Counted from the first letter of the stretch, positions 1-60,125 are shown. The stretch is 60,125 nt of DNA from Candidatus Hydrothermarchaeota archaeon (GCA_015521565.1 WANX01000078.1:1-60125), one strand, 5' to 3'. The notes: generated from the sequence alone by a model not told the origin. Made by a program: numbers and translations.

Positions 1-1882
1 CAAACCTCGCAACGTCATACCCTACCTGTATGGTTTCGTTAGTAGCATTTATCAGTGCATAATCCACACTCCAGATGCCAGACTCAGACCGGATCAAATA
101 ACTCGCATAAACTGTTTTTGTTTCTCCAGGAGCAATGGCAACGGAGACGGAGAAGTTGCTCACAATGTTCTTATTTGGGTCTATGATGCTGAAGACTACC
201 TTGGTTGCTGTGGAGTTTGCACGATTTGTTATGGTAACGCTGATGTTTGCGGTGTCGCCATGCCCATACTCGGGTATCTCCATTCCCTCGCTCTCTGCCA
301 CCGCCCAGGCGAGCAAATCCCTCACAAATGCCAAGCCGTCGCCGGTGCGCTGTCCGTGAGCGAAAGCCCAGTCTGTGTAGGCGGTGGTTGCAACAACCCA
401 GCCCTTGCCGTAGCGGTACATTATGCCGGCGGGCATTCCGTTGGCGGTGCGGCTGAAGAGTACCGTGGCATTCTCGGGCCAGGAGGTGAAGTAGCCGTCT
501 ATGTTTATGTCCATGAGCACAGAATCCTGCCCGGCAAGCACAGGATGGTAGGTGTCTATGTACACAGCCTTAGAGAAGCAGCTCTGATCTTCAAGCCAGC
601 CGTAGCCACTCACCTTCCCGCCAGGAAGAGCCTGGAACTCGTAGCCGTGCTGCTGGGCGAAGACTATGAGGATGCCGCCTTCAGCAACGAACTTCTCAAG
701 CTTGGCTTTGAAGATTTCATCGCTGTCCAGGCCGTAGAGACCGCCGGTTGGGATGATGAGCACCTTTGAGTTAAAGGGTTTATCCGAAACCGCGGGGAAG
801 TTTGAGAACTCTAAGTAGTCCACAAGTCTGTCGGCGTTGCCGTAGAAACCTCTGGTCAGGATTGCCGCATCCGTAGCTCTTACGTGGTCGTCGAGAACCA
901 CCTCAGCAACGGCGTTGAACTCGTCCAGCTTGCTGAAGTAGGTGCTCAGGAGGGAGTTCAACTCATTCCGCTGAGCAGAAGTAAGGCTGGCCATGAAGAG
1001 CTCCACATCCTGCCTGGACCTGAAATCAGGGAACTCAGCCGTGCCCGCGAATTCAACCACCTTCTGCTGAACCGCCAGTGCTGCTTTGTAGGACTCGTTT
1101 GCCTTGAGCTGGAGAAGCTCCAAGTGCTGCTCGTAGTCTGGGTTGAACTCCCGCACTTTCTGATAGAACGCGTCTATCTGCCTGTCGCAACTGGAGTCGT
1201 TCTTTAGCGCGCCCAGCAGGGTTATGAGGAAGGAGTCCATTACAGCGTTGTATTCTGTGAGCCAGAACCTGTACTCAGGGTCATCACGCCAGGGATAGAA
1301 TATCGCACGTGCTCCGGAATCGGTGGTCTCATCGGGATGATCTCCTCCAGGCCCGGTTATCCCCGGGTCACCTGTGCACACCGTCTGATTCCTGTCCACA
1401 TAGCAACGCTCAACCCTCGGATAACCCTCAGGGTCATCCGGATAGCTCTTGTAGTTCTTGTAGTACTCATAGCCACCCGAGAGGGCAATCGCTATGGGTA
1501 TGCGTTTGGCAGCGCCTTTTCCAAGCGTTAGGGCATTTGTGGAGATGAAAACACCCCAAGCCGCGAGGGTGTTGTCTTGTTTAGTTTTTAAAAAATCATA
1601 CCCTCTACTTCCAGCTTCAGCAGCTCCTTCAAACAAACTTGGATCAACGTCAGGTTTAAAATATCTGACAATTTTACCCACTATTTTAGCTCCATAGCCT
1701 GTGAGAAGAGCCTCAGACCAGATAGCTAAGTGCTTCCAGCCGCTTTTCCCGTAGGTGAGCTTGTCAATTATGGAAGCATCTTCCGTTGAATTTGCTGCTG
1801 TGGAATTAGCCTGTGCATAAACCTGAGGTGTATAAATTGCTGCACACAAAATCGCGATTGTTAAAATTAATGAAAACCTCAC
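1..1882 (-). CDS. secreted protein, C-terminus outside window; helical N-terminal region, then GATase1/ThuA-like module and CARDB-like Ig module (family tentative); paralog of 26596..27882
   Basis: Not on the ORF track because no stop lies in the window. My reverse-strand translation from GTG 1882 (GTGA overlap with the upstream stop at 1879-1881) gives signal peptide VRFSLILTIAILCAAIYTPQVYA, then an open frame to position 1. The segment KVLIIPTGGLYGL..GGILIVFAQQHGYEFQALPGGKVSGYGW..YGKGWVVATTAYTDWAF aligns with the 26596..27882 product. Confidence 0.75.
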   Translation of the reverse strand, partial: MRFSLILTIAILCAAIYTPQVYAQANSTAANSTEDASIIDKLTYGKSGWKHLAIWSEALLTGYGAKIVGKIVRYFKPDVDPSLFEGAAEAGSRGYDFLKTKQDNTLAAWGVFISTNALTLGKGAAKRIPIAIALSGGYEYYKNYKSYPDDPEGYPRVERCYVDRNQTVCTGDPGITGPGGDHPDETTDSGARAIFYPWRDDPEYRFWLTEYNAVMDSFLITLLGALKNDSSCDRQIDAFYQKVREFNPDYEQHLELLQLKANESYKAALAVQQKVVEFAGTAEFPDFRSRQDVELFMASLTSAQRNELNSLLSTYFSKLDEFNAVAEVVLDDHVRATDAAILTRGFYGNADRLVDYLEFSNFPAVSDKPFNSKVLIIPTGGLYGLDSDEIFKAKLEKFVAEGGILIVFAQQHGYEFQALPGGKVSGYGWLEDQSCFSKAVYIDTYHPVLAGQDSVLMDINIDGYFTSWPENATVLFSRTANGMPAGIMYRYGKGWVVATTAYTDWAFAHGQRTGDGLAFVRDLLAWAVAESEGMEIPEYGHGDTANISVTITNRANSTATKVVFSIIDPNKNIVSNFSVSVAIAPGETKTVYASYLIRSESGIWSVDYALINATNETIQVGYDVARF

Positions 1883-2340
1883 TTCTTCCCACCTCCATAG
1901 AATTTTTTGATGGATTTATATACGGTGATTCCAGTTATTAGCCCTATAAATGCCCCGATGTAAAATCCTGGAGATTCCCATTTTTGAAGCCAAGGAACAC
2001 GAGTAGGATCAAGTTCCCAGCCACTATACCACTCATATATATGCCCCGTTATAATCCATAAACAAATCCCAGCCAAGATGGCTGTAACTCTTGAATATTC
2101 TTCCAAATCTCTTTTCATAAAAAATATTGCTAATAAAATTGATGAGAGAATAAAATATATGAAAAAAACTATAGCTCCTAGATAAAATTCAAACTTATAT
2201 ATAATTGTTAATCCACCTATCAAGATTGAAGTGAACATTGACAATCGTATAACATCTGTAGCTTTCAGTTCTCTCCTCTTTGCTCTCTCAACAAACTCCC
2301 TCAACTCTTTGATATCTTCTTCAAAGACCGTTTGCATCAC
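1879..2340 (-). CDS. small integral membrane protein (about 4 TM), hypothetical
   Basis: 153-aa ORF with hydrophobic stretches (ILIGGLTIIYKFEFYLGAIVFFIYFILSSILLAIFF; ILAGICLWIITG; FYIGAFIGLITGITV). RBS-like GGAGGTG lies just upstream. Visibly AT-rich compared with its neighbours. Confidence 0.6.
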   Translation of the reverse strand: MMQTVFEEDIKELREFVERAKRRELKATDVIRLSMFTSILIGGLTIIYKFEFYLGAIVFFIYFILSSILLAIFFMKRDLEEYSRVTAILAGICLWIITGHIYEWYSGWELDPTRVPWLQKWESPGFYIGAFIGLITGITVYKSIKKFYGGGKK

Positions 2341-2688
2341 CTCCGGGGTAATTCCCCCTCACCTTCTCGAGCATCTCCTATAATTGCTGGTAGTATAAAA
2401 ATTTTTCGTCAACGTTACTGAAGGGCCTTTAGCGCTCATATCTGTACCCTACCACTGCAAACCTCTCCGCCACACTAAATTTCGAGTTTCCCGGACAAGA
2501 AACCCATGGAGGAAGCGCATTCTGGATGTGGCCTCCTGGAGCGGAGCGCCATCCAGAGCCTGCTGTGCTTTGCGGGTATACTGCGGAGGGCAATGGGCTA
2601 TTCCGCGAGCTTTGACAGAGGTGGAGGCTGGCAATACTTTAAAGAGGATGGAAGGAGTTATCTGCACTGTCGATAGGGCGAGGCTGCT

Positions 2689-3777
2689 ATGAGTGCGCGT
2701 GATGTAATAGCTGAGGAAATCAGAAAGCGGGGAGCAATACCCTTCAGGGACTTCATGGAGATTGCGCTTTACCATGAGCAATACGGCTACTACTGCTCTG
2801 CGCGGGAGAGGATAGGCAGGAGCGGAGACTACTACACTGCCAGCAACCTTTCGCCCTTCTTCGGGGCTATGCTTGCAAAGCAGTTTGAGGAGATGCGCTA
2901 CCTTCTCAATACCCGCGACTTCACCCTGGTGGAAGCCGGAGCCGGCACCGGCTTGCTCGCAAAAGATGTGCTCTCCTCCCTCCGCGGCGGAGTGCGCTAC
3001 TTTGCTGTGGAGCGCTCCCCTGCGATGCGCCGCAGGCTGGCGGAGCTCGGGGTGGAGGTGGTCAGTTCGCTGCGGGAGCTTGGCAGGATTGAGGGGTGCA
3101 TCTTCTCCAACGAGCTGGTGGACGCTTTCCCTGTGCATCTTGTTGAGGTGCGCGACGGTAAGCTGCAGGAGGTGTACGTTACCCTTGAGGAAGGCAGATT
3201 CAGGGAAGTGCTGTTTCCCGCCGGCAGGGAGCTTAGAAACTACTTCCGTAAACTTGGTGTTGAGCTACCCGAGGGCTTCCGCACAGAGGTTAATCTCGAC
3301 GCTGTTCGCTGGCTGGGTGAAGTTTCACGGGTGCTTGAACGGGGATTTCTTCTTACCATAGACTATGGCTACCCGAGCGACGAACTCTACGCGTACTATA
3401 GAAGCGCCGGCACACTCATGTGCTACCACCGGCACCGTGCTCATGATGACCCCTACGTCAACGTTGGAGAGCAGGATATCACATCGCATGTGAACTTTTC
3501 GGCGCTGGCGCATTTTGGCGAAAGCTTCAAAATCAGGGTTGCTGGATTCACCGACCTGGCAGGCTTTCTGCTCAGCCTTGGTCTGGAGCAGGAGATGCTC
3601 CGGATAAAGAAGGAGAAGGGTGAAGAAGCGTACCTGCGCACTCTGCTGCCGCTTAAAAGGCTGATAATGCCCGGAAGCATGGGTGAGGTCTTCAAGGTCC
3701 TGGTGCAGTACAAGGGCATACAAAAGCCTCGCCTGTCCTGCTTTAAGCTGAAGGTCTTCAAGAGGTGGAAGCTGTAG
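2689..3777 (+). CDS. class I SAM-dependent methyltransferase, MidA/NDUFAF7 (DUF185) family
   Basis: N-terminus IPFRDFMEIALYHEQYGYY and the SAM-binding motif LVEAGAGTGLLAKDVL are typical of the family. 362 aa. Confidence 0.8.
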   Translation: MSARDVIAEEIRKRGAIPFRDFMEIALYHEQYGYYCSARERIGRSGDYYTASNLSPFFGAMLAKQFEEMRYLLNTRDFTLVEAGAGTGLLAKDVLSSLRGGVRYFAVERSPAMRRRLAELGVEVVSSLRELGRIEGCIFSNELVDAFPVHLVEVRDGKLQEVYVTLEEGRFREVLFPAGRELRNYFRKLGVELPEGFRTEVNLDAVRWLGEVSRVLERGFLLTIDYGYPSDELYAYYRSAGTLMCYHRHRAHDDPYVNVGEQDITSHVNFSALAHFGESFKIRVAGFTDLAGFLLSLGLEQEMLRIKKEKGEEAYLRTLLPLKRLIMPGSMGEVFKVLVQYKGIQKPRLSCFKLKVFKRWKL

Positions 3778-3889
3778 AAGAGCCGCAAATTTTCAGCCGC
3801 GGGCGGCATGCTGCGGAGAGGCTGACCTGCCCCCGGAAGCGGATAAATTTTAGTATCCGCTGTACAATAATTGAAGCAGGTGTTGAGCG

Positions 3890-4807
3890 GTGAAAATCCT
3901 GATTTTCGGCGCAGGTGCCCTGGGCTCGGTCTTCGGCGGCTTCCTCTCACGGGAGCACGAAGTAACACTTATTGGCAGGGAGCCCCACATGCGGGCGATT
4001 GCTAGGCGAGGACTGCGCATCTCCGGCATATGGGGGGAGCATACCTTCACCCGCCTGCGCGCGCTAACCTCGGTGGAGCAGCTTCCTGAGAAGCGCTTTG
4101 ATTTGGTTATGATCACCACAAAATCCTACGACACCGCCACGGCGGTAAGAGAAGTTGCCCCATTTGCCGGCGACGGCGTGTTGTCGATGCAGAACGGGAT
4201 AGGTAACGAAGAAACTATCGCCAGCGTTGTTGGCGAAGAGCGTACTCTTGGAGGGATGGCAATATTCGGTGCCCGTCTATTAGAGCCGGGAAGTGTTGAA
4301 GTCACCGTTTATGCCAGCGAGTGCCTTGTGGGAGAGCTCAGTGGCGGGCTCAGCCAGAGGGCTCGTGAAATTGCTGCACACTTCACCGGCGCTGGAATTC
4401 CAACAAAGCCCAGCGAAGACATAATCAGGGACAAGTGGCTTAAAGCCTTCTACAACATCGCCCTGAATCCCCTGTCCGCCATTCTTCGGGTGCCCTACGG
4501 CAAACTTGGAGAACTGGAGGAGACCCGCAGGTTAATGCGTGAGATGCTTAAAGAAGCCTTCGCAGTTGCCGGAGCGAAGGGTATTCGCATTGGATACACC
4601 TGGGAAGAGTACTTCCGCCATCTGCTTGAGAACCTGCTCCCTCCGACAGCCAGGCACATAAGTTCAATGCTCCAGGATATCGAGCGAGGTAAGAGGACGG
4701 AGATAGACTACATGAACGGCGCCATTGTAAAGCTGGGAAGGGAGCTGGGCATTGCCACGCCCGTAAATGAAACAATAACTGCGATAGTCAGGGCCCTCGA
4801 GAGGTGA
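3890..4807 (+). CDS. panE: 2-dehydropantoate 2-reductase (ketopantoate reductase)
   Basis: GTG start. N-terminal Rossmann motif MKILIFGAGALGSVFGG, followed by an ApbA/PanE-like C-terminal domain (DKWLKAFYNIALNPLSAIL, EIDYMNGAIV). Confidence 0.8.
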   Translation: MKILIFGAGALGSVFGGFLSREHEVTLIGREPHMRAIARRGLRISGIWGEHTFTRLRALTSVEQLPEKRFDLVMITTKSYDTATAVREVAPFAGDGVLSMQNGIGNEETIASVVGEERTLGGMAIFGARLLEPGSVEVTVYASECLVGELSGGLSQRAREIAAHFTGAGIPTKPSEDIIRDKWLKAFYNIALNPLSAILRVPYGKLGELEETRRLMREMLKEAFAVAGAKGIRIGYTWEEYFRHLLENLLPPTARHISSMLQDIERGKRTEIDYMNGAIVKLGRELGIATPVNETITAIVRALER

Positions 4808-4902
4808 CATTTTTTCCAGCAACTATTTTCCATGTGAATTTTTACCTTCTGGAGAAAAAGAGGTTTCCTTCCCGTGGGGGGAGACTTCTTTTTAAAGGAG
4901 AT

Positions 4903-5088
4903 GTGCAGTTGTCTGAGATAAGATGTCCATCTTGCGGTACTCTTTGTTCACACACCTCGGTGGTTGGCACAACCCGGGTTTACAAACACGGCAAGGCCAC
5001 ATTCTATCAGGTGGTCAGCTGCGACTGCGGCAGAATCTTCAGGGGCGCGAGCGTGCCGCCTCCGAACAAAGGGTACAGGAAAAAGTAA
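4903..5088 (+). CDS. small zinc-ribbon protein (CPSCG...CDCG)
   Basis: Track ORF is 4804..5088. The N-terminal 33 aa look non-coding. GTG 4903 follows AAAGGAG (4894-4900). There are two Cys pairs. The start is uncertain. Confidence 0.45.
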   Translation: MQLSEIRCPSCGTLCSHTSVVGTTRVYKHGKATFYQVVSCDCGRIFRGASVPPPNKGYRKK

Positions 5089-5103
5089 AGGAGAGATGTA
5101 AAA

Positions 5104-5268
5104 ATGGAAGACAAGACCTTAGTTTGCGTCGATTGCGGTGAGGAGTTTATCTTCACCGTGGGTGAGCAGGAGTTCTTCGCGGAGAAGGGGTTCGCTGATC
5201 CCAAGCGATGCAAACCATGTCGTGATAAGAAAAAGGCGGAAAGAAGGAGCAGGGGTTACAGGTTCTGA
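5104..5268 (+). CDS. small zinc-ribbon domain protein, 54 aa (below track cutoff)
   Basis: My translation is MEDKTLVCVDCGEEFIFTVGEQEFFAEKGFADPKRCKPCRDKKKAERRSRGYRF. The pattern CxxCG..F.F...EQ.F....GF..P.RC..CR matches the 'probable zinc-ribbon' family. AAGGAGAG RBS lies about 10 nt upstream. Confidence 0.65.
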   Translation: MEDKTLVCVDCGEEFIFTVGEQEFFAEKGFADPKRCKPCRDKKKAERRSRGYRF

Positions 5269-5284
5269 GAAGCTTGTGCTTACA

Positions 5285-5327
5285 GGCGCCTGCATAGCGC
5301 CCACTCTTTAATTTTTTGTAATTTTTA
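5285..5327 (+). terminator. hairpin GGCGC-N7-GCGCC followed by T tracts
   Basis: ggcgcctgcatagcgcc is followed by tttttt (5312-5317) and ttttt (5323-5327), directly after the 5104..5268 ORF. Archaeal termination commonly occurs at oligo-T. Confidence 0.4.
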
Positions 5328-5398
5328 TTTTAGCATCTATCCGGCAGATTCATCTTTTAACAGAAAATAAGTTATACTAAAACAGCAGACTAATCTGC

Positions 5399-6049
5399 AT
5401 GACCTACGACCTCCATATGCACTCCACCTTCAGCGACGGAGAGCTTATACCGGCGGAGATAGCACGCCGCTACGCCGGGAAGGGTTTTAAGGCAGTGGCC
5501 ATAACCGACCACGCCGACAGCTCAAACCTGGAGTTTATACTGCGCTGCCTGCGGGGCATTGAGAAGGAGCTTGAGGGGCACGGAATAGAGGTGGTGCCCG
5601 GAATAGAGCTCACCCACCTTCCGCCGGAGAAGATTCCTACGCTCGCGGCCAGGGCGAAGAAGCTGGGCGCACGCGTGGTGGTGGTGCACGGCGAGAGCAT
5701 CGCTGAGCCTGTGGCGAGGGGCACAAACCTCGCAGCTGTAACCTGCGAGCATGTGGACATCCTCGCACATCCCGGGTTTATAACCCTGGAGGAGGCGGAG
5801 CTTGCGAGAGAGCAGGGCGTTTTTCTGGAGCTGACGTCTCGAAGGGGGCACTGCCTGACCAACGGCCATGTTGCAAGGGTGGCACAGGAGGCAAAGGCCG
5901 AGCTTATTGTGTGCACCGACGCCCACTCGCCGGAGGATATTATCACCCCGGAAGAGCTAATGGAAATCGTGCGCGGTGCCGGGATAAGCAAAAAGTATTC
6001 AGAAATTATTACCAGTGTTAACCCCAAGAGATTATTAGGTCGCCTGTAG
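5399..6049 (+). CDS. PHP-domain (histidinol-phosphatase-like) metal-dependent phosphoesterase
   Basis: DLHMHSTFSDG at the N-terminus, then ITDHA, VVHGE and DAHSPEDI His/Asp motifs typical of the PHP fold. Confidence 0.75.
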   Translation: MTYDLHMHSTFSDGELIPAEIARRYAGKGFKAVAITDHADSSNLEFILRCLRGIEKELEGHGIEVVPGIELTHLPPEKIPTLAARAKKLGARVVVVHGESIAEPVARGTNLAAVTCEHVDILAHPGFITLEEAELAREQGVFLELTSRRGHCLTNGHVARVAQEAKAELIVCTDAHSPEDIITPEELMEIVRGAGISKKYSEIITSVNPKRLLGRL

Positions 6050-6079
6050 TTTTAAATTTTATGCCCGGAGGAGTGCTCT

Positions 6080-6367
6080 TTGAGGATGCTGGGGACGTTC
6101 AGCCATGCAAGCAAGAGTGGAACGCTTCTTTTTCGTGGAAAGGATTTCCCTTCTCTTTATACTGATGTTTTTACAAAAAATGGTGCAAAAGTTGGTAAGG
6201 TAGTTGATATAATCGGTCCCGTCTCAAAGCCCTACTTTGTGGTAAAGCCGGAGGAGGGGGCTTTTGAGAAAGCGCTTCGTGCTGCGAAGAGCGGGGGGTT
6301 ATTTGTGCTATCAAAGAAAGAGGAGAGGAGGAGGTTCCTTGGAAAGAAGGGTAGAGTACGTGGATGA
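6080..6367 (+). CDS. gar1: H/ACA RNP component Gar1
   Basis: [19 protein letters not shown] motif and a basic tail. Sits immediately upstream of tfb, a common archaeal linkage. Start is TTG 6080 or ATG 6086. Confidence 0.7.
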
Positions 6368-7262
6368 GTGCCCCGAGTGCGGGAGCACGAGCTTAATGCG
6401 CGATTATGAGCGCGCTGAGATTGTGTGCAACGGCTGTGGCCTGGTGATAGACCAGGACCTGCTGGACGAGGGTCCCGAGTGGCGTGCCTTCGACCACGAG
6501 CAGGCGGTGAGGCGCACCCGCACTGGAGCGCCGCTCACCTACACCATCCATGACAAAGGGCTGAGCACAATTATTGACTGGCGCAACAAGGACAGCTACG
6601 GAAAGGAGCTTTCAGCGAGCAAGCGCGCCCAGCTTTACCGCCTGCGCAAGTGGCAGCAGCGCATCCGCGTGGGCAATGCCATGGAGCGCAACCTGGCGAT
6701 TGCGCTTACAGAGCTGGAGCGCATATCCTCGCGCCTTGGCCTGCCGAAGAATGTGCGCGAGGCGGCGGCGGTGCTCTACCGCAGGGCTGTGGAGAAGGGC
6801 CTTATACGGGGGCGCAGCATAGAGGGCGTCACAGCTGCGGCCATCTACGCCGCCTGCCGGCAGTGCGGCGTACCTCGAACCCTGGATGAGATCGCCGACG
6901 CTGCCAAGCTGAACCGCAAGGAGATTGGCAGGACCTACCGCTTCGTGGCTCGCGAACTTGGGCTGAGCCTGCGCCCCACCACGCCGGTGGATTACATCGA
7001 GCGCTTCGGCACCGCCCTGGGGCTGAGCGGCGAGGTTAGGAGCAAGGCGAGGGAGATTCTGAAGAAGGCCATGGACAGGGAGCTCACCTCCGGACGGGGC
7101 CCAACCGGCGTGAGCGCGGCGGCGCTCTACATAGCGAGTGTTCTGCTGGGCGAGCGCAGGACGCAGCGCGAGGTTGCAGAGGTGGCGGGCGTCACAGAGG
7201 TAACCATACGCAACCGCTACAAGGAGCTGGCTGAGAAGCTTGACATAGAGATAACCATTTAA
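6339..7262 (+). CDS. tfb: transcription initiation factor IIB (TFB)
   Basis: Zn ribbon CPECGS..CNGCG, B-finger, and two cyclin repeats ending in [13 protein letters not shown]. The track ATG 6264 adds an implausible basic leader. TTG 6339 lies 5-6 nt after GGAGGAGG. GTG 6360 is an alternative start. Confidence 0.9.
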
Positions 7263-7263
7263 A

Positions 7264-7671
7264 GTGTATTTAGGTGACGTTAATCTTGTGCACACGAATA
7301 GGATGCTTGAGAGAGTGCTGGGAAACAAGTACCTTGTACGTGTGCGCCAGGGTGATGTGGGGGATGACGAGATAGGCTTTGCCCGGGAGCACCTCCGCGG
7401 GAGTGAGCTCTCCGCCATGGACGAGGTTATTGTGTACCCCTTCGGTGAGCTGAGACCCTACTTTCTGAGGCAGCGCCACTATGTGGTGGAGGTGGGCAGA
7501 AGCACCCACTACGGCTACAGGGATGCCCGCCGCGGTTATGCGCTGCTCTCTCCGGAGAGCATGGAGAGGCTTGAGCTGGAGAGCGAGGACAGCATAATCC
7601 TGGACCCGGTGACGCCGAAGCTGGAGCTGGGCGAGCTCCTGGAGAAGGTGAAGAGGTACCTCAGCCAGTAG
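7264..7671 (+). CDS. hypothetical protein
   Basis: 135-aa ORF with protein-like composition and no competing gene. Family not recognised. Start could be the ATG at MLERVLG. Confidence 0.45.
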   Translation: MYLGDVNLVHTNRMLERVLGNKYLVRVRQGDVGDDEIGFAREHLRGSELSAMDEVIVYPFGELRPYFLRQRHYVVEVGRSTHYGYRDARRGYALLSPESMERLELESEDSIILDPVTPKLELGELLEKVKRYLSQ

Positions 7672-8100
7672 CTACTCTCCCAGCAGCTGCACCACCACCC
7701 GGCGATGCCTTCTGCGGGTGTCGAAGTTTATCACCACTATCTGCTGCCAGGTGCCCAGCACGAGCTTTCCGCTGGAGAAGGGCACCGCAAGGCTGGGGCC
7801 GAGAAGCGCGGCTCTGACGTGCGCCGCACCGTTGTCGTCGCCCCAGGTGAGGTGGTGCTGGTAGCTCTCGCTTCGCGGCGCCACGCGCTCAAGAGCGCGG
7901 GGGATGTCCTTCTTAAGCCCGGGCTCAAACTCCATGGTGGTGACCGCGCCGGTGGAGCCCACGTTGAAGACCACGGCGATGCCCTGCCTCATGCCGCTTT
8001 TCGCTATCAGCTCCTGCACCTTTCCGGTTATGTCTGCGAAGCCCTGCTCAGCCTCAAGCTCCACCTCCACCTCATAGCTCTCGACGCGCATGGTGAGCAC
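7672..8100 (-). CDS. yjbQ: YjbQ/UPF0047 family protein (secondary thiamine-phosphate synthase-like)
   Basis: ITGKVQELIAKSGMRQGIAVVFNVGSTGAVTTMEFEPG..HLTWGDDNGAAHVRAALLGPS..G.W Q.I motifs are characteristic of the family. Confidence 0.8.
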   Translation of the reverse strand: MLTMRVESYEVEVELEAEQGFADITGKVQELIAKSGMRQGIAVVFNVGSTGAVTTMEFEPGLKKDIPRALERVAPRSESYQHHLTWGDDNGAAHVRAALLGPSLAVPFSSGKLVLGTWQQIVVINFDTRRRHRRVVVQLLGE

Positions 8101-8101
8101 C

Positions 8102-9304
8102 CTACTTTTTTGTGACTATCTTAATTACGTCAAGGTGCCTGAGCGGCGCGTCGCTGGCGATTCTCCGCTTTGTGCGCGCGTCTATGGCGGCGATGAAGTT
8201 CTCGCCTATGTCGGTGTGGATCTTGTACGCCAGGTCGCGCGGGGTTGCTCCCGCGTCCAGCAGAAAGGCGTCCGGAAGCACGTTGCCCTCGCCGTCGCAG
8301 AACTTGTGCTCATCCTCCACGGGGAAAACCACTATTTTGCCCAGCACCTCGAGCACCGCGGTGTTGATTGCCTGCTGCACCCCCGTGGCTCCGTAGCGCT
8401 CAAGCACCTGCTTTTTTATTATCTCAAGCGCCTTCTTCTGCTTCTGGGAGAGGCTCTCCGGCCTGAGGACCTCAAAGCTGCCCTCTCCAGGCACGTAGCT
8501 TATGAGCCCCTCTTCTGCGAGGTTCCTGAGCATGAGCTCCGCCATCGCGCTGGTGGGAATGACCCTGGCGTGGGGAAACTCACGCTTCAGCCTTTTTATG
8601 TTCTCCTCAGCTACCCCAACGTCGGCCTTGTTCGCTGCTACGACTATCGGCTTTGCGAGGCGGCGGAGCGCCCTTGCAAAGGAGAACAGCTCCTCTTCGC
8701 TCCACTGCGCAGGCCTGGCTGAGCTGAGCCCCGTCTCCCTGAGCGCCGCCTTTACGTGCGCCTCGCGCACGCCGAGCCCCGCAAAGAGCTCCTGGAAGAG
8801 GCGCTCAAAGCTCTCGCCCGCGAGCTGCACCCTCCGGGAGAGCTTCTCCCAGTTCCGCTTAAATATCCCGAAGAACCAGAGCTCTATCTCCTCCTCTAAG
8901 AAGCGCACATCCCTGCAGGGGTCGTGCTCCCCCGGCTTGAGGGGGTTTCCCTCCTCGTCCGTAGCCCCGCTGGCGTCGACGATGTGAATCAGCGCCCCGG
9001 CCTGGCGCAGGTCGTCCAGGAACCTGTTCCCCAGGCCGCGCCCTTCATGCGCCTTTGGCACGAGCCCGGCGACGTCTATCATCTCCACCGGCACAAAGCG
9101 GTAGCCTGCAATGCTGAAGGAGTTGCGCGGATTCGGCTCAACCCCAAGCTCAGCCGCAGGCTCGGGCACGCGCACAAAGGCCACGCCCCGGTTGGCCTCG
9201 ACGGTGGTGAAGGGGTAGCTGGCTATCTCCACGCTGCTCAGCGTGGCTGCGCTGAAGAAGGTGCTCTTTCCCACGTTTGGCTTGCCCACTACGCCTATCT
9301 CCAT
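8102..9304 (-). CDS. ychF: Obg-like ATPase/GTPase, YchF/OLA1-DRG type with C-terminal TGS-like domain
   Basis: G1 [10 protein letters not shown]2 YPFTT, G3 DVAGLV, and NKAD G4. 400 aa. Confidence 0.85.
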
Positions 9305-9383
9305 GATTCTGGGTGGGTATTCCTCCTATTTAATACCTCCCCCGGGTAAGCTTTATCTGCGCACAAAAACAACCTCTTATTCG

Positions 9384-10304
9384 ATGCGCGCCCTGCTGGT
9401 ACTGCTGCTGCTCCTCCCCGTCGCCGCGGGGCAGGAGTACTACTTCAGGGACTATGTTATCTACCTGTCTCCAGATACCAGGGGCAACGCGGTGGAGGAA
9501 ATCTCCTTTACGGTGGTAAACCTCGGGAGCAATATTTCCGCTGTGGAGTATGCAATGGCAACACTGCCCGAGAGGGTACAGGTATTCGATACCCGGGGGG
9601 AGCTGGACTTCTACACCGAAGGAAACACAATCGTGGTACCCCTCCGCAGCAGACTCCTTCCGGGCGATAGTCAGCGCCTCAGATTTTTATTCACCCTCAG
9701 CGATGTGACTTCAAACTACCGGGGTGACAGCATACTTACCATGAGCTATGTGCCCGAGGTGAGAGTGGTGAACTTCACCTTCGTCGTTGAGCTGCCAAAG
9801 GGCAGTGTGCTGGTATCAGAGCAGCGCTCTGCAGGGGGTACAAGAGCGGCGGTTTATCCAACGCCTGAAAAGATTCTGACCGACGGTGAGCACATAATAA
9901 TAAGGTGGAGGAAGTGGGAGCTCTCTCCAGGAGAAAGCTTCAGGATATTTGTTATGTACACTTCTGCGCAGGAGAGTAAGGCTGGCTATGCCATTGCACT
10001 CGCAGGAGTAGCTGCGGGAGCGGCTTTCACCTACGCCTACCTCCGTTTCAGGAGGAGAGACCGCGGAGGTGAGCACAGCCGGGTTCTCAAGCTGGTGCTG
10101 CGGGAGGATGAGCAGAAGATATTCGACCTGCTGGAGGAGAAGGGTGAGATACTCCAGGAAGAAGTGGTGAGGCGCACAGGTTTTTCAAAGGCAAAGGTCA
10201 GCAAGCTGGTGCGCAACTTGGAGGAGAAGGGTATTATTCGCAAGGAGCCCTACCGCAAGACCAACAGGCTCATATTAAAAAAGGAGTTCGGAGGGAAAGG
10301 GTAA
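9384..10304 (+). CDS. membrane-anchored winged-helix (MarR/TrmB-like) protein with extracellular beta-rich domain
   Basis: Internal ATG 9384 gives signal peptide MRALLVLLLLLPVAAG. TM segment GYAIALAGVAAGAAFTYAYL. C-terminal wHTH IFDLLEEKGEILQEEVVRRTGFSKAKVSKLVRNLEEKGIIRKE. The track start 9243 overlaps ychF. Confidence 0.7.
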   Translation: MRALLVLLLLLPVAAGQEYYFRDYVIYLSPDTRGNAVEEISFTVVNLGSNISAVEYAMATLPERVQVFDTRGELDFYTEGNTIVVPLRSRLLPGDSQRLRFLFTLSDVTSNYRGDSILTMSYVPEVRVVNFTFVVELPKGSVLVSEQRSAGGTRAAVYPTPEKILTDGEHIIIRWRKWELSPGESFRIFVMYTSAQESKAGYAIALAGVAAGAAFTYAYLRFRRRDRGGEHSRVLKLVLREDEQKIFDLLEEKGEILQEEVVRRTGFSKAKVSKLVRNLEEKGIIRKEPYRKTNRLILKKEFGGKG

Positions 10305-10312
10305 AGCGGGGA

Positions 10313-11278
10313 TTATCTGCCGCTCCATCCCCGCTCGCCTCCTGGTGGGGTGCCACCTTCCCGGGCACCTCCTGTCTCAATCTCCACCTCCGTCTCAATT
10401 TCTTCTTCCTCTATTTCAATCTCAACCCTCTCCTCTCTCTCCTCTTCCACCTCCGTCTCTCTCTCCACCGGCTCCGGGAGCTCCTCCTCCACCATCTGCA
10501 GCAGCCGCTCCACATCCTCGGGGGCCAGTCCTGTGCGATTTGCCACCTCCGCAACAATGTCTCCCCGCGTGGTGGCGTTCAACCTCAGCTCATACTCAAC
10601 ACCCGGGAGCTCCACCTCCACCTTCGTTGCATTACCCTCCACTTCGGCTTCAATCCTGCTCTCACCCTCGCCATCCTGCTTGCCCGCCTTGGCACGCTCC
10701 TCCTCCGGTATTCTCGACCTTATCTCCATCTCAAAGCCCTCGCCGCTTATCTCCACCTCCACCTCTCCCTCCTCCATCTCAATCTCTATCTCCCTCAGTC
10801 CCTGCATCGAGACGTTGAGCGCCTGCTCCACCGCAGGCCTCGCCTCCGGCGGCACAAGCTGGTAAACCCGCTTCAGCGTCTCCACATGCCTTGCCGTGGT
10901 ATTCACAAACTCAACCTTTACCTCAGTAACGTTTCCCCCTTTCCTCTCAGCCTGCTCTATCTCCCTCTCCACCTCCTCAATCTCCCGCAGATACTCGTTG
11001 CTGAGCTCCACTATGAACTCCGGCTTCCTCTTCTCCTGCATCTCCCTGATTTCCGCCAGGCGCTCTTCAGCATGCTTCAGCCTGACCTTTATCTTTTTCT
11101 CCTGATCCAGTGCCAGAGCGAGCTCCAGCTTTTCCATCAGCCTGTCGAAGAAGTATAGCAGCGAGTCCGGTGTGATTCCAGCATCCCTCCCCACCGGCAC
11201 CTCTGTCAGATTCTCCTGGGCCATCGCACCGGGTACCATGAGAAGAGCAAGCACCGCACACAAAACCTTCCACCTCAT
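10313..11278 (-). CDS. secreted Glu-rich helical protein, DUF5667-like N-terminus
   Basis: Signal peptide MRWKVLCAVLALLMVPGAMA. PDSLLYFFDRLMEKLELAL resembles DUF5667. Long E/K/R helical region with an EIE/EVE low-complexity tail. Confidence 0.65.
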   Translation of the reverse strand: MRWKVLCAVLALLMVPGAMAQENLTEVPVGRDAGITPDSLLYFFDRLMEKLELALALDQEKKIKVRLKHAEERLAEIREMQEKRKPEFIVELSNEYLREIEEVEREIEQAERKGGNVTEVKVEFVNTTARHVETLKRVYQLVPPEARPAVEQALNVSMQGLREIEIEMEEGEVEVEISGEGFEMEIRSRIPEEERAKAGKQDGEGESRIEAEVEGNATKVEVELPGVEYELRLNATTRGDIVAEVANRTGLAPEDVERLLQMVEEELPEPVERETEVEEEREERVEIEIEEEEIETEVEIETGGAREGGTPPGGERGWSGR

Positions 11279-11428
11279 TCTGCATGACCTCCTGACTGCC
11301 GCTTGAATACCCTTTCCCGGAGGATACTATTAAAATATCCGGGTAAATCGTTTACCCCGCAGGAAGGCTGTGAAAAATAAGCTGCCATTTTCAGGAGCAG
11401 AGGACAGATTGTGTTTATCTCAGTTTAT

Positions 11429-11845
11429 TCACCTCACAACAAGCACAGGACAGGGAGCGTGCCTCACCACGTGCTCTGAAACACTGCCCATCAGCAGCCT
11501 TTTCAAACCAGTTCTTCCCAGGCTTCCAACCACCAGAAGCTCATACCCGCCGAACTTCGCTTCCTCCAGAATTGCGGCTGCCACATTCCTGGAAATCATG
11601 ACCTCAGTTTCAATTTTGACCCCCGCCTCCTCTGCCAGCTTCTCAATATGTCGGAACACATGCCTTGCAGTTCTTGCCCTCTCCTCCTCAATTTCCTCTG
11701 GCGACAGCCTTTTGGGAGGCTCCAGCTTCAAAACATGGAGAGCCGTCAGCTCGGCTTTCAGCTTCTTTGCAAGAAAAATGGCATACTCTCCGGCAAGTTC
11801 AGAAAAGGCAGAGCCGTCAGTGGCAAGGAGTATTCTGGATATCAT
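11429..11845 (-). CDS. universal stress protein (UspA family)
   Basis: ILLATDGS..A..YA..LA, VVGS.GR.G..R.L.GSVSE.V..HA.CPVLVV pattern. Confidence 0.85.
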   Translation of the reverse strand: MISRILLATDGSAFSELAGEYAIFLAKKLKAELTALHVLKLEPPKRLSPEEIEEERARTARHVFRHIEKLAEEAGVKIETEVMISRNVAAAILEEAKFGGYELLVVGSLGRTGLKRLLMGSVSEHVVRHAPCPVLVVR

Positions 11846-11854
11846 TGGGATGCC

Positions 11855-13405
11855 TCACACCACGTAGATGTACTCAGCTTTGTAGGTGAAGGGCTTAAAC
11901 ATTTCCCCCATGCCGGAGTAGAATCTGCGGAAGAATTCCAGCCAGTGGAGCCTTAGCGACTGGACAAAAACCAGGAAGGTGCCCGAGACCAGAATGAATG
12001 CAGCTCCTGCGCAGAAGAGCAGAAGGGACACAAGAGCACCGGCCACCCCCTGTGGCACGCTTTCGACAGCGCCGGTGAGCAGCCTCGACAGCGTCACGTG
12101 CACCGATGCCAGTGCAGCGACCCTGGCGTAGGACATCACGTTGGCCGCCAGGGCGATGAGCTCCTCCAGCGCCACAGCACCCGTTGCAAGCACCAGGCCG
12201 AGCAGACCCGTGGCAGTGAGCATCAGCCCAAAAATCTGCTGCGGCTGCACAAAGCAGGCTACCCCGCCCCACAGCACAAGCAGCAGGGAGAGAGAATATC
12301 CCACATCCCTGCCGGAGGCTATTCGTGAGACCAGACTGACAGAAATATGAACAACTCCCAGAAGTAGTGAAATTTTGAGTAGATGATAGAGATTGTCCAT
12401 AAATTCGGGGCGCAGACCCTCAATTTTTAAGATGCCTCCGAAGAACTCACCTGCAAGCAGACCGAAAAACATGGAGGCGGTGCCTGCATAAAAGAGGATC
12501 AGGTTGATGTCCTTTACTGTGCGCTCCCTGCGGGTGGTAAGCAGATATAGACTCAGACTGAGTGCGCTGAGCACAAGGCCGTAGCCCACATCCGCAAACA
12601 TCATCCCGAACAATGCTGTAAAGCTCACCGCCAGCAGTGGCGTAGGGTCTATGCCGTTATACTCCGGAACACCGTAGGAGGTGGTAAGCACCTCGTAGGG
12701 TCTGATTATACGGGGATTGTCCAGAAGAATCGGAGGGGAGTCGCTCTCCGAAGGCGGCTCCAGCTGCGTGAGGGCAAGTCCCCTGGAGGCCTCCTGAAGA
12801 GCATGGCACACCGTGCTGGCCTGTTTCTGGGGCACCCAGCCTGCGATTACAATACTGCTCCTGGTGCGCCCGAACATTCGGCAGGCCTCTGCCCTTAGCC
12901 TGAGGTTTTCAAGCATATCCTTCAGTGCAAGCAGATGCACACGGCGTCTCCTCTTCCAGAGGAGAAGCTCCCTTCTCAGATGTTCAAGAGCACTGAGAAT
13001 AGTTTCCCTCTCCCCGGGAGTCTCCACACTCTCCAGCCGCGACTCCAGCTCAGAAAGCCTGTGCCAGTATTCCCGGTACTCCTCTTCAATCCTGTCCAGC
13101 GCCTGCTCCACGGCACCGGCACTCAGAGCCTCGACCAGCTCAACCGGCACTGCTCTTGGACCGAGCAGACGATTTACAGCTCTCTCCACCCTGCCCGGTG
13201 ACAGGTCTTTGAGCAGATTTTCCAGCCTCTCTTCAAGGGCAATTATCCGCTCCATGTCCGTGTCCAGAGGTTTGAGAAAATCAAAGCACTTTTTTACGTC
13301 AAAGAACTGTACGCAGCCAAGCCTCTGGAGCTGTTCCAGCAGGTTCTGCAGAGCAGACTCATGAACGATGCAGAAGAGTTTCAGCATGCGCGCAGGTCTG
13401 AACAT
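11855..13405 (-). CDS. A/V-type ATPase subunit I-like protein (short, orphan)
   Basis: N-terminus RPARMLKLFCIVH, NGIDPTPLLAVSFTALFGMMFADVGYG, MSYARVAALASVH, and LRLHWLEFFRRFYSGMG..F.PF are typical of subunit I/a. No other atp genes are in the window. Confidence 0.7.
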   Translation of the reverse strand: MFRPARMLKLFCIVHESALQNLLEQLQRLGCVQFFDVKKCFDFLKPLDTDMERIIALEERLENLLKDLSPGRVERAVNRLLGPRAVPVELVEALSAGAVEQALDRIEEEYREYWHRLSELESRLESVETPGERETILSALEHLRRELLLWKRRRRVHLLALKDMLENLRLRAEACRMFGRTRSSIVIAGWVPQKQASTVCHALQEASRGLALTQLEPPSESDSPPILLDNPRIIRPYEVLTTSYGVPEYNGIDPTPLLAVSFTALFGMMFADVGYGLVLSALSLSLYLLTTRRERTVKDINLILFYAGTASMFFGLLAGEFFGGILKIEGLRPEFMDNLYHLLKISLLLGVVHISVSLVSRIASGRDVGYSLSLLLVLWGGVACFVQPQQIFGLMLTATGLLGLVLATGAVALEELIALAANVMSYARVAALASVHVTLSRLLTGAVESVPQGVAGALVSLLLFCAGAAFILVSGTFLVFVQSLRLHWLEFFRRFYSGMGEMFKPFTYKAEYIYVV

Positions 13406-13449
13406 CCTTTTAATATATATGGGATGATGGAGTATAAAAGGTAGATACC
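13406..13449. promoter_or_regulatory. divergent promoter region with two TATA-like boxes
   Basis: ttaatatatat (about 13409-13420) lies 30-40 nt upstream of ATG 13450. ggagtataaaagg (about 13430-13441, read on the minus strand) lies 27-35 nt upstream of ATG 13405. Both arrangements are consistent with leaderless transcripts. Confidence 0.35.
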
Positions 13450-14352
13450 ATGGATGCCGGGAGATTCCGGACGGGCGAAAGAGCAGCCCTCGTTGGGATA
13501 CTTGGAAACAGCACCCTTGCGGCGATGAAGCTGGTGGCGGGCGTGCTCACAGGAAGCGCCGCCCTTGTGGCCGATGCGCTGGACTCCTTTTCCGACACCC
13601 TCTCATCTCTGATAACCTGGCTTGGCATGAGGATTAGCCAGAAGCCGGCGGATGATACCCACCCCTACGGCCACTACGATGCAGAGGCAATAGCCGGACT
13701 TATAGGCTCAATTATTCTGGTACTCCTGGCGTATGAACTGGCCAGCCAGGCAGCGGCGCGGATAATTCAGGGTGCACGCCCCGTGGAAGTCTCTGCAATC
13801 CTGGCGGTGTTCTTAAACCTGGCCGGAAAGGCGTACCTTGCCTGGTACACGCGCAGAGTTGCCGAGAGAATAAAAAGCCCCGCACTGGCAGCAAATGCCG
13901 CAAACTACAGGGGTGATGTTTACACCTCCGTGGCAATCCTCATAGGGATTCTGGCAAACACGCAGGGGCTGTACATCCTGGATCCGCTGATTGCTCTTGG
14001 GATAACCCTGCTAATCTTCAAAACCGCCGTGGAAATAGGGTGGAAGAACATCCTGAATCTGATGGGAACTGTGCCGTCTCCGGAGATGGTGCGCAGGATT
14101 GAGGCTCTGAGCAAGGATGTTGATGGCGTAATAGATGTGCACAGGGTGAGGGTACATGCCATGGGTGCGTACAACAAGGTTGACCTCCATGTATGTGTGG
14201 ACGAAAACCTGCCCCTGAAGGAGGCTCACAGGGTGGCCCACAAGGTTCAGACGCGCATAGTGGAGAACATACCTGAGATTACTTCGGCGCTTGTTCATGT
14301 GGAGCCATACGATGAGCACCACAGGGAGGTGCATTTCAACAATAAAAAGTAG
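13450..14352 (+). CDS. cation diffusion facilitator (CDF) family metal efflux transporter
   Basis: GILGNSTLAAMKLVAGVLTGSAALVADALDSFSD, the HPYGH motif, and a C-terminal cytoplasmic domain DVHRVRVH.G....VDLHV. Confidence 0.85.
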   Translation: MDAGRFRTGERAALVGILGNSTLAAMKLVAGVLTGSAALVADALDSFSDTLSSLITWLGMRISQKPADDTHPYGHYDAEAIAGLIGSIILVLLAYELASQAAARIIQGARPVEVSAILAVFLNLAGKAYLAWYTRRVAERIKSPALAANAANYRGDVYTSVAILIGILANTQGLYILDPLIALGITLLIFKTAVEIGWKNILNLMGTVPSPEMVRRIEALSKDVDGVIDVHRVRVHAMGAYNKVDLHVCVDENLPLKEAHRVAHKVQTRIVENIPEITSALVHVEPYDEHHREVHFNNKK

Positions 14353-14553
14353 CTATCTGGTCACCTGGGCGATGGAAATGTTTCTCTCAGCGTCCACCCA
14401 GTCGGTTATAACCTGTGAGAAGTTTCTGATGGAGTCCCTCAGGGTGAATATGGTGAGGGCTCCCACAAGCACGCCGCCGACAAGGAGGATAAATTCCAGA
14501 CTGACCTGTGCCCTTTCCCCGTATAGCATCTTCATTGATTTATCTATTCTCAC
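14353..14553 (-). CDS. class III signal peptide (archaeal type IV pilin-like) protein
   Basis: GERAQVSLEFILLVGGVLVGALTIF matches the prepilin-peptidase site plus hydrophobic helix seen in Class_IIIsignal proteins. The start is probably one of the internal Met residues (MKMLYG). Confidence 0.6.
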   Translation of the reverse strand: MRIDKSMKMLYGERAQVSLEFILLVGGVLVGALTIFTLRDSIRNFSQVITDWVDAERNISIAQVTR

Positions 14554-14615
14554 CGCAGGATATAAAGCTTTTTACGCATACGCACACAAATCATAATCGG
14601 AGGTGAGATGAGAAC

Positions 14616-14774
14616 ATGGTTAAGCTGCAGAAGACCATGAAGGGTGAATATTACATCCAGCTTCCCCGGGAGCTGGTGCGTCTCGCAGGATGGAAGGCGG
14701 GCGATGAGATTGATGTGCGTCTGGGCAGCGAGGTAACTCCTGGCAGGCGCGATCTGGTGCTGATGCTCAAATAA
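14616..14774 (+). CDS. AbrB/SpoVT-type DNA-binding protein, 52 aa (below track cutoff)
   Basis: My translation is MVKLQKTMKGEYYIQLPRELVRLAGWKAGDEIDVRLGSEVTPGRRDLVLMLK. The I.LP.E....G.K.GDE pattern is the swapped-hairpin motif. GGAGGTGA lies about 10 nt upstream. Confidence 0.6.
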   Translation: MVKLQKTMKGEYYIQLPRELVRLAGWKAGDEIDVRLGSEVTPGRRDLVLMLK

Positions 14775-14792
14775 TCCTATGAAAAACTTTAA

Positions 14793-15860
<1,068 letters not shown>

Positions 15861-15865
15861 GGAGC

Positions 15866-16771
15866 ATGCTGGAGGTTGAGCTCTGCGGGATAAGGCTGAG
15901 AAACCCCACCATGCTGGCGAGCGGCATCCTGGGCACAAGCGGGGCGGCTTTGAAGCGCGTTGCGAAAAGCGGCGGCGCAGGCGCAATAGTTACCAAGTCC
16001 ATCGGCCTGACCCCGAGGGAGGGGCACAGGAATCCGACGGTGGTGGAGATAAGCGGCGGGCTGATAAGCGCCATTGGCTTGGCCAACCCCGGCTACGAGG
16101 AGTTCGGCGAGGAGATTCGCGTTGCCAGGGAGGGCGGTGTTCCGGTTATAGGCAGCGTTTATGGCTTCAACTTCGCTGAGTACGCCACCGTTGCTGAGAA
16201 GCTGGAGAGCTACGGCGTCTCTGCAATAGAGCTGAACATCTCCTACCCCAATGTGGGCAAGGCAGGGGCATTTTTCGGCTACAGCGAGGAGCTCGCCTCC
16301 GAGGTGGTGAGGGAGGTTAAAAAGAAGGTGCGCCTGCCGGTGATAGCGAAGCTCACCGCCGGCGCGGGGGATATTGTGGCTATTGCAAAAGCCTGCGAGG
16401 ACGCTGGCGCGGATGCGATAACCGCGATTGGTGCGCTGCGCGCCATGAAGATAGACCTCACCACCGCAAAGCCTGTGCTTGGAAACGAGGTCGGCGGTCT
16501 TTCGGGGCCGTGCATAAAGCCCATCGCCCTGCGCTGCGTGTACGAGATTGCCAGAGAAGTGAGCGTGCCGGTGATAGGCTGCGGGGGCATAGCCACAGGC
16601 AGGGACGCGGTGGAGTTCTTCCTCGCGGGCGCAAGGGCGGTGCAGATAGGTACGGCGGTGCTCTACCGCGGCATAACTGTTTTCAAGAAGGTGTCCCAGG
16701 AGATAAAGGAGTACCTGGAGGAGAACGGCCACGCGAGCGTGGATGAGATTGTTGGCCTGGCCCTGAGGTAG
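15866..16771 (+). CDS. pyrD: dihydroorotate dehydrogenase (class 1B) catalytic subunit
   Basis: LRNPTMLASG, IELNISYPN, GLSGPCIKPIALRCVY, and IGCGGI motifs. Confidence 0.9.
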   Translation: MLEVELCGIRLRNPTMLASGILGTSGAALKRVAKSGGAGAIVTKSIGLTPREGHRNPTVVEISGGLISAIGLANPGYEEFGEEIRVAREGGVPVIGSVYGFNFAEYATVAEKLESYGVSAIELNISYPNVGKAGAFFGYSEELASEVVREVKKKVRLPVIAKLTAGAGDIVAIAKACEDAGADAITAIGALRAMKIDLTTAKPVLGNEVGGLSGPCIKPIALRCVYEIAREVSVPVIGCGGIATGRDAVEFFLAGARAVQIGTAVLYRGITVFKKVSQEIKEYLEENGHASVDEIVGLALR

Positions 16772-17574
16772 TGGAAATGCACGAGATGCAGGTTGTGGAG
16801 ATTAAGAGGATAATCAAGGAGACGAAGCGGATAAGGACGTTTATCCTCGACCTGGACGTGAGCGCAATTCCCGGGCAGTTTGTGATGGTCTGGCTCCCTG
16901 GTGTGGATGAGAAGCCCATGAGTGCCAGCTACACCAGGGGAGACCTGGGAATAACCGTGCTCCGCCTGGGCGACTTTACGCGCCGCCTCTTTGAGCTGAG
17001 CCCGGGCGATCTGCTGGGCATACGCGGGCCTATGGGCAGGGGCTTCAAGGTCTACGGCGACAGGCTCCTGCTTGTGGGCGGCGGCGTGGGCGTGGCGCCG
17101 CTCGCACCGCTTGCGGAGGAGGCTCTAAGCGAAGGAAAGGAGGTTACAGCGATAATCGGGGCGATAACCAAGAGCGAGCTCCTCTTCGTGGACCGCATCG
17201 CAAAGGCGGGCGGAAGGGTGCTCATCTCCACCGACGACGGCAGCGCGGGCAAGAAGGGCTTCACCACCGACGTGCTGCGCGAGCTGCTGGAGGAGGAGAG
17301 CTTCGACCAGTGCTTCACCTGCGGACCCGAGATAATGATGGCAAAGGTGCTCGCGATAACCAGGGAGAAGCGCATACCCACGCAGGCGTCGCTGCACCGC
17401 TACTTCAAGTGCGGAATAGGGATATGCGGGCAGTGTGTGCTTGACGGCATAGGCCTGCGCGTGTGCAAGGAGGGTCCAACCTTCAGGGACAAGGAGCTCT
17501 GGAAGTCGCCCGAGTTCGGGCACTACTGGCGCAACGCCGCAGGGCAGAAGATATACTTCGGAGGTAAGAGGTGA
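16771..17574 (+). CDS. pyrK: dihydroorotate dehydrogenase electron-transfer subunit
   Basis: FAD/NAD-binding fold (GQFVMVW, GPMGRGF, LLVGGGVGVAPL) and a C-terminal 2Fe-2S Cys cluster CGIGICGQC..C. The start may be ATG 16777 or 16786. Confidence 0.85.
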   Translation: MEMHEMQVVEIKRIIKETKRIRTFILDLDVSAIPGQFVMVWLPGVDEKPMSASYTRGDLGITVLRLGDFTRRLFELSPGDLLGIRGPMGRGFKVYGDRLLLVGGGVGVAPLAPLAEEALSEGKEVTAIIGAITKSELLFVDRIAKAGGRVLISTDDGSAGKKGFTTDVLRELLEEESFDQCFTCGPEIMMAKVLAITREKRIPTQASLHRYFKCGIGICGQCVLDGIGLRVCKEGPTFRDKELWKSPEFGHYWRNAAGQKIYFGGKR

Positions 17575-17579
17575 GAGAG

Positions 17580-18692
17580 ATGAAGGTTACTGTGAGTTTG
17601 ATTAAGGCAGACGTGGGTGGCTATCCCGGGCACGTGGCTGTGCACCCGGAGCTTAAAAGCGAGGCCGAGAAGGTGCTGAGCGAGGGGAAGGAGACAGGGA
17701 TTATAGTGGACTTCCGTGTGCTCAGCGCCGGCGACGACCTGGAGCTGGTGATGAGCCACCGCCGCGGCGTGGACAGCGAGGAGGTGCACCGCCTGGCGTG
17801 GAGCGCCTTCGAGGCGGCCACGGCTCGTGCTAAGGAGATGAAGCTCTACGGCGCGGGGCAGGATTTGCTCAGCGACGCCTTCTCGGGCAATGTGCGCGGC
17901 ATGGGGCCGGGTGTGGCGGAGCTGGAGCTTAAGGAGCGCAAGTCAGAGCCGCTTGTGGCGTTTATGATGGACAAAACAGAGCCTGGTGCCTTCAACCTGC
18001 CCATATTCAGAATCTTCGCCGACCCCTTCAACACCGCTGGCCTGGTGATAGACCCGGCGCTTCACTCCGGCTTCCGCTTTGAGGTGTGGGACATAATGGA
18101 GCACCGCCGTGTTGTGCTCTCCGCACCGGAGGAGATGTACGACCTTCTTGCGCTAATTGGCGCGAAGTCGCGCTACGTGATAAAGCGCGTTTATCCCAAG
18201 GAGGGGCACAGCATAAGCAGTGAGGAGGCGGTGGCGGTTGTGAGCACAGAGAAGCTCTACCAGATCGCAGGCGAGTACGTGGGCAAGGACGATCCTGTGG
18301 CTCTCGTGAGGGCGCAGTCAGGCCTGCCAGCGCTTGGCGAAGTGCTCGAGGCCTTTGCCTTCCCGCATCTGGTGAGCGGCTGGATGCGGGGCTCCCACAA
18401 TGGGCCGGTGATGCCGGTGAGCTTCAAGGATGCGAGGTGCACCCGCTTCGACGGCCCGCCGCGCGTGGTTGCGGCAGGCTTCCAGCTAAGCAACGGCAGG
18501 CTTGTTGGGCCCGTCGATCTTTTCGACGACCCCGCCTTCGACTACACCCGCAAAAAGGCGCAGGAGGTGGCCGAGTACATGCGCCGCCACGGCCCCTTCG
18601 AGCCGCACCGCCTGCCTCTGGAGGATATGGAGTACACCACCCTGCCCAATGTTCTGAAACGCCTGGAGGAGCGCTTTGAGAGGGTGGAGTAG
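17580..18692 (+). CDS. fbp: fructose-1,6-bisphosphate aldolase/phosphatase (class V FBPase)
   Basis: MKVTVSLIKADVGGYPGH N-terminus and overall conservation, about 370 aa. ATG 17580 is preferred over the track GTG 17571. Confidence 0.9.
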   Translation: MKVTVSLIKADVGGYPGHVAVHPELKSEAEKVLSEGKETGIIVDFRVLSAGDDLELVMSHRRGVDSEEVHRLAWSAFEAATARAKEMKLYGAGQDLLSDAFSGNVRGMGPGVAELELKERKSEPLVAFMMDKTEPGAFNLPIFRIFADPFNTAGLVIDPALHSGFRFEVWDIMEHRRVVLSAPEEMYDLLALIGAKSRYVIKRVYPKEGHSISSEEAVAVVSTEKLYQIAGEYVGKDDPVALVRAQSGLPALGEVLEAFAFPHLVSGWMRGSHNGPVMPVSFKDARCTRFDGPPRVVAAGFQLSNGRLVGPVDLFDDPAFDYTRKKAQEVAEYMRRHGPFEPHRLPLEDMEYTTLPNVLKRLEERFERVE

Positions 18693-19379
18693 GTGGTGCA
18701 GCACATGAAGATAAGGACGCCGGTGATAATGCTGAACGTCAAGGCTTACAGCGAAAGCATGGGGGCGCGCGATGTTGAGCTTGCGAGGCTGTGCGAGAGC
18801 GTTGCCGAGGAAACCGGGGTGAGCATCGCCTACTGTCCGCAGCAGGTGGACCTCGCGCTTGTTGCGAGGGAGGTGAGCATACCCGTGCTGGCGCAGCACG
18901 TGGAGGCTTTCTCCCCGGGTTCGCACACCGGCTATGTGGTGCTTGAAGCTATAAAGGAAGCCGGCGCAGTTGGCACGCTGGTGAACCACAGCGAGCACCG
19001 CCTCCGCCTCGCGGACATAGATGCGATAGTGGCACGGGCGAAGGAGCTGGAGCTGTACACGGTGGTGTGCACCAACAACATAGCCACGAGCAAAGCGTGT
19101 GCCGAGCTCTCGCCCAGCTGCATAGCGGTTGAGCCTCCCGCCCTTATTGGCACGGGCATCCCCGTATCTAAGGCGGAGCCCGAGGTGGTGCAGCAGAGCG
19201 TTGAGGCTGTGAAGGAGATAGATAAGAATATTACAGTGCTCTGCGGCGCCGGAATAAGCACCGGCGAGGATGTCCGCGCCGCCATCGAGCTCGGTGCAGA
19301 GGGCGTGCTCCTTGCGAGCGGCGTTGTAAAGGCCAAGGACCCAAGAGCGGTGCTCCTCGACCTGGCGAGCGGCGTCTAA
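18693..19379 (+). CDS. tpiA: triosephosphate isomerase (archaeal type)
   Basis: VIMLNVKAY, LVNHSEHR, IAVEPPALIGTG, and LCGAGIS motifs. The start may be ATG 18705. Confidence 0.9.
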   Translation: MVQHMKIRTPVIMLNVKAYSESMGARDVELARLCESVAEETGVSIAYCPQQVDLALVAREVSIPVLAQHVEAFSPGSHTGYVVLEAIKEAGAVGTLVNHSEHRLRLADIDAIVARAKELELYTVVCTNNIATSKACAELSPSCIAVEPPALIGTGIPVSKAEPEVVQQSVEAVKEIDKNITVLCGAGISTGEDVRAAIELGAEGVLLASGVVKAKDPRAVLLDLASGV

Positions 19380-19396
19380 TTCAGCTATAACTATTA

Positions 19397-19681
19397 TCAC
19401 CACTCCTGTATCTCCCTGAGAAAGTTCTCAACCTTGGCACGCCGATACTCGCCATTCTCGATTTCGTCCCAGGCTTTGCTTACCTCCTCAAGCACTCTGA
19501 GGTCCTCTTCTCCGATGGGGCTCCTTATGGGCTTCATTATTATCATCCCCCTGCTCACATCCACAGCCAGAGGCATGCCGGGTTCAAGTTTCAGAGTCTC
19601 CCTTATAACCTTGGGTATTACCACCTGACCTTTACTGCTTAGCCGTGCAATCTCCGGGATTTTTATTTTTCTCCTGACCAT
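19397..19681 (-). CDS. AbrB/MazE/SpoVT-family DNA-binding protein
   Basis: RLSSKGQVVIPKVIRETLKLEPG is the SpoVT-AbrB motif. Lies directly downstream of ogt with no spacer. Confidence 0.7.
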   Translation of the reverse strand: MVRRKIKIPEIARLSSKGQVVIPKVIRETLKLEPGMPLAVDVSRGMIIMKPIRSPIGEEDLRVLEEVSKAWDEIENGEYRRAKVENFLREIQEW

Positions 19682-20188
19682 CTAATTGTGATCCGGTTTT
19701 TTTGACTCTCCCTCTATTTTAAGCAGAGCTTCTTTAACCTCTTTGCCGAGAGGATAAAATCCCATGAGAGTGCCCTTCTTGGTTACGAGCCTATGGCAGG
19801 GAATTAAAATCTGAAAGGGATTCCTCATCAAAGCCACAAGCATCTCCACATACTTAACTCCGCTCATTTTTGCAATCTCAGAATATGTAGCAACTTTTCC
19901 TTTTGGAATTTCCGTAATTCTTTCATAAACCCTCCTGTTCCTGTATTCAAACTCCGGCAATGTGAATTTTTCACCCCTAATTACAACGCTCCTCAGCTTT
20001 TCGCTAAGCCAGTTCTCCAGCTCTTTTGATTCCGAAATACTCCCCTTCAAATTGTGATATTCGCATATCCTGTGCATGTGCTTTCTGGCTTTTTCCTTTG
20101 AATAGTGCCAAGCGTAGGCTAAAGCTTTGCCATCCTTAACGAGAAAAAGAACCTCAACCTCGAAGCCGAAGAGGTTCACTTTAACCAC
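19682..20188 (-). CDS. ogt: methylated-DNA-protein-cysteine methyltransferase
   Basis: IPKGKVATYSEIA and the active-site IPCHRLV motif. AT-rich islet. Confidence 0.85.
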   Translation of the reverse strand: MVKVNLFGFEVEVLFLVKDGKALAYAWHYSKEKARKHMHRICEYHNLKGSISESKELENWLSEKLRSVVIRGEKFTLPEFEYRNRRVYERITEIPKGKVATYSEIAKMSGVKYVEMLVALMRNPFQILIPCHRLVTKKGTLMGFYPLGKEVKEALLKIEGESKKPDHN

Positions 20189-20390
20189 CCATTAAATTCG
20201 TATTGCTCTCCCTATCAATTTCTTCATACCTTCTTTAATTATCCACGTATTTTTATTCTTTACTTTTGCCCATCTCTTCATAAACTCAAAAACCGGCTCT
20301 GGTATCCTTCGTTATCTCTCAAAGCACGCTTTAAAAGGCTGGTGGAATTTGGGCAAATCCTTATAAACCCTCTCTCCAAACCCTCTTCCG

Positions 20391-20723
20391 ATGCTCTTCC
20401 AGAGGTTGCCGGTGGTGGGTGCAGCCTTTCTGCTGATGCTCGCCGGCTGCGCCAGTGGGGATGCCGGGGAGGAGCGAGGGGCGGCTGTACCGCAGACACA
20501 GGAGCCGCAGCCCCAGGAGGCTGAGCCACAGAAGGAGGAGGTGCTGCACGGCGTGGGCAGGTGCGACCAGTGCCACGAGGCTCTGAGCCTGGAGGATATC
20601 CGCGCTGGAGTGCACGAGCAGGGCTTTGCGCTGTTTGAGGGGCACAGAGAGTTCTGCAGGGAGTGCCACGACGTCGAGGAGACCTGCACCCGCTGCCACG
20701 GCATGCCGGAAGGTGTGCAGTAG
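20391..20723 (+). CDS. small triheme c-type cytochrome lipoprotein (c7-like)
   Basis: Signal peptide with lipobox LLMLAGC. Three CxxCH motifs (CDQCH, CRECH, CTRCH), each preceded by a free His (LHGVG, GVHEQ, EGHRE). The mature protein is about 87 aa. Confidence 0.7.
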   Translation: MLFQRLPVVGAAFLLMLAGCASGDAGEERGAAVPQTQEPQPQEAEPQKEEVLHGVGRCDQCHEALSLEDIRAGVHEQGFALFEGHREFCRECHDVEETCTRCHGMPEGVQ

Positions 20724-20803
20724 GCTGCACTTTTCCGGTGCTCTGCCAGAATATTTTAGTGTCTCAATAGCGGCATACAAAAGGATGGGGCCGGGGAAGG
20801 CGC

Positions 20804-21280
20804 GTGCAACTCCATGAAATCCGAAGAAAAATACTTGAGGCCGTGGTGACATATAAATCCAAAGGTGGTTGGTTGAACCGCGACACCGGCTTCCTGACAG
20901 ATAAGCAACTCAAAATACTGGAGCTGCGTGCTCAGGGTTACAAGCAGCGTGAGATAGCTGAGCTTCTGGGTACAAGCCGCGAAAATGTTGCCATTCTGGA
21001 GAAACGCGCCAGAGAAAATGTGGAAAAAGCCCGGCGCACAATTCTCGCCTTTGAGAAGCTCTCTCCTGTGAGAGTGGCCCTGGAAGAGGGGGAAGACCTC
21101 TTTCAGGCACCTGAAAAAATTCTGCGCATGGCAGACAGACACGGAATAAAGGTGGTTCACAACAAGACCTCCCTCATAGGCATGCTCAGAAGACACGGCG
21201 GAGGCAGAATTCAGGGAAACCGCATCATCTCCAGGATTGAGGTTTCCCTCTTGAGGAGCGGAAGAATTGTGGTGGAGTAG
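20804..21280 (+). CDS. tfx: Tfx-family DNA-binding protein (LuxR/sigma-70 region 4-like HTH)
   Basis: FLTDKQLKILELRAQGYKQREIAELLGTSRENVAILEKRARENVEKAR matches archaeal Tfx. The start may be TTG 20873, which follows AAGGTGG. Confidence 0.75.
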   Translation: MQLHEIRRKILEAVVTYKSKGGWLNRDTGFLTDKQLKILELRAQGYKQREIAELLGTSRENVAILEKRARENVEKARRTILAFEKLSPVRVALEEGEDLFQAPEKILRMADRHGIKVVHNKTSLIGMLRRHGGGRIQGNRIISRIEVSLLRSGRIVVE

Positions 21281-21281
21281 C

Positions 21282-21638
21282 ATGATTCTGGAGTATCTGA
21301 GAAAATCCCTGCCCGTACCCAACGGCTGCTGCGGTGTCGAATTTCCCTCCGGCAGGGAAGAATCAGAGGCGGCGCTGCTGAAAGCGCTGGAGGAGATAAC
21401 CGGGCGCAGGTGGGTCAACACCCTCAGCGTCTTCGAAGACCTGAACGGAGGGCGACTTATAGTGCACCACTTTCCACGAAATCTGCGCAGAGCTGAGCGG
21501 CTTGGAATACACCGGCTTCCGGCACTTGTGTTCGGAGGGGATGTTCTCATCAGCGGCGACATCAGCTATAAGGAAATAAGGGCCATACTGGAAGAGGCGT
21601 TAAATAGGCAGGATACAACTGAAAACAATTTTAAATAG
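21282..21638 (+). CDS. thioredoxin-fold-like small protein, hypothetical
   Basis: ATG lies 1 nt after the tfx stop. LPALVFGGDVLISGDISYKEIRAILEEAL resembles the C-terminus of Thioredoxin_3/glutaredoxin-like proteins. The N-terminal GCCG is atypical. Confidence 0.4.
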   Translation: MILEYLRKSLPVPNGCCGVEFPSGREESEAALLKALEEITGRRWVNTLSVFEDLNGGRLIVHHFPRNLRRAERLGIHRLPALVFGGDVLISGDISYKEIRAILEEALNRQDTTENNFK

Positions 21639-21679
21639 AATGAATTAATTTTTTATTGTTATAAATATTTACTTTTTAG

Positions 21680-22873
21680 ATGCAGATAGGGGACTACAGA
21701 TTTGACAGGGTTGAAGCTGCAGGGTCGCTGGGTGACCTGGGCACACTCCTGCCCCTCGCCCTGGGGATGATTCTCCTGAATGGCGTCAGCGCTGTTGGCA
21801 TATTCTTCATGGTGGGGCTCTTCTACATCATGGCAGGGATATACTACCGCATCCCCATGCCGGTGCAGCCCATGAAGGTAATAGGTGCCTATGCCATAGC
21901 AAGCTACGCCCTTATAACCCCTGACACAATCTACGCCGCCGCCCTGCTGGTTGGTGTTATACTCCTGCTTCTGGGCATCACGGGTCTAATAGAGCTGAGC
22001 CGATATGTGCCCAGAACAGTGGTCAGGGGGGTGCAGCTCAGCGTCGGCACTCTTCTGCTGGTGCGCGGAATCGAATTCATTCTCGCACCACCACGCTCTG
22101 AACTGGTGCCTGAGTATCAGGGTTCTCTGGCGCTGCTCAGCATCGCCGGGGTAAGCGCCTACACTCTGATAGGACTCTTCGGGCTGCTGCTTGCGTACCT
22201 CCTGCTGGAGAATCGCAAAGCCCCTGCAGCACTCATCCTTGTGCTCGGAGGCTTTCTGGTGGGCTTTGCCTTTCAGCAGCCACGCATTTCACCCGGCTTC
22301 CACCTCCCACAGCCCGTATTTCTGGACGGTTTTCCCGACGCTGAAGACTTTCTCACCGCCCTCTTCCTGCTGGTTCTGCCGCAGATACCCATGACCCTCG
22401 GCAATGCGGTAATAGCCCAGCACGACCTGGCAAAGAACTACTTCGGCAGAAGGGCGGAGCGTGTCACCTACAGGGCACTTGCCACAAGCCAGGGTCTGGC
22501 AAACCTCGGCAGCTTCCTGCTCCAGGGCATGCCCATGTGCCACGGTGCCGGCGGACTGGCGGCCCACTACAGATTCGGAGCGCGCACAGCCGGCAACAAC
22601 ATCATAATAGGAGGATTCTTCCTTGCAATCGCAATTCTCTTTGGAGAAAGTGCTGTGGAAATAATAAAACTGCTGCCCTTCTCCATACTTGGGGTACTGC
22701 TTTTCATCGCCGGCGCAGAACTGATGACAATGATAAAGGACCTGAAGGGGAAGAGGGAATTTTACGTTCCTCTGGTGATGCTGGGCATAACTCTTGTAAG
22801 CAACCTTGCCTGGGCCTTTGCATGCGGTCTGGTGCTTGCCTACCTCCTCAAATACGAAAAGATAAAAGTATAA
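21680..22873 (+). CDS. MOT1-family putative molybdate/sulfate transporter
   Basis: GSLGDLGTLLPLALGM and the PMPVQPMKVIGAYAI motif, a multi-TM protein, and CHGAGGLAAHYRFGART near the C-terminal half. Confidence 0.75.
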   Translation: MQIGDYRFDRVEAAGSLGDLGTLLPLALGMILLNGVSAVGIFFMVGLFYIMAGIYYRIPMPVQPMKVIGAYAIASYALITPDTIYAAALLVGVILLLLGITGLIELSRYVPRTVVRGVQLSVGTLLLVRGIEFILAPPRSELVPEYQGSLALLSIAGVSAYTLIGLFGLLLAYLLLENRKAPAALILVLGGFLVGFAFQQPRISPGFHLPQPVFLDGFPDAEDFLTALFLLVLPQIPMTLGNAVIAQHDLAKNYFGRRAERVTYRALATSQGLANLGSFLLQGMPMCHGAGGLAAHYRFGARTAGNNIIIGGFFLAIAILFGESAVEIIKLLPFSILGVLLFIAGAELMTMIKDLKGKREFYVPLVMLGITLVSNLAWAFACGLVLAYLLKYEKIKV

Positions 22874-22960
22874 TCGCTCCTGCTTCTCTAAAAATGTAAA
22901 CTTAAATGTGCATCCATGTAAACTAAATAATTATCTGCAATGAAATTTACAGATTATAAT

Positions 22961-23007
22961 GCCCAGGGAGATAGAGTTTAACTACTTTTTCTTTATCATC
23001 CCTGGGC
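22961..23007. terminator. 9-bp perfect inverted repeat in a convergent intergenic region
   Basis: gcccaggga (22961-22969) pairs with tccctgggc (22999-23007). The 29-nt loop contains a T-rich stretch. Lies between the 3' ends of the transporter gene and ileS. Confidence 0.35.
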
Positions 23008-23049
23008 CTCCTCCCTCCCAACCGCCATATAATATGTGTGGCGAAGCTA

Positions 23050-26000
23050 TCACGCTTCTTTTATTGAGATTCTGAACTCCCTGCCGGCGATCTTCCAGGT
23101 CTTCTCGTAGCCCTCGTGGGCAAGCTGTGTGGCTATCTCCAGCTGCTTTGAGCGGGTTTCTCGCGCGATGTAATCGCGCTGCGCTTCCAGGTAAGCCACA
23201 ATTTCCTCATCTGCAACGCTCACCCTCGTGGAGATATAAGCCTCCACTGCCAGGTCGAGCTCCTTGCGCATCTCCTGTATCCTGCGCACAACCTCGCGGG
23301 CAAAGCCAAGCTCGAGGATCTCCCTCGTCTTCGTGGCGTCGATGTATACAACGCCGTGCTCAAAGCTCGCCTTCGCCATATGCTCGGGCAGGCGCTTGCT
23401 GAAGCTCACGTGCTTCTCGGTTATGAGCACCTCCTCGCCAGCCGCGGTGAGAGGATATCCGCCCCTCTGCATACCCTCGTGCAGCTTCCTGGCGTCTGCG
23501 CTGCGTATCGCCTCCGCAACCTTGCCGGCGAGCGCTTTAAACTCCGGCCCAAGCGCAGCGAAGTTCGGCTCAGCAACGAGCTCAACCTCAGCCGGCTCCT
23601 CCCCCGGCGGGAGAATCTCAAGCTTCAGCGCATTTCCCTGCCTCCTTATCAGCTCCTCAAGCTGCTGCGCGGCCTCCGCCGCCTCCTCATCCCCGGGGGA
23701 GAATATCAGCCTCAGCACAGGCCAGCGCCGCTTCACGCCCAGCTTCTCCCTGGCGCTGGCAGTGGCCTCGACTATTCCACGAGCCACGAGCATCGCACGC
23801 TCAAGCTCCTCATCTATGAGCTCCTCCTGGGGCGATGGGAACCTCTCGAGGTGGACGCTCTCCTCGCCTATGCCCAAGCTTCTGACCAGGTTCTGATAAA
23901 TCTCCTCGCTCACATGCGGCGCAATCGGCGCGAGCAGCTTCGCGAGGTTGCACAGCACGCTGTAGAGCGCCGAGTAGGCGGCGATCTTATCGATGCTCTC
24001 CCTCTCCTCCCAGGTGCGCGGTCTGACAAGCGTTATGTACCACCTGCTCAGGTCCTCAACTATGAACTCGTTCAGGGCGCGCGTAGCGCGGTACAGGTGC
24101 AGCGTTTCAAAGGCCTCGTTTACTTCGCGAATCACAGAGTTGAGCCTGGAGAGAATCCACCTGTCCTCGCTGCGGTAGTGCTCGCTCAGGTTGCGGGGCA
24201 GCTTCTCCGGAGTAAAGCTGTCGAGGCTCATGTAGGTGGTGGCGAACACGTAGACGTTCCACAGAATGTTGAACATCTTGGCTACCACCCTGACCTCCTC
24301 CCAGTTGAAGCGCAGGTCCTCCCAGGGCTTGTTCGCCCAGAGCACGTAGAAGCGCAGCACGTCAGCGGAGAAGCGCTCTATCACCTCCTCGGGGGTGACA
24401 ACGTTGCCCAGGCTCTTGCTCATCTTCTCCCCCTTCTCGTCCAGGGTGAAGCCGTGCATAAGCACGCGGCGATAGGGAACCTCGTCGAAGGCAAGCAGAC
24501 CGCAGCCCAGCTGGGAGTAGAACCACCCTCGCGTCTGGTCGTGCCCCTCGGTGATGAAGTCCACCGGGTAGAGGGAGCGGAAGGGCTCCTCCCTCGCGGG
24601 GTAGCCCAGCGATGCCCATGCAGCTACGCCAGAGTCGAACCACACGTCGAGCACGTCGCTAACGCGGCGCTTCTCGCCGCCGCACTCGCACGGGAAGCTC
24701 ACATCCACGTGGGGGCGGTGCAGCTCCTTCACCTTCCCCGCCTTTTCCTCAAGCTCAGCCTTTGAGGCTATAACCTCCATGCTCCCGCACCTATCGCAGA
24801 GCCAGACCGGGAGGGGAATCCCCCAGTAGCGCTGCCTGGAAATCGTCCAGTCGCGCGCATTTGAAATCCAGTCCCTGAAGCGGGCGCTTCCCGCCCATCC
24901 GGGAATCCACTCCACCCGCTCTATCTCTGAGAGCATCCTCTCCTTCAGCTTTGTAATTGCAATAAACCACTGCTCAGTGGCGCGGTAGATTATCGCTGTT
25001 TTGCACCGCCAGCAGTGGCCGTAGCGGTGCGTTATGTGCTCAGCCTTGAGAAGCAGGCCTTTCTTGCTCAAATCCTGGATTATCACCCTGTCGTCCCTCT
25101 TCGTCCTGTAGCCCGCGTACTTGCCCGCAAGCTCGGTGAACCTCCCCTCCTCATCCACAGGGCACAGCGCGGGTATGCCGTAGCGCTTCGCAGCCTCGAA
25201 GTCCTCCGGCCCATGCCCGGGGGCGCAGTGCACCAGGCCGGTGCCTTCACCAAGAGTTACAAAGTCGGCCAGGATTACCCTGTATGCGTTCTCCGGGGCT
25301 TCAACCTTTATGTAGTCCTTCAGCGGATTCTCGTAGCGCAGCCCCTCCAACTCCCTGCCCCTGAACTCCTCCACAATTTTATAGCTTAGACCGAACTTCT
25401 CCTTCAGCAGGTGCACCAGCTCCTTTGCTATTACAAGCCTGCCCTGCTTCGTCTCCACCTTTACGTACTCGAACTCCGGATGCACCGCCACTGCGAGGTT
25501 GCCTACCAGCGTCCAGGGCGTGGTGGTCCAGATGAGCAGGTACTCCTTCTCTGCTCCCAGGATGGGGAACTTCACATAGATGCTCGGGTCGGTGCGCTCC
25601 CTGTACTCAATCTCGGCCTCCGCCAGCGCAGTTTCGCAGCGCGGGCACCAGGTCACGACGCGCAGGTCTCGCGTGAGGAGGCCCTTCTCATGCGCCCGCT
25701 TTATGGTCCACCAGGCTGATTCGATGTACTCGTCCCTGAGCGTCATGTATGGCTCCTCCCAGTCCATCCACACCCCGAGGCGCCTGAACTGGGAGGTCAT
25801 TATCTCCACATGCCGCAGCGCCCAGCTCCTGCACGCCTCTATAAAAGCCTCGACGTTCTCCTCAATTTCCCGCTTGTTCTTTATCCCCATCTCCTTCTCT
25901 ACCTTGACCTCTATGGGCAGGCCGTGGCAGTCCCACCCAGGCTGGCGCAGCACATTGTACCCGCGCATCGCCAGGTGGCGGAGTACAGCATCCTTAATTA

Positions 26001-26187
26001 TCTTGTTCCAGGCGGTGCCCAGGTGAATCGCACCGCTCGCATAGGGAGGGCCGTCCAGGAAGTAGTACTTTTCACCTCCCTTCAGCTTCTGCCTGCTCTT
26101 CTCATATATCCCGCGCTCCTCCCAGAACCTCTGTATCCTCTCCTCCAGCTTTCTGAAGTCCACCCTTCGCGGTGCCGGTGCTATCAT
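23050..26187 (-). CDS. ileS: isoleucine--tRNA ligase
   Basis: 1045 aa. HIGH region PPYASGAIHLGTA, KMSKS, a CP1 editing domain, and Zn-binding Cys clusters. Confidence 0.95.
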   Translation of the reverse strand: MIAPAPRRVDFRKLEERIQRFWEERGIYEKSRQKLKGGEKYYFLDGPPYASGAIHLGTAWNKIIKDAVLRHLAMRGYNVLRQPGWDCHGLPIEVKVEKEMGIKNKREIEENVEAFIEACRSWALRHVEIMTSQFRRLGVWMDWEEPYMTLRDEYIESAWWTIKRAHEKGLLTRDLRVVTWCPRCETALAEAEIEYRERTDPSIYVKFPILGAEKEYLLIWTTTPWTLVGNLAVAVHPEFEYVKVETKQGRLVIAKELVHLLKEKFGLSYKIVEEFRGRELEGLRYENPLKDYIKVEAPENAYRVILADFVTLGEGTGLVHCAPGHGPEDFEAAKRYGIPALCPVDEEGRFTELAGKYAGYRTKRDDRVIIQDLSKKGLLLKAEHITHRYGHCWRCKTAIIYRATEQWFIAITKLKERMLSEIERVEWIPGWAGSARFRDWISNARDWTISRQRYWGIPLPVWLCDRCGSMEVIASKAELEEKAGKVKELHRPHVDVSFPCECGGEKRRVSDVLDVWFDSGVAAWASLGYPAREEPFRSLYPVDFITEGHDQTRGWFYSQLGCGLLAFDEVPYRRVLMHGFTLDEKGEKMSKSLGNVVTPEEVIERFSADVLRFYVLWANKPWEDLRFNWEEVRVVAKMFNILWNVYVFATTYMSLDSFTPEKLPRNLSEHYRSEDRWILSRLNSVIREVNEAFETLHLYRATRALNEFIVEDLSRWYITLVRPRTWEERESIDKIAAYSALYSVLCNLAKLLAPIAPHVSEEIYQNLVRSLGIGEESVHLERFPSPQEELIDEELERAMLVARGIVEATASAREKLGVKRRWPVLRLIFSPGDEEAAEAAQQLEELIRRQGNALKLEILPPGEEPAEVELVAEPNFAALGPEFKALAGKVAEAIRSADARKLHEGMQRGGYPLTAAGEEVLITEKHVSFSKRLPEHMAKASFEHGVVYIDATKTREILELGFAREVVRRIQEMRKELDLAVEAYISTRVSVADEEIVAYLEAQRDYIARETRSKQLEIATQLAHEGYEKTWKIAGREFRISIKEA

Positions 26188-26249
26188 CAGAATCCCTCGC
26201 TATTTCAAGGAGGTTATTTTATTAAGGCTGGGGGGATATAAAGGTTAGC

Positions 26250-26612
26250 GTGGGAGAGGCAGAGGAAAAGGTGGAGCGTGCGCTGGCGCTGCTGAGTAGC
26301 GTTGAGGCAGAGAGCCTCGCAGTGAGCGAGGCGGTTGAGCTCATAGAGCTCGTAACCTCAGTGCCGGAGCTGGTGAGGCGGACCCTCAGAGAGGCGGAGG
26401 AGAGGGGCATAGTTAAGAGGGAGGGAGGCAGGCTGATTATAAGGGAGAGGGCCGCGGGCGGGAGCGTTGCGCGGGTCAGGGGAAGGGAGTGCGATGCCAG
26501 GTGCATGCGCTGCGGACGCAGAATCTCGCGGTGCTTCTTTCTCAGCCTCGCCGGTGCTGAGCTTGGCCCCCTTGGAAGTGAGTGCATCAGGAAGCTCAGG
26601 CTGGGTTTGTAG
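26250..26612 (+). CDS. hypothetical protein, wHTH-like N-terminus and Cys-rich C-terminus
   Basis: GTG start, divergent from ileS. The coherent E/R/L-rich sequence with CDARCMRCG looks more protein-like than the two overlapping minus-strand ORFs. Confidence 0.45.
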   Translation: MGEAEEKVERALALLSSVEAESLAVSEAVELIELVTSVPELVRRTLREAEERGIVKREGGRLIIRERAAGGSVARVRGRECDARCMRCGRRISRCFFLSLAGAELGPLGSECIRKLRLGL

Positions 26613-27882
26613 AATGCTCCGCAAGCCCGCTGACAGCAAATCCCGCAGCCTCAAAGGTTACCTGCACCACGCTTCCGGAGGAATTCAGGAGCGCATAGTC
26701 CACCAGGTAGATTCCCGTCTTCCCGGGCATGGAGTATTCGAACTCTACAACCCTGCTCTCACCAGGGGCAAGAGACAGGTTCATGCCAAGGTTGGCGATG
26801 ATGCGCTTTTCCGGGTCAACTACGATGAACACCACACTTCTGGAGGATACATTTACCCTGCTGGTCACATTGACCGGCACCATCGCAATGTCGCCGGGGG
26901 CGTACACCGGCACAGAATCAGGATTCTCAGCCCAGGTGAGAAGGTCCCTTATAAGAGCCAGCTCACTGCTGGAAGCCTTCCGGGTGGCGAAGGCCCAGTC
27001 GGTGTAGAGCGTCATCGCAATAACCCTGCCCTTCCCGTAGCTGTACTCTACCATTACAGGCCACTGTGAGGATTTCTTCCTCATGAGTATCCTGGCGTTC
27101 TCCGGCCACTGCGTAAAGTAGCCGTCGATGTTCGCCCTGACCTCCGGGGAATTCTGTCCGGCGAAGATCGCCTGGGAGGGGTCGGTAACTATGGCCTGAT
27201 GAGAACTAATATCCTCGCTCCAGCCGTATCCGGAGAGCTTGCCGCCGGGCAGGGCTCTGAACTCGTGGCCACCCTGCTGGGCAAAAACTATTAGCACTCC
27301 ACCTCCCGCAACGAAGTTCTCCAGGGCCTGCCTGAATCTGTCATCCTCATCCAGGCCATAGATAGCTCCTGAAGGTATCACCAGCACCTTCACATACTCC
27401 ATCGAATCCAGGGCGCTTCTGTCCACCTCTGGATAGTAAACCTTCAGGCTCTCCAGGAGCCGCGTAGTGTAGCTGTAGTAGGCATTGCGCAGCACCCGGC
27501 CGTCGAAGGCTCTCTCCCATGCTTTTATAAGCTCTTCCTGCGAGAGCACAAAGGCGCTGAATCTTGAGAAGAACTCCTCCCTTGTTTTGTTATCTATGCT
27601 CATGTTCTGAGCCGTTAGGTTCTCCACATACCGGTAGTACTCAGCAAACTCTCGTCTCAGCTCTTCCGTCCTGTTTAGGATCTCCTCATACTCCGGTGTT
27701 CTCTCATATAGCTTTGCAAAGAACATCAGCCACTCCCTCTCATCAGAAGATGCGGGAATCGCAGCCAGCTCCCCCACAGCGGTGGCATCTCTGGCTGAAA
27801 GTGTGTTGCTCTCCCCTCCGGTTGCACATCCACCTGTCAAAATTGCAACCATCACAATCCCCAGAAGGCGATGCTCGCGCAT
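26596..27882 (-). CDS. lipoprotein; GATase1/ThuA-like and CARDB-like modules; paralog of 1..1882
   Basis: Internal ATG 27882 (GGGGAG about 7 nt upstream) gives MREHRLLGIVMVAILTGGC. The remaining N-terminal part of the 639-aa track ORF is antisense to the next gene. VLVIPSGAIYGL..GGVLIVFAQQGGHEFRALPGGKLSGYGW..YGKGRVIAMTLYTDWAF. Confidence 0.75.
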   Translation of the reverse strand: MREHRLLGIVMVAILTGGCATGGESNTLSARDATAVGELAAIPASSDEREWLMFFAKLYERTPEYEEILNRTEELRREFAEYYRYVENLTAQNMSIDNKTREEFFSRFSAFVLSQEELIKAWERAFDGRVLRNAYYSYTTRLLESLKVYYPEVDRSALDSMEYVKVLVIPSGAIYGLDEDDRFRQALENFVAGGGVLIVFAQQGGHEFRALPGGKLSGYGWSEDISSHQAIVTDPSQAIFAGQNSPEVRANIDGYFTQWPENARILMRKKSSQWPVMVEYSYGKGRVIAMTLYTDWAFATRKASSSELALIRDLLTWAENPDSVPVYAPGDIAMVPVNVTSRVNVSSRSVVFIVVDPEKRIIANLGMNLSLAPGESRVVEFEYSMPGKTGIYLVDYALLNSSGSVVQVTFEAAGFAVSGLAEHSTNPA

Positions 27883-27978
27883 GGTATTCTCCCCTATTAG
27901 AGGTGATTTTGGCGGCAATATATAAGCTTCGCTCTCGATAGTAAATATTATAAGGGCTGGCGGGGTTATGAATAAGAG

Positions 27979-29184
27979 ATGCGGGTGATGCATTTCAACG
28001 CTGAGGAGCTGGAGAAGAAGGGCAAGCTGGTAAAGAAGGACGACCGCTACGAGGTCTACGACGTGGAGATGTCGAACCTGGTGCTCTCTCTTACGAAGCT
28101 CTTCCCGGGCAAGGCCACGTCGGGGCACTACCACGAGGAGAGTGAGGAGGTTTACCACTTCCTCAGCGGAAGGGGCAGGATAAAGCTGGGGGATAAGGAG
28201 TACGAGGCAAAAGCCGGAGACATATTCACAGTACCCAAGGACACCTTCCACCAGGTGATAAACACCGGCGAAGAGGTGCTGAAGTTTATAGCGGTGTTTG
28301 AGAAGTACGAGGGAAGAGGGGCGAAGCTCAAGGCTATAATCCCCGCCGCAGGACACGGGACGCGCTTTCTGCCGATAACAAAGGCCCAGCCCAAGGAGAT
28401 GCTCCCCGTCTTTGACAAGCCAGTTATCCAGTACGTTGTGGAGGAGGCGCTGGAGGCGGGGATAGACAACATACTCATAATCACGGGCAGGGGAAAGCGC
28501 GCCATAGAGGACCACTTCGACCGCTCCCCCGAGCTGGAGCAGTTTTTAGAAAAAGCGGGCAAGCACGAGATGCTGAAGGAGATACGCAGAATCAGTGAGC
28601 TCGCTAACATAACCTACATCCGCCAGAAGGAGGCCCTGGGGCTGGGACATGCGGTGCTCCAGGCGAGGGAGTTTGTGGGCAACGCCTACTTCGCCGTGCT
28701 TCTCGGTGATGTTATAACCTCTCCTCCCTGTATCGGCGAGATGCTGGAGATACACAGGCGCTTCAGGGCGAGCGTAATCGCCCTTCAGCAGGTTAGGAGG
28801 GAGGAGGTGAGTAAGTACGGCATCGCGGAGCTGGGCGAGGCGCTGGGGAATGGCGTATACGAGCTTAAGGACGTGGTGGAGAAGCCCTCCCAGGAGGAGG
28901 CGCCCTCCACGCTCGCGATAACCGGGAGGTACATCCTGAGCAGCAGGATCTTTGAGCCCCTCGCGAGAGGTGAGCGGGGCTACGGGGGCGAGATTCAGCT
29001 CACCGACGCGATTCGCAGGCTGATACAGGAGGGGGAGCGCGTGGTGGGCTACATCTACCCCGGAAGGGTGTTCGACATAGGCAACAAGCTGGACTGGATA
29101 AAGAGCACCGTGCTGCTCAGCCTGGAGAGCGAGTTCAGGCAGGAAATAGTCGACTTTCTCGGAGACCTCGAACTCGGCAGATAA
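27979..29184 (+). CDS. cupin domain fused to UTP--glucose-1-phosphate uridylyltransferase
   Basis: Residues 1-105 form a cupin (GKATSGHYHEESEEVYHFLSGRG...DTFHQV). The rest is GalU-like (KAIIPAAGHGTRFLPITKAQPKEMLPV.DKP.IQY, LGD, and EIQLTDAI). Confidence 0.8.
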   Translation: MRVMHFNAEELEKKGKLVKKDDRYEVYDVEMSNLVLSLTKLFPGKATSGHYHEESEEVYHFLSGRGRIKLGDKEYEAKAGDIFTVPKDTFHQVINTGEEVLKFIAVFEKYEGRGAKLKAIIPAAGHGTRFLPITKAQPKEMLPVFDKPVIQYVVEEALEAGIDNILIITGRGKRAIEDHFDRSPELEQFLEKAGKHEMLKEIRRISELANITYIRQKEALGLGHAVLQAREFVGNAYFAVLLGDVITSPPCIGEMLEIHRRFRASVIALQQVRREEVSKYGIAELGEALGNGVYELKDVVEKPSQEEAPSTLAITGRYILSSRIFEPLARGERGYGGEIQLTDAIRRLIQEGERVVGYIYPGRVFDIGNKLDWIKSTVLLSLESEFRQEIVDFLGDLELGR

Positions 29185-29264
29185 TTGTGAATTTTCTTTC
29201 TACTATCATCCGGATTGTAAAGATTAGTGCACAAGGTTTATATATAACATTTGCGAAATTCCAT

Positions 29265-29444
29265 ATGATGCACAGGATGCACAGGAATGGACTGCCGGAG
29301 GGCAGAAGGCGGTATCCTGTCCGGGGGGGCGCTGTGCCGGATGGGGGGGAATTATGGGAAGAGTTTCGAAAGCTGAAAAGCAAAGTTTATGTTGGCCTCC
29401 AATGTAGTGATTACAAAAAAGACACAAGGGGGAGTGGGTCGTGA
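29265..29444 (+). CDS. possible leaderless small ORF (59 aa, R/G-rich)
   Basis: tttatatataa (29237-29247) is centred about 23-26 nt upstream of ATG 29265/29268. The stop overlaps the next GTG (GTGA). The composition is poor, so this may be a 5' UTR instead. Confidence 0.25.
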   Translation: MMHRMHRNGLPEGRRRYPVRGGAVPDGGELWEEFRKLKSKVYVGLQCSDYKKDTRGSGS

Positions 29445-29683
29445 AGTCGTCTATGCGCTGTCCAAAATGTGGAAGCTTAAATGTTGAAAAGGGCCATCAG
29501 GAAGTTTTTCCCAGCACTTTCATGAAGGATACGAAGTACTCTGTAATAAAGGCTCTCACGAGCTCCAAAGAGTTTGAAATATACGCATGCATGGACTGCG
29601 GATATGCCGAATGGTACATTCAGGAAAAATACCTGGAAAATAATAAAAACCGGATGACCGCAGTCGCAAAGTCGGAGATCTGA
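29441..29683 (+). CDS. zinc-ribbon protein
   Basis: CPKCGS...CMDCGY, 80 aa, GTG start. Lies upstream of the MEDS-PadR gene. Confidence 0.55.
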   Translation: MKSSMRCPKCGSLNVEKGHQEVFPSTFMKDTKYSVIKALTSSKEFEIYACMDCGYAEWYIQEKYLENNKNRMTAVAKSEI

Positions 29684-29715
29684 ACACTCCTTCAGATACG
29701 AAGGAGGTCACTGGT

Positions 29716-30648
29716 GTGAGAAGAGTTAGAAATGCCAAGAAGAATGGTCCAATTTACATCCTCAACGATTTCTACGACAGGAGCAACGACCTTTACCTGT
29801 ACGATTCAAAAGAGGAGCGCAGATACTATGTTACAAAGTCCTTCTTTCAGGCGGGTATAGACAGCAACAAGCTCTGTATTTATGCATTTCCCCGAGAACA
29901 TGATAGATTTCACTTTAAAGGCTTCCCGGAAGAACTGTTCCACGAGATAAAGCTGATACGCGGAAATATCAAAATGCTGAAGGAGCAGGACCTGGAGGAA
30001 TTCTACTCGGATTTTCAGGAGCTCAGCGACTATGCCAGGGAGAACGGTTACAGCGGAATACACCTGAAGGTGGACTTCGGGAGGGTTAGGGATGAGATAA
30101 TAGACCAGGTGCTGGAGCTTGAAAAGAAGCTCCACAGCTCAAACGGCATCCCCATTGCCTCAATAAGCTCCTATAACATGAACTTTCTGAACCAGGATGC
30201 GGTCAACAGCCTGACACGGCTTCACGACAGGGTGATGATAACCACTGAGAGCGGAGAAACCTCTATAGCCTTTTTCCACAGGTCGCAGACGAGACCTGTA
30301 CACATTCCGAGAATAGAGGTTATCTCCTCAAAGATGATGGAGCAGAGTGTTAAGAAGTCGCTGCAAATAATAATCCTCTCCCTGCTGAAGCAGCAACCAA
30401 TGTGCGGTTTCGACATAATCAAGAGCCTTGTACACAACTTCAATGTTCTTCTCAGCCAGGGGACTGTGTACCCCATCCTCTACTCCCTTGAAAGGGAGGG
30501 ATATCTCAAGACGGTGGTAAAATCTGACAACAAGACCAAGCTTTATGTTCCAACTGAGATGGCCCATGAGTACATAGAGCGACAGCTCAGGGAGTACATT
30601 CAGGCGCAGGAGAAGATTCTTGCCCTTATAGCGAGGGGATTGAAATGA
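29716..30648 (+). CDS. MEDS-like sensory domain fused to a PadR-family winged-helix regulator
   Basis: AAGGAGGT lies 7 nt upstream of GTG 29716. N-terminus DLYLYDSKEERRYYVTKSFFQAGIDSNKLCIYAF...SISSYNMNFL...LHDRV is MEDS-like. C-terminus LSLLKQQPMCGFDIIKSL...SQGTVYPILYSLEREGYL is PadR-like. Confidence 0.7.
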   Translation: MRRVRNAKKNGPIYILNDFYDRSNDLYLYDSKEERRYYVTKSFFQAGIDSNKLCIYAFPREHDRFHFKGFPEELFHEIKLIRGNIKMLKEQDLEEFYSDFQELSDYARENGYSGIHLKVDFGRVRDEIIDQVLELEKKLHSSNGIPIASISSYNMNFLNQDAVNSLTRLHDRVMITTESGETSIAFFHRSQTRPVHIPRIEVISSKMMEQSVKKSLQIIILSLLKQQPMCGFDIIKSLVHNFNVLLSQGTVYPILYSLEREGYLKTVVKSDNKTKLYVPTEMAHEYIERQLREYIQAQEKILALIARGLK

Positions 30649-31019
30649 GGATAATGGTGGTTGACGACGACGACATAATCATCGAGGCCATGAGAAACAT
30701 ACTGGAGCCGGAGGGGTTTGAGGTTATTGCCGCAAGAAGTGGCGAGGAGTGTCTGCGACTTCTGGAAAGTGGAATAACACCCGACTACATTTTTATCGAC
30801 ATTCAGATGCCCGGCATCGACGGCTGGGAGACGCTGCGCAGAATTAAAAGCCGCAGGGAGCTGCGGGATATTCCGGTGGCGATGCTGACAGCCCAGCCGC
30901 TCCGCAGGGAGACGCTGGAGAAGGAGGATATAGGGGAACTTGTGGACTACGTTGTAAAACCCTTCACAAGACGGGATATCGAAGAAACCCTGAAGCAGGC
31001 GCTGGTGCTCCCACTGTAA
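30645..31019 (+). CDS. stand-alone response regulator receiver domain
   Basis: MVVDDDD..., phospho-acceptor IFIDIQMPGIDG, and VVKPF. ATGA overlap with the upstream gene. Confidence 0.85.
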   Translation: MRIMVVDDDDIIIEAMRNILEPEGFEVIAARSGEECLRLLESGITPDYIFIDIQMPGIDGWETLRRIKSRRELRDIPVAMLTAQPLRRETLEKEDIGELVDYVVKPFTRRDIEETLKQALVLPL

Positions 31020-31166
31020 TAGACCATCCATCTCCTTTTTCCAGTTTTCTTCTCCAGCCAATTCTGATATTGCTGTCAGCCCCTTCTCCTCAAATAGCCT
31101 CAGGAAAAGGGCAGCTCTCCGGTATGCATGGCGGTGTTTTTCCTTCAGGGAAAATTGCACCCCGCT

Positions 31167-31832
31167 CTATACCCAGTTCCTCACAAACACCGAACGAATG
31201 CCACTGGGCGATACCCTGGTTATCTCGCTCATCGTTCCGCCCACCGGCAGTATGGTTATTGTGAACTCCCTGTTGCCCTCGAGGGGATACGCCTTCCCGT
31301 TGGCCTCTATCCAGAAGTGCAGCTCCAGGTACTCTCCCTTTTCAAGCACATTATTTTTGTTCTGCTCAAAAACAGGAACCACGTAGAAGTCGGCCACGCC
31401 GTTTACAGTGCCATCGCTGTTGCTTGTGCTGTTTTCGGCGAGAGAGGGATTTGAGGTGATGGTGGCGTTGTGAACAATTCCGCTTATGTAAACGTCCCCC
31501 GAGAAATAGTTTAAAATAATGTCGTCGTAGCGAATCTCAGAGCTGCCCGGTGCCAGAGTCACAAGGATTATAAGCTTTGTTATATTCGGGCCACCGTTGT
31601 TCCAGGTTTCGTTGGCGTAGGCGTAGCCGGTGAGATCGACTATTTTGATGTTTGTCGAAACCTCCTTGGTGGCCTCCTCTCCCGTGGACCTGGCCTTGGA
31701 CTGCAAAGTTCCTGTGGTCTTGAGGAGAACTCCGGCGGTAATCGCTGCCACCATTACCATGGCTATGAATACTATAAGCGTTCCGATGCCAATCTGTGCC
31801 CTGTTGTTCCCCGGAATCGCCGGCGCTTTAAT
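31167..31832 (-). CDS. flaB: archaellin (FlaB/ArlB); 5' end extended beyond the track ATG to a non-canonical start
   Basis: The track ORF starts at MVMVAAITAGVLL (31760). However, the in-frame upstream codons encode ...PGNNRAQIGIGTLIVFIA, the conserved class III signal cleavage site and N-terminal helix. There is no ATG/GTG/TTG between the upstream TAA and this motif. Candidate starts are ATT 31832 or ATA 31838. Confidence 0.75.
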   Translation of the reverse strand: MKAPAIPGNNRAQIGIGTLIVFIAMVMVAAITAGVLLKTTGTLQSKARSTGEEATKEVSTNIKIVDLTGYAYANETWNNGGPNITKLIILVTLAPGSSEIRYDDIILNYFSGDVYISGIVHNATITSNPSLAENSTSNSDGTVNGVADFYVVPVFEQNKNNVLEKGEYLELHFWIEANGKAYPLEGNREFTITILPVGGTMSEITRVSPSGIRSVFVRNWV

Positions 31833-31862
31833 TTTTATTCCCCCGGTTTATGTCTGGTTGAG

Positions 31863-31874
31863 TTTATATATAAA
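31863..31874 (-). promoter_or_regulatory. TATA box for the archaellin gene
   Basis: Palindromic tttatatataaa lies 25-40 nt upstream of the ATA/ATT candidate starts. It sits in the 60-nt gap after the upstream FlaF/G-like gene. Confidence 0.5.
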
Positions 31875-31901
31875 CATTTTTTTTCTTATTACGAAAATCG
31901 G

Positions 31902-32342
31902 CTATGCATTGAAGTAGTACTCGTCCCATATTCCCGGCACCGCAAGCACCTTGACGGAGTATCTTCCCGGAGTTACGGCAGTTATATTTACCTCCAGTAT
32001 CTCATCAGGGTCCCACAGTGAGTTCTGAATGTTTACACTTCTGTTGAGTATGCGTGTCCCCAGGATTTCAACCCGTCTTCCATTGAGGAAAACCAGCAGG
32101 TTATCCGGAATAAGGACGCTCTTTCCTGAATTTAAGATGTATATGGAGGTGTTGCCGCTCCCGGAATAGACGTGGACCACCTCAACATCTGCTTCCAGCC
32201 TCTCCACCAGCAGATACGACTTCTGGGAGATGCTGCTGCTCACCGACTGTGAGGCGTCGCTAACAACTCCCGCCACTCCGGTGGCCACCACCACAGCAGC
32301 AATGAAGAAGATTGCGTGCGCAGCGGTTGTGCTGAACCCCAT
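31902..32342 (-). CDS. archaellum protein, FlaF/FlaG (ArlF/ArlG) family
   Basis: MGFSTTAAHAIFFIAAVVVATGVAGVV N-terminus and a beta-rich domain (VEVVHVYSGSGNTSIYILNSGKS). Confidence 0.75.
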   Translation of the reverse strand: MGFSTTAAHAIFFIAAVVVATGVAGVVSDASQSVSSSISQKSYLLVERLEADVEVVHVYSGSGNTSIYILNSGKSVLIPDNLLVFLNGRRVEILGTRILNRSVNIQNSLWDPDEILEVNITAVTPGRYSVKVLAVPGIWDEYYFNA

Positions 32343-32344
32343 GC

Positions 32345-32788
32345 CTAACCACCTCTGAACCTGTACTCAGGCGTCCACAGCAGTGAATTGAGAACAGCCA
32401 CAGTATTCCAGCCGGTATTCAGGGTGGTGCTCAGGTTTATCTCCAGCACCTCCCCGGTACCCCAGAGCCCATTTCCCCGTGGATTGACTATCACCATGCT
32501 GGAAGGGCTCACCCACTCTCCGTTTACCCTCACCTGACTGAGGCCGGGGTCAAGGGGCACACCGCCCGAGTTCACCACGTACACCGACAGGTTGGTGCCG
32601 TCTGTCCAGACATGTACCACCTCTATCTCTCCGGAGACAATCTCCTCCAGCTCCCACTTCTTGGCGAGCGCCCCGCTTTCAATAATTGAAACCTGATGGT
32701 TGAGGACTCCCACAAGGCCTGCGGATACCATAACTGTAGCCAGGAACATCAGCACCATGGGTACGGATTCAGCCATGGCTACTCCCAC
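32345..32788 (-). CDS. archaellum protein, FlaG/FlaF (ArlG/ArlF) family
   Basis: N-terminal hydrophobic helix VPMVLMFLATVMVSAGLVGVL and IEVVHVWTDGTNLSVYVVNSGGV, parallel to its neighbours. Confidence 0.7.
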   Translation of the reverse strand: MGVAMAESVPMVLMFLATVMVSAGLVGVLNHQVSIIESGALAKKWELEEIVSGEIEVVHVWTDGTNLSVYVVNSGGVPLDPGLSQVRVNGEWVSPSSMVIVNPRGNGLWGTGEVLEINLSTTLNTGWNTVAVLNSLLWTPEYRFRGG

Positions 32789-33471
32789 CTGTAGATGTAA
32801 CTGTCCGCAGGAAGCACATGAGAATGCGGTAGCGCCTCCCCTGCATGGTAGAGGTCGCTCACCCCCCGCTCCCCAACCACTTTAATTGTCCTGTTAAATC
32901 CCAGCGGCGTTGAAATAAGCACCACGTCTCCCGGAAGCCAGTAGAAGCTATCCGAAGTGTTTGTTACCACAAACTCACTAACAGCCAGAGTTATGTTGAA
33001 CCAGCCCACTATTCCATAGAGCTGGTCAGGGTCCGGGGTGGAAGGATTGTAAATCTGGGTATCATCCTGCGTGGTCAGCACCAGCGGTATTGATGCGCTG
33101 CTGTTGTGATATGCACCCTTGACCAGGTAGGTTTTGTTTACATACTTGACCCTGAAGTACCCCAGAGCGATGACAGAGAAGTTCTCCTCAATCCACACGC
33201 CATCAATAATAAGAGAGAGCTTATCCGGATTCAGAGCTGTGCTGCCGGTATTCTCCACATAGATGTAGGTGCTGCCCGGACGGGCTGTTACATTGACAAT
33301 CTCAACCCCTGTGTTCAGAAGGTCCTGACTCCGCCTCACCTGCTCCTGCATTTCCTCCGCCAGAGAGGTGAAGAAGGCCTCTCCAGCGTTCAGAAGCTCT
33401 ACTGCTGCCACCATCCCTGCCATAAAGACTATGAGAAAGGCGGCAGCGGTGGAAAATCCCATGGCCACCAC
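32779..33471 (-). CDS. enlarged FlaF/FlaG-family archaellum protein (230 aa)
   Basis: MGFSTAAAFLIVFMAGMVAAV and VEIVNVTARPGSTYIYVENTGSTALNPD, with an additional roughly 90-aa insertion or extension. Confidence 0.65.
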   Translation of the reverse strand: MVAMGFSTAAAFLIVFMAGMVAAVELLNAGEAFFTSLAEEMQEQVRRSQDLLNTGVEIVNVTARPGSTYIYVENTGSTALNPDKLSLIIDGVWIEENFSVIALGYFRVKYVNKTYLVKGAYHNSSASIPLVLTTQDDTQIYNPSTPDPDQLYGIVGWFNITLAVSEFVVTNTSDSFYWLPGDVVLISTPLGFNRTIKVVGERGVSDLYHAGEALPHSHVLPADSYIYRWE

Positions 33472-34401
33472 CTACACTATTCCGGACTCGTCCAGCTGAT
33501 TTACCACCTCTGAATACAGCGTGGGGCTAACCTCAAGCCCCTGAAGCTTTATTATAAAGAAGAGGGAGATGATGTGCTCAAGCACTGTAAGCTTTCGGTT
33601 ACCCCGGGATGCACGCGTACCTCCCAGGTCGCGGGAGTACTTTATTATCTGGTCCCTCACCTCCCGGGTAATCCACCCCACCTCCTCGTAGAAGAGGAGC
33701 GTTTTTATCATGCCCTGATATCCTGCCTTTTTTATCAGGAAATCCAGCCACTTGAACAGGAGCAGGAGGGAGTTGGGGTCGTTGTTTATTCTCTCCAGTC
33801 TCACGCGGTCGCCGTTTGGCTTCAGCTCAACCACACGCCTGTCCATCACCTTCTCCTCGAGCGCAATACCCGGGGAGGAGGAGCTGACGGCCACCGCCTC
33901 CTCCTTTTTCTTCTCCTCCCTGCCGTTCCCGTTCTCTGTGCCATTGGAATAGCCGATGAAGGGGTTTATTTCGTTGGTAACAAGCTCATATACCGAGAGC
34001 AGACTCTCCATGCTCTTTTCTATCTTTGAAATTCTTTCATCAAATCCGCTCACCAGGGACTCTATCTTGGCGACGGTATCGCTGATCTCGGACACCCTCT
34101 CCTCCAGCTGGGAAATCGCCTCCCCGGATACGCCTGCAGCAGGCTGGGCAAAAGGTTCTTCTTCTGCAGTGGCCCCGCCGAAGGGCGGTGCATCGTCCCC
34201 ACTTTCCTCCTCCTGAGAGAAAAAGGGGGGCACGTCCTCCTCTGCATCAGTCTTTACCACTTCTTCGATACCTCCTTCATCCTGGGCAAAGGGTGGTACT
34301 TCAGAGTCCTCTTCCAGTGCCTTTTCATTGAGTTCTCCCAGATCTATCTTCTTGTCCTTCAGCCCCAGTATCAGACCTGTGCTGAGCAGCTCAAGCATCA
34401 A
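33472..34401 (-). CDS. FlaC-FlaD/E fusion-type archaellum protein (ArlCDE-like)
   Basis: Central SLLSVYELVTNEINPF is FlaC-like. C-terminal LLLFKWLDFLIKKAGYQGMIKTLLFYEEVGWITREV is FlaD/E-like. The N-terminus is acidic with PPF repeats. Confidence 0.75.
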   Translation of the reverse strand: MMLELLSTGLILGLKDKKIDLGELNEKALEEDSEVPPFAQDEGGIEEVVKTDAEEDVPPFFSQEEESGDDAPPFGGATAEEEPFAQPAAGVSGEAISQLEERVSEISDTVAKIESLVSGFDERISKIEKSMESLLSVYELVTNEINPFIGYSNGTENGNGREEKKKEEAVAVSSSSPGIALEEKVMDRRVVELKPNGDRVRLERINNDPNSLLLLFKWLDFLIKKAGYQGMIKTLLFYEEVGWITREVRDQIIKYSRDLGGTRASRGNRKLTVLEHIISLFFIIKLQGLEVSPTLYSEVVNQLDESGIV

Positions 34402-35056
34402 CTCTTATCCCCTCCCTGCAGGCAGAGTCGGCCGCCCGTATCGTTGCTGCATTCTCCACAGCTGCCGAAGAGGAGGGCAGAGATGAAGCATCGCCCCTGA
34501 TGCGGTTCAGCTCAGCTTCCAGCTCCCTTATCCTGCGCCTCAGGTTCCTTATGTTTATCTCCTTTATAATTCCCAGCCTGTACCACCTCTCTATCTCCTT
34601 CCGGAAGGCGTCGGGGTTTCTGAAGCTGGCTGCACTGGTGCTGGAACTTCTGAACCACTCTTCCAGCTCCTTCAGGCTGTACAGGAGTTCCTGGTCCTCT
34701 ACTGGCAGGTTTACTCCACCCACCTCCCCCATGGGGGAGGTGGACGGGGGCCTTCTCACAGGTATAGGGTCTGCCATGTTCATCTTCCCCTTCAGCATCG
34801 CCCCATAGGTTATTAATGCTATTCCGGCGAAGGCGATGTAGAGTATGAACCAGGTGGCAATACTGCCCTCCTCGTTTACCACAATGTTCACGGGCAGCAG
34901 CATTATGAGCATACCCACCATAGCGGTGAGGGACCAGTAAAGGCTCCAGACCATTCTGTTCTTCTTCTTGAGGTAGTCCTCAATTTCATTCATAAGCACC
35001 GCTTCTGGCGAACTCCTGAATATGAGCATCCCCCCGTTGGTATATAATATCCCCAT
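34391..35056 (-). CDS. two-TM membrane protein with C-terminal coiled coil, first gene of the archaellum operon
   Basis: TM segments LTAMVGMLIMLLPVNIV and WFILYIAFAGIALITYGAML. Coiled coil IRNLRRRIRELEAELNRI. 11-nt overlap with the next gene. The start may be the internal Met of MNEIEDY. Confidence 0.55.
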   Translation of the reverse strand: MGILYTNGGMLIFRSSPEAVLMNEIEDYLKKKNRMVWSLYWSLTAMVGMLIMLLPVNIVVNEEGSIATWFILYIAFAGIALITYGAMLKGKMNMADPIPVRRPPSTSPMGEVGGVNLPVEDQELLYSLKELEEWFRSSSTSAASFRNPDAFRKEIERWYRLGIIKEINIRNLRRRIRELEAELNRIRGDASSLPSSSAAVENAATIRAADSACREGIRVDA

Positions 35057-35077
35057 TTTCCAGCCTATTTAAAAGTT

Positions 35078-35091
35078 GTTTTTCGAAAAAC
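35078..35091. promoter_or_regulatory. perfect 14-nt palindrome GTTTTTCGAAAAAC, with a second TTTCGAAA core at 35140-35147
   Basis: Read directly from the sequence. Both lie in the 141-nt AT-rich region upstream of the archaellum operon, next to a TTTAAATA box (minus-strand reading of 35066-35074). Confidence 0.45.
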
Positions 35092-35197
35092 AAAGGTTGG
35101 GTTAAAAATCTTCTAAAAAATTTCCCGTTATTTTTCGCTTTTCGAAAGTAAACATATATCTATCTGTGCGGCCATCCTTTAAAGGGGGTGCTGAAAA

Positions 35198-35347
35198 GTG
35201 TGGACCTGTCCCGTGTGCGGCTCTATGGAATTTGTGATGACACCCAACGGCGGCAGGGTTCAGAAGGTCCGCTGCGTTGCCTGCGAGCGAACCTTTGTGC
35301 TGAATGAACCCCTGCCCCTGGATGACGGGTACAGCAAAAACTGGTAG
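35198..35347 (+). CDS. small zinc-ribbon protein, 49 aa (below track cutoff)
   Basis: My translation is VWTCPVCGSMEFVMTPNGGRVQKVRCVACERTFVLNEPLPLDDGYSKNW. It has two CxxC pairs. GGGGGTG lies 8 nt upstream of GTG 35198. Confidence 0.45.
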   Translation: MWTCPVCGSMEFVMTPNGGRVQKVRCVACERTFVLNEPLPLDDGYSKNW

Positions 35348-35350
35348 CGG

Positions 35351-35830
35351 CTAAAGCTTCCTGACTCCAAGTCTGGCGGTCTTAACCAGCATGGTGCCCG
35401 AAGAAGTGTCGAACTCCACAGTTCTTCCGACACTGCCACCGGTGTCCTCAGCAACTATCCTTATATCCTCTCTTCTGAGGACCTCCCTCACAGCATGCAC
35501 ATTCTTTCTGCCTATGTAGTCGTCCTTCGGGATAAAGGAGAACATCTTGGCCCCGCCGGCGATTTTGGCAATCAGCCTTGACCTGTTTGCACCGAGCTTC
35601 TCCATCTTTTCAATTGCCAGCGGAATAGCTGTATCTGCATACTTCGCCCTGTTGTCCACCGGCTCAGAGCCTCTGCTGAAGGGGAGCATTATATGGGCAA
35701 GAGAACCAACCTTCTTTTTTGAATCAAAAAGAGCAACCCCCACACAGGAGCCCAGTCCTATGCTCACCAGCCTTGCGGGCTCCGTGGCGGCCTTAACGTC
35801 TGCGATGTCCACCACAATAACCGGAGGCAT
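35351..35830 (-). CDS. cheD: chemoreceptor glutamine deamidase CheD
   Basis: GLGSCVGVALFD..VGSLAHIMLP and the overall CheD pattern. Confidence 0.9.
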   Translation of the reverse strand: MPPVIVVDIADVKAATEPARLVSIGLGSCVGVALFDSKKKVGSLAHIMLPFSRGSEPVDNRAKYADTAIPLAIEKMEKLGANRSRLIAKIAGGAKMFSFIPKDDYIGRKNVHAVREVLRREDIRIVAEDTGGSVGRTVEFDTSSGTMLVKTARLGVRKL

Positions 35831-35832
35831 GC

Positions 35833-36459
35833 TCAGGCACCCAGCCCCACCTTCTCTCTGAGCATTGTCACTATCCTGTCCAGGGACTCCGGGTCGGGCA
35901 TGAGGAATATGTTCCCGCTTATCTGGCGTGGCTGAAATATAAATCTGGTTTTAAAGAGGATGGCGTCACCCGTCTTGCAGGCCTGCTCCAGCATAATAAA
36001 GTCCAGCAGTGCCGCTGCCATGTCCACTGCAAGGGCTGGCGGCATCGGCATTATCTTCATTCCCAGAAAGTCGGCGAGAGCGTTGGAGAAGTGGGATGCC
36101 ATGATGTTTCCCACCTCCTGAAGCACAGATACCTCCATCTCAGTGAGTTCCTCTCCTGCAGGAGGCATGCCCGTTATCTGCTCCACCAGCTGCAGTGCTG
36201 AGGCGATGTCCAGCATTAACACAATAACGCCATTCACATCTCCCTCAAGCTCCACATACACCCCGGCCACCAGCTCTTCACCGCCCTCGCGGGAGATGAG
36301 CTGTTCCACGGGCCGTATCTCCAGCGCAGGAACCTCTATGCTCACCTTGGTGCCCGTCATCTCGGCCAGGGAATTTGTAGCATGGCTCGCCCCTATGCTG
36401 CCCACCTCACGCAGCATATCCATTTCCAGCTCATTCAGAATCAACTGCCTTGCCATCAT
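35833..36459 (-). CDS. cheC: CheY-P phosphatase CheC
   Basis: Duplicated motif LREVGSIGASHATNSLAEM / LQEVGNIMASHFSNALADF. Confidence 0.9.
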   Translation of the reverse strand: MMARQLILNELEMDMLREVGSIGASHATNSLAEMTGTKVSIEVPALEIRPVEQLISREGGEELVAGVYVELEGDVNGVIVLMLDIASALQLVEQITGMPPAGEELTEMEVSVLQEVGNIMASHFSNALADFLGMKIMPMPPALAVDMAAALLDFIMLEQACKTGDAILFKTRFIFQPRQISGNIFLMPDPESLDRIVTMLREKVGLGA

Positions 36460-38333
36460 CCAACCTCCAGAGAAGCTATATCCAGTATCAGGGACACCCT
36501 ACCATCGCCCATGATGGTAGAGCCCGCAAAACCGCGCACATCCCTGAGCTTTCCTTCCAGCCCCTTTATCACAATCTCCTGCTGTCCTATCAGCTCGTCC
36601 ACCGCGATTCCTATCAGGTTGCCGCCTTTCTCAACCACAACCACCGGCCTGGCATCACTCCCATTTCCGGTGGCGGGCTTTCCGAGAAGTGTTATAAGGT
36701 CGTACACCGGGAGTATCCTGCCGCGAAGCTGTATCACCTCCTGCCCCATAACCGTGGTTAAATCCTCCCTCTTCACATTTAGTATCTCACTCACATTGTT
36801 CAGCGGGATGGCGTATATCCTCCCTCCAGCGGAAATGAGCAGCGCCTTTGTTATTGCCAGCGTGAGCGGAAGCTTAAGCACAAACCTGGTGCCCCTGTCA
36901 ACCTCCGACTCCAGCTCCACAGTTCCACCAAGGGCAAGAATCTTATTTCTCACCACATCCAGCCCCACACCTCTGCCGGAAATATCAGTAACCTTTTCTG
37001 CAGAGCTGAAGCCCGGGGTAAATATCAGCATCCTGGCATCCTCCGGGGACATTCCGCTGGCTTCTTTCTCACTTATCAGCCCCCGCTCCACCGCAATCCT
37101 CTTTATCTTCTCGGGGTCTATCCCTCTCCCGTCATCCTCCACAACTATTTCAACGTGGTCCTTCACACGTCTGGCCTTGAGCATTACCCTCCCGACCTCA
37201 CTCTTTCCCTTTTCGAGCCTCTCCTCTGGAGGCTCAATTCCGTGGTCAATGCAGTTCCTGAGAAGGTGCACCAGCGGATCCCCTATCTCGTCAAGCACCG
37301 TTCTGTCCAGCTCTATATCTCTGCCCTTTACGATAAATTCTACCTTTTTACCCTCCTTTTTTGCCAGATCTCTAACCATACGCGGAAATCTGTCAAAAAC
37401 ATAGCTCACCTCAACCATCCGCATCTCCTGGACCTCTTCCTGGAGACTGGTGGTGAGTTTATCGATATATGCCAGCGTTTCGTTGAGCTCATCAATTGCA
37501 TACTTATTCTTAATCTGAAATAGGCGACTCTTACTTATTACAAGCTCTCCCACCAGATTCATCAGAGAGTCCAGCCTTTCTATAGAAACACGCACGGTCT
37601 GCACACTCTTCATCTCACTTTTAGTACCGCCGCTTTTCTGTGGAGCCGTTTCCACGCTGTGTACCTCTACTCCGGCAACCTCACTCACCTTTTTAAGAAT
37701 CCTCTCCTTTATTTCATCGTCAGAAGCGCCGGTTTTCAGGAAGATGGAAAAACTCCTGTCAAAGTCCCCATCCTCAAGTCTGTCCTCGTCTGGTATGCAC
37801 TTTACTATTTCTCCCAGCTCCTTCAGCTCTCTGAAGGTCATGAACGCCCTGACCGACTTCAGGGTGCAGTCCCTGTCCAGCTCCACATCCACCCGCTTCA
37901 CACCGGCACCAGCCCTGTGCACTTCCTCCGCCCCATCCCTCCTCTGCGGCTGCTTCTCTTTCTTCCCTGTGCCTGTGTACCTGCTCAGCTTGCTGCTGAT
38001 CTCTGTGGCGTCGATGTTCTCCTCATCCCCCTGGGTAAGCGAGTTGAGGGCAGCCTCCAGCAGGTCCACTGCCTCAAAAAGCAAATCCACAATCTCAGAG
38101 TTTATCTCCACACGACCTTCCCTTATTGCATCCAGCAGGTTCTCCATCTCGTGGGTAATGCTTGCCATGCCCTCATAGCCCATGGTTGCGGCCATCCCTT
38201 TGAGGGTGTGGGCCGCCCTGAAAATTTCTGTGATAACCTGCTGATTGCCTTTCTCGAGCTCCAGAAGCCCCTGGGTGAGGGTATTGAGGTGCTCCATTGA
38301 CTCACTTATAAACACATCCCTGTAACTTTCCAT
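36456..38333 (-). CDS. cheA: chemotaxis histidine kinase CheA
   Basis: P1 AHTLKGMAATMG. H-box-less dimerisation domain. HATPase motifs (HLLRNCIDHGIE, DDGRGID, SGRGVGLDVV). C-terminal CheW-like domain. Confidence 0.95.
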   Translation of the reverse strand: MESYRDVFISESMEHLNTLTQGLLELEKGNQQVITEIFRAAHTLKGMAATMGYEGMASITHEMENLLDAIREGRVEINSEIVDLLFEAVDLLEAALNSLTQGDEENIDATEISSKLSRYTGTGKKEKQPQRRDGAEEVHRAGAGVKRVDVELDRDCTLKSVRAFMTFRELKELGEIVKCIPDEDRLEDGDFDRSFSIFLKTGASDDEIKERILKKVSEVAGVEVHSVETAPQKSGGTKSEMKSVQTVRVSIERLDSLMNLVGELVISKSRLFQIKNKYAIDELNETLAYIDKLTTSLQEEVQEMRMVEVSYVFDRFPRMVRDLAKKEGKKVEFIVKGRDIELDRTVLDEIGDPLVHLLRNCIDHGIEPPEERLEKGKSEVGRVMLKARRVKDHVEIVVEDDGRGIDPEKIKRIAVERGLISEKEASGMSPEDARMLIFTPGFSSAEKVTDISGRGVGLDVVRNKILALGGTVELESEVDRGTRFVLKLPLTLAITKALLISAGGRIYAIPLNNVSEILNVKREDLTTVMGQEVIQLRGRILPVYDLITLLGKPATGNGSDARPVVVVEKGGNLIGIAVDELIGQQEIVIKGLEGKLRDVRGFAGSTIMGDGRVSLILDIASLEVG

Positions 38334-38353
38334 GCACCCCCTCCATGCATCCC

Positions 38354-38710
38354 TCAGCAGAGCTTCTCAATAACCTCCAGCACCTTACTTTCTTTGAAGG
38401 GCTTAACTATAAAGTCCCTGGCGCCTGCTTCCAGCGCCTCCTTCACCATGGCCTCCTGACCGAGAGCGCTGACCATTACAATCTTCGCCTCCGGGTCAAT
38501 TGACATAATCTTCTTCACCGCCTCTATCCCGTTCACCTCGGGCATGATTATATCCATAGTCACCACATCAGGCCTCAGCTCCCTGTACTTCTCAACGCCC
38601 TCTGCACCGTTCTGCGCCTCTCCGACTATCTGATGACCGTTCTTTCCCAGGATATTTTTCAGCATCATCCTCATAAAAGCGGCATCGTCAACCACCAGAA
38701 TCTTCGCCAT
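38354..38710 (-). CDS. cheY: chemotaxis response regulator CheY
   Basis: MAKILVVDDAAFMRMM, VVTMDIIMPEVNG, and FIVKPF. ATG 38710 follows a GGGGGG RBS. The track start 38749 overlaps the upstream gene. Confidence 0.9.
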   Translation of the reverse strand: MAKILVVDDAAFMRMMLKNILGKNGHQIVGEAQNGAEGVEKYRELRPDVVTMDIIMPEVNGIEAVKKIMSIDPEAKIVMVSALGQEAMVKEALEAGARDFIVKPFKESKVLEVIEKLC

Positions 38711-38712
38711 AA

Positions 38713-39879
38713 TCAAACCCCCCTTTTCAGAGGAATCGCAATAGTGCATCTTGTACCCGTGTTGCGCCCCCTGCTCTCGAGATGTATTCTGCCGCCGTGG
38801 AACTCCACAATCTTGCTCGCCAGTGTCAGACCGAGACCTATCCCCGGATATCTGCGTGATGCCGAGGAGTCCTCCTGGTAAAAGGGTTCAAAAACCCTCT
38901 CCAGGTTTTCTTCCGCAATACCCACTCCGGTATCTTCCACGATTATCTCTACCATTCCGTTCACCGTACGGGTATTCACCTTTACCACACCTCCCCGCCT
39001 GTTGAACTTTATGGAGTTGTCTATTACCTGCTCAAGAGCATAAATAATGTAGGCCGGGTCCACCTCCACTCTGGGTACCCTCTCCAGATTCAGGTCGAAT
39101 CTCACCTCTCTCTGGGCGGCAAAGGGAAGCTTTTCCTTAACCGCTTTATGAACAAGAGATGTAATGTCCTCCTTTCTGAAAACAAGAGTCATAACACCTC
39201 TTCTTATCTTGGAAAGCTCCAGCATACCGTCGATTATCCTGTTCTCACGCATCAGATTCCTGCGTGCCATGAGCAGAAGCTCCCTGAGCTTTGCGGCGTT
39301 CTTCTCCTCCATTGCCAGGTCTATGCATCCCATGGAGATGGTGAGAGGAGTCTTCAGCTCATGGGAGACTATGGAGAGGATGTCAGTGGTTACACCTTCC
39401 AGGTCTCTGAGCCGCCTGTTCACGTCCATGAGCCTCATGTAGGACCTCTCCAGCTCAGACCTGAGCCTCCTGATAACCTCGGAGAAGTCGGCGATGGCTA
39501 TCACAACTCTGGCAACCCTCAAAGAAGAATCCCTGATGGGGTGGAATGTAAACTGATACGGCCCTGGAATTCCGGTGCACGGATTCACATCCACTGCGGT
39601 AAAGGGCTTCCCGGACATAATGGTGCGGAGCGCCGGGCATGTGTCTGCAGAAAAGGTGCAGTTGAGCACAGTTCTGCAGGAGGTGCACACGGCCTCATTT
39701 CCGAGGATGCCCATGAGCCTCGCAAACTCATCATTATATGAGCGTATTCTGAGTCTTCTGTCTATTTCAACAATCGCAATTCCCGTCTCACCTCTGTCAC
39801 CCGAGTCGGTAATGTCTGCTCTTGAGGTGGGGACGGTGTCCACGTACTGGGCGGCTTGCAGCTTGTTCCCCTCCGCCAT
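38713..39879 (-). CDS. cytoplasmic sensor histidine kinase with Cys-rich PAS-like N-terminal domain
   Basis: H-box SIVSHELKTPLT, N-box DNSIKF, G-boxes EDTGVGI and GIGLGL. N-terminal CTSCRTVLNCTFSADTC cluster. Stop lies 2 nt before cheY. Confidence 0.85.
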   Translation of the reverse strand: MAEGNKLQAAQYVDTVPTSRADITDSGDRGETGIAIVEIDRRLRIRSYNDEFARLMGILGNEAVCTSCRTVLNCTFSADTCPALRTIMSGKPFTAVDVNPCTGIPGPYQFTFHPIRDSSLRVARVVIAIADFSEVIRRLRSELERSYMRLMDVNRRLRDLEGVTTDILSIVSHELKTPLTISMGCIDLAMEEKNAAKLRELLLMARRNLMRENRIIDGMLELSKIRRGVMTLVFRKEDITSLVHKAVKEKLPFAAQREVRFDLNLERVPRVEVDPAYIIYALEQVIDNSIKFNRRGGVVKVNTRTVNGMVEIIVEDTGVGIAEENLERVFEPFYQEDSSASRRYPGIGLGLTLASKIVEFHGGRIHLESRGRNTGTRCTIAIPLKRGV

Positions 39880-39965
39880 GCCAATCGCTCCAATCTTAAA
39901 GGAATTTGAAAGATTAATAAAACTTATTTTTCCAGTTTCAAAACAGAAAAAAGAAAAGCGTGGAG

Positions 39966-40157
39966 CTATTTTCCGGAGCTGGAGCTGTCCTCCTCCAGCT
40001 CGTAGGATATGCTCTGACCTCCCCTGCTGTAGTAAACGATTCTGCCTCCCACAATCTCAAAGGCGTCGTACCCCATTTCTTTTCCCCCACCACACCTCTC
40101 CACAGCCTCAAATATTAAGTTTATTTTTCGGAGGTTGAGAGTCCCTGTTTCGACCAC
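39966..40157 (-). CDS. hypothetical small protein (63 aa)
   Basis: An ORF only, with no recognisable motif and no competing gene. Confidence 0.25.
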   Translation of the reverse strand: MVETGTLNLRKINLIFEAVERCGGGKEMGYDAFEIVGGRIVYYSRGGQSISYELEEDSSSSGK

Positions 40158-40234
40158 CGAAAAGTTAAGTTAATATAGGTATGACTTAGAAATCTGTGAT
40201 GCACCTGCTCTGGCAGAGGCATGGAGGAGTAAAT

Positions 40235-40654
40235 TTGAAAAAAATTCTGATTGTGGACGATGAACCGGAGATCACCCGGCTGGTGAAGAAGTTTCTGGAG
40301 CCCGAGGGATTTAAGGTTTACACCGCCAACTCGGGACCAGAGGCGCTGAAGCTGCTGGACGACATGAAGCCGGATTTTATATTTCTCGACCTCTTCATGC
40401 CCGGGATGAGCGGATGGGATGTGCTCAGAGAAATAAGAAAAAAGGCCGCAGATGTGCCGGTGGCAATGCTCACAGTTCAGCCTCTTTATGAATCTATTGA
40501 CAGAGAGGAGGTTGAAGACATAGTTGATTATATAACAAAGCCCTTTGACAGGGAGGACCTCATAGAGACGTTAAAGCAGGTACCGGGAATGGTGGAGGGG
40601 GATGAGTATCCCGGAGGGGGAGATGAGAGAGAAGCTACTGGAGAGGGTGGCTGA
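40235..40654 (+). CDS. stand-alone response regulator receiver domain (paralog of 30645..31019)
   Basis: TTG 40235 lies 5 nt after GGAGGAG and gives (M)KKILIVDDEPE. Also has FIFLDLFMPGMSG and ITKPF. Confidence 0.85.
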   Translation: MKKILIVDDEPEITRLVKKFLEPEGFKVYTANSGPEALKLLDDMKPDFIFLDLFMPGMSGWDVLREIRKKAADVPVAMLTVQPLYESIDREEVEDIVDYITKPFDREDLIETLKQVPGMVEGDEYPGGGDEREATGEGG

Positions 40655-41756
40655 ACTCGCCACCGATGCAGTATTTGTGCTTGGCCGGGATGGAAAAATA
40701 AAGAGCTGCATCTCCCGAAGCCACCTGCACACCCTTGAAGGGCTTCAGGGGTCACACGTCACCCTGCTCTGGCCGCCGGAGCTCAGGCAGGAGGGTGAGA
40801 GAATCCTGGAGAGGGCGAGAGGCGGAGCGGTGCTTAGAGACATAATAACTGGCTGGAGGATGCAAAACAGCACCATCACTGTCAGCATCACCATTGCACC
40901 CATCCACTCCGGAGAGCCTGGTGAGGGGCTGGTAATGGTGGTGAGGGATGTTACAAAGGAGATGGAGGCCGAAAGAAGACTGAGCAGCTACATAAGAGAG
41001 CTTACACAGTACATCAGACACGTTGAGAGGTCAAGTCAGCTGAAGGACACCTTTGCGGATATTATGCGGCACGACATACTCAATCCCCTCTCGGCAATAA
41101 AGAGTGCCATCTCCTCCGGAAGGGTAAACGACAGAGGAATTGCGCTGATAAAAAAGAGTGTTGACAGGATTGAAAAGATTGTTGAGATGTTCTCCAAATA
41201 CGCCTTCCTGCACAGTGTTGAGGAGCTCAGCTTTCAGGAGGGCAACCTGTCGGAGATGCTGGACGAGGTTGTGGACACCCTTACACCGGCGGCCCTGGAG
41301 ATGGATGTAAGGGTTGTGAAGAGGTATCCTCCCGTCCTCACGGCAAGGTTCAGCCCCTTCCTGGAGGAGGCGGTGGCAAATCTGCTCTCAAACGCAATAA
41401 AGTTCAGCCCCGCAGGTGGTGAAGTTGTGCTGGAAGCCGGGGCGGAGGACGGATGGGTTACTTTGAGGGTCAGAGACCGGGGACCCGGAATACCGGACAG
41501 GTACAAGAAAAGCATCTTTGAGCGCTTTGTCAGGGGCAGAAAGGACGGAATAAAGGGCTCCGGGCTTGGCCTCGCCATAGTGAGACGCATAGCAGAGATG
41601 CACCGCGGCGAGGTGTGGGTGGAGGACAATGTGGTGGAGTATCAGGACGGGTCTGGCAGAGTCCATCAGAAGAAACAGGGAAGCGTCTTTGTGCTCAGAA
41701 TACCGGGTGATTGCCGCGGAGGGGTATCAGGGAGCGGGGAAGAACGAAAACAGTAG
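40623..41756 (+). CDS. PAS-domain sensor histidine kinase
   Basis: PAS-like N-terminus. H-box IMRHDILNPLS, N-box LSNAIKF, G-boxes RDRGPGIP and GSGLGLAIV. ATG 40623 follows GGAGGGGGA. Confidence 0.85.
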   Translation: MREKLLERVAELATDAVFVLGRDGKIKSCISRSHLHTLEGLQGSHVTLLWPPELRQEGERILERARGGAVLRDIITGWRMQNSTITVSITIAPIHSGEPGEGLVMVVRDVTKEMEAERRLSSYIRELTQYIRHVERSSQLKDTFADIMRHDILNPLSAIKSAISSGRVNDRGIALIKKSVDRIEKIVEMFSKYAFLHSVEELSFQEGNLSEMLDEVVDTLTPAALEMDVRVVKRYPPVLTARFSPFLEEAVANLLSNAIKFSPAGGEVVLEAGAEDGWVTLRVRDRGPGIPDRYKKSIFERFVRGRKDGIKGSGLGLAIVRRIAEMHRGEVWVEDNVVEYQDGSGRVHQKKQGSVFVLRIPGDCRGGVSGSGEERKQ

Positions 41757-41813
41757 CAACATCCCCCGCTCATGAGCACAAAATCTTCTGCACACCTCCG
41801 ACGTGGAAAGCAA

Positions 41814-41887
41814 TGGGCCCGCGGAGATTCGAACTCCGGACCTCCGCCGTGTCAAGGCGACGTCATAACCAGCTAGACTACGGGCCC
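41814..41887 (-). tRNA. tRNA-Val (anticodon GAC)
   Basis: The reverse complement folds as a cloverleaf: GGGCCCG-TA-GTCT-AGCTGGTTA-TGAC-G-TCGCC-TTGACAC-GGCGG-AGGTC-CGGAG-TTCGAAT-CTCCG-CGGGCCC-A. CCA is not encoded. Confidence 0.9.
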
Positions 41888-41927
41888 ACAGCTAATCCCC
41901 ATACCTTCCCGAGGTAAAAATATCTTA

Positions 41928-42332
41928 TCACAGCAGCGTCTTCTTCCTGTACACCCTGAGCTTCGCCTTGTCCAGCACCACATCCCCTTCTGAGGTTCTG
42001 GCCCGGACATCGATTCTGTAGTCTCCCGGTACAGCATCCTCATTGAGGCTTACTCTGAACTCCACTATTCTACTCTCACCCGGCTTAAGCCTGAAAGTGG
42101 TTTTCCTCGGTCTTGTAATATTCAGTCCCTCGCTCTCCACCACATCCACTTCCACAGTTACCATTTTGTCTGCTATATTTGTGGTTTTTGCCTTAACCAC
42201 TATATCCCGTGACTCCTCAAGGCTCACCTTGCTGGGTGTAACCTCACTCTCCAGCTTAATCGGGTACTTCTCCCCCGGGATGGCACACCCGCTCAGGGGC
42301 AACAGCAGTAAAATAAGCAGCACGGGGCGCAT
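41928..42332 (-). CDS. lipoprotein with Ig-like (CARDB/DUF11-like) domain
   Basis: MRPVLLILLLLPLSGC lipobox. Beta-rich region with KPGESRIVEFRVSL..VPGDYRIDV. Confidence 0.6.
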   Translation of the reverse strand: MRPVLLILLLLPLSGCAIPGEKYPIKLESEVTPSKVSLEESRDIVVKAKTTNIADKMVTVEVDVVESEGLNITRPRKTTFRLKPGESRIVEFRVSLNEDAVPGDYRIDVRARTSEGDVVLDKAKLRVYRKKTLL

Positions 42333-42365
42333 ACACGAATTTTCTGCGCTCTGCATATAATACCT

Positions 42366-42992
42366 TTACGGTATTGCGGCAACTATCCCGGAATATCTGG
42401 CACACTTTTCACTGTCCTGAAGCAGCCTGCAGATGAGCGCTCTGAGCACCTCCGCTTCTCCCTCCTCCCCGAACCTCTCTCCGCTGCCCACACGGTAGTA
42501 TCTGCATCCCACCACCAGCGTGGGGACAGCACCATCGGGGCTGAACTTCCTGAAGAGCTTCATATCCTCCTCGGGCGCCAGCTTTAAATCCAGCTCGTAC
42601 AGTCTGAAATCTATACTATCGCCGAACTCCTGCGCCACCTTCTTTACCACCGGCTTTTCCCACCTGCAGTGGGGACACCAGCTTGTTCCGAAGAAGTACA
42701 CGATGGGTCTGCCGTCAGAAGAACACACCTCCTCGCCTGTAAGGACAAAATCCCCCACCGTCTTTCCCCTCAGACTCTCCATCTCCTTCTTCAGCTGGGC
42801 AACCTCAGCCCTGAGACGCAGATTCTCCTGCTCAAGAGATGCGATGCTGCTCTTTATCTCGCTGTACTCCTGCTGAGGAACTGCCACGTAGTTCGCCGGC
42901 AACCGGAGGTACCCCCACACTGCAGAAACCACAAGCAGAACACCAAAAATAAGCGCAGCAGTTTTCCACTTTGTAACCTCTGAGCTCATCAC
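42366..42992 (-). CDS. membrane-anchored thioredoxin-fold thiol:disulfide oxidoreductase
   Basis: N-terminal TM segment, a coiled coil, then FFGTSWCPHCRWEKP (CPHC active site). Confidence 0.75.
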   Translation of the reverse strand: MMSSEVTKWKTAALIFGVLLVVSAVWGYLRLPANYVAVPQQEYSEIKSSIASLEQENLRLRAEVAQLKKEMESLRGKTVGDFVLTGEEVCSSDGRPIVYFFGTSWCPHCRWEKPVVKKVAQEFGDSIDFRLYELDLKLAPEEDMKLFRKFSPDGAVPTLVVGCRYYRVGSGERFGEEGEAEVLRALICRLLQDSEKCARYSGIVAAIP

Positions 42993-43068
42993 TGCACCCC
43001 TTTTCAGCTAAACTTTTGTTGTTGCGGCAGATATATAAGTCTTACCGGTAGATTCCTGCAAGACCAGC

Positions 43069-44169
43069 TCATAGAAGGTTGTACAGTGTATCCCTCCGCC
43101 TGGGTTCAAAGCCGGCATCAATTATGAGCCTGCGAATCTCTTCTTCGCTCATCATTTCATTGCTTGCTCCGGCGCTCCTTGAGATGTTCTCCTCCATCAG
43201 AGTCCCCCCAAAGTCGTTGGCCCCGTAGCATAGCATGAGCTGAGCCAGCTTTCTGCCCAGCTTCACCCAGGATACCTGAAGGTTTCGGAAGTTGTCCAGG
43301 TATAGCCTGGAAACCACATACACACGCAGGTCCTCCAGGCCGGTGGCACCGGCTCTGCTTTCACCTCTGGCGTACAGAGCCGTCCGATGGTGGATGAAGG
43401 AGAGCGGAACGAACTCTGTAAAACCCCGGGTTCTGTCCTGAATTCTGCGTATAATTCTGAGGTGCTCCACCTTGTCCCGTGCGCTTTCCACGTGCCCGTA
43501 GAGCATGGTTGCCGTGGTCGGTATGCCCAGACGGTGGGCCTGCATTATTATTCTGACCCACTCCTGTGTGCTCAGCTTCTCGGGGCATATCCTGGCCCTA
43601 ACCCTGTCCACCAGAATCTCAGCCGCAGTGCCTGGCATGGAGTCCAGTCCGGCTTCCTTCAGCGCTCTCAGCGTCTCCTTTATGCCTATTCCGCTCCTTC
43701 TGGCGATGTGGTGCACTTCCATGGGTGAGAAGGCGTGGATGTGCACATTCGCGGCACTCTTAACAGCCTTCAGGATTGCGATATACTGCTCCAGAGTCGC
43801 CTCGGGGTGAAGACCTCCCTGAATGCACACCTCGCTCGCCCCTCTTGCAGCGGCCTCGCGTGCACATTCTGCCACCTGTTCAGGGGTCATCATATACGCA
43901 TCTCCCTCATGCCCCCGCCTGCGAAAGGCGCAGAAGGTGCAGCTGCCGATGCATATGTTGGTAAAGTTTATGTTGCGGTTTACCACATAGGTTACAAAGT
44001 TTCCGGCGCGGAGCTCTCTCAGCCTGTGGGCAGCAAAGCCTGCGAGAAGCACCTCGCTGCTGCTGCAGTTTAGGAGGTGCAGCGCCTCCTCCTCTGTTAG
44101 CCTCTCTCCGGAGAGGGCCCTCTCCAGTATTTGCACCGTCTCTTCGCTGGCGTTTAAAACCTCGAGCAT
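43069..44169 (-). CDS. cofH: FO synthase subunit 2 (CofH), radical SAM
   Basis: NFTNICIGSCTFCAF radical-SAM cluster and a CofH-like C-terminus. ATG 44169 abuts the cofG stop. Confidence 0.85.
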   Translation of the reverse strand: MLEVLNASEETVQILERALSGERLTEEEALHLLNCSSSEVLLAGFAAHRLRELRAGNFVTYVVNRNINFTNICIGSCTFCAFRRRGHEGDAYMMTPEQVAECAREAAARGASEVCIQGGLHPEATLEQYIAILKAVKSAANVHIHAFSPMEVHHIARRSGIGIKETLRALKEAGLDSMPGTAAEILVDRVRARICPEKLSTQEWVRIIMQAHRLGIPTTATMLYGHVESARDKVEHLRIIRRIQDRTRGFTEFVPLSFIHHRTALYARGESRAGATGLEDLRVYVVSRLYLDNFRNLQVSWVKLGRKLAQLMLCYGANDFGGTLMEENISRSAGASNEMMSEEEIRRLIIDAGFEPRRRDTLYNLL

Positions 44170-44170
44170 G

Positions 44171-45274
44171 CTACTCCCTGGCATACCCATCTCTGGTGGC
44201 GCACTGCTGGATAACCTCGCCAACCCTTTCTGAATACCATCCCCTCCTTATATACTCCGGATAAATCGGAAGCCTCTGCCTGAGCTCAATCCCGAGCTCC
44301 ACTACCAGCCTGTGAATTTCTGCCTCCTCCGGCCATGCATCCTCCGGATTTATGTAATCCCTGGTTATGGGCGAAATACCCCCCAGGTCATTGGCACCCT
44401 GCAGCAGGAAAAGCGCGTAGGTGCGCCGGTTCAGATTTGGTGGAACCTGCACCCCCTGCCCTTCAAACAGCTCTGAAGCGGCTCGCACAACCTTGAGCAT
44501 TTTGAAAAGACTCGGCTCCGGAAAGCTTTCCATGGGCGTTCCCCTCTTGGGTCTGAAGTTCTGTATTATTATCTCCTGGATGTGCCCGTATCTGTCGCTA
44601 AGCTTTTTGATGGCAAGGAGCGATTCCGCTATCTCGCGGGTGTTTTCACCTATGCCTATGAGCAGGCCCGTGGTGAAAGGAATCTTCAGCCTGCCCGCAA
44701 GCTCAATCATGCGCAGTCTTTCCCCGGGACGCTTTCCCGGACTGTGCTCATGCGGCATCCCCCTCTGGCACAGCCTCTCGCTTATGCTCTCCAGCATCAG
44801 CCCCATGCTGGCGTTTACCTCGCGCAGGGTGCGGAGTTCCTGGTACCCCACCACGCCGGGATTTGTGTGGGGCAGAAGGCCCAGTCCGAGCGCCTTTTCG
44901 CACAGGTGGTAGAGGTACTCCAGAATATCTGCATACCCGAGCTTCGAAAGCGTTCTTTCAATCTCCGGGTGTTCCTCCGGTCTCTCTCCGAAGGTGAAAA
45001 GCGCCTCTCTGCACCTCAGTCTGGCACCGGCCCTCAGCAGACGTAGCACTTCCCCTTCTTTCATGAGGTAGGGGTTGTCTGAGCGGAAGCCGCAGTAGGC
45101 ACAGGCGTTGCGGCAGGCATTTGTGAGGGGAATAAAGAGGTTCCTGGAGTATGTCACAACATCCGGAATCCTGGCAGGTCTTAGCCTGGAGAAGCCCCTG
45201 GCGCCGGCGTCGAGTATCTGGAGCAGGTTTTCAGCCTGCATAGCATCCCCACACCGGGTAGCAAGGGCAACCAT
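44171..45274 (-). CDS. cofG: FO synthase subunit 1 (CofG), radical SAM
   Basis: LTNACRNACAYCGF cluster and CofG-like length (367 aa). Adjacent to cofH. Confidence 0.85.
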   Translation of the reverse strand: MVALATRCGDAMQAENLLQILDAGARGFSRLRPARIPDVVTYSRNLFIPLTNACRNACAYCGFRSDNPYLMKEGEVLRLLRAGARLRCREALFTFGERPEEHPEIERTLSKLGYADILEYLYHLCEKALGLGLLPHTNPGVVGYQELRTLREVNASMGLMLESISERLCQRGMPHEHSPGKRPGERLRMIELAGRLKIPFTTGLLIGIGENTREIAESLLAIKKLSDRYGHIQEIIIQNFRPKRGTPMESFPEPSLFKMLKVVRAASELFEGQGVQVPPNLNRRTYALFLLQGANDLGGISPITRDYINPEDAWPEEAEIHRLVVELGIELRQRLPIYPEYIRRGWYSERVGEVIQQCATRDGYARE

Positions 45275-45348
45275 AGTTGTACATTTTCCTTTTCATTTTT
45301 GCTCAGGTTAACTTTCGTGGTCTAAGACACTATTACTGCCTGAAATGT

Positions 45349-45377
45349 TTATAAATTTTCTTGCAAAAAATTTATAA
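45349..45377. promoter_or_regulatory. inverted repeat of two TATA-like boxes in a divergent promoter
   Basis: ttataaatttt (45349-45359), a 7-nt spacer, then aaaatttataa (45367-45377). Lies between cofG (minus) and tfe (plus). Confidence 0.45.
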
Positions 45378-45426
45378 TCTCCTGAATACATAATAATTAT
45401 GGTTTTTATCCCGGAGGCGCAGGAGA

Positions 45427-45951
45427 GTGGATAACGGAAAATCTGTGCTCAGTGATCCAGAGGCAAAAAGGTTCCTGAGTGAGATACTGGACGAAGAGGG
45501 TCTGGATGTGGTGTACTCCCTGCTTGACAGGGAGGCCACCGATGAGGAAATAGCAGAGAAGACAGGTATAAAAATAAACACTGTGCGCAGGGTGCTTTAC
45601 AAGCTGTACGATTACAGGCTGGCAAGCTATGTGCGCACAAAGGATGCGGAAATAGGATGGTACATCTACACCTGGAAGCTCGACCTGAAGAGGATATACG
45701 ACCTGATAAGACTGAGAAAGCAGCGCATGCTGGATGAGCTTACCCGTGAGCTGGAGTCGATGAGGGACAGGGTGTTTTTTGCATGCCGCAAGGATGATAA
45801 ATATGTGCCTTTTGAGGAGGCTTCTGAGCTCCAGTTCAGGTGCCCCGTCTGCGAGGGGGTGCTGGAGTATGTGGATTCTGAGGAGAGGATGAGGCAGCTC
45901 CAGCAGGAAATAGAGAGGCTGCAGAAGGAGCTGAGCAACGGCCACTACTGA
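45427..45951 (+). CDS. tfe: transcription factor E (TFE alpha)
   Basis: wHTH TDEEIAEKTGIKINTVRRVLYKLYDYRLASY..GWYIYTW and Zn ribbon FRCPVCEG. GTG start. Confidence 0.85.
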   Translation: MDNGKSVLSDPEAKRFLSEILDEEGLDVVYSLLDREATDEEIAEKTGIKINTVRRVLYKLYDYRLASYVRTKDAEIGWYIYTWKLDLKRIYDLIRLRKQRMLDELTRELESMRDRVFFACRKDDKYVPFEEASELQFRCPVCEGVLEYVDSEERMRQLQQEIERLQKELSNGHY

Positions 45952-45977
45952 ATTTCTATTTCTCGAGAGGGTCTGAT

Positions 45978-46493
45978 GTGGTGCCCACAGCAGAGGAGGC
46001 GCTGGAGATTCTGCGCAGGTGCCGCGTGCCCCGGAGGGTTGTGGAGCACAGTTTAGCCGTAGCAGAACTCGCCACAGAGCTTGGAGCGAGGGCTGTGGTT
46101 CCCCTGGATATGGGGCTCGTCAGAGCCGGTGCACTTCTTCATGACATAGGAAGGTCGCGCACCCACGGTGTGAGACACGCCGTAGAGGGTGCGGAGCTTG
46201 CCAGAGAGCTGGGTCTGGATGAAAGGCTGGTGAGAATAATTGAGCGTCACATTGGCGCAGGAATAACCCGTGAGGAGGCGCGCAGGCTGGGTCTTCCTCC
46301 GGGGGACTACATCCCCAGGACCCGGGAAGAGAAGCTGGTGGCATATGCGGACAACCTCATCATGGGCACGCGGAGGCTCAGCCTGGAAGAGAGCCTGGAG
46401 AGGTTCAGACGGGTGCTGGGCAGGGGTCATCCATCGATTAAACGCATGATTGAGCTTCACAGAGAGGTAAGCTCCTGGCTTGACCGTCGCTAA
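45978..46493 (+). CDS. HD-domain phosphohydrolase (TIGR00295-like)
   Basis: HSLAVAELA, LLHDIGR, and IIERHIGAGI motifs. Confidence 0.75.
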   Translation: MVPTAEEALEILRRCRVPRRVVEHSLAVAELATELGARAVVPLDMGLVRAGALLHDIGRSRTHGVRHAVEGAELARELGLDERLVRIIERHIGAGITREEARRLGLPPGDYIPRTREEKLVAYADNLIMGTRRLSLEESLERFRRVLGRGHPSIKRMIELHREVSSWLDRR

Positions 46494-47290
46494 CCTATGT
46501 AGCTTAGCCTCTCGTCCTTCGCCGCGGGTGCCTTGTACATCTCTGCCAGCTGCCGGGCGTATTCCTCCATCTTGGCGAACTCCTTCTCCATAGCCTCGAT
46601 CTGTTCATCCAGCTCCTTCGTCTGTATCTCAAGCTTCAGAAGCTTCTCCAGCGCCTTGACAGCGGCCTTGCTTGCCTTCGGGTCCGGGTACATTCCCTGG
46701 GTCTCAGCCAGCAGACAGGTGCTCTGGAAGCCATTCTTTGCGGCAAGAGGTATGAGGATTCCCGCCAGCCCTGTGGCTCCCAGAGTGCCCCTGGGTGCCT
46801 CCAGCAGGGGTATTCCGGCCTTCTCCAGCAGAGCTTTCGCCTCCAGGGTGGCAACCACACCGAAGGTGCGGGGCTCCTCTATCTTGGCACCCGTACCGTA
46901 GCCGCCGAGGGTGTAGATTTCCCTTACTCCCACCTCCTCGCAGAATTCAAGAATCGCATGGGCCAGATTGTAATAGCTTTCTGGAGAGCTGCCCTGGTAT
47001 ATGCCTGTGAGAATGAAAATCTCGTTCTTCGGGTCGTAGTATATCTCATCCCTGTGGAGGTCCACCAGGTTCTCCTCCCCGTACACCACTCCGGGAAGTG
47101 CCACATTGGGATACAGGAAGTCCACAGAGTACAGGTTTGCTATCTTTTCGGCACCCAGTGCATCGATAATCTGTCTTCCCGCCATGAGGCCAACCTGACC
47201 CACACCAAGCAGCCCCTGCACAAATCTGCCGTGTTTTGCCCTGGGTTTCTTGATGTATTCTATGGTAGCCTTCCCCACCTTGAACTTCAT
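46490..47290 (-). CDS. PAC2-family proteasome assembly chaperone-like protein
   Basis: LLGVGQVGLMAGRQIID...IYTLGGYG pattern and a C-terminal helical tail. Confidence 0.65.
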   Translation of the reverse strand: MKFKVGKATIEYIKKPRAKHGRFVQGLLGVGQVGLMAGRQIIDALGAEKIANLYSVDFLYPNVALPGVVYGEENLVDLHRDEIYYDPKNEIFILTGIYQGSSPESYYNLAHAILEFCEEVGVREIYTLGGYGTGAKIEEPRTFGVVATLEAKALLEKAGIPLLEAPRGTLGATGLAGILIPLAAKNGFQSTCLLAETQGMYPDPKASKAAVKALEKLLKLEIQTKELDEQIEAMEKEFAKMEEYARQLAEMYKAPAAKDERLSYIG

Positions 47291-47343
47291 AAGTATAAGT
47301 TGCCACAGGGCTTATATAAAGGTATTTCAGCAGAGCCCGGGGA

Positions 47344-48237
47344 TCAGGCCACAAGTCTGCAGAAGGCGCACCTGCGCGAGGTGGTGGGGAAACCGCACAC
47401 TTCGCACTCACCTGCCCCGCCCCGACCTTCCGGAGGGGAGAATATCTCACGGTGCTTCAGAAATTCACGGTAGAAGTAGAGCTTTGTGCCGGGAGAGCGC
47501 TCCTCTATGCGGTTTAGGGCCTCCTTCATGGTTATGCTCGTGGCTCGCTCCGAGTAGGGGCACTCCAGCTCATATACGTATTCTATCCCCTTTAAAAGCG
47601 CGTAGGCTGCTGTCTCACGCTCTGTAAGCAGGCAGAGAGGCTTCACTTTTGGCACGAGCCTTGGATGCCACGCCTCCAGCCGGGGCCCCTGTCTGGCGAG
47701 GAGGTCCATGTTCCAGCGCAGCAGATTTGCAAGGAGAACGCTTGCTTCGTCGTCCAGGTTGTGGCCGGTGGCGAGAACCGTGTACCCGCCTTCAAGAGCG
47801 GTGCTGTCCATCAAATGGCGCTTCACAATTCCGCATACTCCGCAGACGCTGCGAGTGCTGCGCCTGGCAAGCCTTGGAACTGTTGTGCCGTATTCTCTGC
47901 GGAGGTCAACAACCTCCAGCTTGATGCCTCTCTGCTCCGCAAAGGCAAGGGCCCTGCGCTTTGAAATCTCAGAGTAGTTTTCACGGCTTATTCCAAGGTC
48001 TATGTAAACACCCTCTGCGCTGTAGCCCAGCTCAAGAAGCACATCCCAGAGGGCGAGCGAATCCTTACCTCCGGATACCGCAACAAGCACGCGGTCACGC
48101 TTCGAAAGCAGACGGTACTCCTTTATGGTACGCTTCACCACACTGAGGAATCGCTCAAAGAAGTGCTCTCTGCACAGTGCGAGCCGGTGGCTCCGCAGAT
48201 GAATTACCGCCTCTTCAGAACATTTCCTGCAGCGCAT
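47344..48237 (-). CDS. ttuA: tRNA 2-thiolation ATPase, TtuA/Ncs6(NcsA) family
   Basis: N-terminal CRKC..LCREH finger, PP-loop VAVSGGKDS, and C-terminal CEVCG...CAFC finger. Confidence 0.8.
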   Translation of the reverse strand: MRCRKCSEEAVIHLRSHRLALCREHFFERFLSVVKRTIKEYRLLSKRDRVLVAVSGGKDSLALWDVLLELGYSAEGVYIDLGISRENYSEISKRRALAFAEQRGIKLEVVDLRREYGTTVPRLARRSTRSVCGVCGIVKRHLMDSTALEGGYTVLATGHNLDDEASVLLANLLRWNMDLLARQGPRLEAWHPRLVPKVKPLCLLTERETAAYALLKGIEYVYELECPYSERATSITMKEALNRIEERSPGTKLYFYREFLKHREIFSPPEGRGGAGECEVCGFPTTSRRCAFCRLVA

Positions 48238-48432
48238 TCAACCACCGGATATGGCAGGAATTACCTCAAGTACATCTCCATCGCGGAGACGGTAGTCCTC
48301 TGTTACCAGTCTTTTTCCAACCCGCGTAATAACACCTTCCAGACTCAGGCCAAGCTTCTCAACCGCATGCCTGACACTGGTACCCGGCTCCACCTTTAGC
48401 TCTCTGTCCCTGTATTTTACCCTTGCAGCCAT
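48238..48432 (-). CDS. MoaD/ThiS-family ubiquitin-like sulfur carrier (TtuB/SAMP-like)
   Basis: 64 aa ending in the ...VIPAISGG diglycine. Lies directly upstream of the thiolase with no spacer. Confidence 0.8.
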   Translation of the reverse strand: MAARVKYRDRELKVEPGTSVRHAVEKLGLSLEGVITRVGKRLVTEDYRLRDGDVLEVIPAISGG

Positions 48433-48557
48433 GGAGCAGAGTTATTGCGACATGGGGGTAAATATTTTTGGGTGGCAGGCCATTTCGGTGTCTCCTGGGT
48501 TTTTAACCCGGCAGTTGTACTGCCCCTCACTGTCCGCACTCCAGGCGGGCGGGTGGC

Positions 48558-49454
48558 TCAGTGCTGCTCCACGGGAAACTTCTCGTAGAGCTGCCTGCGC
48601 CTCGCTTCCAGCATCAGCTCCTCCCTGCCCGCGAACTGCGCTGCGCTGAGCACGCGCTTTCCAAGCCTCCCGGCAGCCTCGAAGACAGCGCCCAGCTTCT
48701 GCCTCCACTCCAGGTCGCGCAGCAGGTGGTGGTCCAGCACCATGGTGCGAACTCTTGTCTGCTCCAGGATTTTGACCAGGTTTTCCACCGTCGCTTCAAA
48801 GCTTCGCTGAGAGTAGCGGTAGCCCAGCATGTAGCTCATGGGTCCGTCGATGTACACGACTTCCGGATTATGCTGCAGTATGAACCCGGCCTGCTCCTTT
48901 ACGCTGGGCCCCTCCACATCGCTGCTGAAGACAAAGCACTCCTCCCCGCGGCGAACCGCAAGCTCTGTGACGTAGCCAAGCCTCGGATTTGTTCCGTGGA
49001 AGACCGGCTGTGAGAACACCAGCTGTGTGTCACCGAATTCAAAGCTCCTGCCGTCGCAGTACTCTACACGCTCCGGAAGCTCTCCCAGCTGCTCCAGGAA
49101 ATAGCTCGCCCTGCGCCTCTGGCTCAGGTTGATTTTTTCTCCGGGGTGCTTCAGCAGCGCTATCTTGCCCTCGTATATCTCCGGCTCCTCCGGGGAGTGG
49201 TGGTCGTAGTGGTAGTGGGTCACCACCAGCACTTCGCTGCGCTCGGCGTAGCTCTTGATTCTCTCCCAGTCCTCCTCCAGCTTCTGATACTCAAGAGGAT
49301 GCGGGGGCAACCCGTACCTTCTCGGCCCAAGAGCTACTCCGGGGTCGAGGAGCACCCTAACGTCGCGGGTCTCAACGTAGCTTGCCATACTCCTCGTACC
49401 CATCGAATCGCTCGCCAGGAGCTCTATCTTCATGGTAAATAATCCAGCGACCAA
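48558..49454 (-). CDS. metallo-beta-lactamase-fold hydrolase (UPF0282-like)
   Basis: VVTHYHYDHH motif. The N-terminus MKIELLASDSMGTRSM suggests the alternative start at 49433. Confidence 0.7.
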   Translation of the reverse strand: MVAGLFTMKIELLASDSMGTRSMASYVETRDVRVLLDPGVALGPRRYGLPPHPLEYQKLEEDWERIKSYAERSEVLVVTHYHYDHHSPEEPEIYEGKIALLKHPGEKINLSQRRRASYFLEQLGELPERVEYCDGRSFEFGDTQLVFSQPVFHGTNPRLGYVTELAVRRGEECFVFSSDVEGPSVKEQAGFILQHNPEVVYIDGPMSYMLGYRYSQRSFEATVENLVKILEQTRVRTMVLDHHLLRDLEWRQKLGAVFEAAGRLGKRVLSAAQFAGREELMLEARRRQLYEKFPVEQH

Positions 49455-49485
49455 GGTTTAAATATCTGCCTGTCCAGGTTTTTTC

Positions 49486-50256
49486 ATGACCTTCAGGATA
49501 CCCTTCGGAAGGAACGAGAAGCTTCGTCAGGTGGTCAGGAGGATAGATGCCAGCGAGAAGCTCAGGGCTTATATCGAAGCGGCCAACACCAACGCCATTG
49601 CAAGGCTTGGATACAACGACCACGGTTATGTGCACGCGAAGATTGTTGCCAACCTGGCTTTGAAGATGCTCCGGGTGCTGATGAAGCGTGGTTTGAAGCC
49701 GGGAATTGTGAAAGACCACAGCCTGCTTGAGGAGGATGCCGAAGTTGTTGTGGTGCTCGCCTCGGTGCTGCACGACATAGGCATGGCTGTGCACAGGACA
49801 AAGCACGTGGAGTACGGCGTTGCACTCGCATACCCCCTGCTCAATGAGCTGCTTGAGGGAATATACGGGGAGCGCGCAAGGGCGGCGGTTGTAAGTGAGG
49901 TGCTGCACGCCATCTCGAGCCATGAAGCAGGTGTGAAACCCCTTACCCTTGAGGCAGGGATAGTCACCGTGGCAGATGCTCTCGATATGGCGGGCGGCAG
50001 GGCGAGAATACCCTTCTCCAGGGGTAAGGTGGACATTCACAGCGTCTCCGCCATGGCGATCGCCGGCGTCGAGGTGGAAGAGGGCGAGGAAGTGCCCCTG
50101 AAAATTAAGATAAGAATGACCAACTCCGCAGGTATCTTCCAGATAGACCAGCTTTTAAAGCCGAGGGTTGTTGAATCCGGGCTGAAGGATTATCTCCACA
50201 TAGAAGCTGAGATAGCCGGCGAGGAGAAGAGAATACTGGAGAGAATTGAGCTGTAG
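49486..50256 (+). CDS. HD-domain phosphohydrolase
   Basis: HGYVHAKIV and VLHDIGMAVHR motifs. Confidence 0.7.
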   Translation: MTFRIPFGRNEKLRQVVRRIDASEKLRAYIEAANTNAIARLGYNDHGYVHAKIVANLALKMLRVLMKRGLKPGIVKDHSLLEEDAEVVVVLASVLHDIGMAVHRTKHVEYGVALAYPLLNELLEGIYGERARAAVVSEVLHAISSHEAGVKPLTLEAGIVTVADALDMAGGRARIPFSRGKVDIHSVSAMAIAGVEVEEGEEVPLKIKIRMTNSAGIFQIDQLLKPRVVESGLKDYLHIEAEIAGEEKRILERIEL

Positions 50257-50293
50257 CGTTAGCTATATATCACCTCCACTCAAAATAATAAGT

Positions 50294-51130
50294 ATGCAGG
50301 ACGCAGGCTTTGTGGGCTCACTCATCTGGTGGCTCCTGATATTCTACCTGGTACTGGGGCCGCAGCTCCAGCACCGCAGCTTGCAGGCGGCGCGCCAGAA
50401 GCTGCTCAGAAAGCTGGGGGAAAGACGGGGCAGCAAGGTCATAACCTTAATACACAGACAGGAGAGCATCGGGTTGTTCGGCATACCCTTCTACAGGTTC
50501 ATAGACGTGGACGACTCGGAGCAGGTGCTGAGGGCGATTCGCTCCACGCCGGAGGACAAGCCCATCGACCTTATCGTCCATACCCCCGGCGGCCTCGTGC
50601 TGGCAGCCAGCCAGATTGCCAGGGCGGTGAAGGAGCACCCCGCAAAGACGACTGTTATAGTCCCCCACTATGCCATGAGCGGCGGCACACTTATTGCGCT
50701 CGCTGCGGATGAGATACTCATGGACCCCAACGCGGTGCTCGGTCCCGTGGACCCGCAGATAAGGGAGTTTCCGGCTCCTTCGATTTTGAAGGCGGTGGAG
50801 CAGAAGGGAGCGGACAAAGTGAAGGATGAGACGCTGATAATGGCGGATTTAGCAAATAAGGCGATTTCTCAGATTCAGAATCTTGTTTTGGAGCTTTTGA
50901 GAGATAAATACGGCGAAGAGAAGGCAGAGGAGCTCGCGAGGGCGCTGACAGAGGGCAGATGGACCCACGACTTTCCCATAACCTGCGACGTTGCTTCGCA
51001 GCTCGGTCTCAGGGTGAGCACCTCCGTGCCTGAGGAGGTGTACGCGCTGATGGAGCTCTATCCCCAGCCCATAACAAAGCGCCAGCCCAGTGTGGAATTC
51101 TCCCCCACGCCGAGCAGGCAGCAGAAGTAG
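50294..51130 (+). CDS. membrane-anchored ClpP-fold serine protease (SDH/SppA-like family)
   Basis: N-terminal TM segment, then DLIVHTPGGLVLAASQIA and YAMSGGTLIALAADEILM..LGPVDPQ. Confidence 0.7.
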   Translation: MQDAGFVGSLIWWLLIFYLVLGPQLQHRSLQAARQKLLRKLGERRGSKVITLIHRQESIGLFGIPFYRFIDVDDSEQVLRAIRSTPEDKPIDLIVHTPGGLVLAASQIARAVKEHPAKTTVIVPHYAMSGGTLIALAADEILMDPNAVLGPVDPQIREFPAPSILKAVEQKGADKVKDETLIMADLANKAISQIQNLVLELLRDKYGEEKAEELARALTEGRWTHDFPITCDVASQLGLRVSTSVPEEVYALMELYPQPITKRQPSVEFSPTPSRQQK

Positions 51131-51775
51131 CTACTTCAGAATCACTATTTTACCCCTGCCCTTCTTGAATCTCCTCACCCTGCCCCTGTGCTCAAGCTCT
51201 GCCAGCATGAGGCTGAGCTTCGCCTCAGAGCAGCCCAGCCTCCTTCTGAGGTCGCTCTGCTTCATTCTTCCCCCCTCTCTTTTTAGAATCTCCACCACCC
51301 GGGAGAGGTCCTCGGGCAGGGGTTCTTCCTGAGCTCTGCGTCTGTGCAGAAGGTAGGCTGCGGCGGAGAGGAGCAGAATCAGCGCCAAAAACAACAAATA
51401 GGTACTCGTGCCCGTCTCTTTCTGCTCCTCCGGTACCAGCAGCTCTATATCCTCAAACAGGAGCTCCTCCTCCAGCACCGGGAAGAGTATCAGGTCGATT
51501 CTGTAGCTTCCATTGGCGAGCACATCCACCCGCTCCTGTGCCTCCAGCCTGAGCAGATTTTTCTCGTAGTACTTTGCCCTGAGCAGATAGCTTCCCTCCG
51601 GCACAGTAAAGGAGTAGCTTCCATCTCTGGAGACAAGCATCTGCTCCGGAGTGGTGTTTATCTCAACCACCACATTTTCCACAGGTTCGAAGGTTTCCCA
51701 GCTGTATATGCTGCCAAAAATCTCAGCCCCCTGAACGGTGCCAGAGCAGAGGAGTAAAAACAGGAGTACTCTCAT
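51131..51775 (-). CDS. membrane-anchored winged-helix protein with carboxypeptidase-regulatory-like extracellular domain
   Basis: MRVLLFLLLCSGTVQG signal peptide. DGSYSFTVPEGSYLLRA beta-sandwich motif. TM segment YLLFLALILLLSAAAYLL. wHTH VVEILKREGGRMKQSDLRRRLGCSEAKLSLMLAELEHRGRVRR. Confidence 0.7.
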   Translation of the reverse strand: MRVLLFLLLCSGTVQGAEIFGSIYSWETFEPVENVVVEINTTPEQMLVSRDGSYSFTVPEGSYLLRAKYYEKNLLRLEAQERVDVLANGSYRIDLILFPVLEEELLFEDIELLVPEEQKETGTSTYLLFLALILLLSAAAYLLHRRRAQEEPLPEDLSRVVEILKREGGRMKQSDLRRRLGCSEAKLSLMLAELEHRGRVRRFKKGRGKIVILK

Positions 51776-51940
51776 AAAGGATAATACTGTCTCGTACAAT
51801 TAAATATTTTTCTATAAAGTAAAATAAATAAAATGCAGCTGGAGTAAACAGAAATAAAGGGTTATAAAGCTTTGAAAATTTCTGCTTCGAAAGTATGCTT
51901 TTATTAACCAACCTGAAAGATGCTGACGGAGGTGATAAAA

Positions 51941-53119
51941 ATGAAAGCAATGAAACTGCTTTCAATAGCTCTGGTGGCGATGCTGGCGCTCAGCCTGCTT
52001 CCGCCGGGTTACGCGCAGCCGCCACCTGTGAAGAAGGCAGAGGAGAGATACAAGGCGGCCAAGAGCAGCTATCTGAGCGCTATGGAGATGTACAAGAACG
52101 CCAGGCAGGACTTTATGAAGATACGTGGGCCTGCGAAGCGTGGAACGGTGCCCTTTGATAAGCTGCAGAACTTCGTGCTCCGCAGCATTGATGCCATGAT
52201 AGCGCACATAGAGCTGGTCAAGGCCAGGGTGGAGATGAGCGGAGCGCTCACAGAGGAGGAGAAGTTGGAGGCTATTGAGAGGCTGGATATCTACGTGTCG
52301 TATCTGAAGGAGAAGCGGATTGAAGCAGAGCAGGCGGAGAACCGGGAGCAGCTCCTGAAGGTTGGCAGGGAGGTAAGAACAAAGTGGCTGGAGGTTAGAC
52401 TTGAGGTCAGGAAAATCGCAGGCAGGGTGATAATTTCCAGAATTGACAGGATCCTGACCAGGGCAGAGGGGATAGGCGACAGGCTGGAGGTGCGCGTGGA
52501 AGCGCTGAGCGAAGCAGGGGAGGACACCACGGAGCTTGAGGCTCTGCTTCAGCAGTACAGAGAACACCTCTCCCTTGCCGCAGAGAAGAGAAACATGGCA
52601 GAAGAAAAGCTGAATGCTGTCACTTCCCCGGAAGATGCCGGAAGCCTGAGAGAGGCACACACCTACCTGAGGGAAACAAACAGACATATTAAGGAGATGT
52701 TTGTGGCACTGAGGCAGATAGCCAGGGAGCTCAGGGATAGGGAGGTCACCGTCACAGGCTTCGGTGCCCTGTTTGCAAGGGGCAACGGCAGCGCGGTGCT
52801 TCGGGGTGATGGCGGTGTGTTTGTCTCAGGAAACGGCACGCTGACGGTGAAGGTAAGCAGCGGCAGAGTTCGCGTGGTGGGTGCAGGAGAAAAGCAGGAG
52901 AACGAAGATGGCAGCGTCACCTACAGCGGATTTGGAAGAGCAAAGGTGGTGGGCAGAGGTATCCATGTCAGCGTAACCGGTGAAAATCTGCTCATCAGGG
53001 CAGTTGGAAGGGGCACCGCAGAGCTCTCCGGCACTGGTGAGTGGCGCACCGTCAGAGTGGCCGGCAGCAGCTGGAGCGGAGAGGTCAGCTACGGAGGTGA
53101 GGTGAATGAGAGCAGTTAG
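51941..53119 (+). CDS. secreted helical protein with C-terminal Gly-rich beta-repeat region
   Basis: GGAGGTGA lies 5 nt upstream of ATG 51941. Signal peptide MKAMKLLSIALVAMLALSLLPPGYA. About 270 aa of helical/coiled-coil sequence, then the repeats VTGFG..RGNG..RGDG..SGNG..GAG..GRG. Confidence 0.65.
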   Translation: MKAMKLLSIALVAMLALSLLPPGYAQPPPVKKAEERYKAAKSSYLSAMEMYKNARQDFMKIRGPAKRGTVPFDKLQNFVLRSIDAMIAHIELVKARVEMSGALTEEEKLEAIERLDIYVSYLKEKRIEAEQAENREQLLKVGREVRTKWLEVRLEVRKIAGRVIISRIDRILTRAEGIGDRLEVRVEALSEAGEDTTELEALLQQYREHLSLAAEKRNMAEEKLNAVTSPEDAGSLREAHTYLRETNRHIKEMFVALRQIARELRDREVTVTGFGALFARGNGSAVLRGDGGVFVSGNGTLTVKVSSGRVRVVGAGEKQENEDGSVTYSGFGRAKVVGRGIHVSVTGENLLIRAVGRGTAELSGTGEWRTVRVAGSSWSGEVSYGGEVNESS

Positions 53120-53354
53120 TTTGCTGCTGACCCTGACGCTGCTGGGCCTCTTCACGGGCTGCGCTCAGGTGGACGGGAAGGGACAGCAGATTACGCCTGC
53201 GGATACACAGGAATCTTACCCGGAGAGGGAAGCTCCGCAGTCTCAGGTTAATACAGAGGACACCGAAATAGACTCGCTTCTCCAGGAGATTCAGATGCTG
53301 GATGAGTTCCTCGGCGAAATAGAGGGCATAGATAGCATCGAAGCGGAGTTTTAG
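53106..53354 (+). CDS. small acidic lipoprotein
   Basis: MRAVSLLLTLTLLGLFTGC lipobox. GGAGGTGAGGTGA RBS. 14-nt overlap with the upstream gene. Confidence 0.6.
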   Translation: MRAVSLLLTLTLLGLFTGCAQVDGKGQQITPADTQESYPEREAPQSQVNTEDTEIDSLLQEIQMLDEFLGEIEGIDSIEAEF

Positions 53355-53367
53355 GGGGTTTTCCCCC
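53354..53367. terminator. GGGGG-TTTT-CCCCC hairpin between convergent genes, followed by a T run
   Basis: Read directly from the sequence. It sits in the 25-nt gap between stop 53352-53354 (+) and stop 53380-53382 (-). TTTTTT lies at 53376-53381. Confidence 0.5.
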
Positions 53368-53379
53368 AACTTCAGTTTT

Positions 53380-54141
53380 TTAGACAAAGCTTATGTAGCA
53401 CTTCGCCCTGGCAGGCATACCGAATTTTGCTGCGATCTCTTCTGTGGTTGACACACTTGTTCTCTCGAGCTCCTTTGTGAGGGACTCTTCGAATTTGGCA
53501 TCTCTGGAGCCCATAATACCTCTGGAGTACCTCACAACGGCTATAACAATAAATTCTATTGTGCCGTTGTCGATGCTGGAGATAATCCTGAGTCCCCACC
53601 TCTTAACCCGCGGGTTTTGCCCGAGTCTCTCCCGGAGTCTCTCCCTGAACACCCTGGTAATCTCAAGCTTTTTGCCTGTGTTGAGCAGATAGTCTGCGAC
53701 AACGATTCCGAAGATGTCGTCATGAGGCTTCCCATACAGCTCAACGCCGGCATCCGCAGCGGCAGCGGGGGTGGCTGCGCCTACCCGGCGGCGTCTCCCG
53801 GCGCTTTCGCCCCCGATTATCCTGCGCAGGTACATGTTCAGCAGCGGTATGTTGGGCTTCCTTGTGAACTCCAGGTATACTATGTGGTCCCCCATTCTCC
53901 TTACATAACTTGCCCCCTCTGGTTTCTCTATCACCATTTCCTCCAGGTCGTCCAGGTCAAAGAGTATTGAAAGCTTGAAGGCAAGCTCCTCCTGGTCTGT
54001 GATGTCGCAGCCCACTATCTCTCCGTCTCTGTAGAGAACCGCGCAGCTCTTTATGTACCTGAAGCTGAGCTTCAGCTTTTCCAGCTGTTTCCTTGCGGAA
54101 TCCACACCCTCCGGCTGTCTTTCAGCCACCTTCAGCGACAT
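53380..54141 (-). CDS. Roadblock/LC7-like domain protein with extra C-terminal domain (operon gene 5; paralog of 54653..55102)
   Basis: YIKSCAVLYRDGEIVG..QEELAFKLSILFDLDDLEEMVIEKPEGASY..VYLEFTRKPNIPLLNMYL, then an RRRR/Ala-rich linker and a domain of about 120 aa that I do not recognise. Confidence 0.6.
   Translation of the reverse strand: MSLKVAERQPEGVDSARKQLEKLKLSFRYIKSCAVLYRDGEIVGCDITDQEELAFKLSILFDLDDLEEMVIEKPEGASYVRRMGDHIVYLEFTRKPNIPLLNMYLRRIIGGESAGRRRRVGAATPAAAADAGVELYGKPHDDIFGIVVADYLLNTGKKLEITRVFRERLRERLGQNPRVKRWGLRIISSIDNGTIEFIVIAVVRYSRGIMGSRDAKFEESLTKELERTSVSTTEEIAAKFGMPARAKCYISFV
53919..53994. repeat. 76-nt segment identical to 54925..55000 (plus 27 nt at 53827..53853 identical to 54833..54859)
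   Basis: Direct comparison of the two stretches shows a constant offset of 1006 nt. The flanking bases differ. Confidence 0.9.
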
Positions 54142-54637
54142 TCTTTACCAGCCCCTCAGAAGCTTTTTGAAGTTCTGCCGGGATATCGGCAGATTCCATG
54201 TCGAGAATTTCGTATGCATCTATTATAGCCCTGTTTTCAGTGATAAGCTTTCTGTAGTCCCCCTCTATATAGCACAAGTTCCCGTTCCTGTAGAGCATCG
54301 TTACCCTTCTTGCCTTTCTGGAGAAGGCCACAATTATAATATCCTCTCTTCCCTCCCGGAGCTTTTTTATATCCTCGAGAACAGAGCTGCTCATCACAGT
54401 CTCAAGCTTATTAACCAGGTACCCGGTTTCCCGCACCCTGATTTTTCTGCAGGATGTGTACACAGCAACAACCATCTGTGTCTTCTCTTTAAGTTTTCCT
54501 CCTTTTTCCAGCACAATCCTCCCGTTTCTGGCCACAATCAGCCTTCTTCCATCTGTGGCCTTTATCAATCTGCCTCTGGAGAGGCGCATCAGCTCTTCCC
54601 TGTCAACCTCTTTTCGCAGCACTTCCGCGGGCTTCAT
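54122..54637 (-). CDS. PATAN/DUF4388-like protein (operon gene 4; paralog of 55394..55960)
   Basis: MKPAEV..., RLIKATDGRRLIVARNGRIV, GYLVNKLET, and MLYRNGNLCYIEGDYRKLI. The family call is tentative. Confidence 0.55.
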   Translation of the reverse strand: MKPAEVLRKEVDREELMRLSRGRLIKATDGRRLIVARNGRIVLEKGGKLKEKTQMVVAVYTSCRKIRVRETGYLVNKLETVMSSSVLEDIKKLREGREDIIIVAFSRKARRVTMLYRNGNLCYIEGDYRKLITENRAIIDAYEILDMESADIPAELQKASEGLVKNVAEGG

Positions 54638-54652
54638 ACAGCAGCGCTCCCG

Positions 54653-55102
54653 CTACCTCAGGCTGAAAATCCTGGAAACATCTTCCCAGCCGGCGTCCTT
54701 CTCCCGGGATTCCTTCTCTTCCTCCTCAGCTTTGCTTTCCGCATCCCGGGCACTCTTCATGACCCCGGAAAGGACTGTTTCAACCCTCTCTTCTATATCT
54801 GACTTTCTGTCCCTCTCAGAAAAAATCTTCTTCAGGTACATGTTCAGCAGCGGTATGTTAGGTTTCTTTGTGAATTCAAGAAAAACAAGTCTGCTGTCGT
54901 AGAGCTTTATGTAGCTCGCCCCCCCTGGTTTCTCTATCACCATTTCCTCCAGGTCGTCCAGGTCAAAGAGTATTGAAAGCTTGAAGGCAAGCTCCTCCTG
55001 ATTATCCACATCTATGGTTACCACATCCCCCTCTCTGTCCAGCAGCATACAGCTTTTTATGTACTTAATCCCCTTTTTCAGCTTCTCCAGATCCTCTTTC
55101 AT
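54653..55102 (-). CDS. Roadblock/LC7-like domain protein with acidic tail (operon gene 3)
   Basis: YIKSCMLLDREGDVV..QEELAFKLSILFDLDDLEEMVIEKPGGASY..VFLEFTKKPNIPLLNMYL. ATGA overlap with the upstream gene. Confidence 0.6.
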   Translation of the reverse strand: MKEDLEKLKKGIKYIKSCMLLDREGDVVTIDVDNQEELAFKLSILFDLDDLEEMVIEKPGGASYIKLYDSRLVFLEFTKKPNIPLLNMYLKKIFSERDRKSDIEERVETVLSGVMKSARDAESKAEEEEKESREKDAGWEDVSRIFSLR

Positions 55103-55434
55103 ATGGAAACCCCCGAGATTATATCGGTGATATCCGAAAGAATCGACGCCTCGGGGGTGTTCTTGTCAAAAAAGACCACCAGTTCCGCCTCCTCATGCCT
55201 TACAACCACAGCCCTGCAGTCTGAGAACCTGAGCTTCGCTGTGGTGAAGTCCTCGCAGAGCTCACTGATGAGCGCAGCCGGAATAATTGCCATCTCCTTC
55301 AGGTCCTGCTTCTCTTCTGCCCCTATGATCTCCCCGTCTTTTATAACATAGCAGGAGATTACATTCTCCAGAGCTGCTATATCGCTCGCCAGCTTATGGG
55401 CTATAATATCCTCCAACTCTATCACCAAGCGCAT
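55099..55434 (-). CDS. small Roadblock/LC7-like protein (operon gene 2)
   Basis: 111 aa. VISCYVIKDGEIIGAEE...AVVVRHEEAELVVFFD follows the strand-helix-strand pattern of the fold. The start is uncertain because of a 41-nt overlap with gene 1. Confidence 0.5.
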   Translation of the reverse strand: MRLVIELEDIIAHKLASDIAALENVISCYVIKDGEIIGAEEKQDLKEMAIIPAALISELCEDFTTAKLRFSDCRAVVVRHEEAELVVFFDKNTPEASILSDITDIISGVSI

Positions 55435-55960
55435 GCTGTATAATCCTGTCTATCTCCTCATCCGTGGGCTCCCTAAGCTTGAACCTCTGCAGCACCTGCT
55501 CACGGGTGATGGTGCTCTCTTCTCTGAGCACCTCATACACATCGAATATCACACGCTTCTCCTGAAGAAGGCGGGTGTACTCCCCCTCACAGTGGAGCAG
55601 TGTGCCATTTCTGAAGACCATGAGCACTTTTTTAAGCCTCTTTGAAAAGGCCTCCACCAGCACATGCTCATGCGTCTGGGCTATTCTTTCCAGGTCTTCC
55701 TTAACACTGTGGCTAATCTTACTCTCCAGCTTGTTCACAAGATAGTCAACGTTGTTGAGCCGTATCTTCTTCCGGGCGGCGTAGAGGGCTATCACCATCT
55801 CCTTCTTATTTTCAGGAGGATCCCCCCGTGCAGCCACAATCCTCCTGTTCTGTATTATTATTGTGGACTTCCTGTCAGTGGCCTTTACAAGATACCTTTC
55901 AGAAAGTTCCAGCAGGTCTCCAATATCGACAACCGCCTTGTAAACCTTATGCGGCTTCAT
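55394..55960 (-). CDS. PATAN/DUF4388-like protein (operon gene 1)
   Basis: Start moved to MKPHKVYKAV (55960) by alignment with the paralog start MKPAEV. IGDLLELSERYLVKATDRKSTIIIQNRRIVAA, DYLVNKLES, and MVFRNGTLLHCEGEYTRLL. Confidence 0.55.
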   Translation of the reverse strand: MKPHKVYKAVVDIGDLLELSERYLVKATDRKSTIIIQNRRIVAARGDPPENKKEMVIALYAARKKIRLNNVDYLVNKLESKISHSVKEDLERIAQTHEHVLVEAFSKRLKKVLMVFRNGTLLHCEGEYTRLLQEKRVIFDVYEVLREESTITREQVLQRFKLREPTDEEIDRIIQHALGDRVGGYYSP

Positions 55961-56105
55961 AGCCCGCCTCACTCGCCGGCAGATTATAATTTTAAGATGT
56001 CTTCAATAATATATAAACTTAACGCCATTTTTTATTAAGAATGCCCACAAATGTTCATTATATTAAAACTAAAATTTTCTTAAATATTTAATTTTAATTA
56101 AAAAC

Positions 56106-56582
56106 CTATTTTACCACCACTGTCGCCCAGTTCTGGGCAACAGCCAGAATACTGCTCGGAGAGTTCTCCAGCACCTCCCTGACCACATTCCCGGTGAGCT
56201 CTGGCTGCTTTGAGTTCACCCCCAGAACCAGCAGGTCGGCGCCCTCCTCACGCGCCGCATTTACAATCTCCTCAGCGGGGGGTCCGACTCTTATAATCTC
56301 CTGTGCCTCCACGCCGCTGTCCTTCAGGCACAGGTTTGCTATTTCAATGACCCGCCATCCCCTCTCGTTGAGCAGGTCCTTTACATCTTTTCCCTGCTCT
56401 TTCAGCGACTCCAGGGTTTCCCTGAACTGTGCCTCGCCAAGAAGGTCGTGGTGGTGCATATCTCCGATATTGGCCACATACACGTACTTCAGCTCACCTC
56501 CCAGGGTCTTCACCAGCTTTATACCGGCGGTGAGCGCCTTTATAGAACTGTTACTCCCATCGAAGGCCACCAGCACCTTCAT
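56106..56582 (-). CDS. universal stress protein (UspA family)
   Basis: KVLVAFDGS, LLVLGVNS, and GNVVREVLENSPSSILAV pattern. Confidence 0.8.
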   Translation of the reverse strand: MKVLVAFDGSNSSIKALTAGIKLVKTLGGELKYVYVANIGDMHHHDLLGEAQFRETLESLKEQGKDVKDLLNERGWRVIEIANLCLKDSGVEAQEIIRVGPPAEEIVNAAREEGADLLVLGVNSKQPELTGNVVREVLENSPSSILAVAQNWATVVVK

Positions 56583-56707
56583 AGTGGTAATATTCTATTG
56601 GTATCTCATATTTATATATTTCGAAATTCACGGGTTCTACATTTAAACTGCAGGTGAAAAGTTTTATATAATTCTACAAAAAATGATAGTCTGAGGGGTC
56701 AGCCCTT

Positions 56708-57487
56708 ATGGCAGTTTCAATAACCATAGCCTCCGGGAAGGGTGGCGTCGGCAAAACGATGCTTACCACCAATCTGGGCATTGCCATGGCCCAGTTTGGC
56801 AGAAATGTGACAATACTCGATGCCGACATAGAGATGGCAAACCTGGAGCTACACCTGGGCATGGAGGGTATGGACATAACACTGCAGGACGTGCTTGCCG
56901 GAAAGGCTGAAATATCCCATGCCCTGTACCGCGGCCCTGCCGGAGTTACTGTTGTACCTGCCGGTATAAGTCTGGACGGCCTCAGAGAGGTTGACATGGA
57001 CAAGCTTGAGAGGGTGCTCAGGAAGCTCCTCAGCGAAACAGAAGTGCTGCTCATCGATGCACCCGCCGGTCTCGGCAGGCCCGCTGTCACAGCCCTCGCC
57101 TCCGGAGAGCACCTGCTTCTGGTCACAAACCCTGAGATATCCTCCCTGTGCGACGGTCTTAAGACGGCGATGGTCGCCCGCAGGCTCGGCACAAGTGTCC
57201 TCGGAGCGGTTGTAAACCGTGTTGGATTCGACAGGGATGTAATTGATGTGAGGGACATAGAATACATCCTCGAAACCAGGGTTATAGCCACAATACCCGA
57301 GGACCCAGAAGTCAGACGCGGCACCACCTACGGCGAGCCTGTGGTGGTTCGTACCCCCGATTCACCGGCCGCGCAGGCCATAAAGAAGCTTGCAGCAGAC
57401 CTGCTGGGTGAGAAATACACCCCACCCCGGACTTCGAAGATGGGCTTCTTCCGCCGCCTCATAGACGGAATCTTCGGCAGGGTTTAG
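56708..57487 (+). CDS. minD: archaeal MinD/ParA-family P-loop ATPase
   Basis: Deviant Walker [23 protein letters not shown], and LLIDAPAGL. Confidence 0.85.
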
Positions 57488-59484
57488 GCCCTGCCCCTGC
57501 GAATCAGCTCCTCCAGTTTGGCACGCTCCTCCCTCGAACCGAACACTATGAGCACATCCCCGGCAAGCAGCTTTTCCTCCGGTCTCGGGTTGTGAAGTAC
57601 CGTCCCTCCGCGCACTATTGCCAGCACTGTCGCACCTGTGCGTTCCCTTATCCTGAGCTCTGCGATGCTCTTACCCGCTGCGAAGTCTCCCTCCTCCACA
57701 TTCATCTCGTCCACCACCTCCCCCTCCCTGAGTCCTATCAGGACCCTGCGTTTTGCCTCAGTTTCGTGGCGCAGCACTCCACGGCTGCTGAAGGCGCTCT
57801 CCACCATCCTCTCAACCCCGCGGTAGAACCCCTGCACTGTCTTCCAGGAGAAGTAAACTCCGGCACCGAGCAGCACCACCACCACCCCCGTAATAGCCGC
57901 GCCACTCCGGGTGAGGTAGCTAAGCACCGGTGGCAGAAAGTATAGCACAGAAAACAGGAAAACCAGCATCAGCGAAAGCTTTCTGAAGGTACTCCTGAGC
58001 AGCTCGGCGCTCAGCGGGAGATAGCGCCTTGCAAGCATTTTTATCAGAATATCCACCACGTCCAGCACCCTTTTCACCGCCAGGTAGAGGGGCGGGAGCA
58101 CAAGCACGAAGGTGGCAGCAAGCACCAGCGCCGGATTGAGCTCAAGAAAGCTGCCTGCGAAATGCATTCCCCTGGTTATCAGAAATACCAGCACAAGGTT
58201 AACCGCCATTCTGGTCAGTTTCCTTTTAATCAGCGCATACTCCTCCCCCCTTCCCGCCAGCCTTCGCCTCACCTGGGCTGTCCACATGGCGGCGTAGCTG
58301 AAGAAGTTCTTAACGGGTGATGGGGCCAGCCTGTCGATCAGCCTCGCCACATCGCTGGATGAGCCCAGAGTATATGGTGCCAGGAATGTGGTAATTGCCG
58401 CCACAGCCACCACGATGGGATACAGGAATCCGCTCACGGCCCCCTGGTCAACCCCCTGCTTCACTATGGCAAAGGAGAACTCACCGATGGGCACAAGGCC
58501 CATCCCCACAGCCATTGCCGTCTCCCCCTTCAACCCAAGCAGATAGCACGGCACACTTCTGCTGAGCACCTTGGCGGCCACCAGCACAGCTGTAACCGCG
58601 GCAACAGCCGGGAAATACTCCACCAGGTATCGCACATCGATGAGCATCCCCACACTTACAAAGAACAGCATTGTAAACAGGTCCCGTATGGGCGAGACGG
58701 TCCTAACCACCCTCTCGGCAAGGGCGCTCTCTGAAACAATTGCCCCCATCACAAACGCACCCAACGCGAGGGAGAGGCCCAGCATCTGGGCGAACACGGC
58801 AAAGGAGAAGCACAGCGCAAGCGCAGACATCAGAAGCACCTCTCCTGAGCTGTCCCACCTGGAAATGCGCTCCAGCATTCCAGGCACCAGCTTTACCCCG
58901 AGCACATAGGCCATGAAAAAGAAGAGTACAATTTTTGTCAGCACGTCCAGTGCCACTTTCAGTGAGAGAGGCGTGAGAAGGGAGATGCCAGAGAACAGCG
59001 TGAGCAGCACCACTGCTGCAACATCCTCCACCACAAGAATTCCCAGCATCACCGGGGCGTACTCCCTGTGCAGAAGCGCCTTCTCTGTGAGAATTTTCAC
59101 CACTATCGCTGTGCTGCTTATTGCGAGCGCCGCACCAAGGAAGGCGGCATCTATAGCGCTTAAACCGAGGGCTATGCCCAGGGTCTGTCCAACGCCCAGC
59201 AGAAAGAGGATGCCCGAAAGGGAGGCTATCAGTGAAACCGCACCCACTCTGCGCAGCTTTCTGATGTTGAACTCCAGCCCCAGGGAAAACATGAGCAGCA
59301 CTATTCCGAGGTCTGCGAAGGCGTTTACCACATCTATGTTCTCCACCAGCTTCAGCGCGTAGGGTCCAGAGGCGATGCCCGCCAGTATATAACCCAGTAC
59401 CACAGGCTGTCGCAGCCTCGAGAATACCACACCGGCAGCAAAGGAGAGGAGCAGCACCACGGCCAGGTCGCGCAGGATTAGCAT
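57484..59484 (-). CDS. CPA2-family cation:proton antiporter with C-terminal TrkA-C domain
   Basis: About 12 TM segments with Kef/KhtU-like sequences ([20 protein letters not shown]). The C-terminus [24 protein letters not shown]...GDVLIVFG is an RCK_C domain. Confidence 0.85.
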
Positions 59485-59485
59485 C

Positions 59486-59953
59486 CTAACCCACTAACTC
59501 CTTGAGCTTTTGAATCTGCTCAAGCTTTCCGGCAGCTATCAGCACATCCCCCTCTTTTATCTCAGTATCGGCACTCGGATTTGGTATGGTTTTATCGCCA
59601 CGCACTACTGCTATTACACTCGCTCCCGTACGCCGTCTTATGTCCAGTTCACCGATTGTCTTCCCGGCAGCACGTCCGGCGCGCACCCACTCTATCTTCA
59701 TCCTCCCGGCAAGTACACTGCTCAGCGCCTCCGCCGGTGCAGGTCTGAAGTACGCCCCTGCCAGGATAAGCCCCGCTTTTCTGGCCTGCTCGTCGGTAAG
59801 CGTTATCACCACCGGCTCCCTGCCCGCCTCCTCGTAACACACCTCCCTCCGCCCATCCTCATGAACCACTATATCCAGCGTCCTGCTTTCATCCAGCCTG
59901 ATGGTGTACTTTTTCCCCACCCCCGGAAGCTCGGCTTCGAATATCTCCTCCAT
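59486..59953 (-). CDS. cation:proton antiporter regulatory subunit (KhtT-like, TrkA-C domain)
   Basis: ATG 59953 follows AAGGGGTG. LPGVGKKYTI... N-domain and GKTIGELDIRRRTGASVIAVVRGD...GDVLIAAG. Its stop lies 1 nt before the antiporter start. Confidence 0.75.
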   Translation of the reverse strand: MEEIFEAELPGVGKKYTIRLDESRTLDIVVHEDGRREVCYEEAGREPVVITLTDEQARKAGLILAGAYFRPAPAEALSSVLAGRMKIEWVRAGRAAGKTIGELDIRRRTGASVIAVVRGDKTIPNPSADTEIKEGDVLIAAGKLEQIQKLKELVG

Positions 59954-60054
59954 ATCCACACCCCTTAGATTCTCATCCTTATAATGGTTTTTCCTCCGGG
60001 ATAAGGCTTTCGCAGTACAAGTTTTCTTTCGGCATCCGGAAGATAGAGTATAGA

Positions 60055-60125
60055 ATGTCCCGGAAGTACGTGCCATGGAGGAGGGTAAAAAGCTGGCGCT
60101 GTACCGCCTGCGGGGAGTGCTGCGG
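60055..60125 (+). CDS. 5' fragment of a possible YkgJ-type CxxCxxCC cysteine-cluster protein
   Basis: My translation is MSRKYVPWRRVKSWRCTACGECC... It runs off the window end. Confidence 0.3.
   Translation, partial: MSRKYVPWRRVKSWRCTACGECC

Follow-up and report, generated by a model that had tools for sequence, protein, structure and literature searches.

Proteins of the Roadblock family regulate NTPases and are of ancient origin; those described to date either act on small GTPases or serve as dynein and Ragulator scaffolds. We asked what such proteins might be doing in a tight group of five genes from a Candidatus Hydrothermarchaeota archaeon, in which an initial annotation had seen a candidate polarity or NTPase-regulatory module, not previously described and built from duplicated PATAN-like and Roadblock-like genes with no GTPase partner. 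The group lies in a stretch of 60,125 nt (GCA_015521565.1 WANX01000078.1:1-60125), here called the window, and its genes are numbered G1 to G5 along the minus strand (Table 1).

Operon structure

That five minus-strand genes are packed as one unit at 53380-55972 is borne out by the ORFs, their overlaps, their dN/dS values and their recurrence elsewhere. The sequence agrees with the initial annotation at every junction: the ATGA shared by G2 and G3 at 55099-55102 can be read directly, G4 and G5 overlap by 20 nt, 15 nt separate G3 from G4, and the overlap of G1 and G2 is 41 nt, or 23 nt if G2 begins at the TTG that is the counterpart of the MEDII start of its orthologues. The G1 ORF reaches a GTG at 55972, but it is an ATG at 55960, with GAGTGAGG upstream of it (upstream GAGG), that gives the conserved MKP start. 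Purifying selection acts on all five genes, with dN/dS of 0.03-0.18 against the orthologous locus L008 (G1 0.13, G2 0.03, G4 0.18), and the cluster recurs in other genomes, which places it far beyond chance. Searches of all five proteins against the Pfam and NCBIfam profiles gave none above threshold.

The 133 nt upstream of G1 are indeed AT-rich (21% GC, against 55% window-wide) and contain a TATA-box-like TTTATATA at 56017-56010; their role as an archaeal promoter is putative. The hairpin GGGGGAAAACCCCC is likewise present between G5 and an 82-aa ORF, but because no T-run follows it on the operon strand it is only a candidate terminator, and a consensus terminator scan did not call it.

Table 1. 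Features of the operon and of its immediate surroundings
Feature	Position	Strand	Basis and description
G1 (F1a)	55394-55960	minus	ORF; 188 aa; F1 tandem-repeat protein, C-terminal helical tail
G2	55099-55434	minus	ORF; 111 aa, or about 105 aa from TTG start
G3 (F2-short)	54653-55102	minus	ORF; 149 aa; predicted Roadblock-fold domain
G4 (F1b)	54122-54637	minus	ORF; 171 aa; G1 paralogue
G5 (F2-long)	53380-54141	minus	ORF; 253 aa; predicted Roadblock-fold domain and domain X
G5 Roadblock-fold domain	residues 13-108, nt 53818-54105	minus	AF2 model and Foldseek
G5 domain X	residues about 135-253, nt 53383-53739	minus	C-terminal, after low-complexity linker
Hairpin GGGGG-AAAA-CCCCC	53354-53367		Between convergent G5 and 82-aa ORF
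Upstream intergenic region	55973-56105	minus	Sequence read; AT-rich, putative archaeal promoter
Usp (universal stress protein family)	56106-56582	minus	PF00582, 68 bits; directly upstream of operon
MinD ATPase, archaeal-type	56708-57487	plus	TIGR01969 minD_arch; Pfam ParA/CbiA

Conserved core and distribution

The operon consists, as had been proposed, of two duplicated families and a singleton. G1 and G4 (family 1, F1) are 42% identical over 150 aa (E 8e-42), G4 lacking the C-terminal helical tail of G1 in the alignment; G3 and the N-terminus of G5 (family 2, F2) are 65% identical over 94 aa (E 1e-43); and G2 has no BLAST similarity to G3. The five-gene form is real here, but comparison of gene neighbourhoods shows that the unit kept across lineages is a trio, F1-G2-F2, of which the order in the window (F1a-G2-F2short-F1b-F2long) is a lineage-specific partial duplication. 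The trio occurs in six independent lineages: Hydrothermarchaeota (the window, L008, L009 and L004), L006/L011/L016/L017, L010/L024, L012, L019/L022 and L020. Its order is held across genomes of 33 to 60% GC. The family is very small, with six matches in a scan of 1.84 billion representative proteins, and pattern scans found four loci in the genome collection and one in metagenomes, the latter being the window itself. The operon is real and conserved, and is known to date from only a small number of archaea of hydrothermal vents.

Of the trio, G2 has changed least, at 88-90% identity among orthologues against 70% for G1 and 49% for G5. It matched nothing in Pfam, NCBIfam or the PDB, the PDB search including a widened G2 profile and a distant G2-like protein, and its hhalign alignment with the F2 Roadblock domain, collinear over 85 columns, was non-significant (P 0.048); G2 is perhaps Roadblock-like.

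Family 2 and domain X

The assignment of family 2 to Roadblock was upheld by structure prediction. The AF2 model of G5 residues 13-108 (pLDDT about 82-86) has the order alpha-beta-beta-alpha-beta-beta-beta-alpha, and its best 50 Foldseek matches in the PDB by E-value are all Roadblock, LAMTOR, MglB or LC7 structures (best E 1.5e-5, target-normalised TM 0.66), the closest being 7yh1, 9jq8, 6ehr and 1veu at 12-22% sequence identity. G3 is counted with G5 because of its 65% identity to the modelled region, and its orthologue P0014 carries the JGI label 'Roadblock/LC7/MglB'. As far as the G5 model goes, family 2 has the Roadblock/LC7 fold. At the level of sequence profiles, G2, G3 and G5 did not match Pfam Robl_LC7 (PF03259) at its gathering score, only one of 15 family-2 members matched that profile (E 0.01), and Roadblock chains were absent from PDB profile searches. 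The PDB sequence and profile queries, which covered G5, G2, F1, F2 and domain X besides the two further G2-related queries named above, returned nothing beyond a Tctex dynein light chain (E 0.045), an NADH oxidase, designed repeats and RNase III, all set aside as chance-level matches.

In G3 the Roadblock-fold domain is followed by an acidic disordered linker and a C-terminal motif, WEDVSRIFSLR, conserved in the alignment; G3 orthologues share 68-85% identity. The extra domain first noticed in G5 proved to be a C-terminal domain (domain X) without recognizable family and without a match in the PDB. It is homologous to the C-terminus of the fusion protein P0028 (27% identity, E 1e-8), and this natural fusion of F1 with the domain X of F2-long, seen in P0028 and P0034, provides a Rosetta-stone link between the two. 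The middle region of P0028 showed no significant hhalign similarity to F1, G2 or F2, and P0034 stands alone among metabolic genes.

Family 1

The AF2 model of G1 (pLDDT 83.8) consists of two 'helix plus three-strand meander' units in tandem, which align to each other (hhalign, P 7e-4). Foldseek found no significant match to this model in the PDB or BFVD (best PDB match E 0.034, TM at most 0.34) and no PATAN-annotated entry among its PDB matches; matches to PCNA and GHKL, which recurred, were rejected at rmsd above 13 Å. The resemblance of family 1 to DUF4388/PATAN accordingly stands in weak form: G1 and G4 did not match the DUF4388 profile (PF14332, gathering score 25 bits), and two of eight family-1 members did so below threshold, P0002 on repeat 1 (18.4 bits, E 0.0023) and P0003 on repeat 2 (13.5 bits, E 0.077). 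DUF2226 (PF09987, gathering score 22 bits), also unmatched by G1 and G4, is passed by the divergent F1 relatives P0028 (30.3 bits) and P0030 (26.0 bits), with P0004 at 21.7 bits and most other members at 14-22 bits. These matches cover only positions about 54-178 of the 252 in the profile, and a full HMMER scan with the F1 profile retrieved no canonical DUF2226 proteins at E<=1e-3. The profile scores thus place F1 closer to DUF2226 than to PATAN/DUF4388, the DUF2226 match itself being marginal, and F1 may be described, with the same reserve, as a distant relative of archaeal DUF2226, new as a tandem-repeat protein and built of PATAN-like helix-plus-beta-meander units. A literature search for 'DUF2226' found no papers; as the family is uncharacterised, belonging to it would explain nothing. 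Recurrent weak Pfam matches to CCB2_CCB4, T4_Spackle and Chordopox_A35R were treated as noise.

Genomic neighbourhood

In none of the six lineages was a small GTPase found near the trio (flanks of 0.3-10 kb, depending on the contig), and a P-loop scan of the window found no Ras-like ORF nearby, the sole GTPase-like P-loop belonging to a 400-aa GKPNVGKS protein about 45 kb away; the annotation of an operon without a GTPase partner is therefore sustained. The nearest NTPase is, as described, the MinD/ParA protein, which scores 337.8 bits against TIGR01969 (cut-off 201.75) and has a deviant Walker A motif, GKGGVGKT, and a C-terminal amphipathic helix in its sequence. Co-occurrence with an NTPase holds in part: minD_arch adjoins the trio in two of the six lineages, and no NTPase lies nearby in the other four, where MinD is absent within the sequenced flanks (L010/L024, L012, L019/L022 and L020; 0.8-10 kb each side). 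The Hydrothermarchaeota region is wholly syntenic, so that the adjacency of MinD there may simply be inherited gene order; in L004, of the same lineage, MinD has moved from an upstream-divergent to a downstream-convergent position and is still adjacent. In the unrelated, AT-rich L006/L011/L016/L017 lineage, an orthologous MinD (60% identity) heads a cluster of 13 same-strand genes with gaps of at most 47 nt, in the order MinD, small membrane proteins, F1-G2-F2L, a tandem T2SSE ATPase and two T2SSF genes. This is the one lineage of six in which type IV filament genes are linked to the trio, and the window contains no T2SSE or T2SSF homologues.

Usp adjoins F1 in two lineages, namely the window, L008, L009 and L004, and L010/L024, where the distance is about 40 nt as against 133 nt in the window. 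In L012 and L022 the trio has HTH-domain genes on its flanks. As noted at first, the window also carries archaellum and che genes (archaellin, ArlCDE and che at 31-39 kb), but we rejected them as part of the unit because they lie 15-20 kb away and are missing from the conserved neighbourhood elsewhere.

Discussion

We tentatively propose that the operon products form a soluble cytoplasmic adaptor or regulator complex for MinD and the type IV filament machinery, a reading to which we grant somewhat less than an even chance; the complex itself, its partner MinD and its target, a filament machine, are all inferred. Roadblock proteins generally dimerise, and our working hypothesis is that the Roadblock-fold subunits would pair to give a platform, that this would dock onto the neighbouring membrane-binding MinD ATPase and tune its nucleotide cycle or localization, that F1 and domain X would tie the platform to a type IV filament machine (the ATPase and platform protein of a pilus or archaellum), and that platform, MinD, F1 and domain X would jointly help to set where or when that machine assembles. 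The proposal is supported by the tight packing, the purifying selection, the presence of the trio in six lineages, the F2 Roadblock fold, the fusion of F1 with domain X, the adjacency of MinD and the L006-type cluster; it is weakened by the low number of lineages with adjacent MinD (two of six) or filament genes (one of six) and by the sub-threshold PATAN assignment. The literature also speaks for it: archaeal type IV pilus loci repeatedly contain genes for FleN/MinD (arCOG00589) and for Roadblock proteins (arCOG02603) (PMC4858521), PilB1 and PilC are bound by PATAN domains (bioRxiv 10.1101/2021.06.11.447907), bacterial PATAN and MglB genes are neighbours (PMC4316618), and in archaea MinD2 and MinD4, whose partners are not yet known, place the archaella and the chemosensory arrays (PMC11588486; bioRxiv 10.1101/2020.04.03.021790). 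In a stronger form, which we consider rather unlikely, the trio would be an unrecognised partner class of archaeal MinD, its Roadblock platform regulating a SIMIBI-class ATPase while F1 and domain X couple this to the filament ATPase and platform.

MglB-type genes normally sit beside their cognate GTPase, and the absence of a small GTPase from the flanks of the trio in all six lineages, together with the single distant GTPase-like P-loop in the window, makes it improbable that the operon is a classical MglB-type module in which the Roadblock proteins serve as GAP or GEF for an unlinked Ras- or Arf-like GTPase and F1 is a PATAN-like accessory, even though MglB is among the structural matches of the Roadblock fold, PATAN, MglB and MglA genes are known to be associated as neighbours in bacteria (PMC4316618) and the search for a GTPase covered contigs rather than whole genomes. 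The four lineages without a nearby NTPase speak for a signalling or scaffold module that is independent of NTPases and tied to Usp (stress or nucleotide sensing) or to HTH regulators, the linkage to MinD and pilus genes being incidental. Two lineages have an orthologous Usp gene immediately upstream of F1 and co-directional with it, two loci have HTH-domain genes beside the trio, and the fusion P0034 is isolated among metabolic genes; Usp is, however, absent from four lineages and is separated from G1 in the window by the AT-rich gap with its TATA-like box, and the 13-gene operon from MinD to T2SSF in L006 is hard to call coincidence. Characterised Roadblock proteins, moreover, mostly have NTPase or motor partners, and we regard this explanation as somewhat unlikely.

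To our knowledge, archaea lack MinE and MinC, and the trio might be taken for the missing regulators of an archaeal MinD oscillator that places the division site or the chromosome; the adjoining minD_arch has a C-terminal membrane-targeting helix of bacterial type, and the amphipathic C-terminal motif of F2-short could be a MinD- or membrane-binding peptide. We find this very doubtful, as the sole informative operon, that of L006, couples to T2SSE/T2SSF and not to division genes, the family is far too rare for a general MinD regulator, the archaeal MinDs studied act on motility machinery rather than division (PMC11588486), and a separate GTPase-based system, Dip, has been proposed for placing the divisome (PMC13228585). 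Dip was itself set aside as a counterpart of the operon, its composition (a GTPase, DUF2073 and a Zn-ribbon protein) being different. That the five ORFs are no functional unit at all but chance ORFs or decaying duplicates might be suspected from the lack of Pfam and NCBIfam matches and from the fast evolution of G4 (42% identity between orthologues); the dN/dS values of all five genes, the confident AF2 models of G1 and G5 and the gene order conserved despite divergent base composition refute this, and its probability is practically nil.

If the stronger, MinD-partner form of our proposal were true, these proteins would be the first regulators of archaeal MinD, and Roadblock control of NTPases would extend from GTPases to ParA/MinD ATPases. 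We know of no MinE-like partner that would control the ATPase cycle of archaeal MinD. A Roadblock-fold module that is repeatedly found beside MinD, and that in one lineage has MinD on one side and a pilus-type ATPase with its platform on the other, with no GTPase nearby, offers concrete candidates, open to testing, both for partners of MinD and for the uncharacterised accessory proteins that archaeal type IV filament systems have in the cytoplasm. It also adds two sequence families for which the searches gave no structural relatives, that of F1 with its tandem repeat and that of domain X. The very narrow distribution, in a few MAGs from hydrothermal vents, restricts how far these findings can be generalised and hampers experiments. 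The initial description of the module as new holds in that no characterised system is known to have such a composition, but the theme is not entirely new, because archaeal type IV pilus loci had already been seen to contain Roadblock and MinD genes (PMC4858521), and the adaptor complex proposed here would be a variant of the known Roadblock/PATAN polarity theme.

Comparison with known systems

As in the bacterial MglA/MglB and PATAN systems of Myxococcus and others, a cytoplasmic protein of predicted Roadblock/LC7 fold is encoded beside one with PATAN-like units, and, as with MglA/MglB, which sort PilB and PilT, there is a tie to a type IV pilus-type ATPase, here in one lineage. Unlike those systems, the trio is archaeal, its loci lack an MglA-type GTPase, the Robl_LC7 and DUF4388 thresholds are not reached, F2 has the extra domain X, and F1 is a tandem repeat without a REC domain. 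The L006-type loci resemble the archaeal type IV pilus loci of Makarova et al. (2016; PMC4858521) in combining MinD, a Roadblock-fold protein and small membrane proteins with T2SSE and two TadC-like T2SSF genes; the associations of MinD and Roadblock reported there are comparative-genomic notes without function, and that work says nothing of the F1 family, the G2 family or domain X. In cyanobacterial PatA-type regulators (PixG, PixE and LsiR) the PATAN domain binds PilB1 and PilC; the L006 lineage encodes a possible PATAN-like unit immediately upstream of a PilB/ArlI-family ATPase, and by analogy this gene order suggests that the filament motor is acted on by an adaptor in the cytoplasm; F1 differs from these regulators in having no receiver domain, a DUF4388 similarity in two of eight members only (E 0.002-0.08) and no linked che-type input.

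With MinD-MinE, TadZ/CpaE, FlhG/FleN and Haloferax MinD2/MinD4 the locus shares a membrane-binding, deviant-Walker-A ATPase beside small cytoplasmic proteins, and the L006-type MinD stands, like TadZ in Tad pili, at the head of a Tad/Epd-like operon. The candidate partners are nevertheless of Roadblock fold, unrelated to MinE or to FliM/FliY peptides, and the linkage of the trio to MinD is not universal. The eukaryotic and Asgard Roadblock/LAMTOR (Ragulator) dimers, finally, differ from the trio in low sequence identity (only 12-22%), in their Rag- or Arf-type GTPase, for which there is no equivalent here, and in lacking the fused domain X; they are nonetheless the best structural matches of the G5 N-terminal domain, and by analogy with them the presence of several Roadblock-fold paralogues in one system suggests that these proteins form heterodimers.

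Organization of the operon

The five minus-strand genes (G1 to G5, numbered in the order of transcription) are packed as the initial annotation had described, with an ATGA overlap of G2 and G3 at 55099-55102 that is read directly in the sequence, overlaps of 41 nt (G1/G2) and 20 nt (G4/G5), and a 15-nt gap between G3 and G4. The ORF table holds a second possible G1 start, a GTG at 55972, farther 5' than the MKP start, and G2 may alternatively begin six codons later, at a TTG that matches the MEDII start of its orthologues and is preceded by GGTGA. The intergenic region 5' of the operon is AT-rich (21% GC, versus 55% for the window) and contains TTTATATA at 56017-56010; GAGTGAGG lies 6 nt 5' of the G1 ATG at 55960. 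At the opposite end the hairpin GGGGGAAAACCCCC is present between the convergent genes, but the terminator role proposed for it is unproven because the operon strand has no T-run and a consensus terminator scan did not call it.

Both proposed duplications are borne out, G1 and G4 (family 1, F1) being 42% identical over 150 aa (E 8e-42) and G3 and G5 (family 2, F2) 65% identical over 94 aa (E 1e-43); BLAST of G2 against G3 showed no similarity. The dN/dS values against the orthologous locus L008 are low (0.13, 0.03, 0.13, 0.18 and 0.16 for G1 to G5), and all five are therefore genuine genes under constraint. In a search of Pfam and NCBIfam, none of the five proteins reached a threshold.

Positions of features in the window or, where named, in other loci
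Feature	Position	Strand	Remarks
G1	55394-55960	minus	ORF table; 188 aa from conserved MKP start
G2	55099-55434	minus	ORF table; 111 aa
G3 (F2-short)	54653-55102	minus	ORF table; 149 aa
G3 C-terminus	54653-54700	minus
G4 (F1b)	54122-54637	minus	ORF table; 171 aa
G5 (F2-long)	53380-54141	minus	ORF table; 253 aa
AT-rich intergenic region	55973-56105
Hairpin	53354-53367
Usp	56106-56582	minus
Usp/MinD intergenic region	56583-56707		125 nt; 31% GC
MinD	56708-57487	plus
MinD C-terminus	57440-57487	plus
Lipoprotein-like ORF	53106-53354	plus	82 aa
Secreted coiled-coil protein	51920-53119	plus	399 aa
Archaellin-family, ArlCDE, cheD/cheC/cheA/cheY	31167-38749
ORF	34391-35056		221 aa
ORF	26596-28515		639 aa
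P-loop ORF	8102-9304	minus	400 aa
Lineage-C cluster	L006:4302-14187
CDC48_N/AbrB-like gene	L012:7055-7552	minus	165 aa
F1-domain X fusion gene	L020:2311-3507

Distribution and gene context

The F1, G2 and F2 families are extremely rare. An F1 profile had six HMMER matches among 1.84 billion representative proteins, word-indexed homologue searches gave 4 (G1), 15 (G5) and 7 (G2) clusters, scanning 185,579 species genomes for a pattern gave four loci, and the sole match of a metagenome pattern scan was the window itself. All labelled sources are archaeal MAGs from hydrothermal or hot settings (Candidatus Pyrohabitans, Hydrothermarchaeota, "Methanobacteriota archaeon" and an Archaeoglobales archaeon). 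The loci represent six independent gene contexts, from which it follows that the conserved core is F1-G2-F2.

Gene contexts of the six lineages
Lineage	Loci	Context
A	Hydrothermarchaeota: window (L015), L008, L009/L001, L004	Na+/H+ antiporter, MinD (divergent), Usp, F1-G2-[F2-short-F1b]-F2-long; 3' of F2-long, convergent 82-aa ORF, then 399-aa secreted coiled-coil protein
B	L010/L024 (39% GC)	Usp-F1-G2-F2-long
C	L006/L007, L011, L016-L018 (33-37% GC)	13 same-strand genes, gaps <=47 nt: minD_arch, 56-aa protein, 154-aa coiled-coil protein, four small polytopic membrane proteins, F1-G2-F2-long, tandem-fused T2SSE ATPase (1107-1113 aa), T2SSF, T2SSF
D	L019/L022	HTH regulator, then F1-G2-F2-short
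E	L012-L014 (Archaeoglobales)	F1, distant G2-like protein, then HTH protein
F	L020/L021	Fusion protein alone, amid metabolic genes

The five-gene form of the window is judged to be an old partial duplication within Hydrothermarchaeota, because F2-short orthologues are mutually 68-85% identical; L009, of the same lineage, has the three-gene form. Linkage to MinD is found in lineages A and C and linkage to Usp in A and B; only C has linked type IV filament genes. In L004 MinD has been relocated to directly 3' of F2-long, its adjacency kept. MinD is absent from lineage B within 7.6-10 kb upstream, downstream coverage being 0.8 kb (L024) to 3.2 kb (L010). As initially annotated, a GTPase partner is missing, with no small GTPase at any locus examined.

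The lineage-C cluster (also in L011, L016 and L017), from AT-rich hydrothermal MAGs and adjoined by reverse gyrase, appears to be an atypical Tad/Epd-like type IV filament system. Its T2SSE ATPase has two complete ATPase units in a single chain, and its four small membrane proteins are mutually paralogous. In L012 a CDC48_N/AbrB-like gene is divergent from the distant F1 homologue; with low-complexity filtering off only, its product is 56% identical over 55 aa to the 154-aa coiled-coil protein encoded in the L006 operon, which may be coiled-coil noise.

The MinD of the window is a bona fide archaeal MinD by its score of 337.8 bits against TIGR01969 (cut-off 201.75). It carries the deviant Walker A motif GKGGVGKT and shares 60% identity with the MinD at the head of the lineage-C operon. 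Its C-terminal amphipathic helix is very similar to the membrane-targeting sequence of bacterial MinD and is kept in the L001, L004 and L006 orthologues. Two TATA-like boxes, TTTATATA and TTTTATATAA, lie in opposing orientation between Usp and MinD, which suggests that the two genes share a divergent promoter region.

The archaellum and che genes noted initially (archaellin, ArlCDE and cheD/C/A/Y at 31-39 kb) are present but lie outside the conserved neighbourhood of the operon. A T2SSE/T2SSF (ArlI/ArlJ-like) tblastn query had no match anywhere in the 60-kb window, and the archaellum motor genes must therefore be located elsewhere. Pfam had no match for the 221-aa or 639-aa ORF, nor for the two ORFs convergent with G5, which occur in every Hydrothermarchaeota locus: the 399-aa protein (55-70% identity), with a signal peptide, long coiled coil and Gly-rich beta C-terminus, and the 82-aa ORF overlapping its gene (about 42-63%). 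In a P-loop scan of the window the only plausible gene besides MinD with a clear nucleotide-binding P-loop was the 400-aa ORF (N-terminal GKPNVGKS, plus DxxG), which probably encodes a GTPase of the Obg/DRG type and is unrelated in position to the operon; the three further pattern matches lie within a KefB/TrkA-type ORF or ORFs overlapping other genes.

Predicted structures of the protein families

In the AlphaFold2 model of G5, built from an alignment of 15 sequences, the N-terminal domain is confident (residues 13-108, pLDDT about 82-86; helix-strand-strand-helix-strand-strand-strand-helix) and the C-terminal half poorly modelled. Foldseek returned 60 PDB matches at E<=1e-3, the best 50 of which are all Roadblock/LC7-fold; Asgard Roadblock 7yh1 is first (E 1.5e-5, target-normalised TM 0.66), and LAMTOR2/MP1-p14, dynein LC7, Streptomyces Roadblock and Myxococcus MglB are also listed. 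By sequence profile, Robl_LC7 is touched by one of 15 members (E 0.01); one G3 orthologue carries the JGI label Roadblock/LC7/MglB. The Roadblock/LC7 assignment of family 2 is thus supported by the model as regards fold, but not as Pfam membership.

The additional domain of G5 (domain X, C-terminal, residues about 135-253), initially described as unrecognized, had no match in a PDB search; neither it nor F1 has structural relatives in the libraries searched. Domain X shares homology with the P0028/P0034 C-terminus (27% identity, E 1e-8). All F2-short proteins keep, after an acidic disordered linker, the C-terminal motif W[EKND]DV[SRE][RK]IFS[LM]R (WEDVSRIFSLR in G3; compared with P0011, P0013-P0015 and P0018), which in F2-long aligns with helix 1 of domain X. 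This motif may be an amphipathic peptide that binds a partner or a membrane.

G2 is the best-conserved protein (its orthologues share 88-90% identity, against 70% for G1 and 49% for G5). Profile and PDB searches with it gave no match; hhalign placed it collinear with the F2 Roadblock domain over 85 columns, not significantly (P 0.048), and we infer that it may be Roadblock-like.

G1 was modelled with confidence (mean pLDDT 83.8) as two similar units (helix, three-strand meander, long strand) followed by a helical tail. The halves align with one another (hhalign, P 7e-4), and the second with the alpha1-beta1-beta2 portion of the F2 Roadblock domain (P 1.5e-4). The model had no structural match in PDB (best E 0.034) or BFVD (best E 0.0018), the best alignments having TM at most 0.34 and rmsd above 13 Å, and F1 may represent a novel tandem-repeat fold. 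Scanned singly, five of eight family-1 members matched DUF2226 (PF09987), all under its cut-off of 22 bits, and the divergent relatives P0028 (30.3 bits) and P0030 (26.0 bits) exceed it; family 1 is therefore a putative divergent offshoot of this archaeal family. The DUF4388/PATAN resemblance noted initially is only suggestive: two of the eight have matches, one per repeat (E 0.0023 and 0.077), both below threshold.

P0028/P0034 are natural 390-398-aa fusions in which F1 is joined to another PATAN-like repeat (GYLKVVFEHRRSPVGYLVVENGRIIGAY) and to domain X, a Rosetta-stone arrangement which argues that F1 and F2-long cooperate. The L020 fusion gene stands alone beside 2-oxoacid:ferredoxin oxidoreductase genes; G2, MinD and Usp are all missing from its vicinity.

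Working hypothesis and alternatives

Roadblock proteins such as MglB and Ragulator are NTPase regulators or scaffolds. On this basis, and because of the lineage-C operon and the MinD adjacency that survives the L004 rearrangement, we tentatively propose that the operon, whose products are soluble proteins, encodes a Roadblock platform acting on MinD and tied to a type IV filament machine. Roadblock-fold subunits would dimerise to form the platform, G2 possibly being a divergent third Roadblock; this platform would act, in the lineage of the window, on the adjoining membrane-binding MinD, and F1 and domain X would link it to the filament machine. Published observations also lead us to this proposal: archaeal type IV pilus loci repeatedly carry FleN/MinD and Roadblock (arCOG02603) genes (PMC4858521), PATAN domains bind PilB1 and PilC (bioRxiv 10.1101/2021.06.11.447907), bacterial PATAN genes neighbour MglB genes (PMC4316618), and Haloferax MinD2/MinD4 position motility machinery via unknown partners (PMC11588486; bioRxiv 10.1101/2020.04.03.021790).

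The main weakness of the MinD proposal is that four of six lineages have no NTPase nearby, and general synteny could explain the adjacency in lineage A. A module independent of any NTPase and tied to Usp or to regulators, such as the HTH proteins of lineages D and E, is unlikely, though to be taken seriously; MinD heads the lineage-C operon. An unlinked small GTPase as partner would recall MglB, but with small-GTPase genes missing from these loci we regard it as improbable. That the module regulates division-site placement by MinD would draw on the same linkage, with the filament genes of lineage C left aside, and seems very improbable.

The main value of the module is that it offers concrete candidate partners of archaeal MinD, together with uncharacterised cytoplasmic candidate components for archaeal type IV filament systems; the rarity of the families tempers this. 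The module has no cognate GTPase at these loci and no Pfam-level Robl_LC7 or DUF4388 match, and its similarity to DUF2226 is marginal only. In its working it would most resemble the Roadblock(MglB)/PATAN polarity modules of bacteria and, likewise, the MinD and Roadblock genes that accompany type IV pilus genes in archaea.
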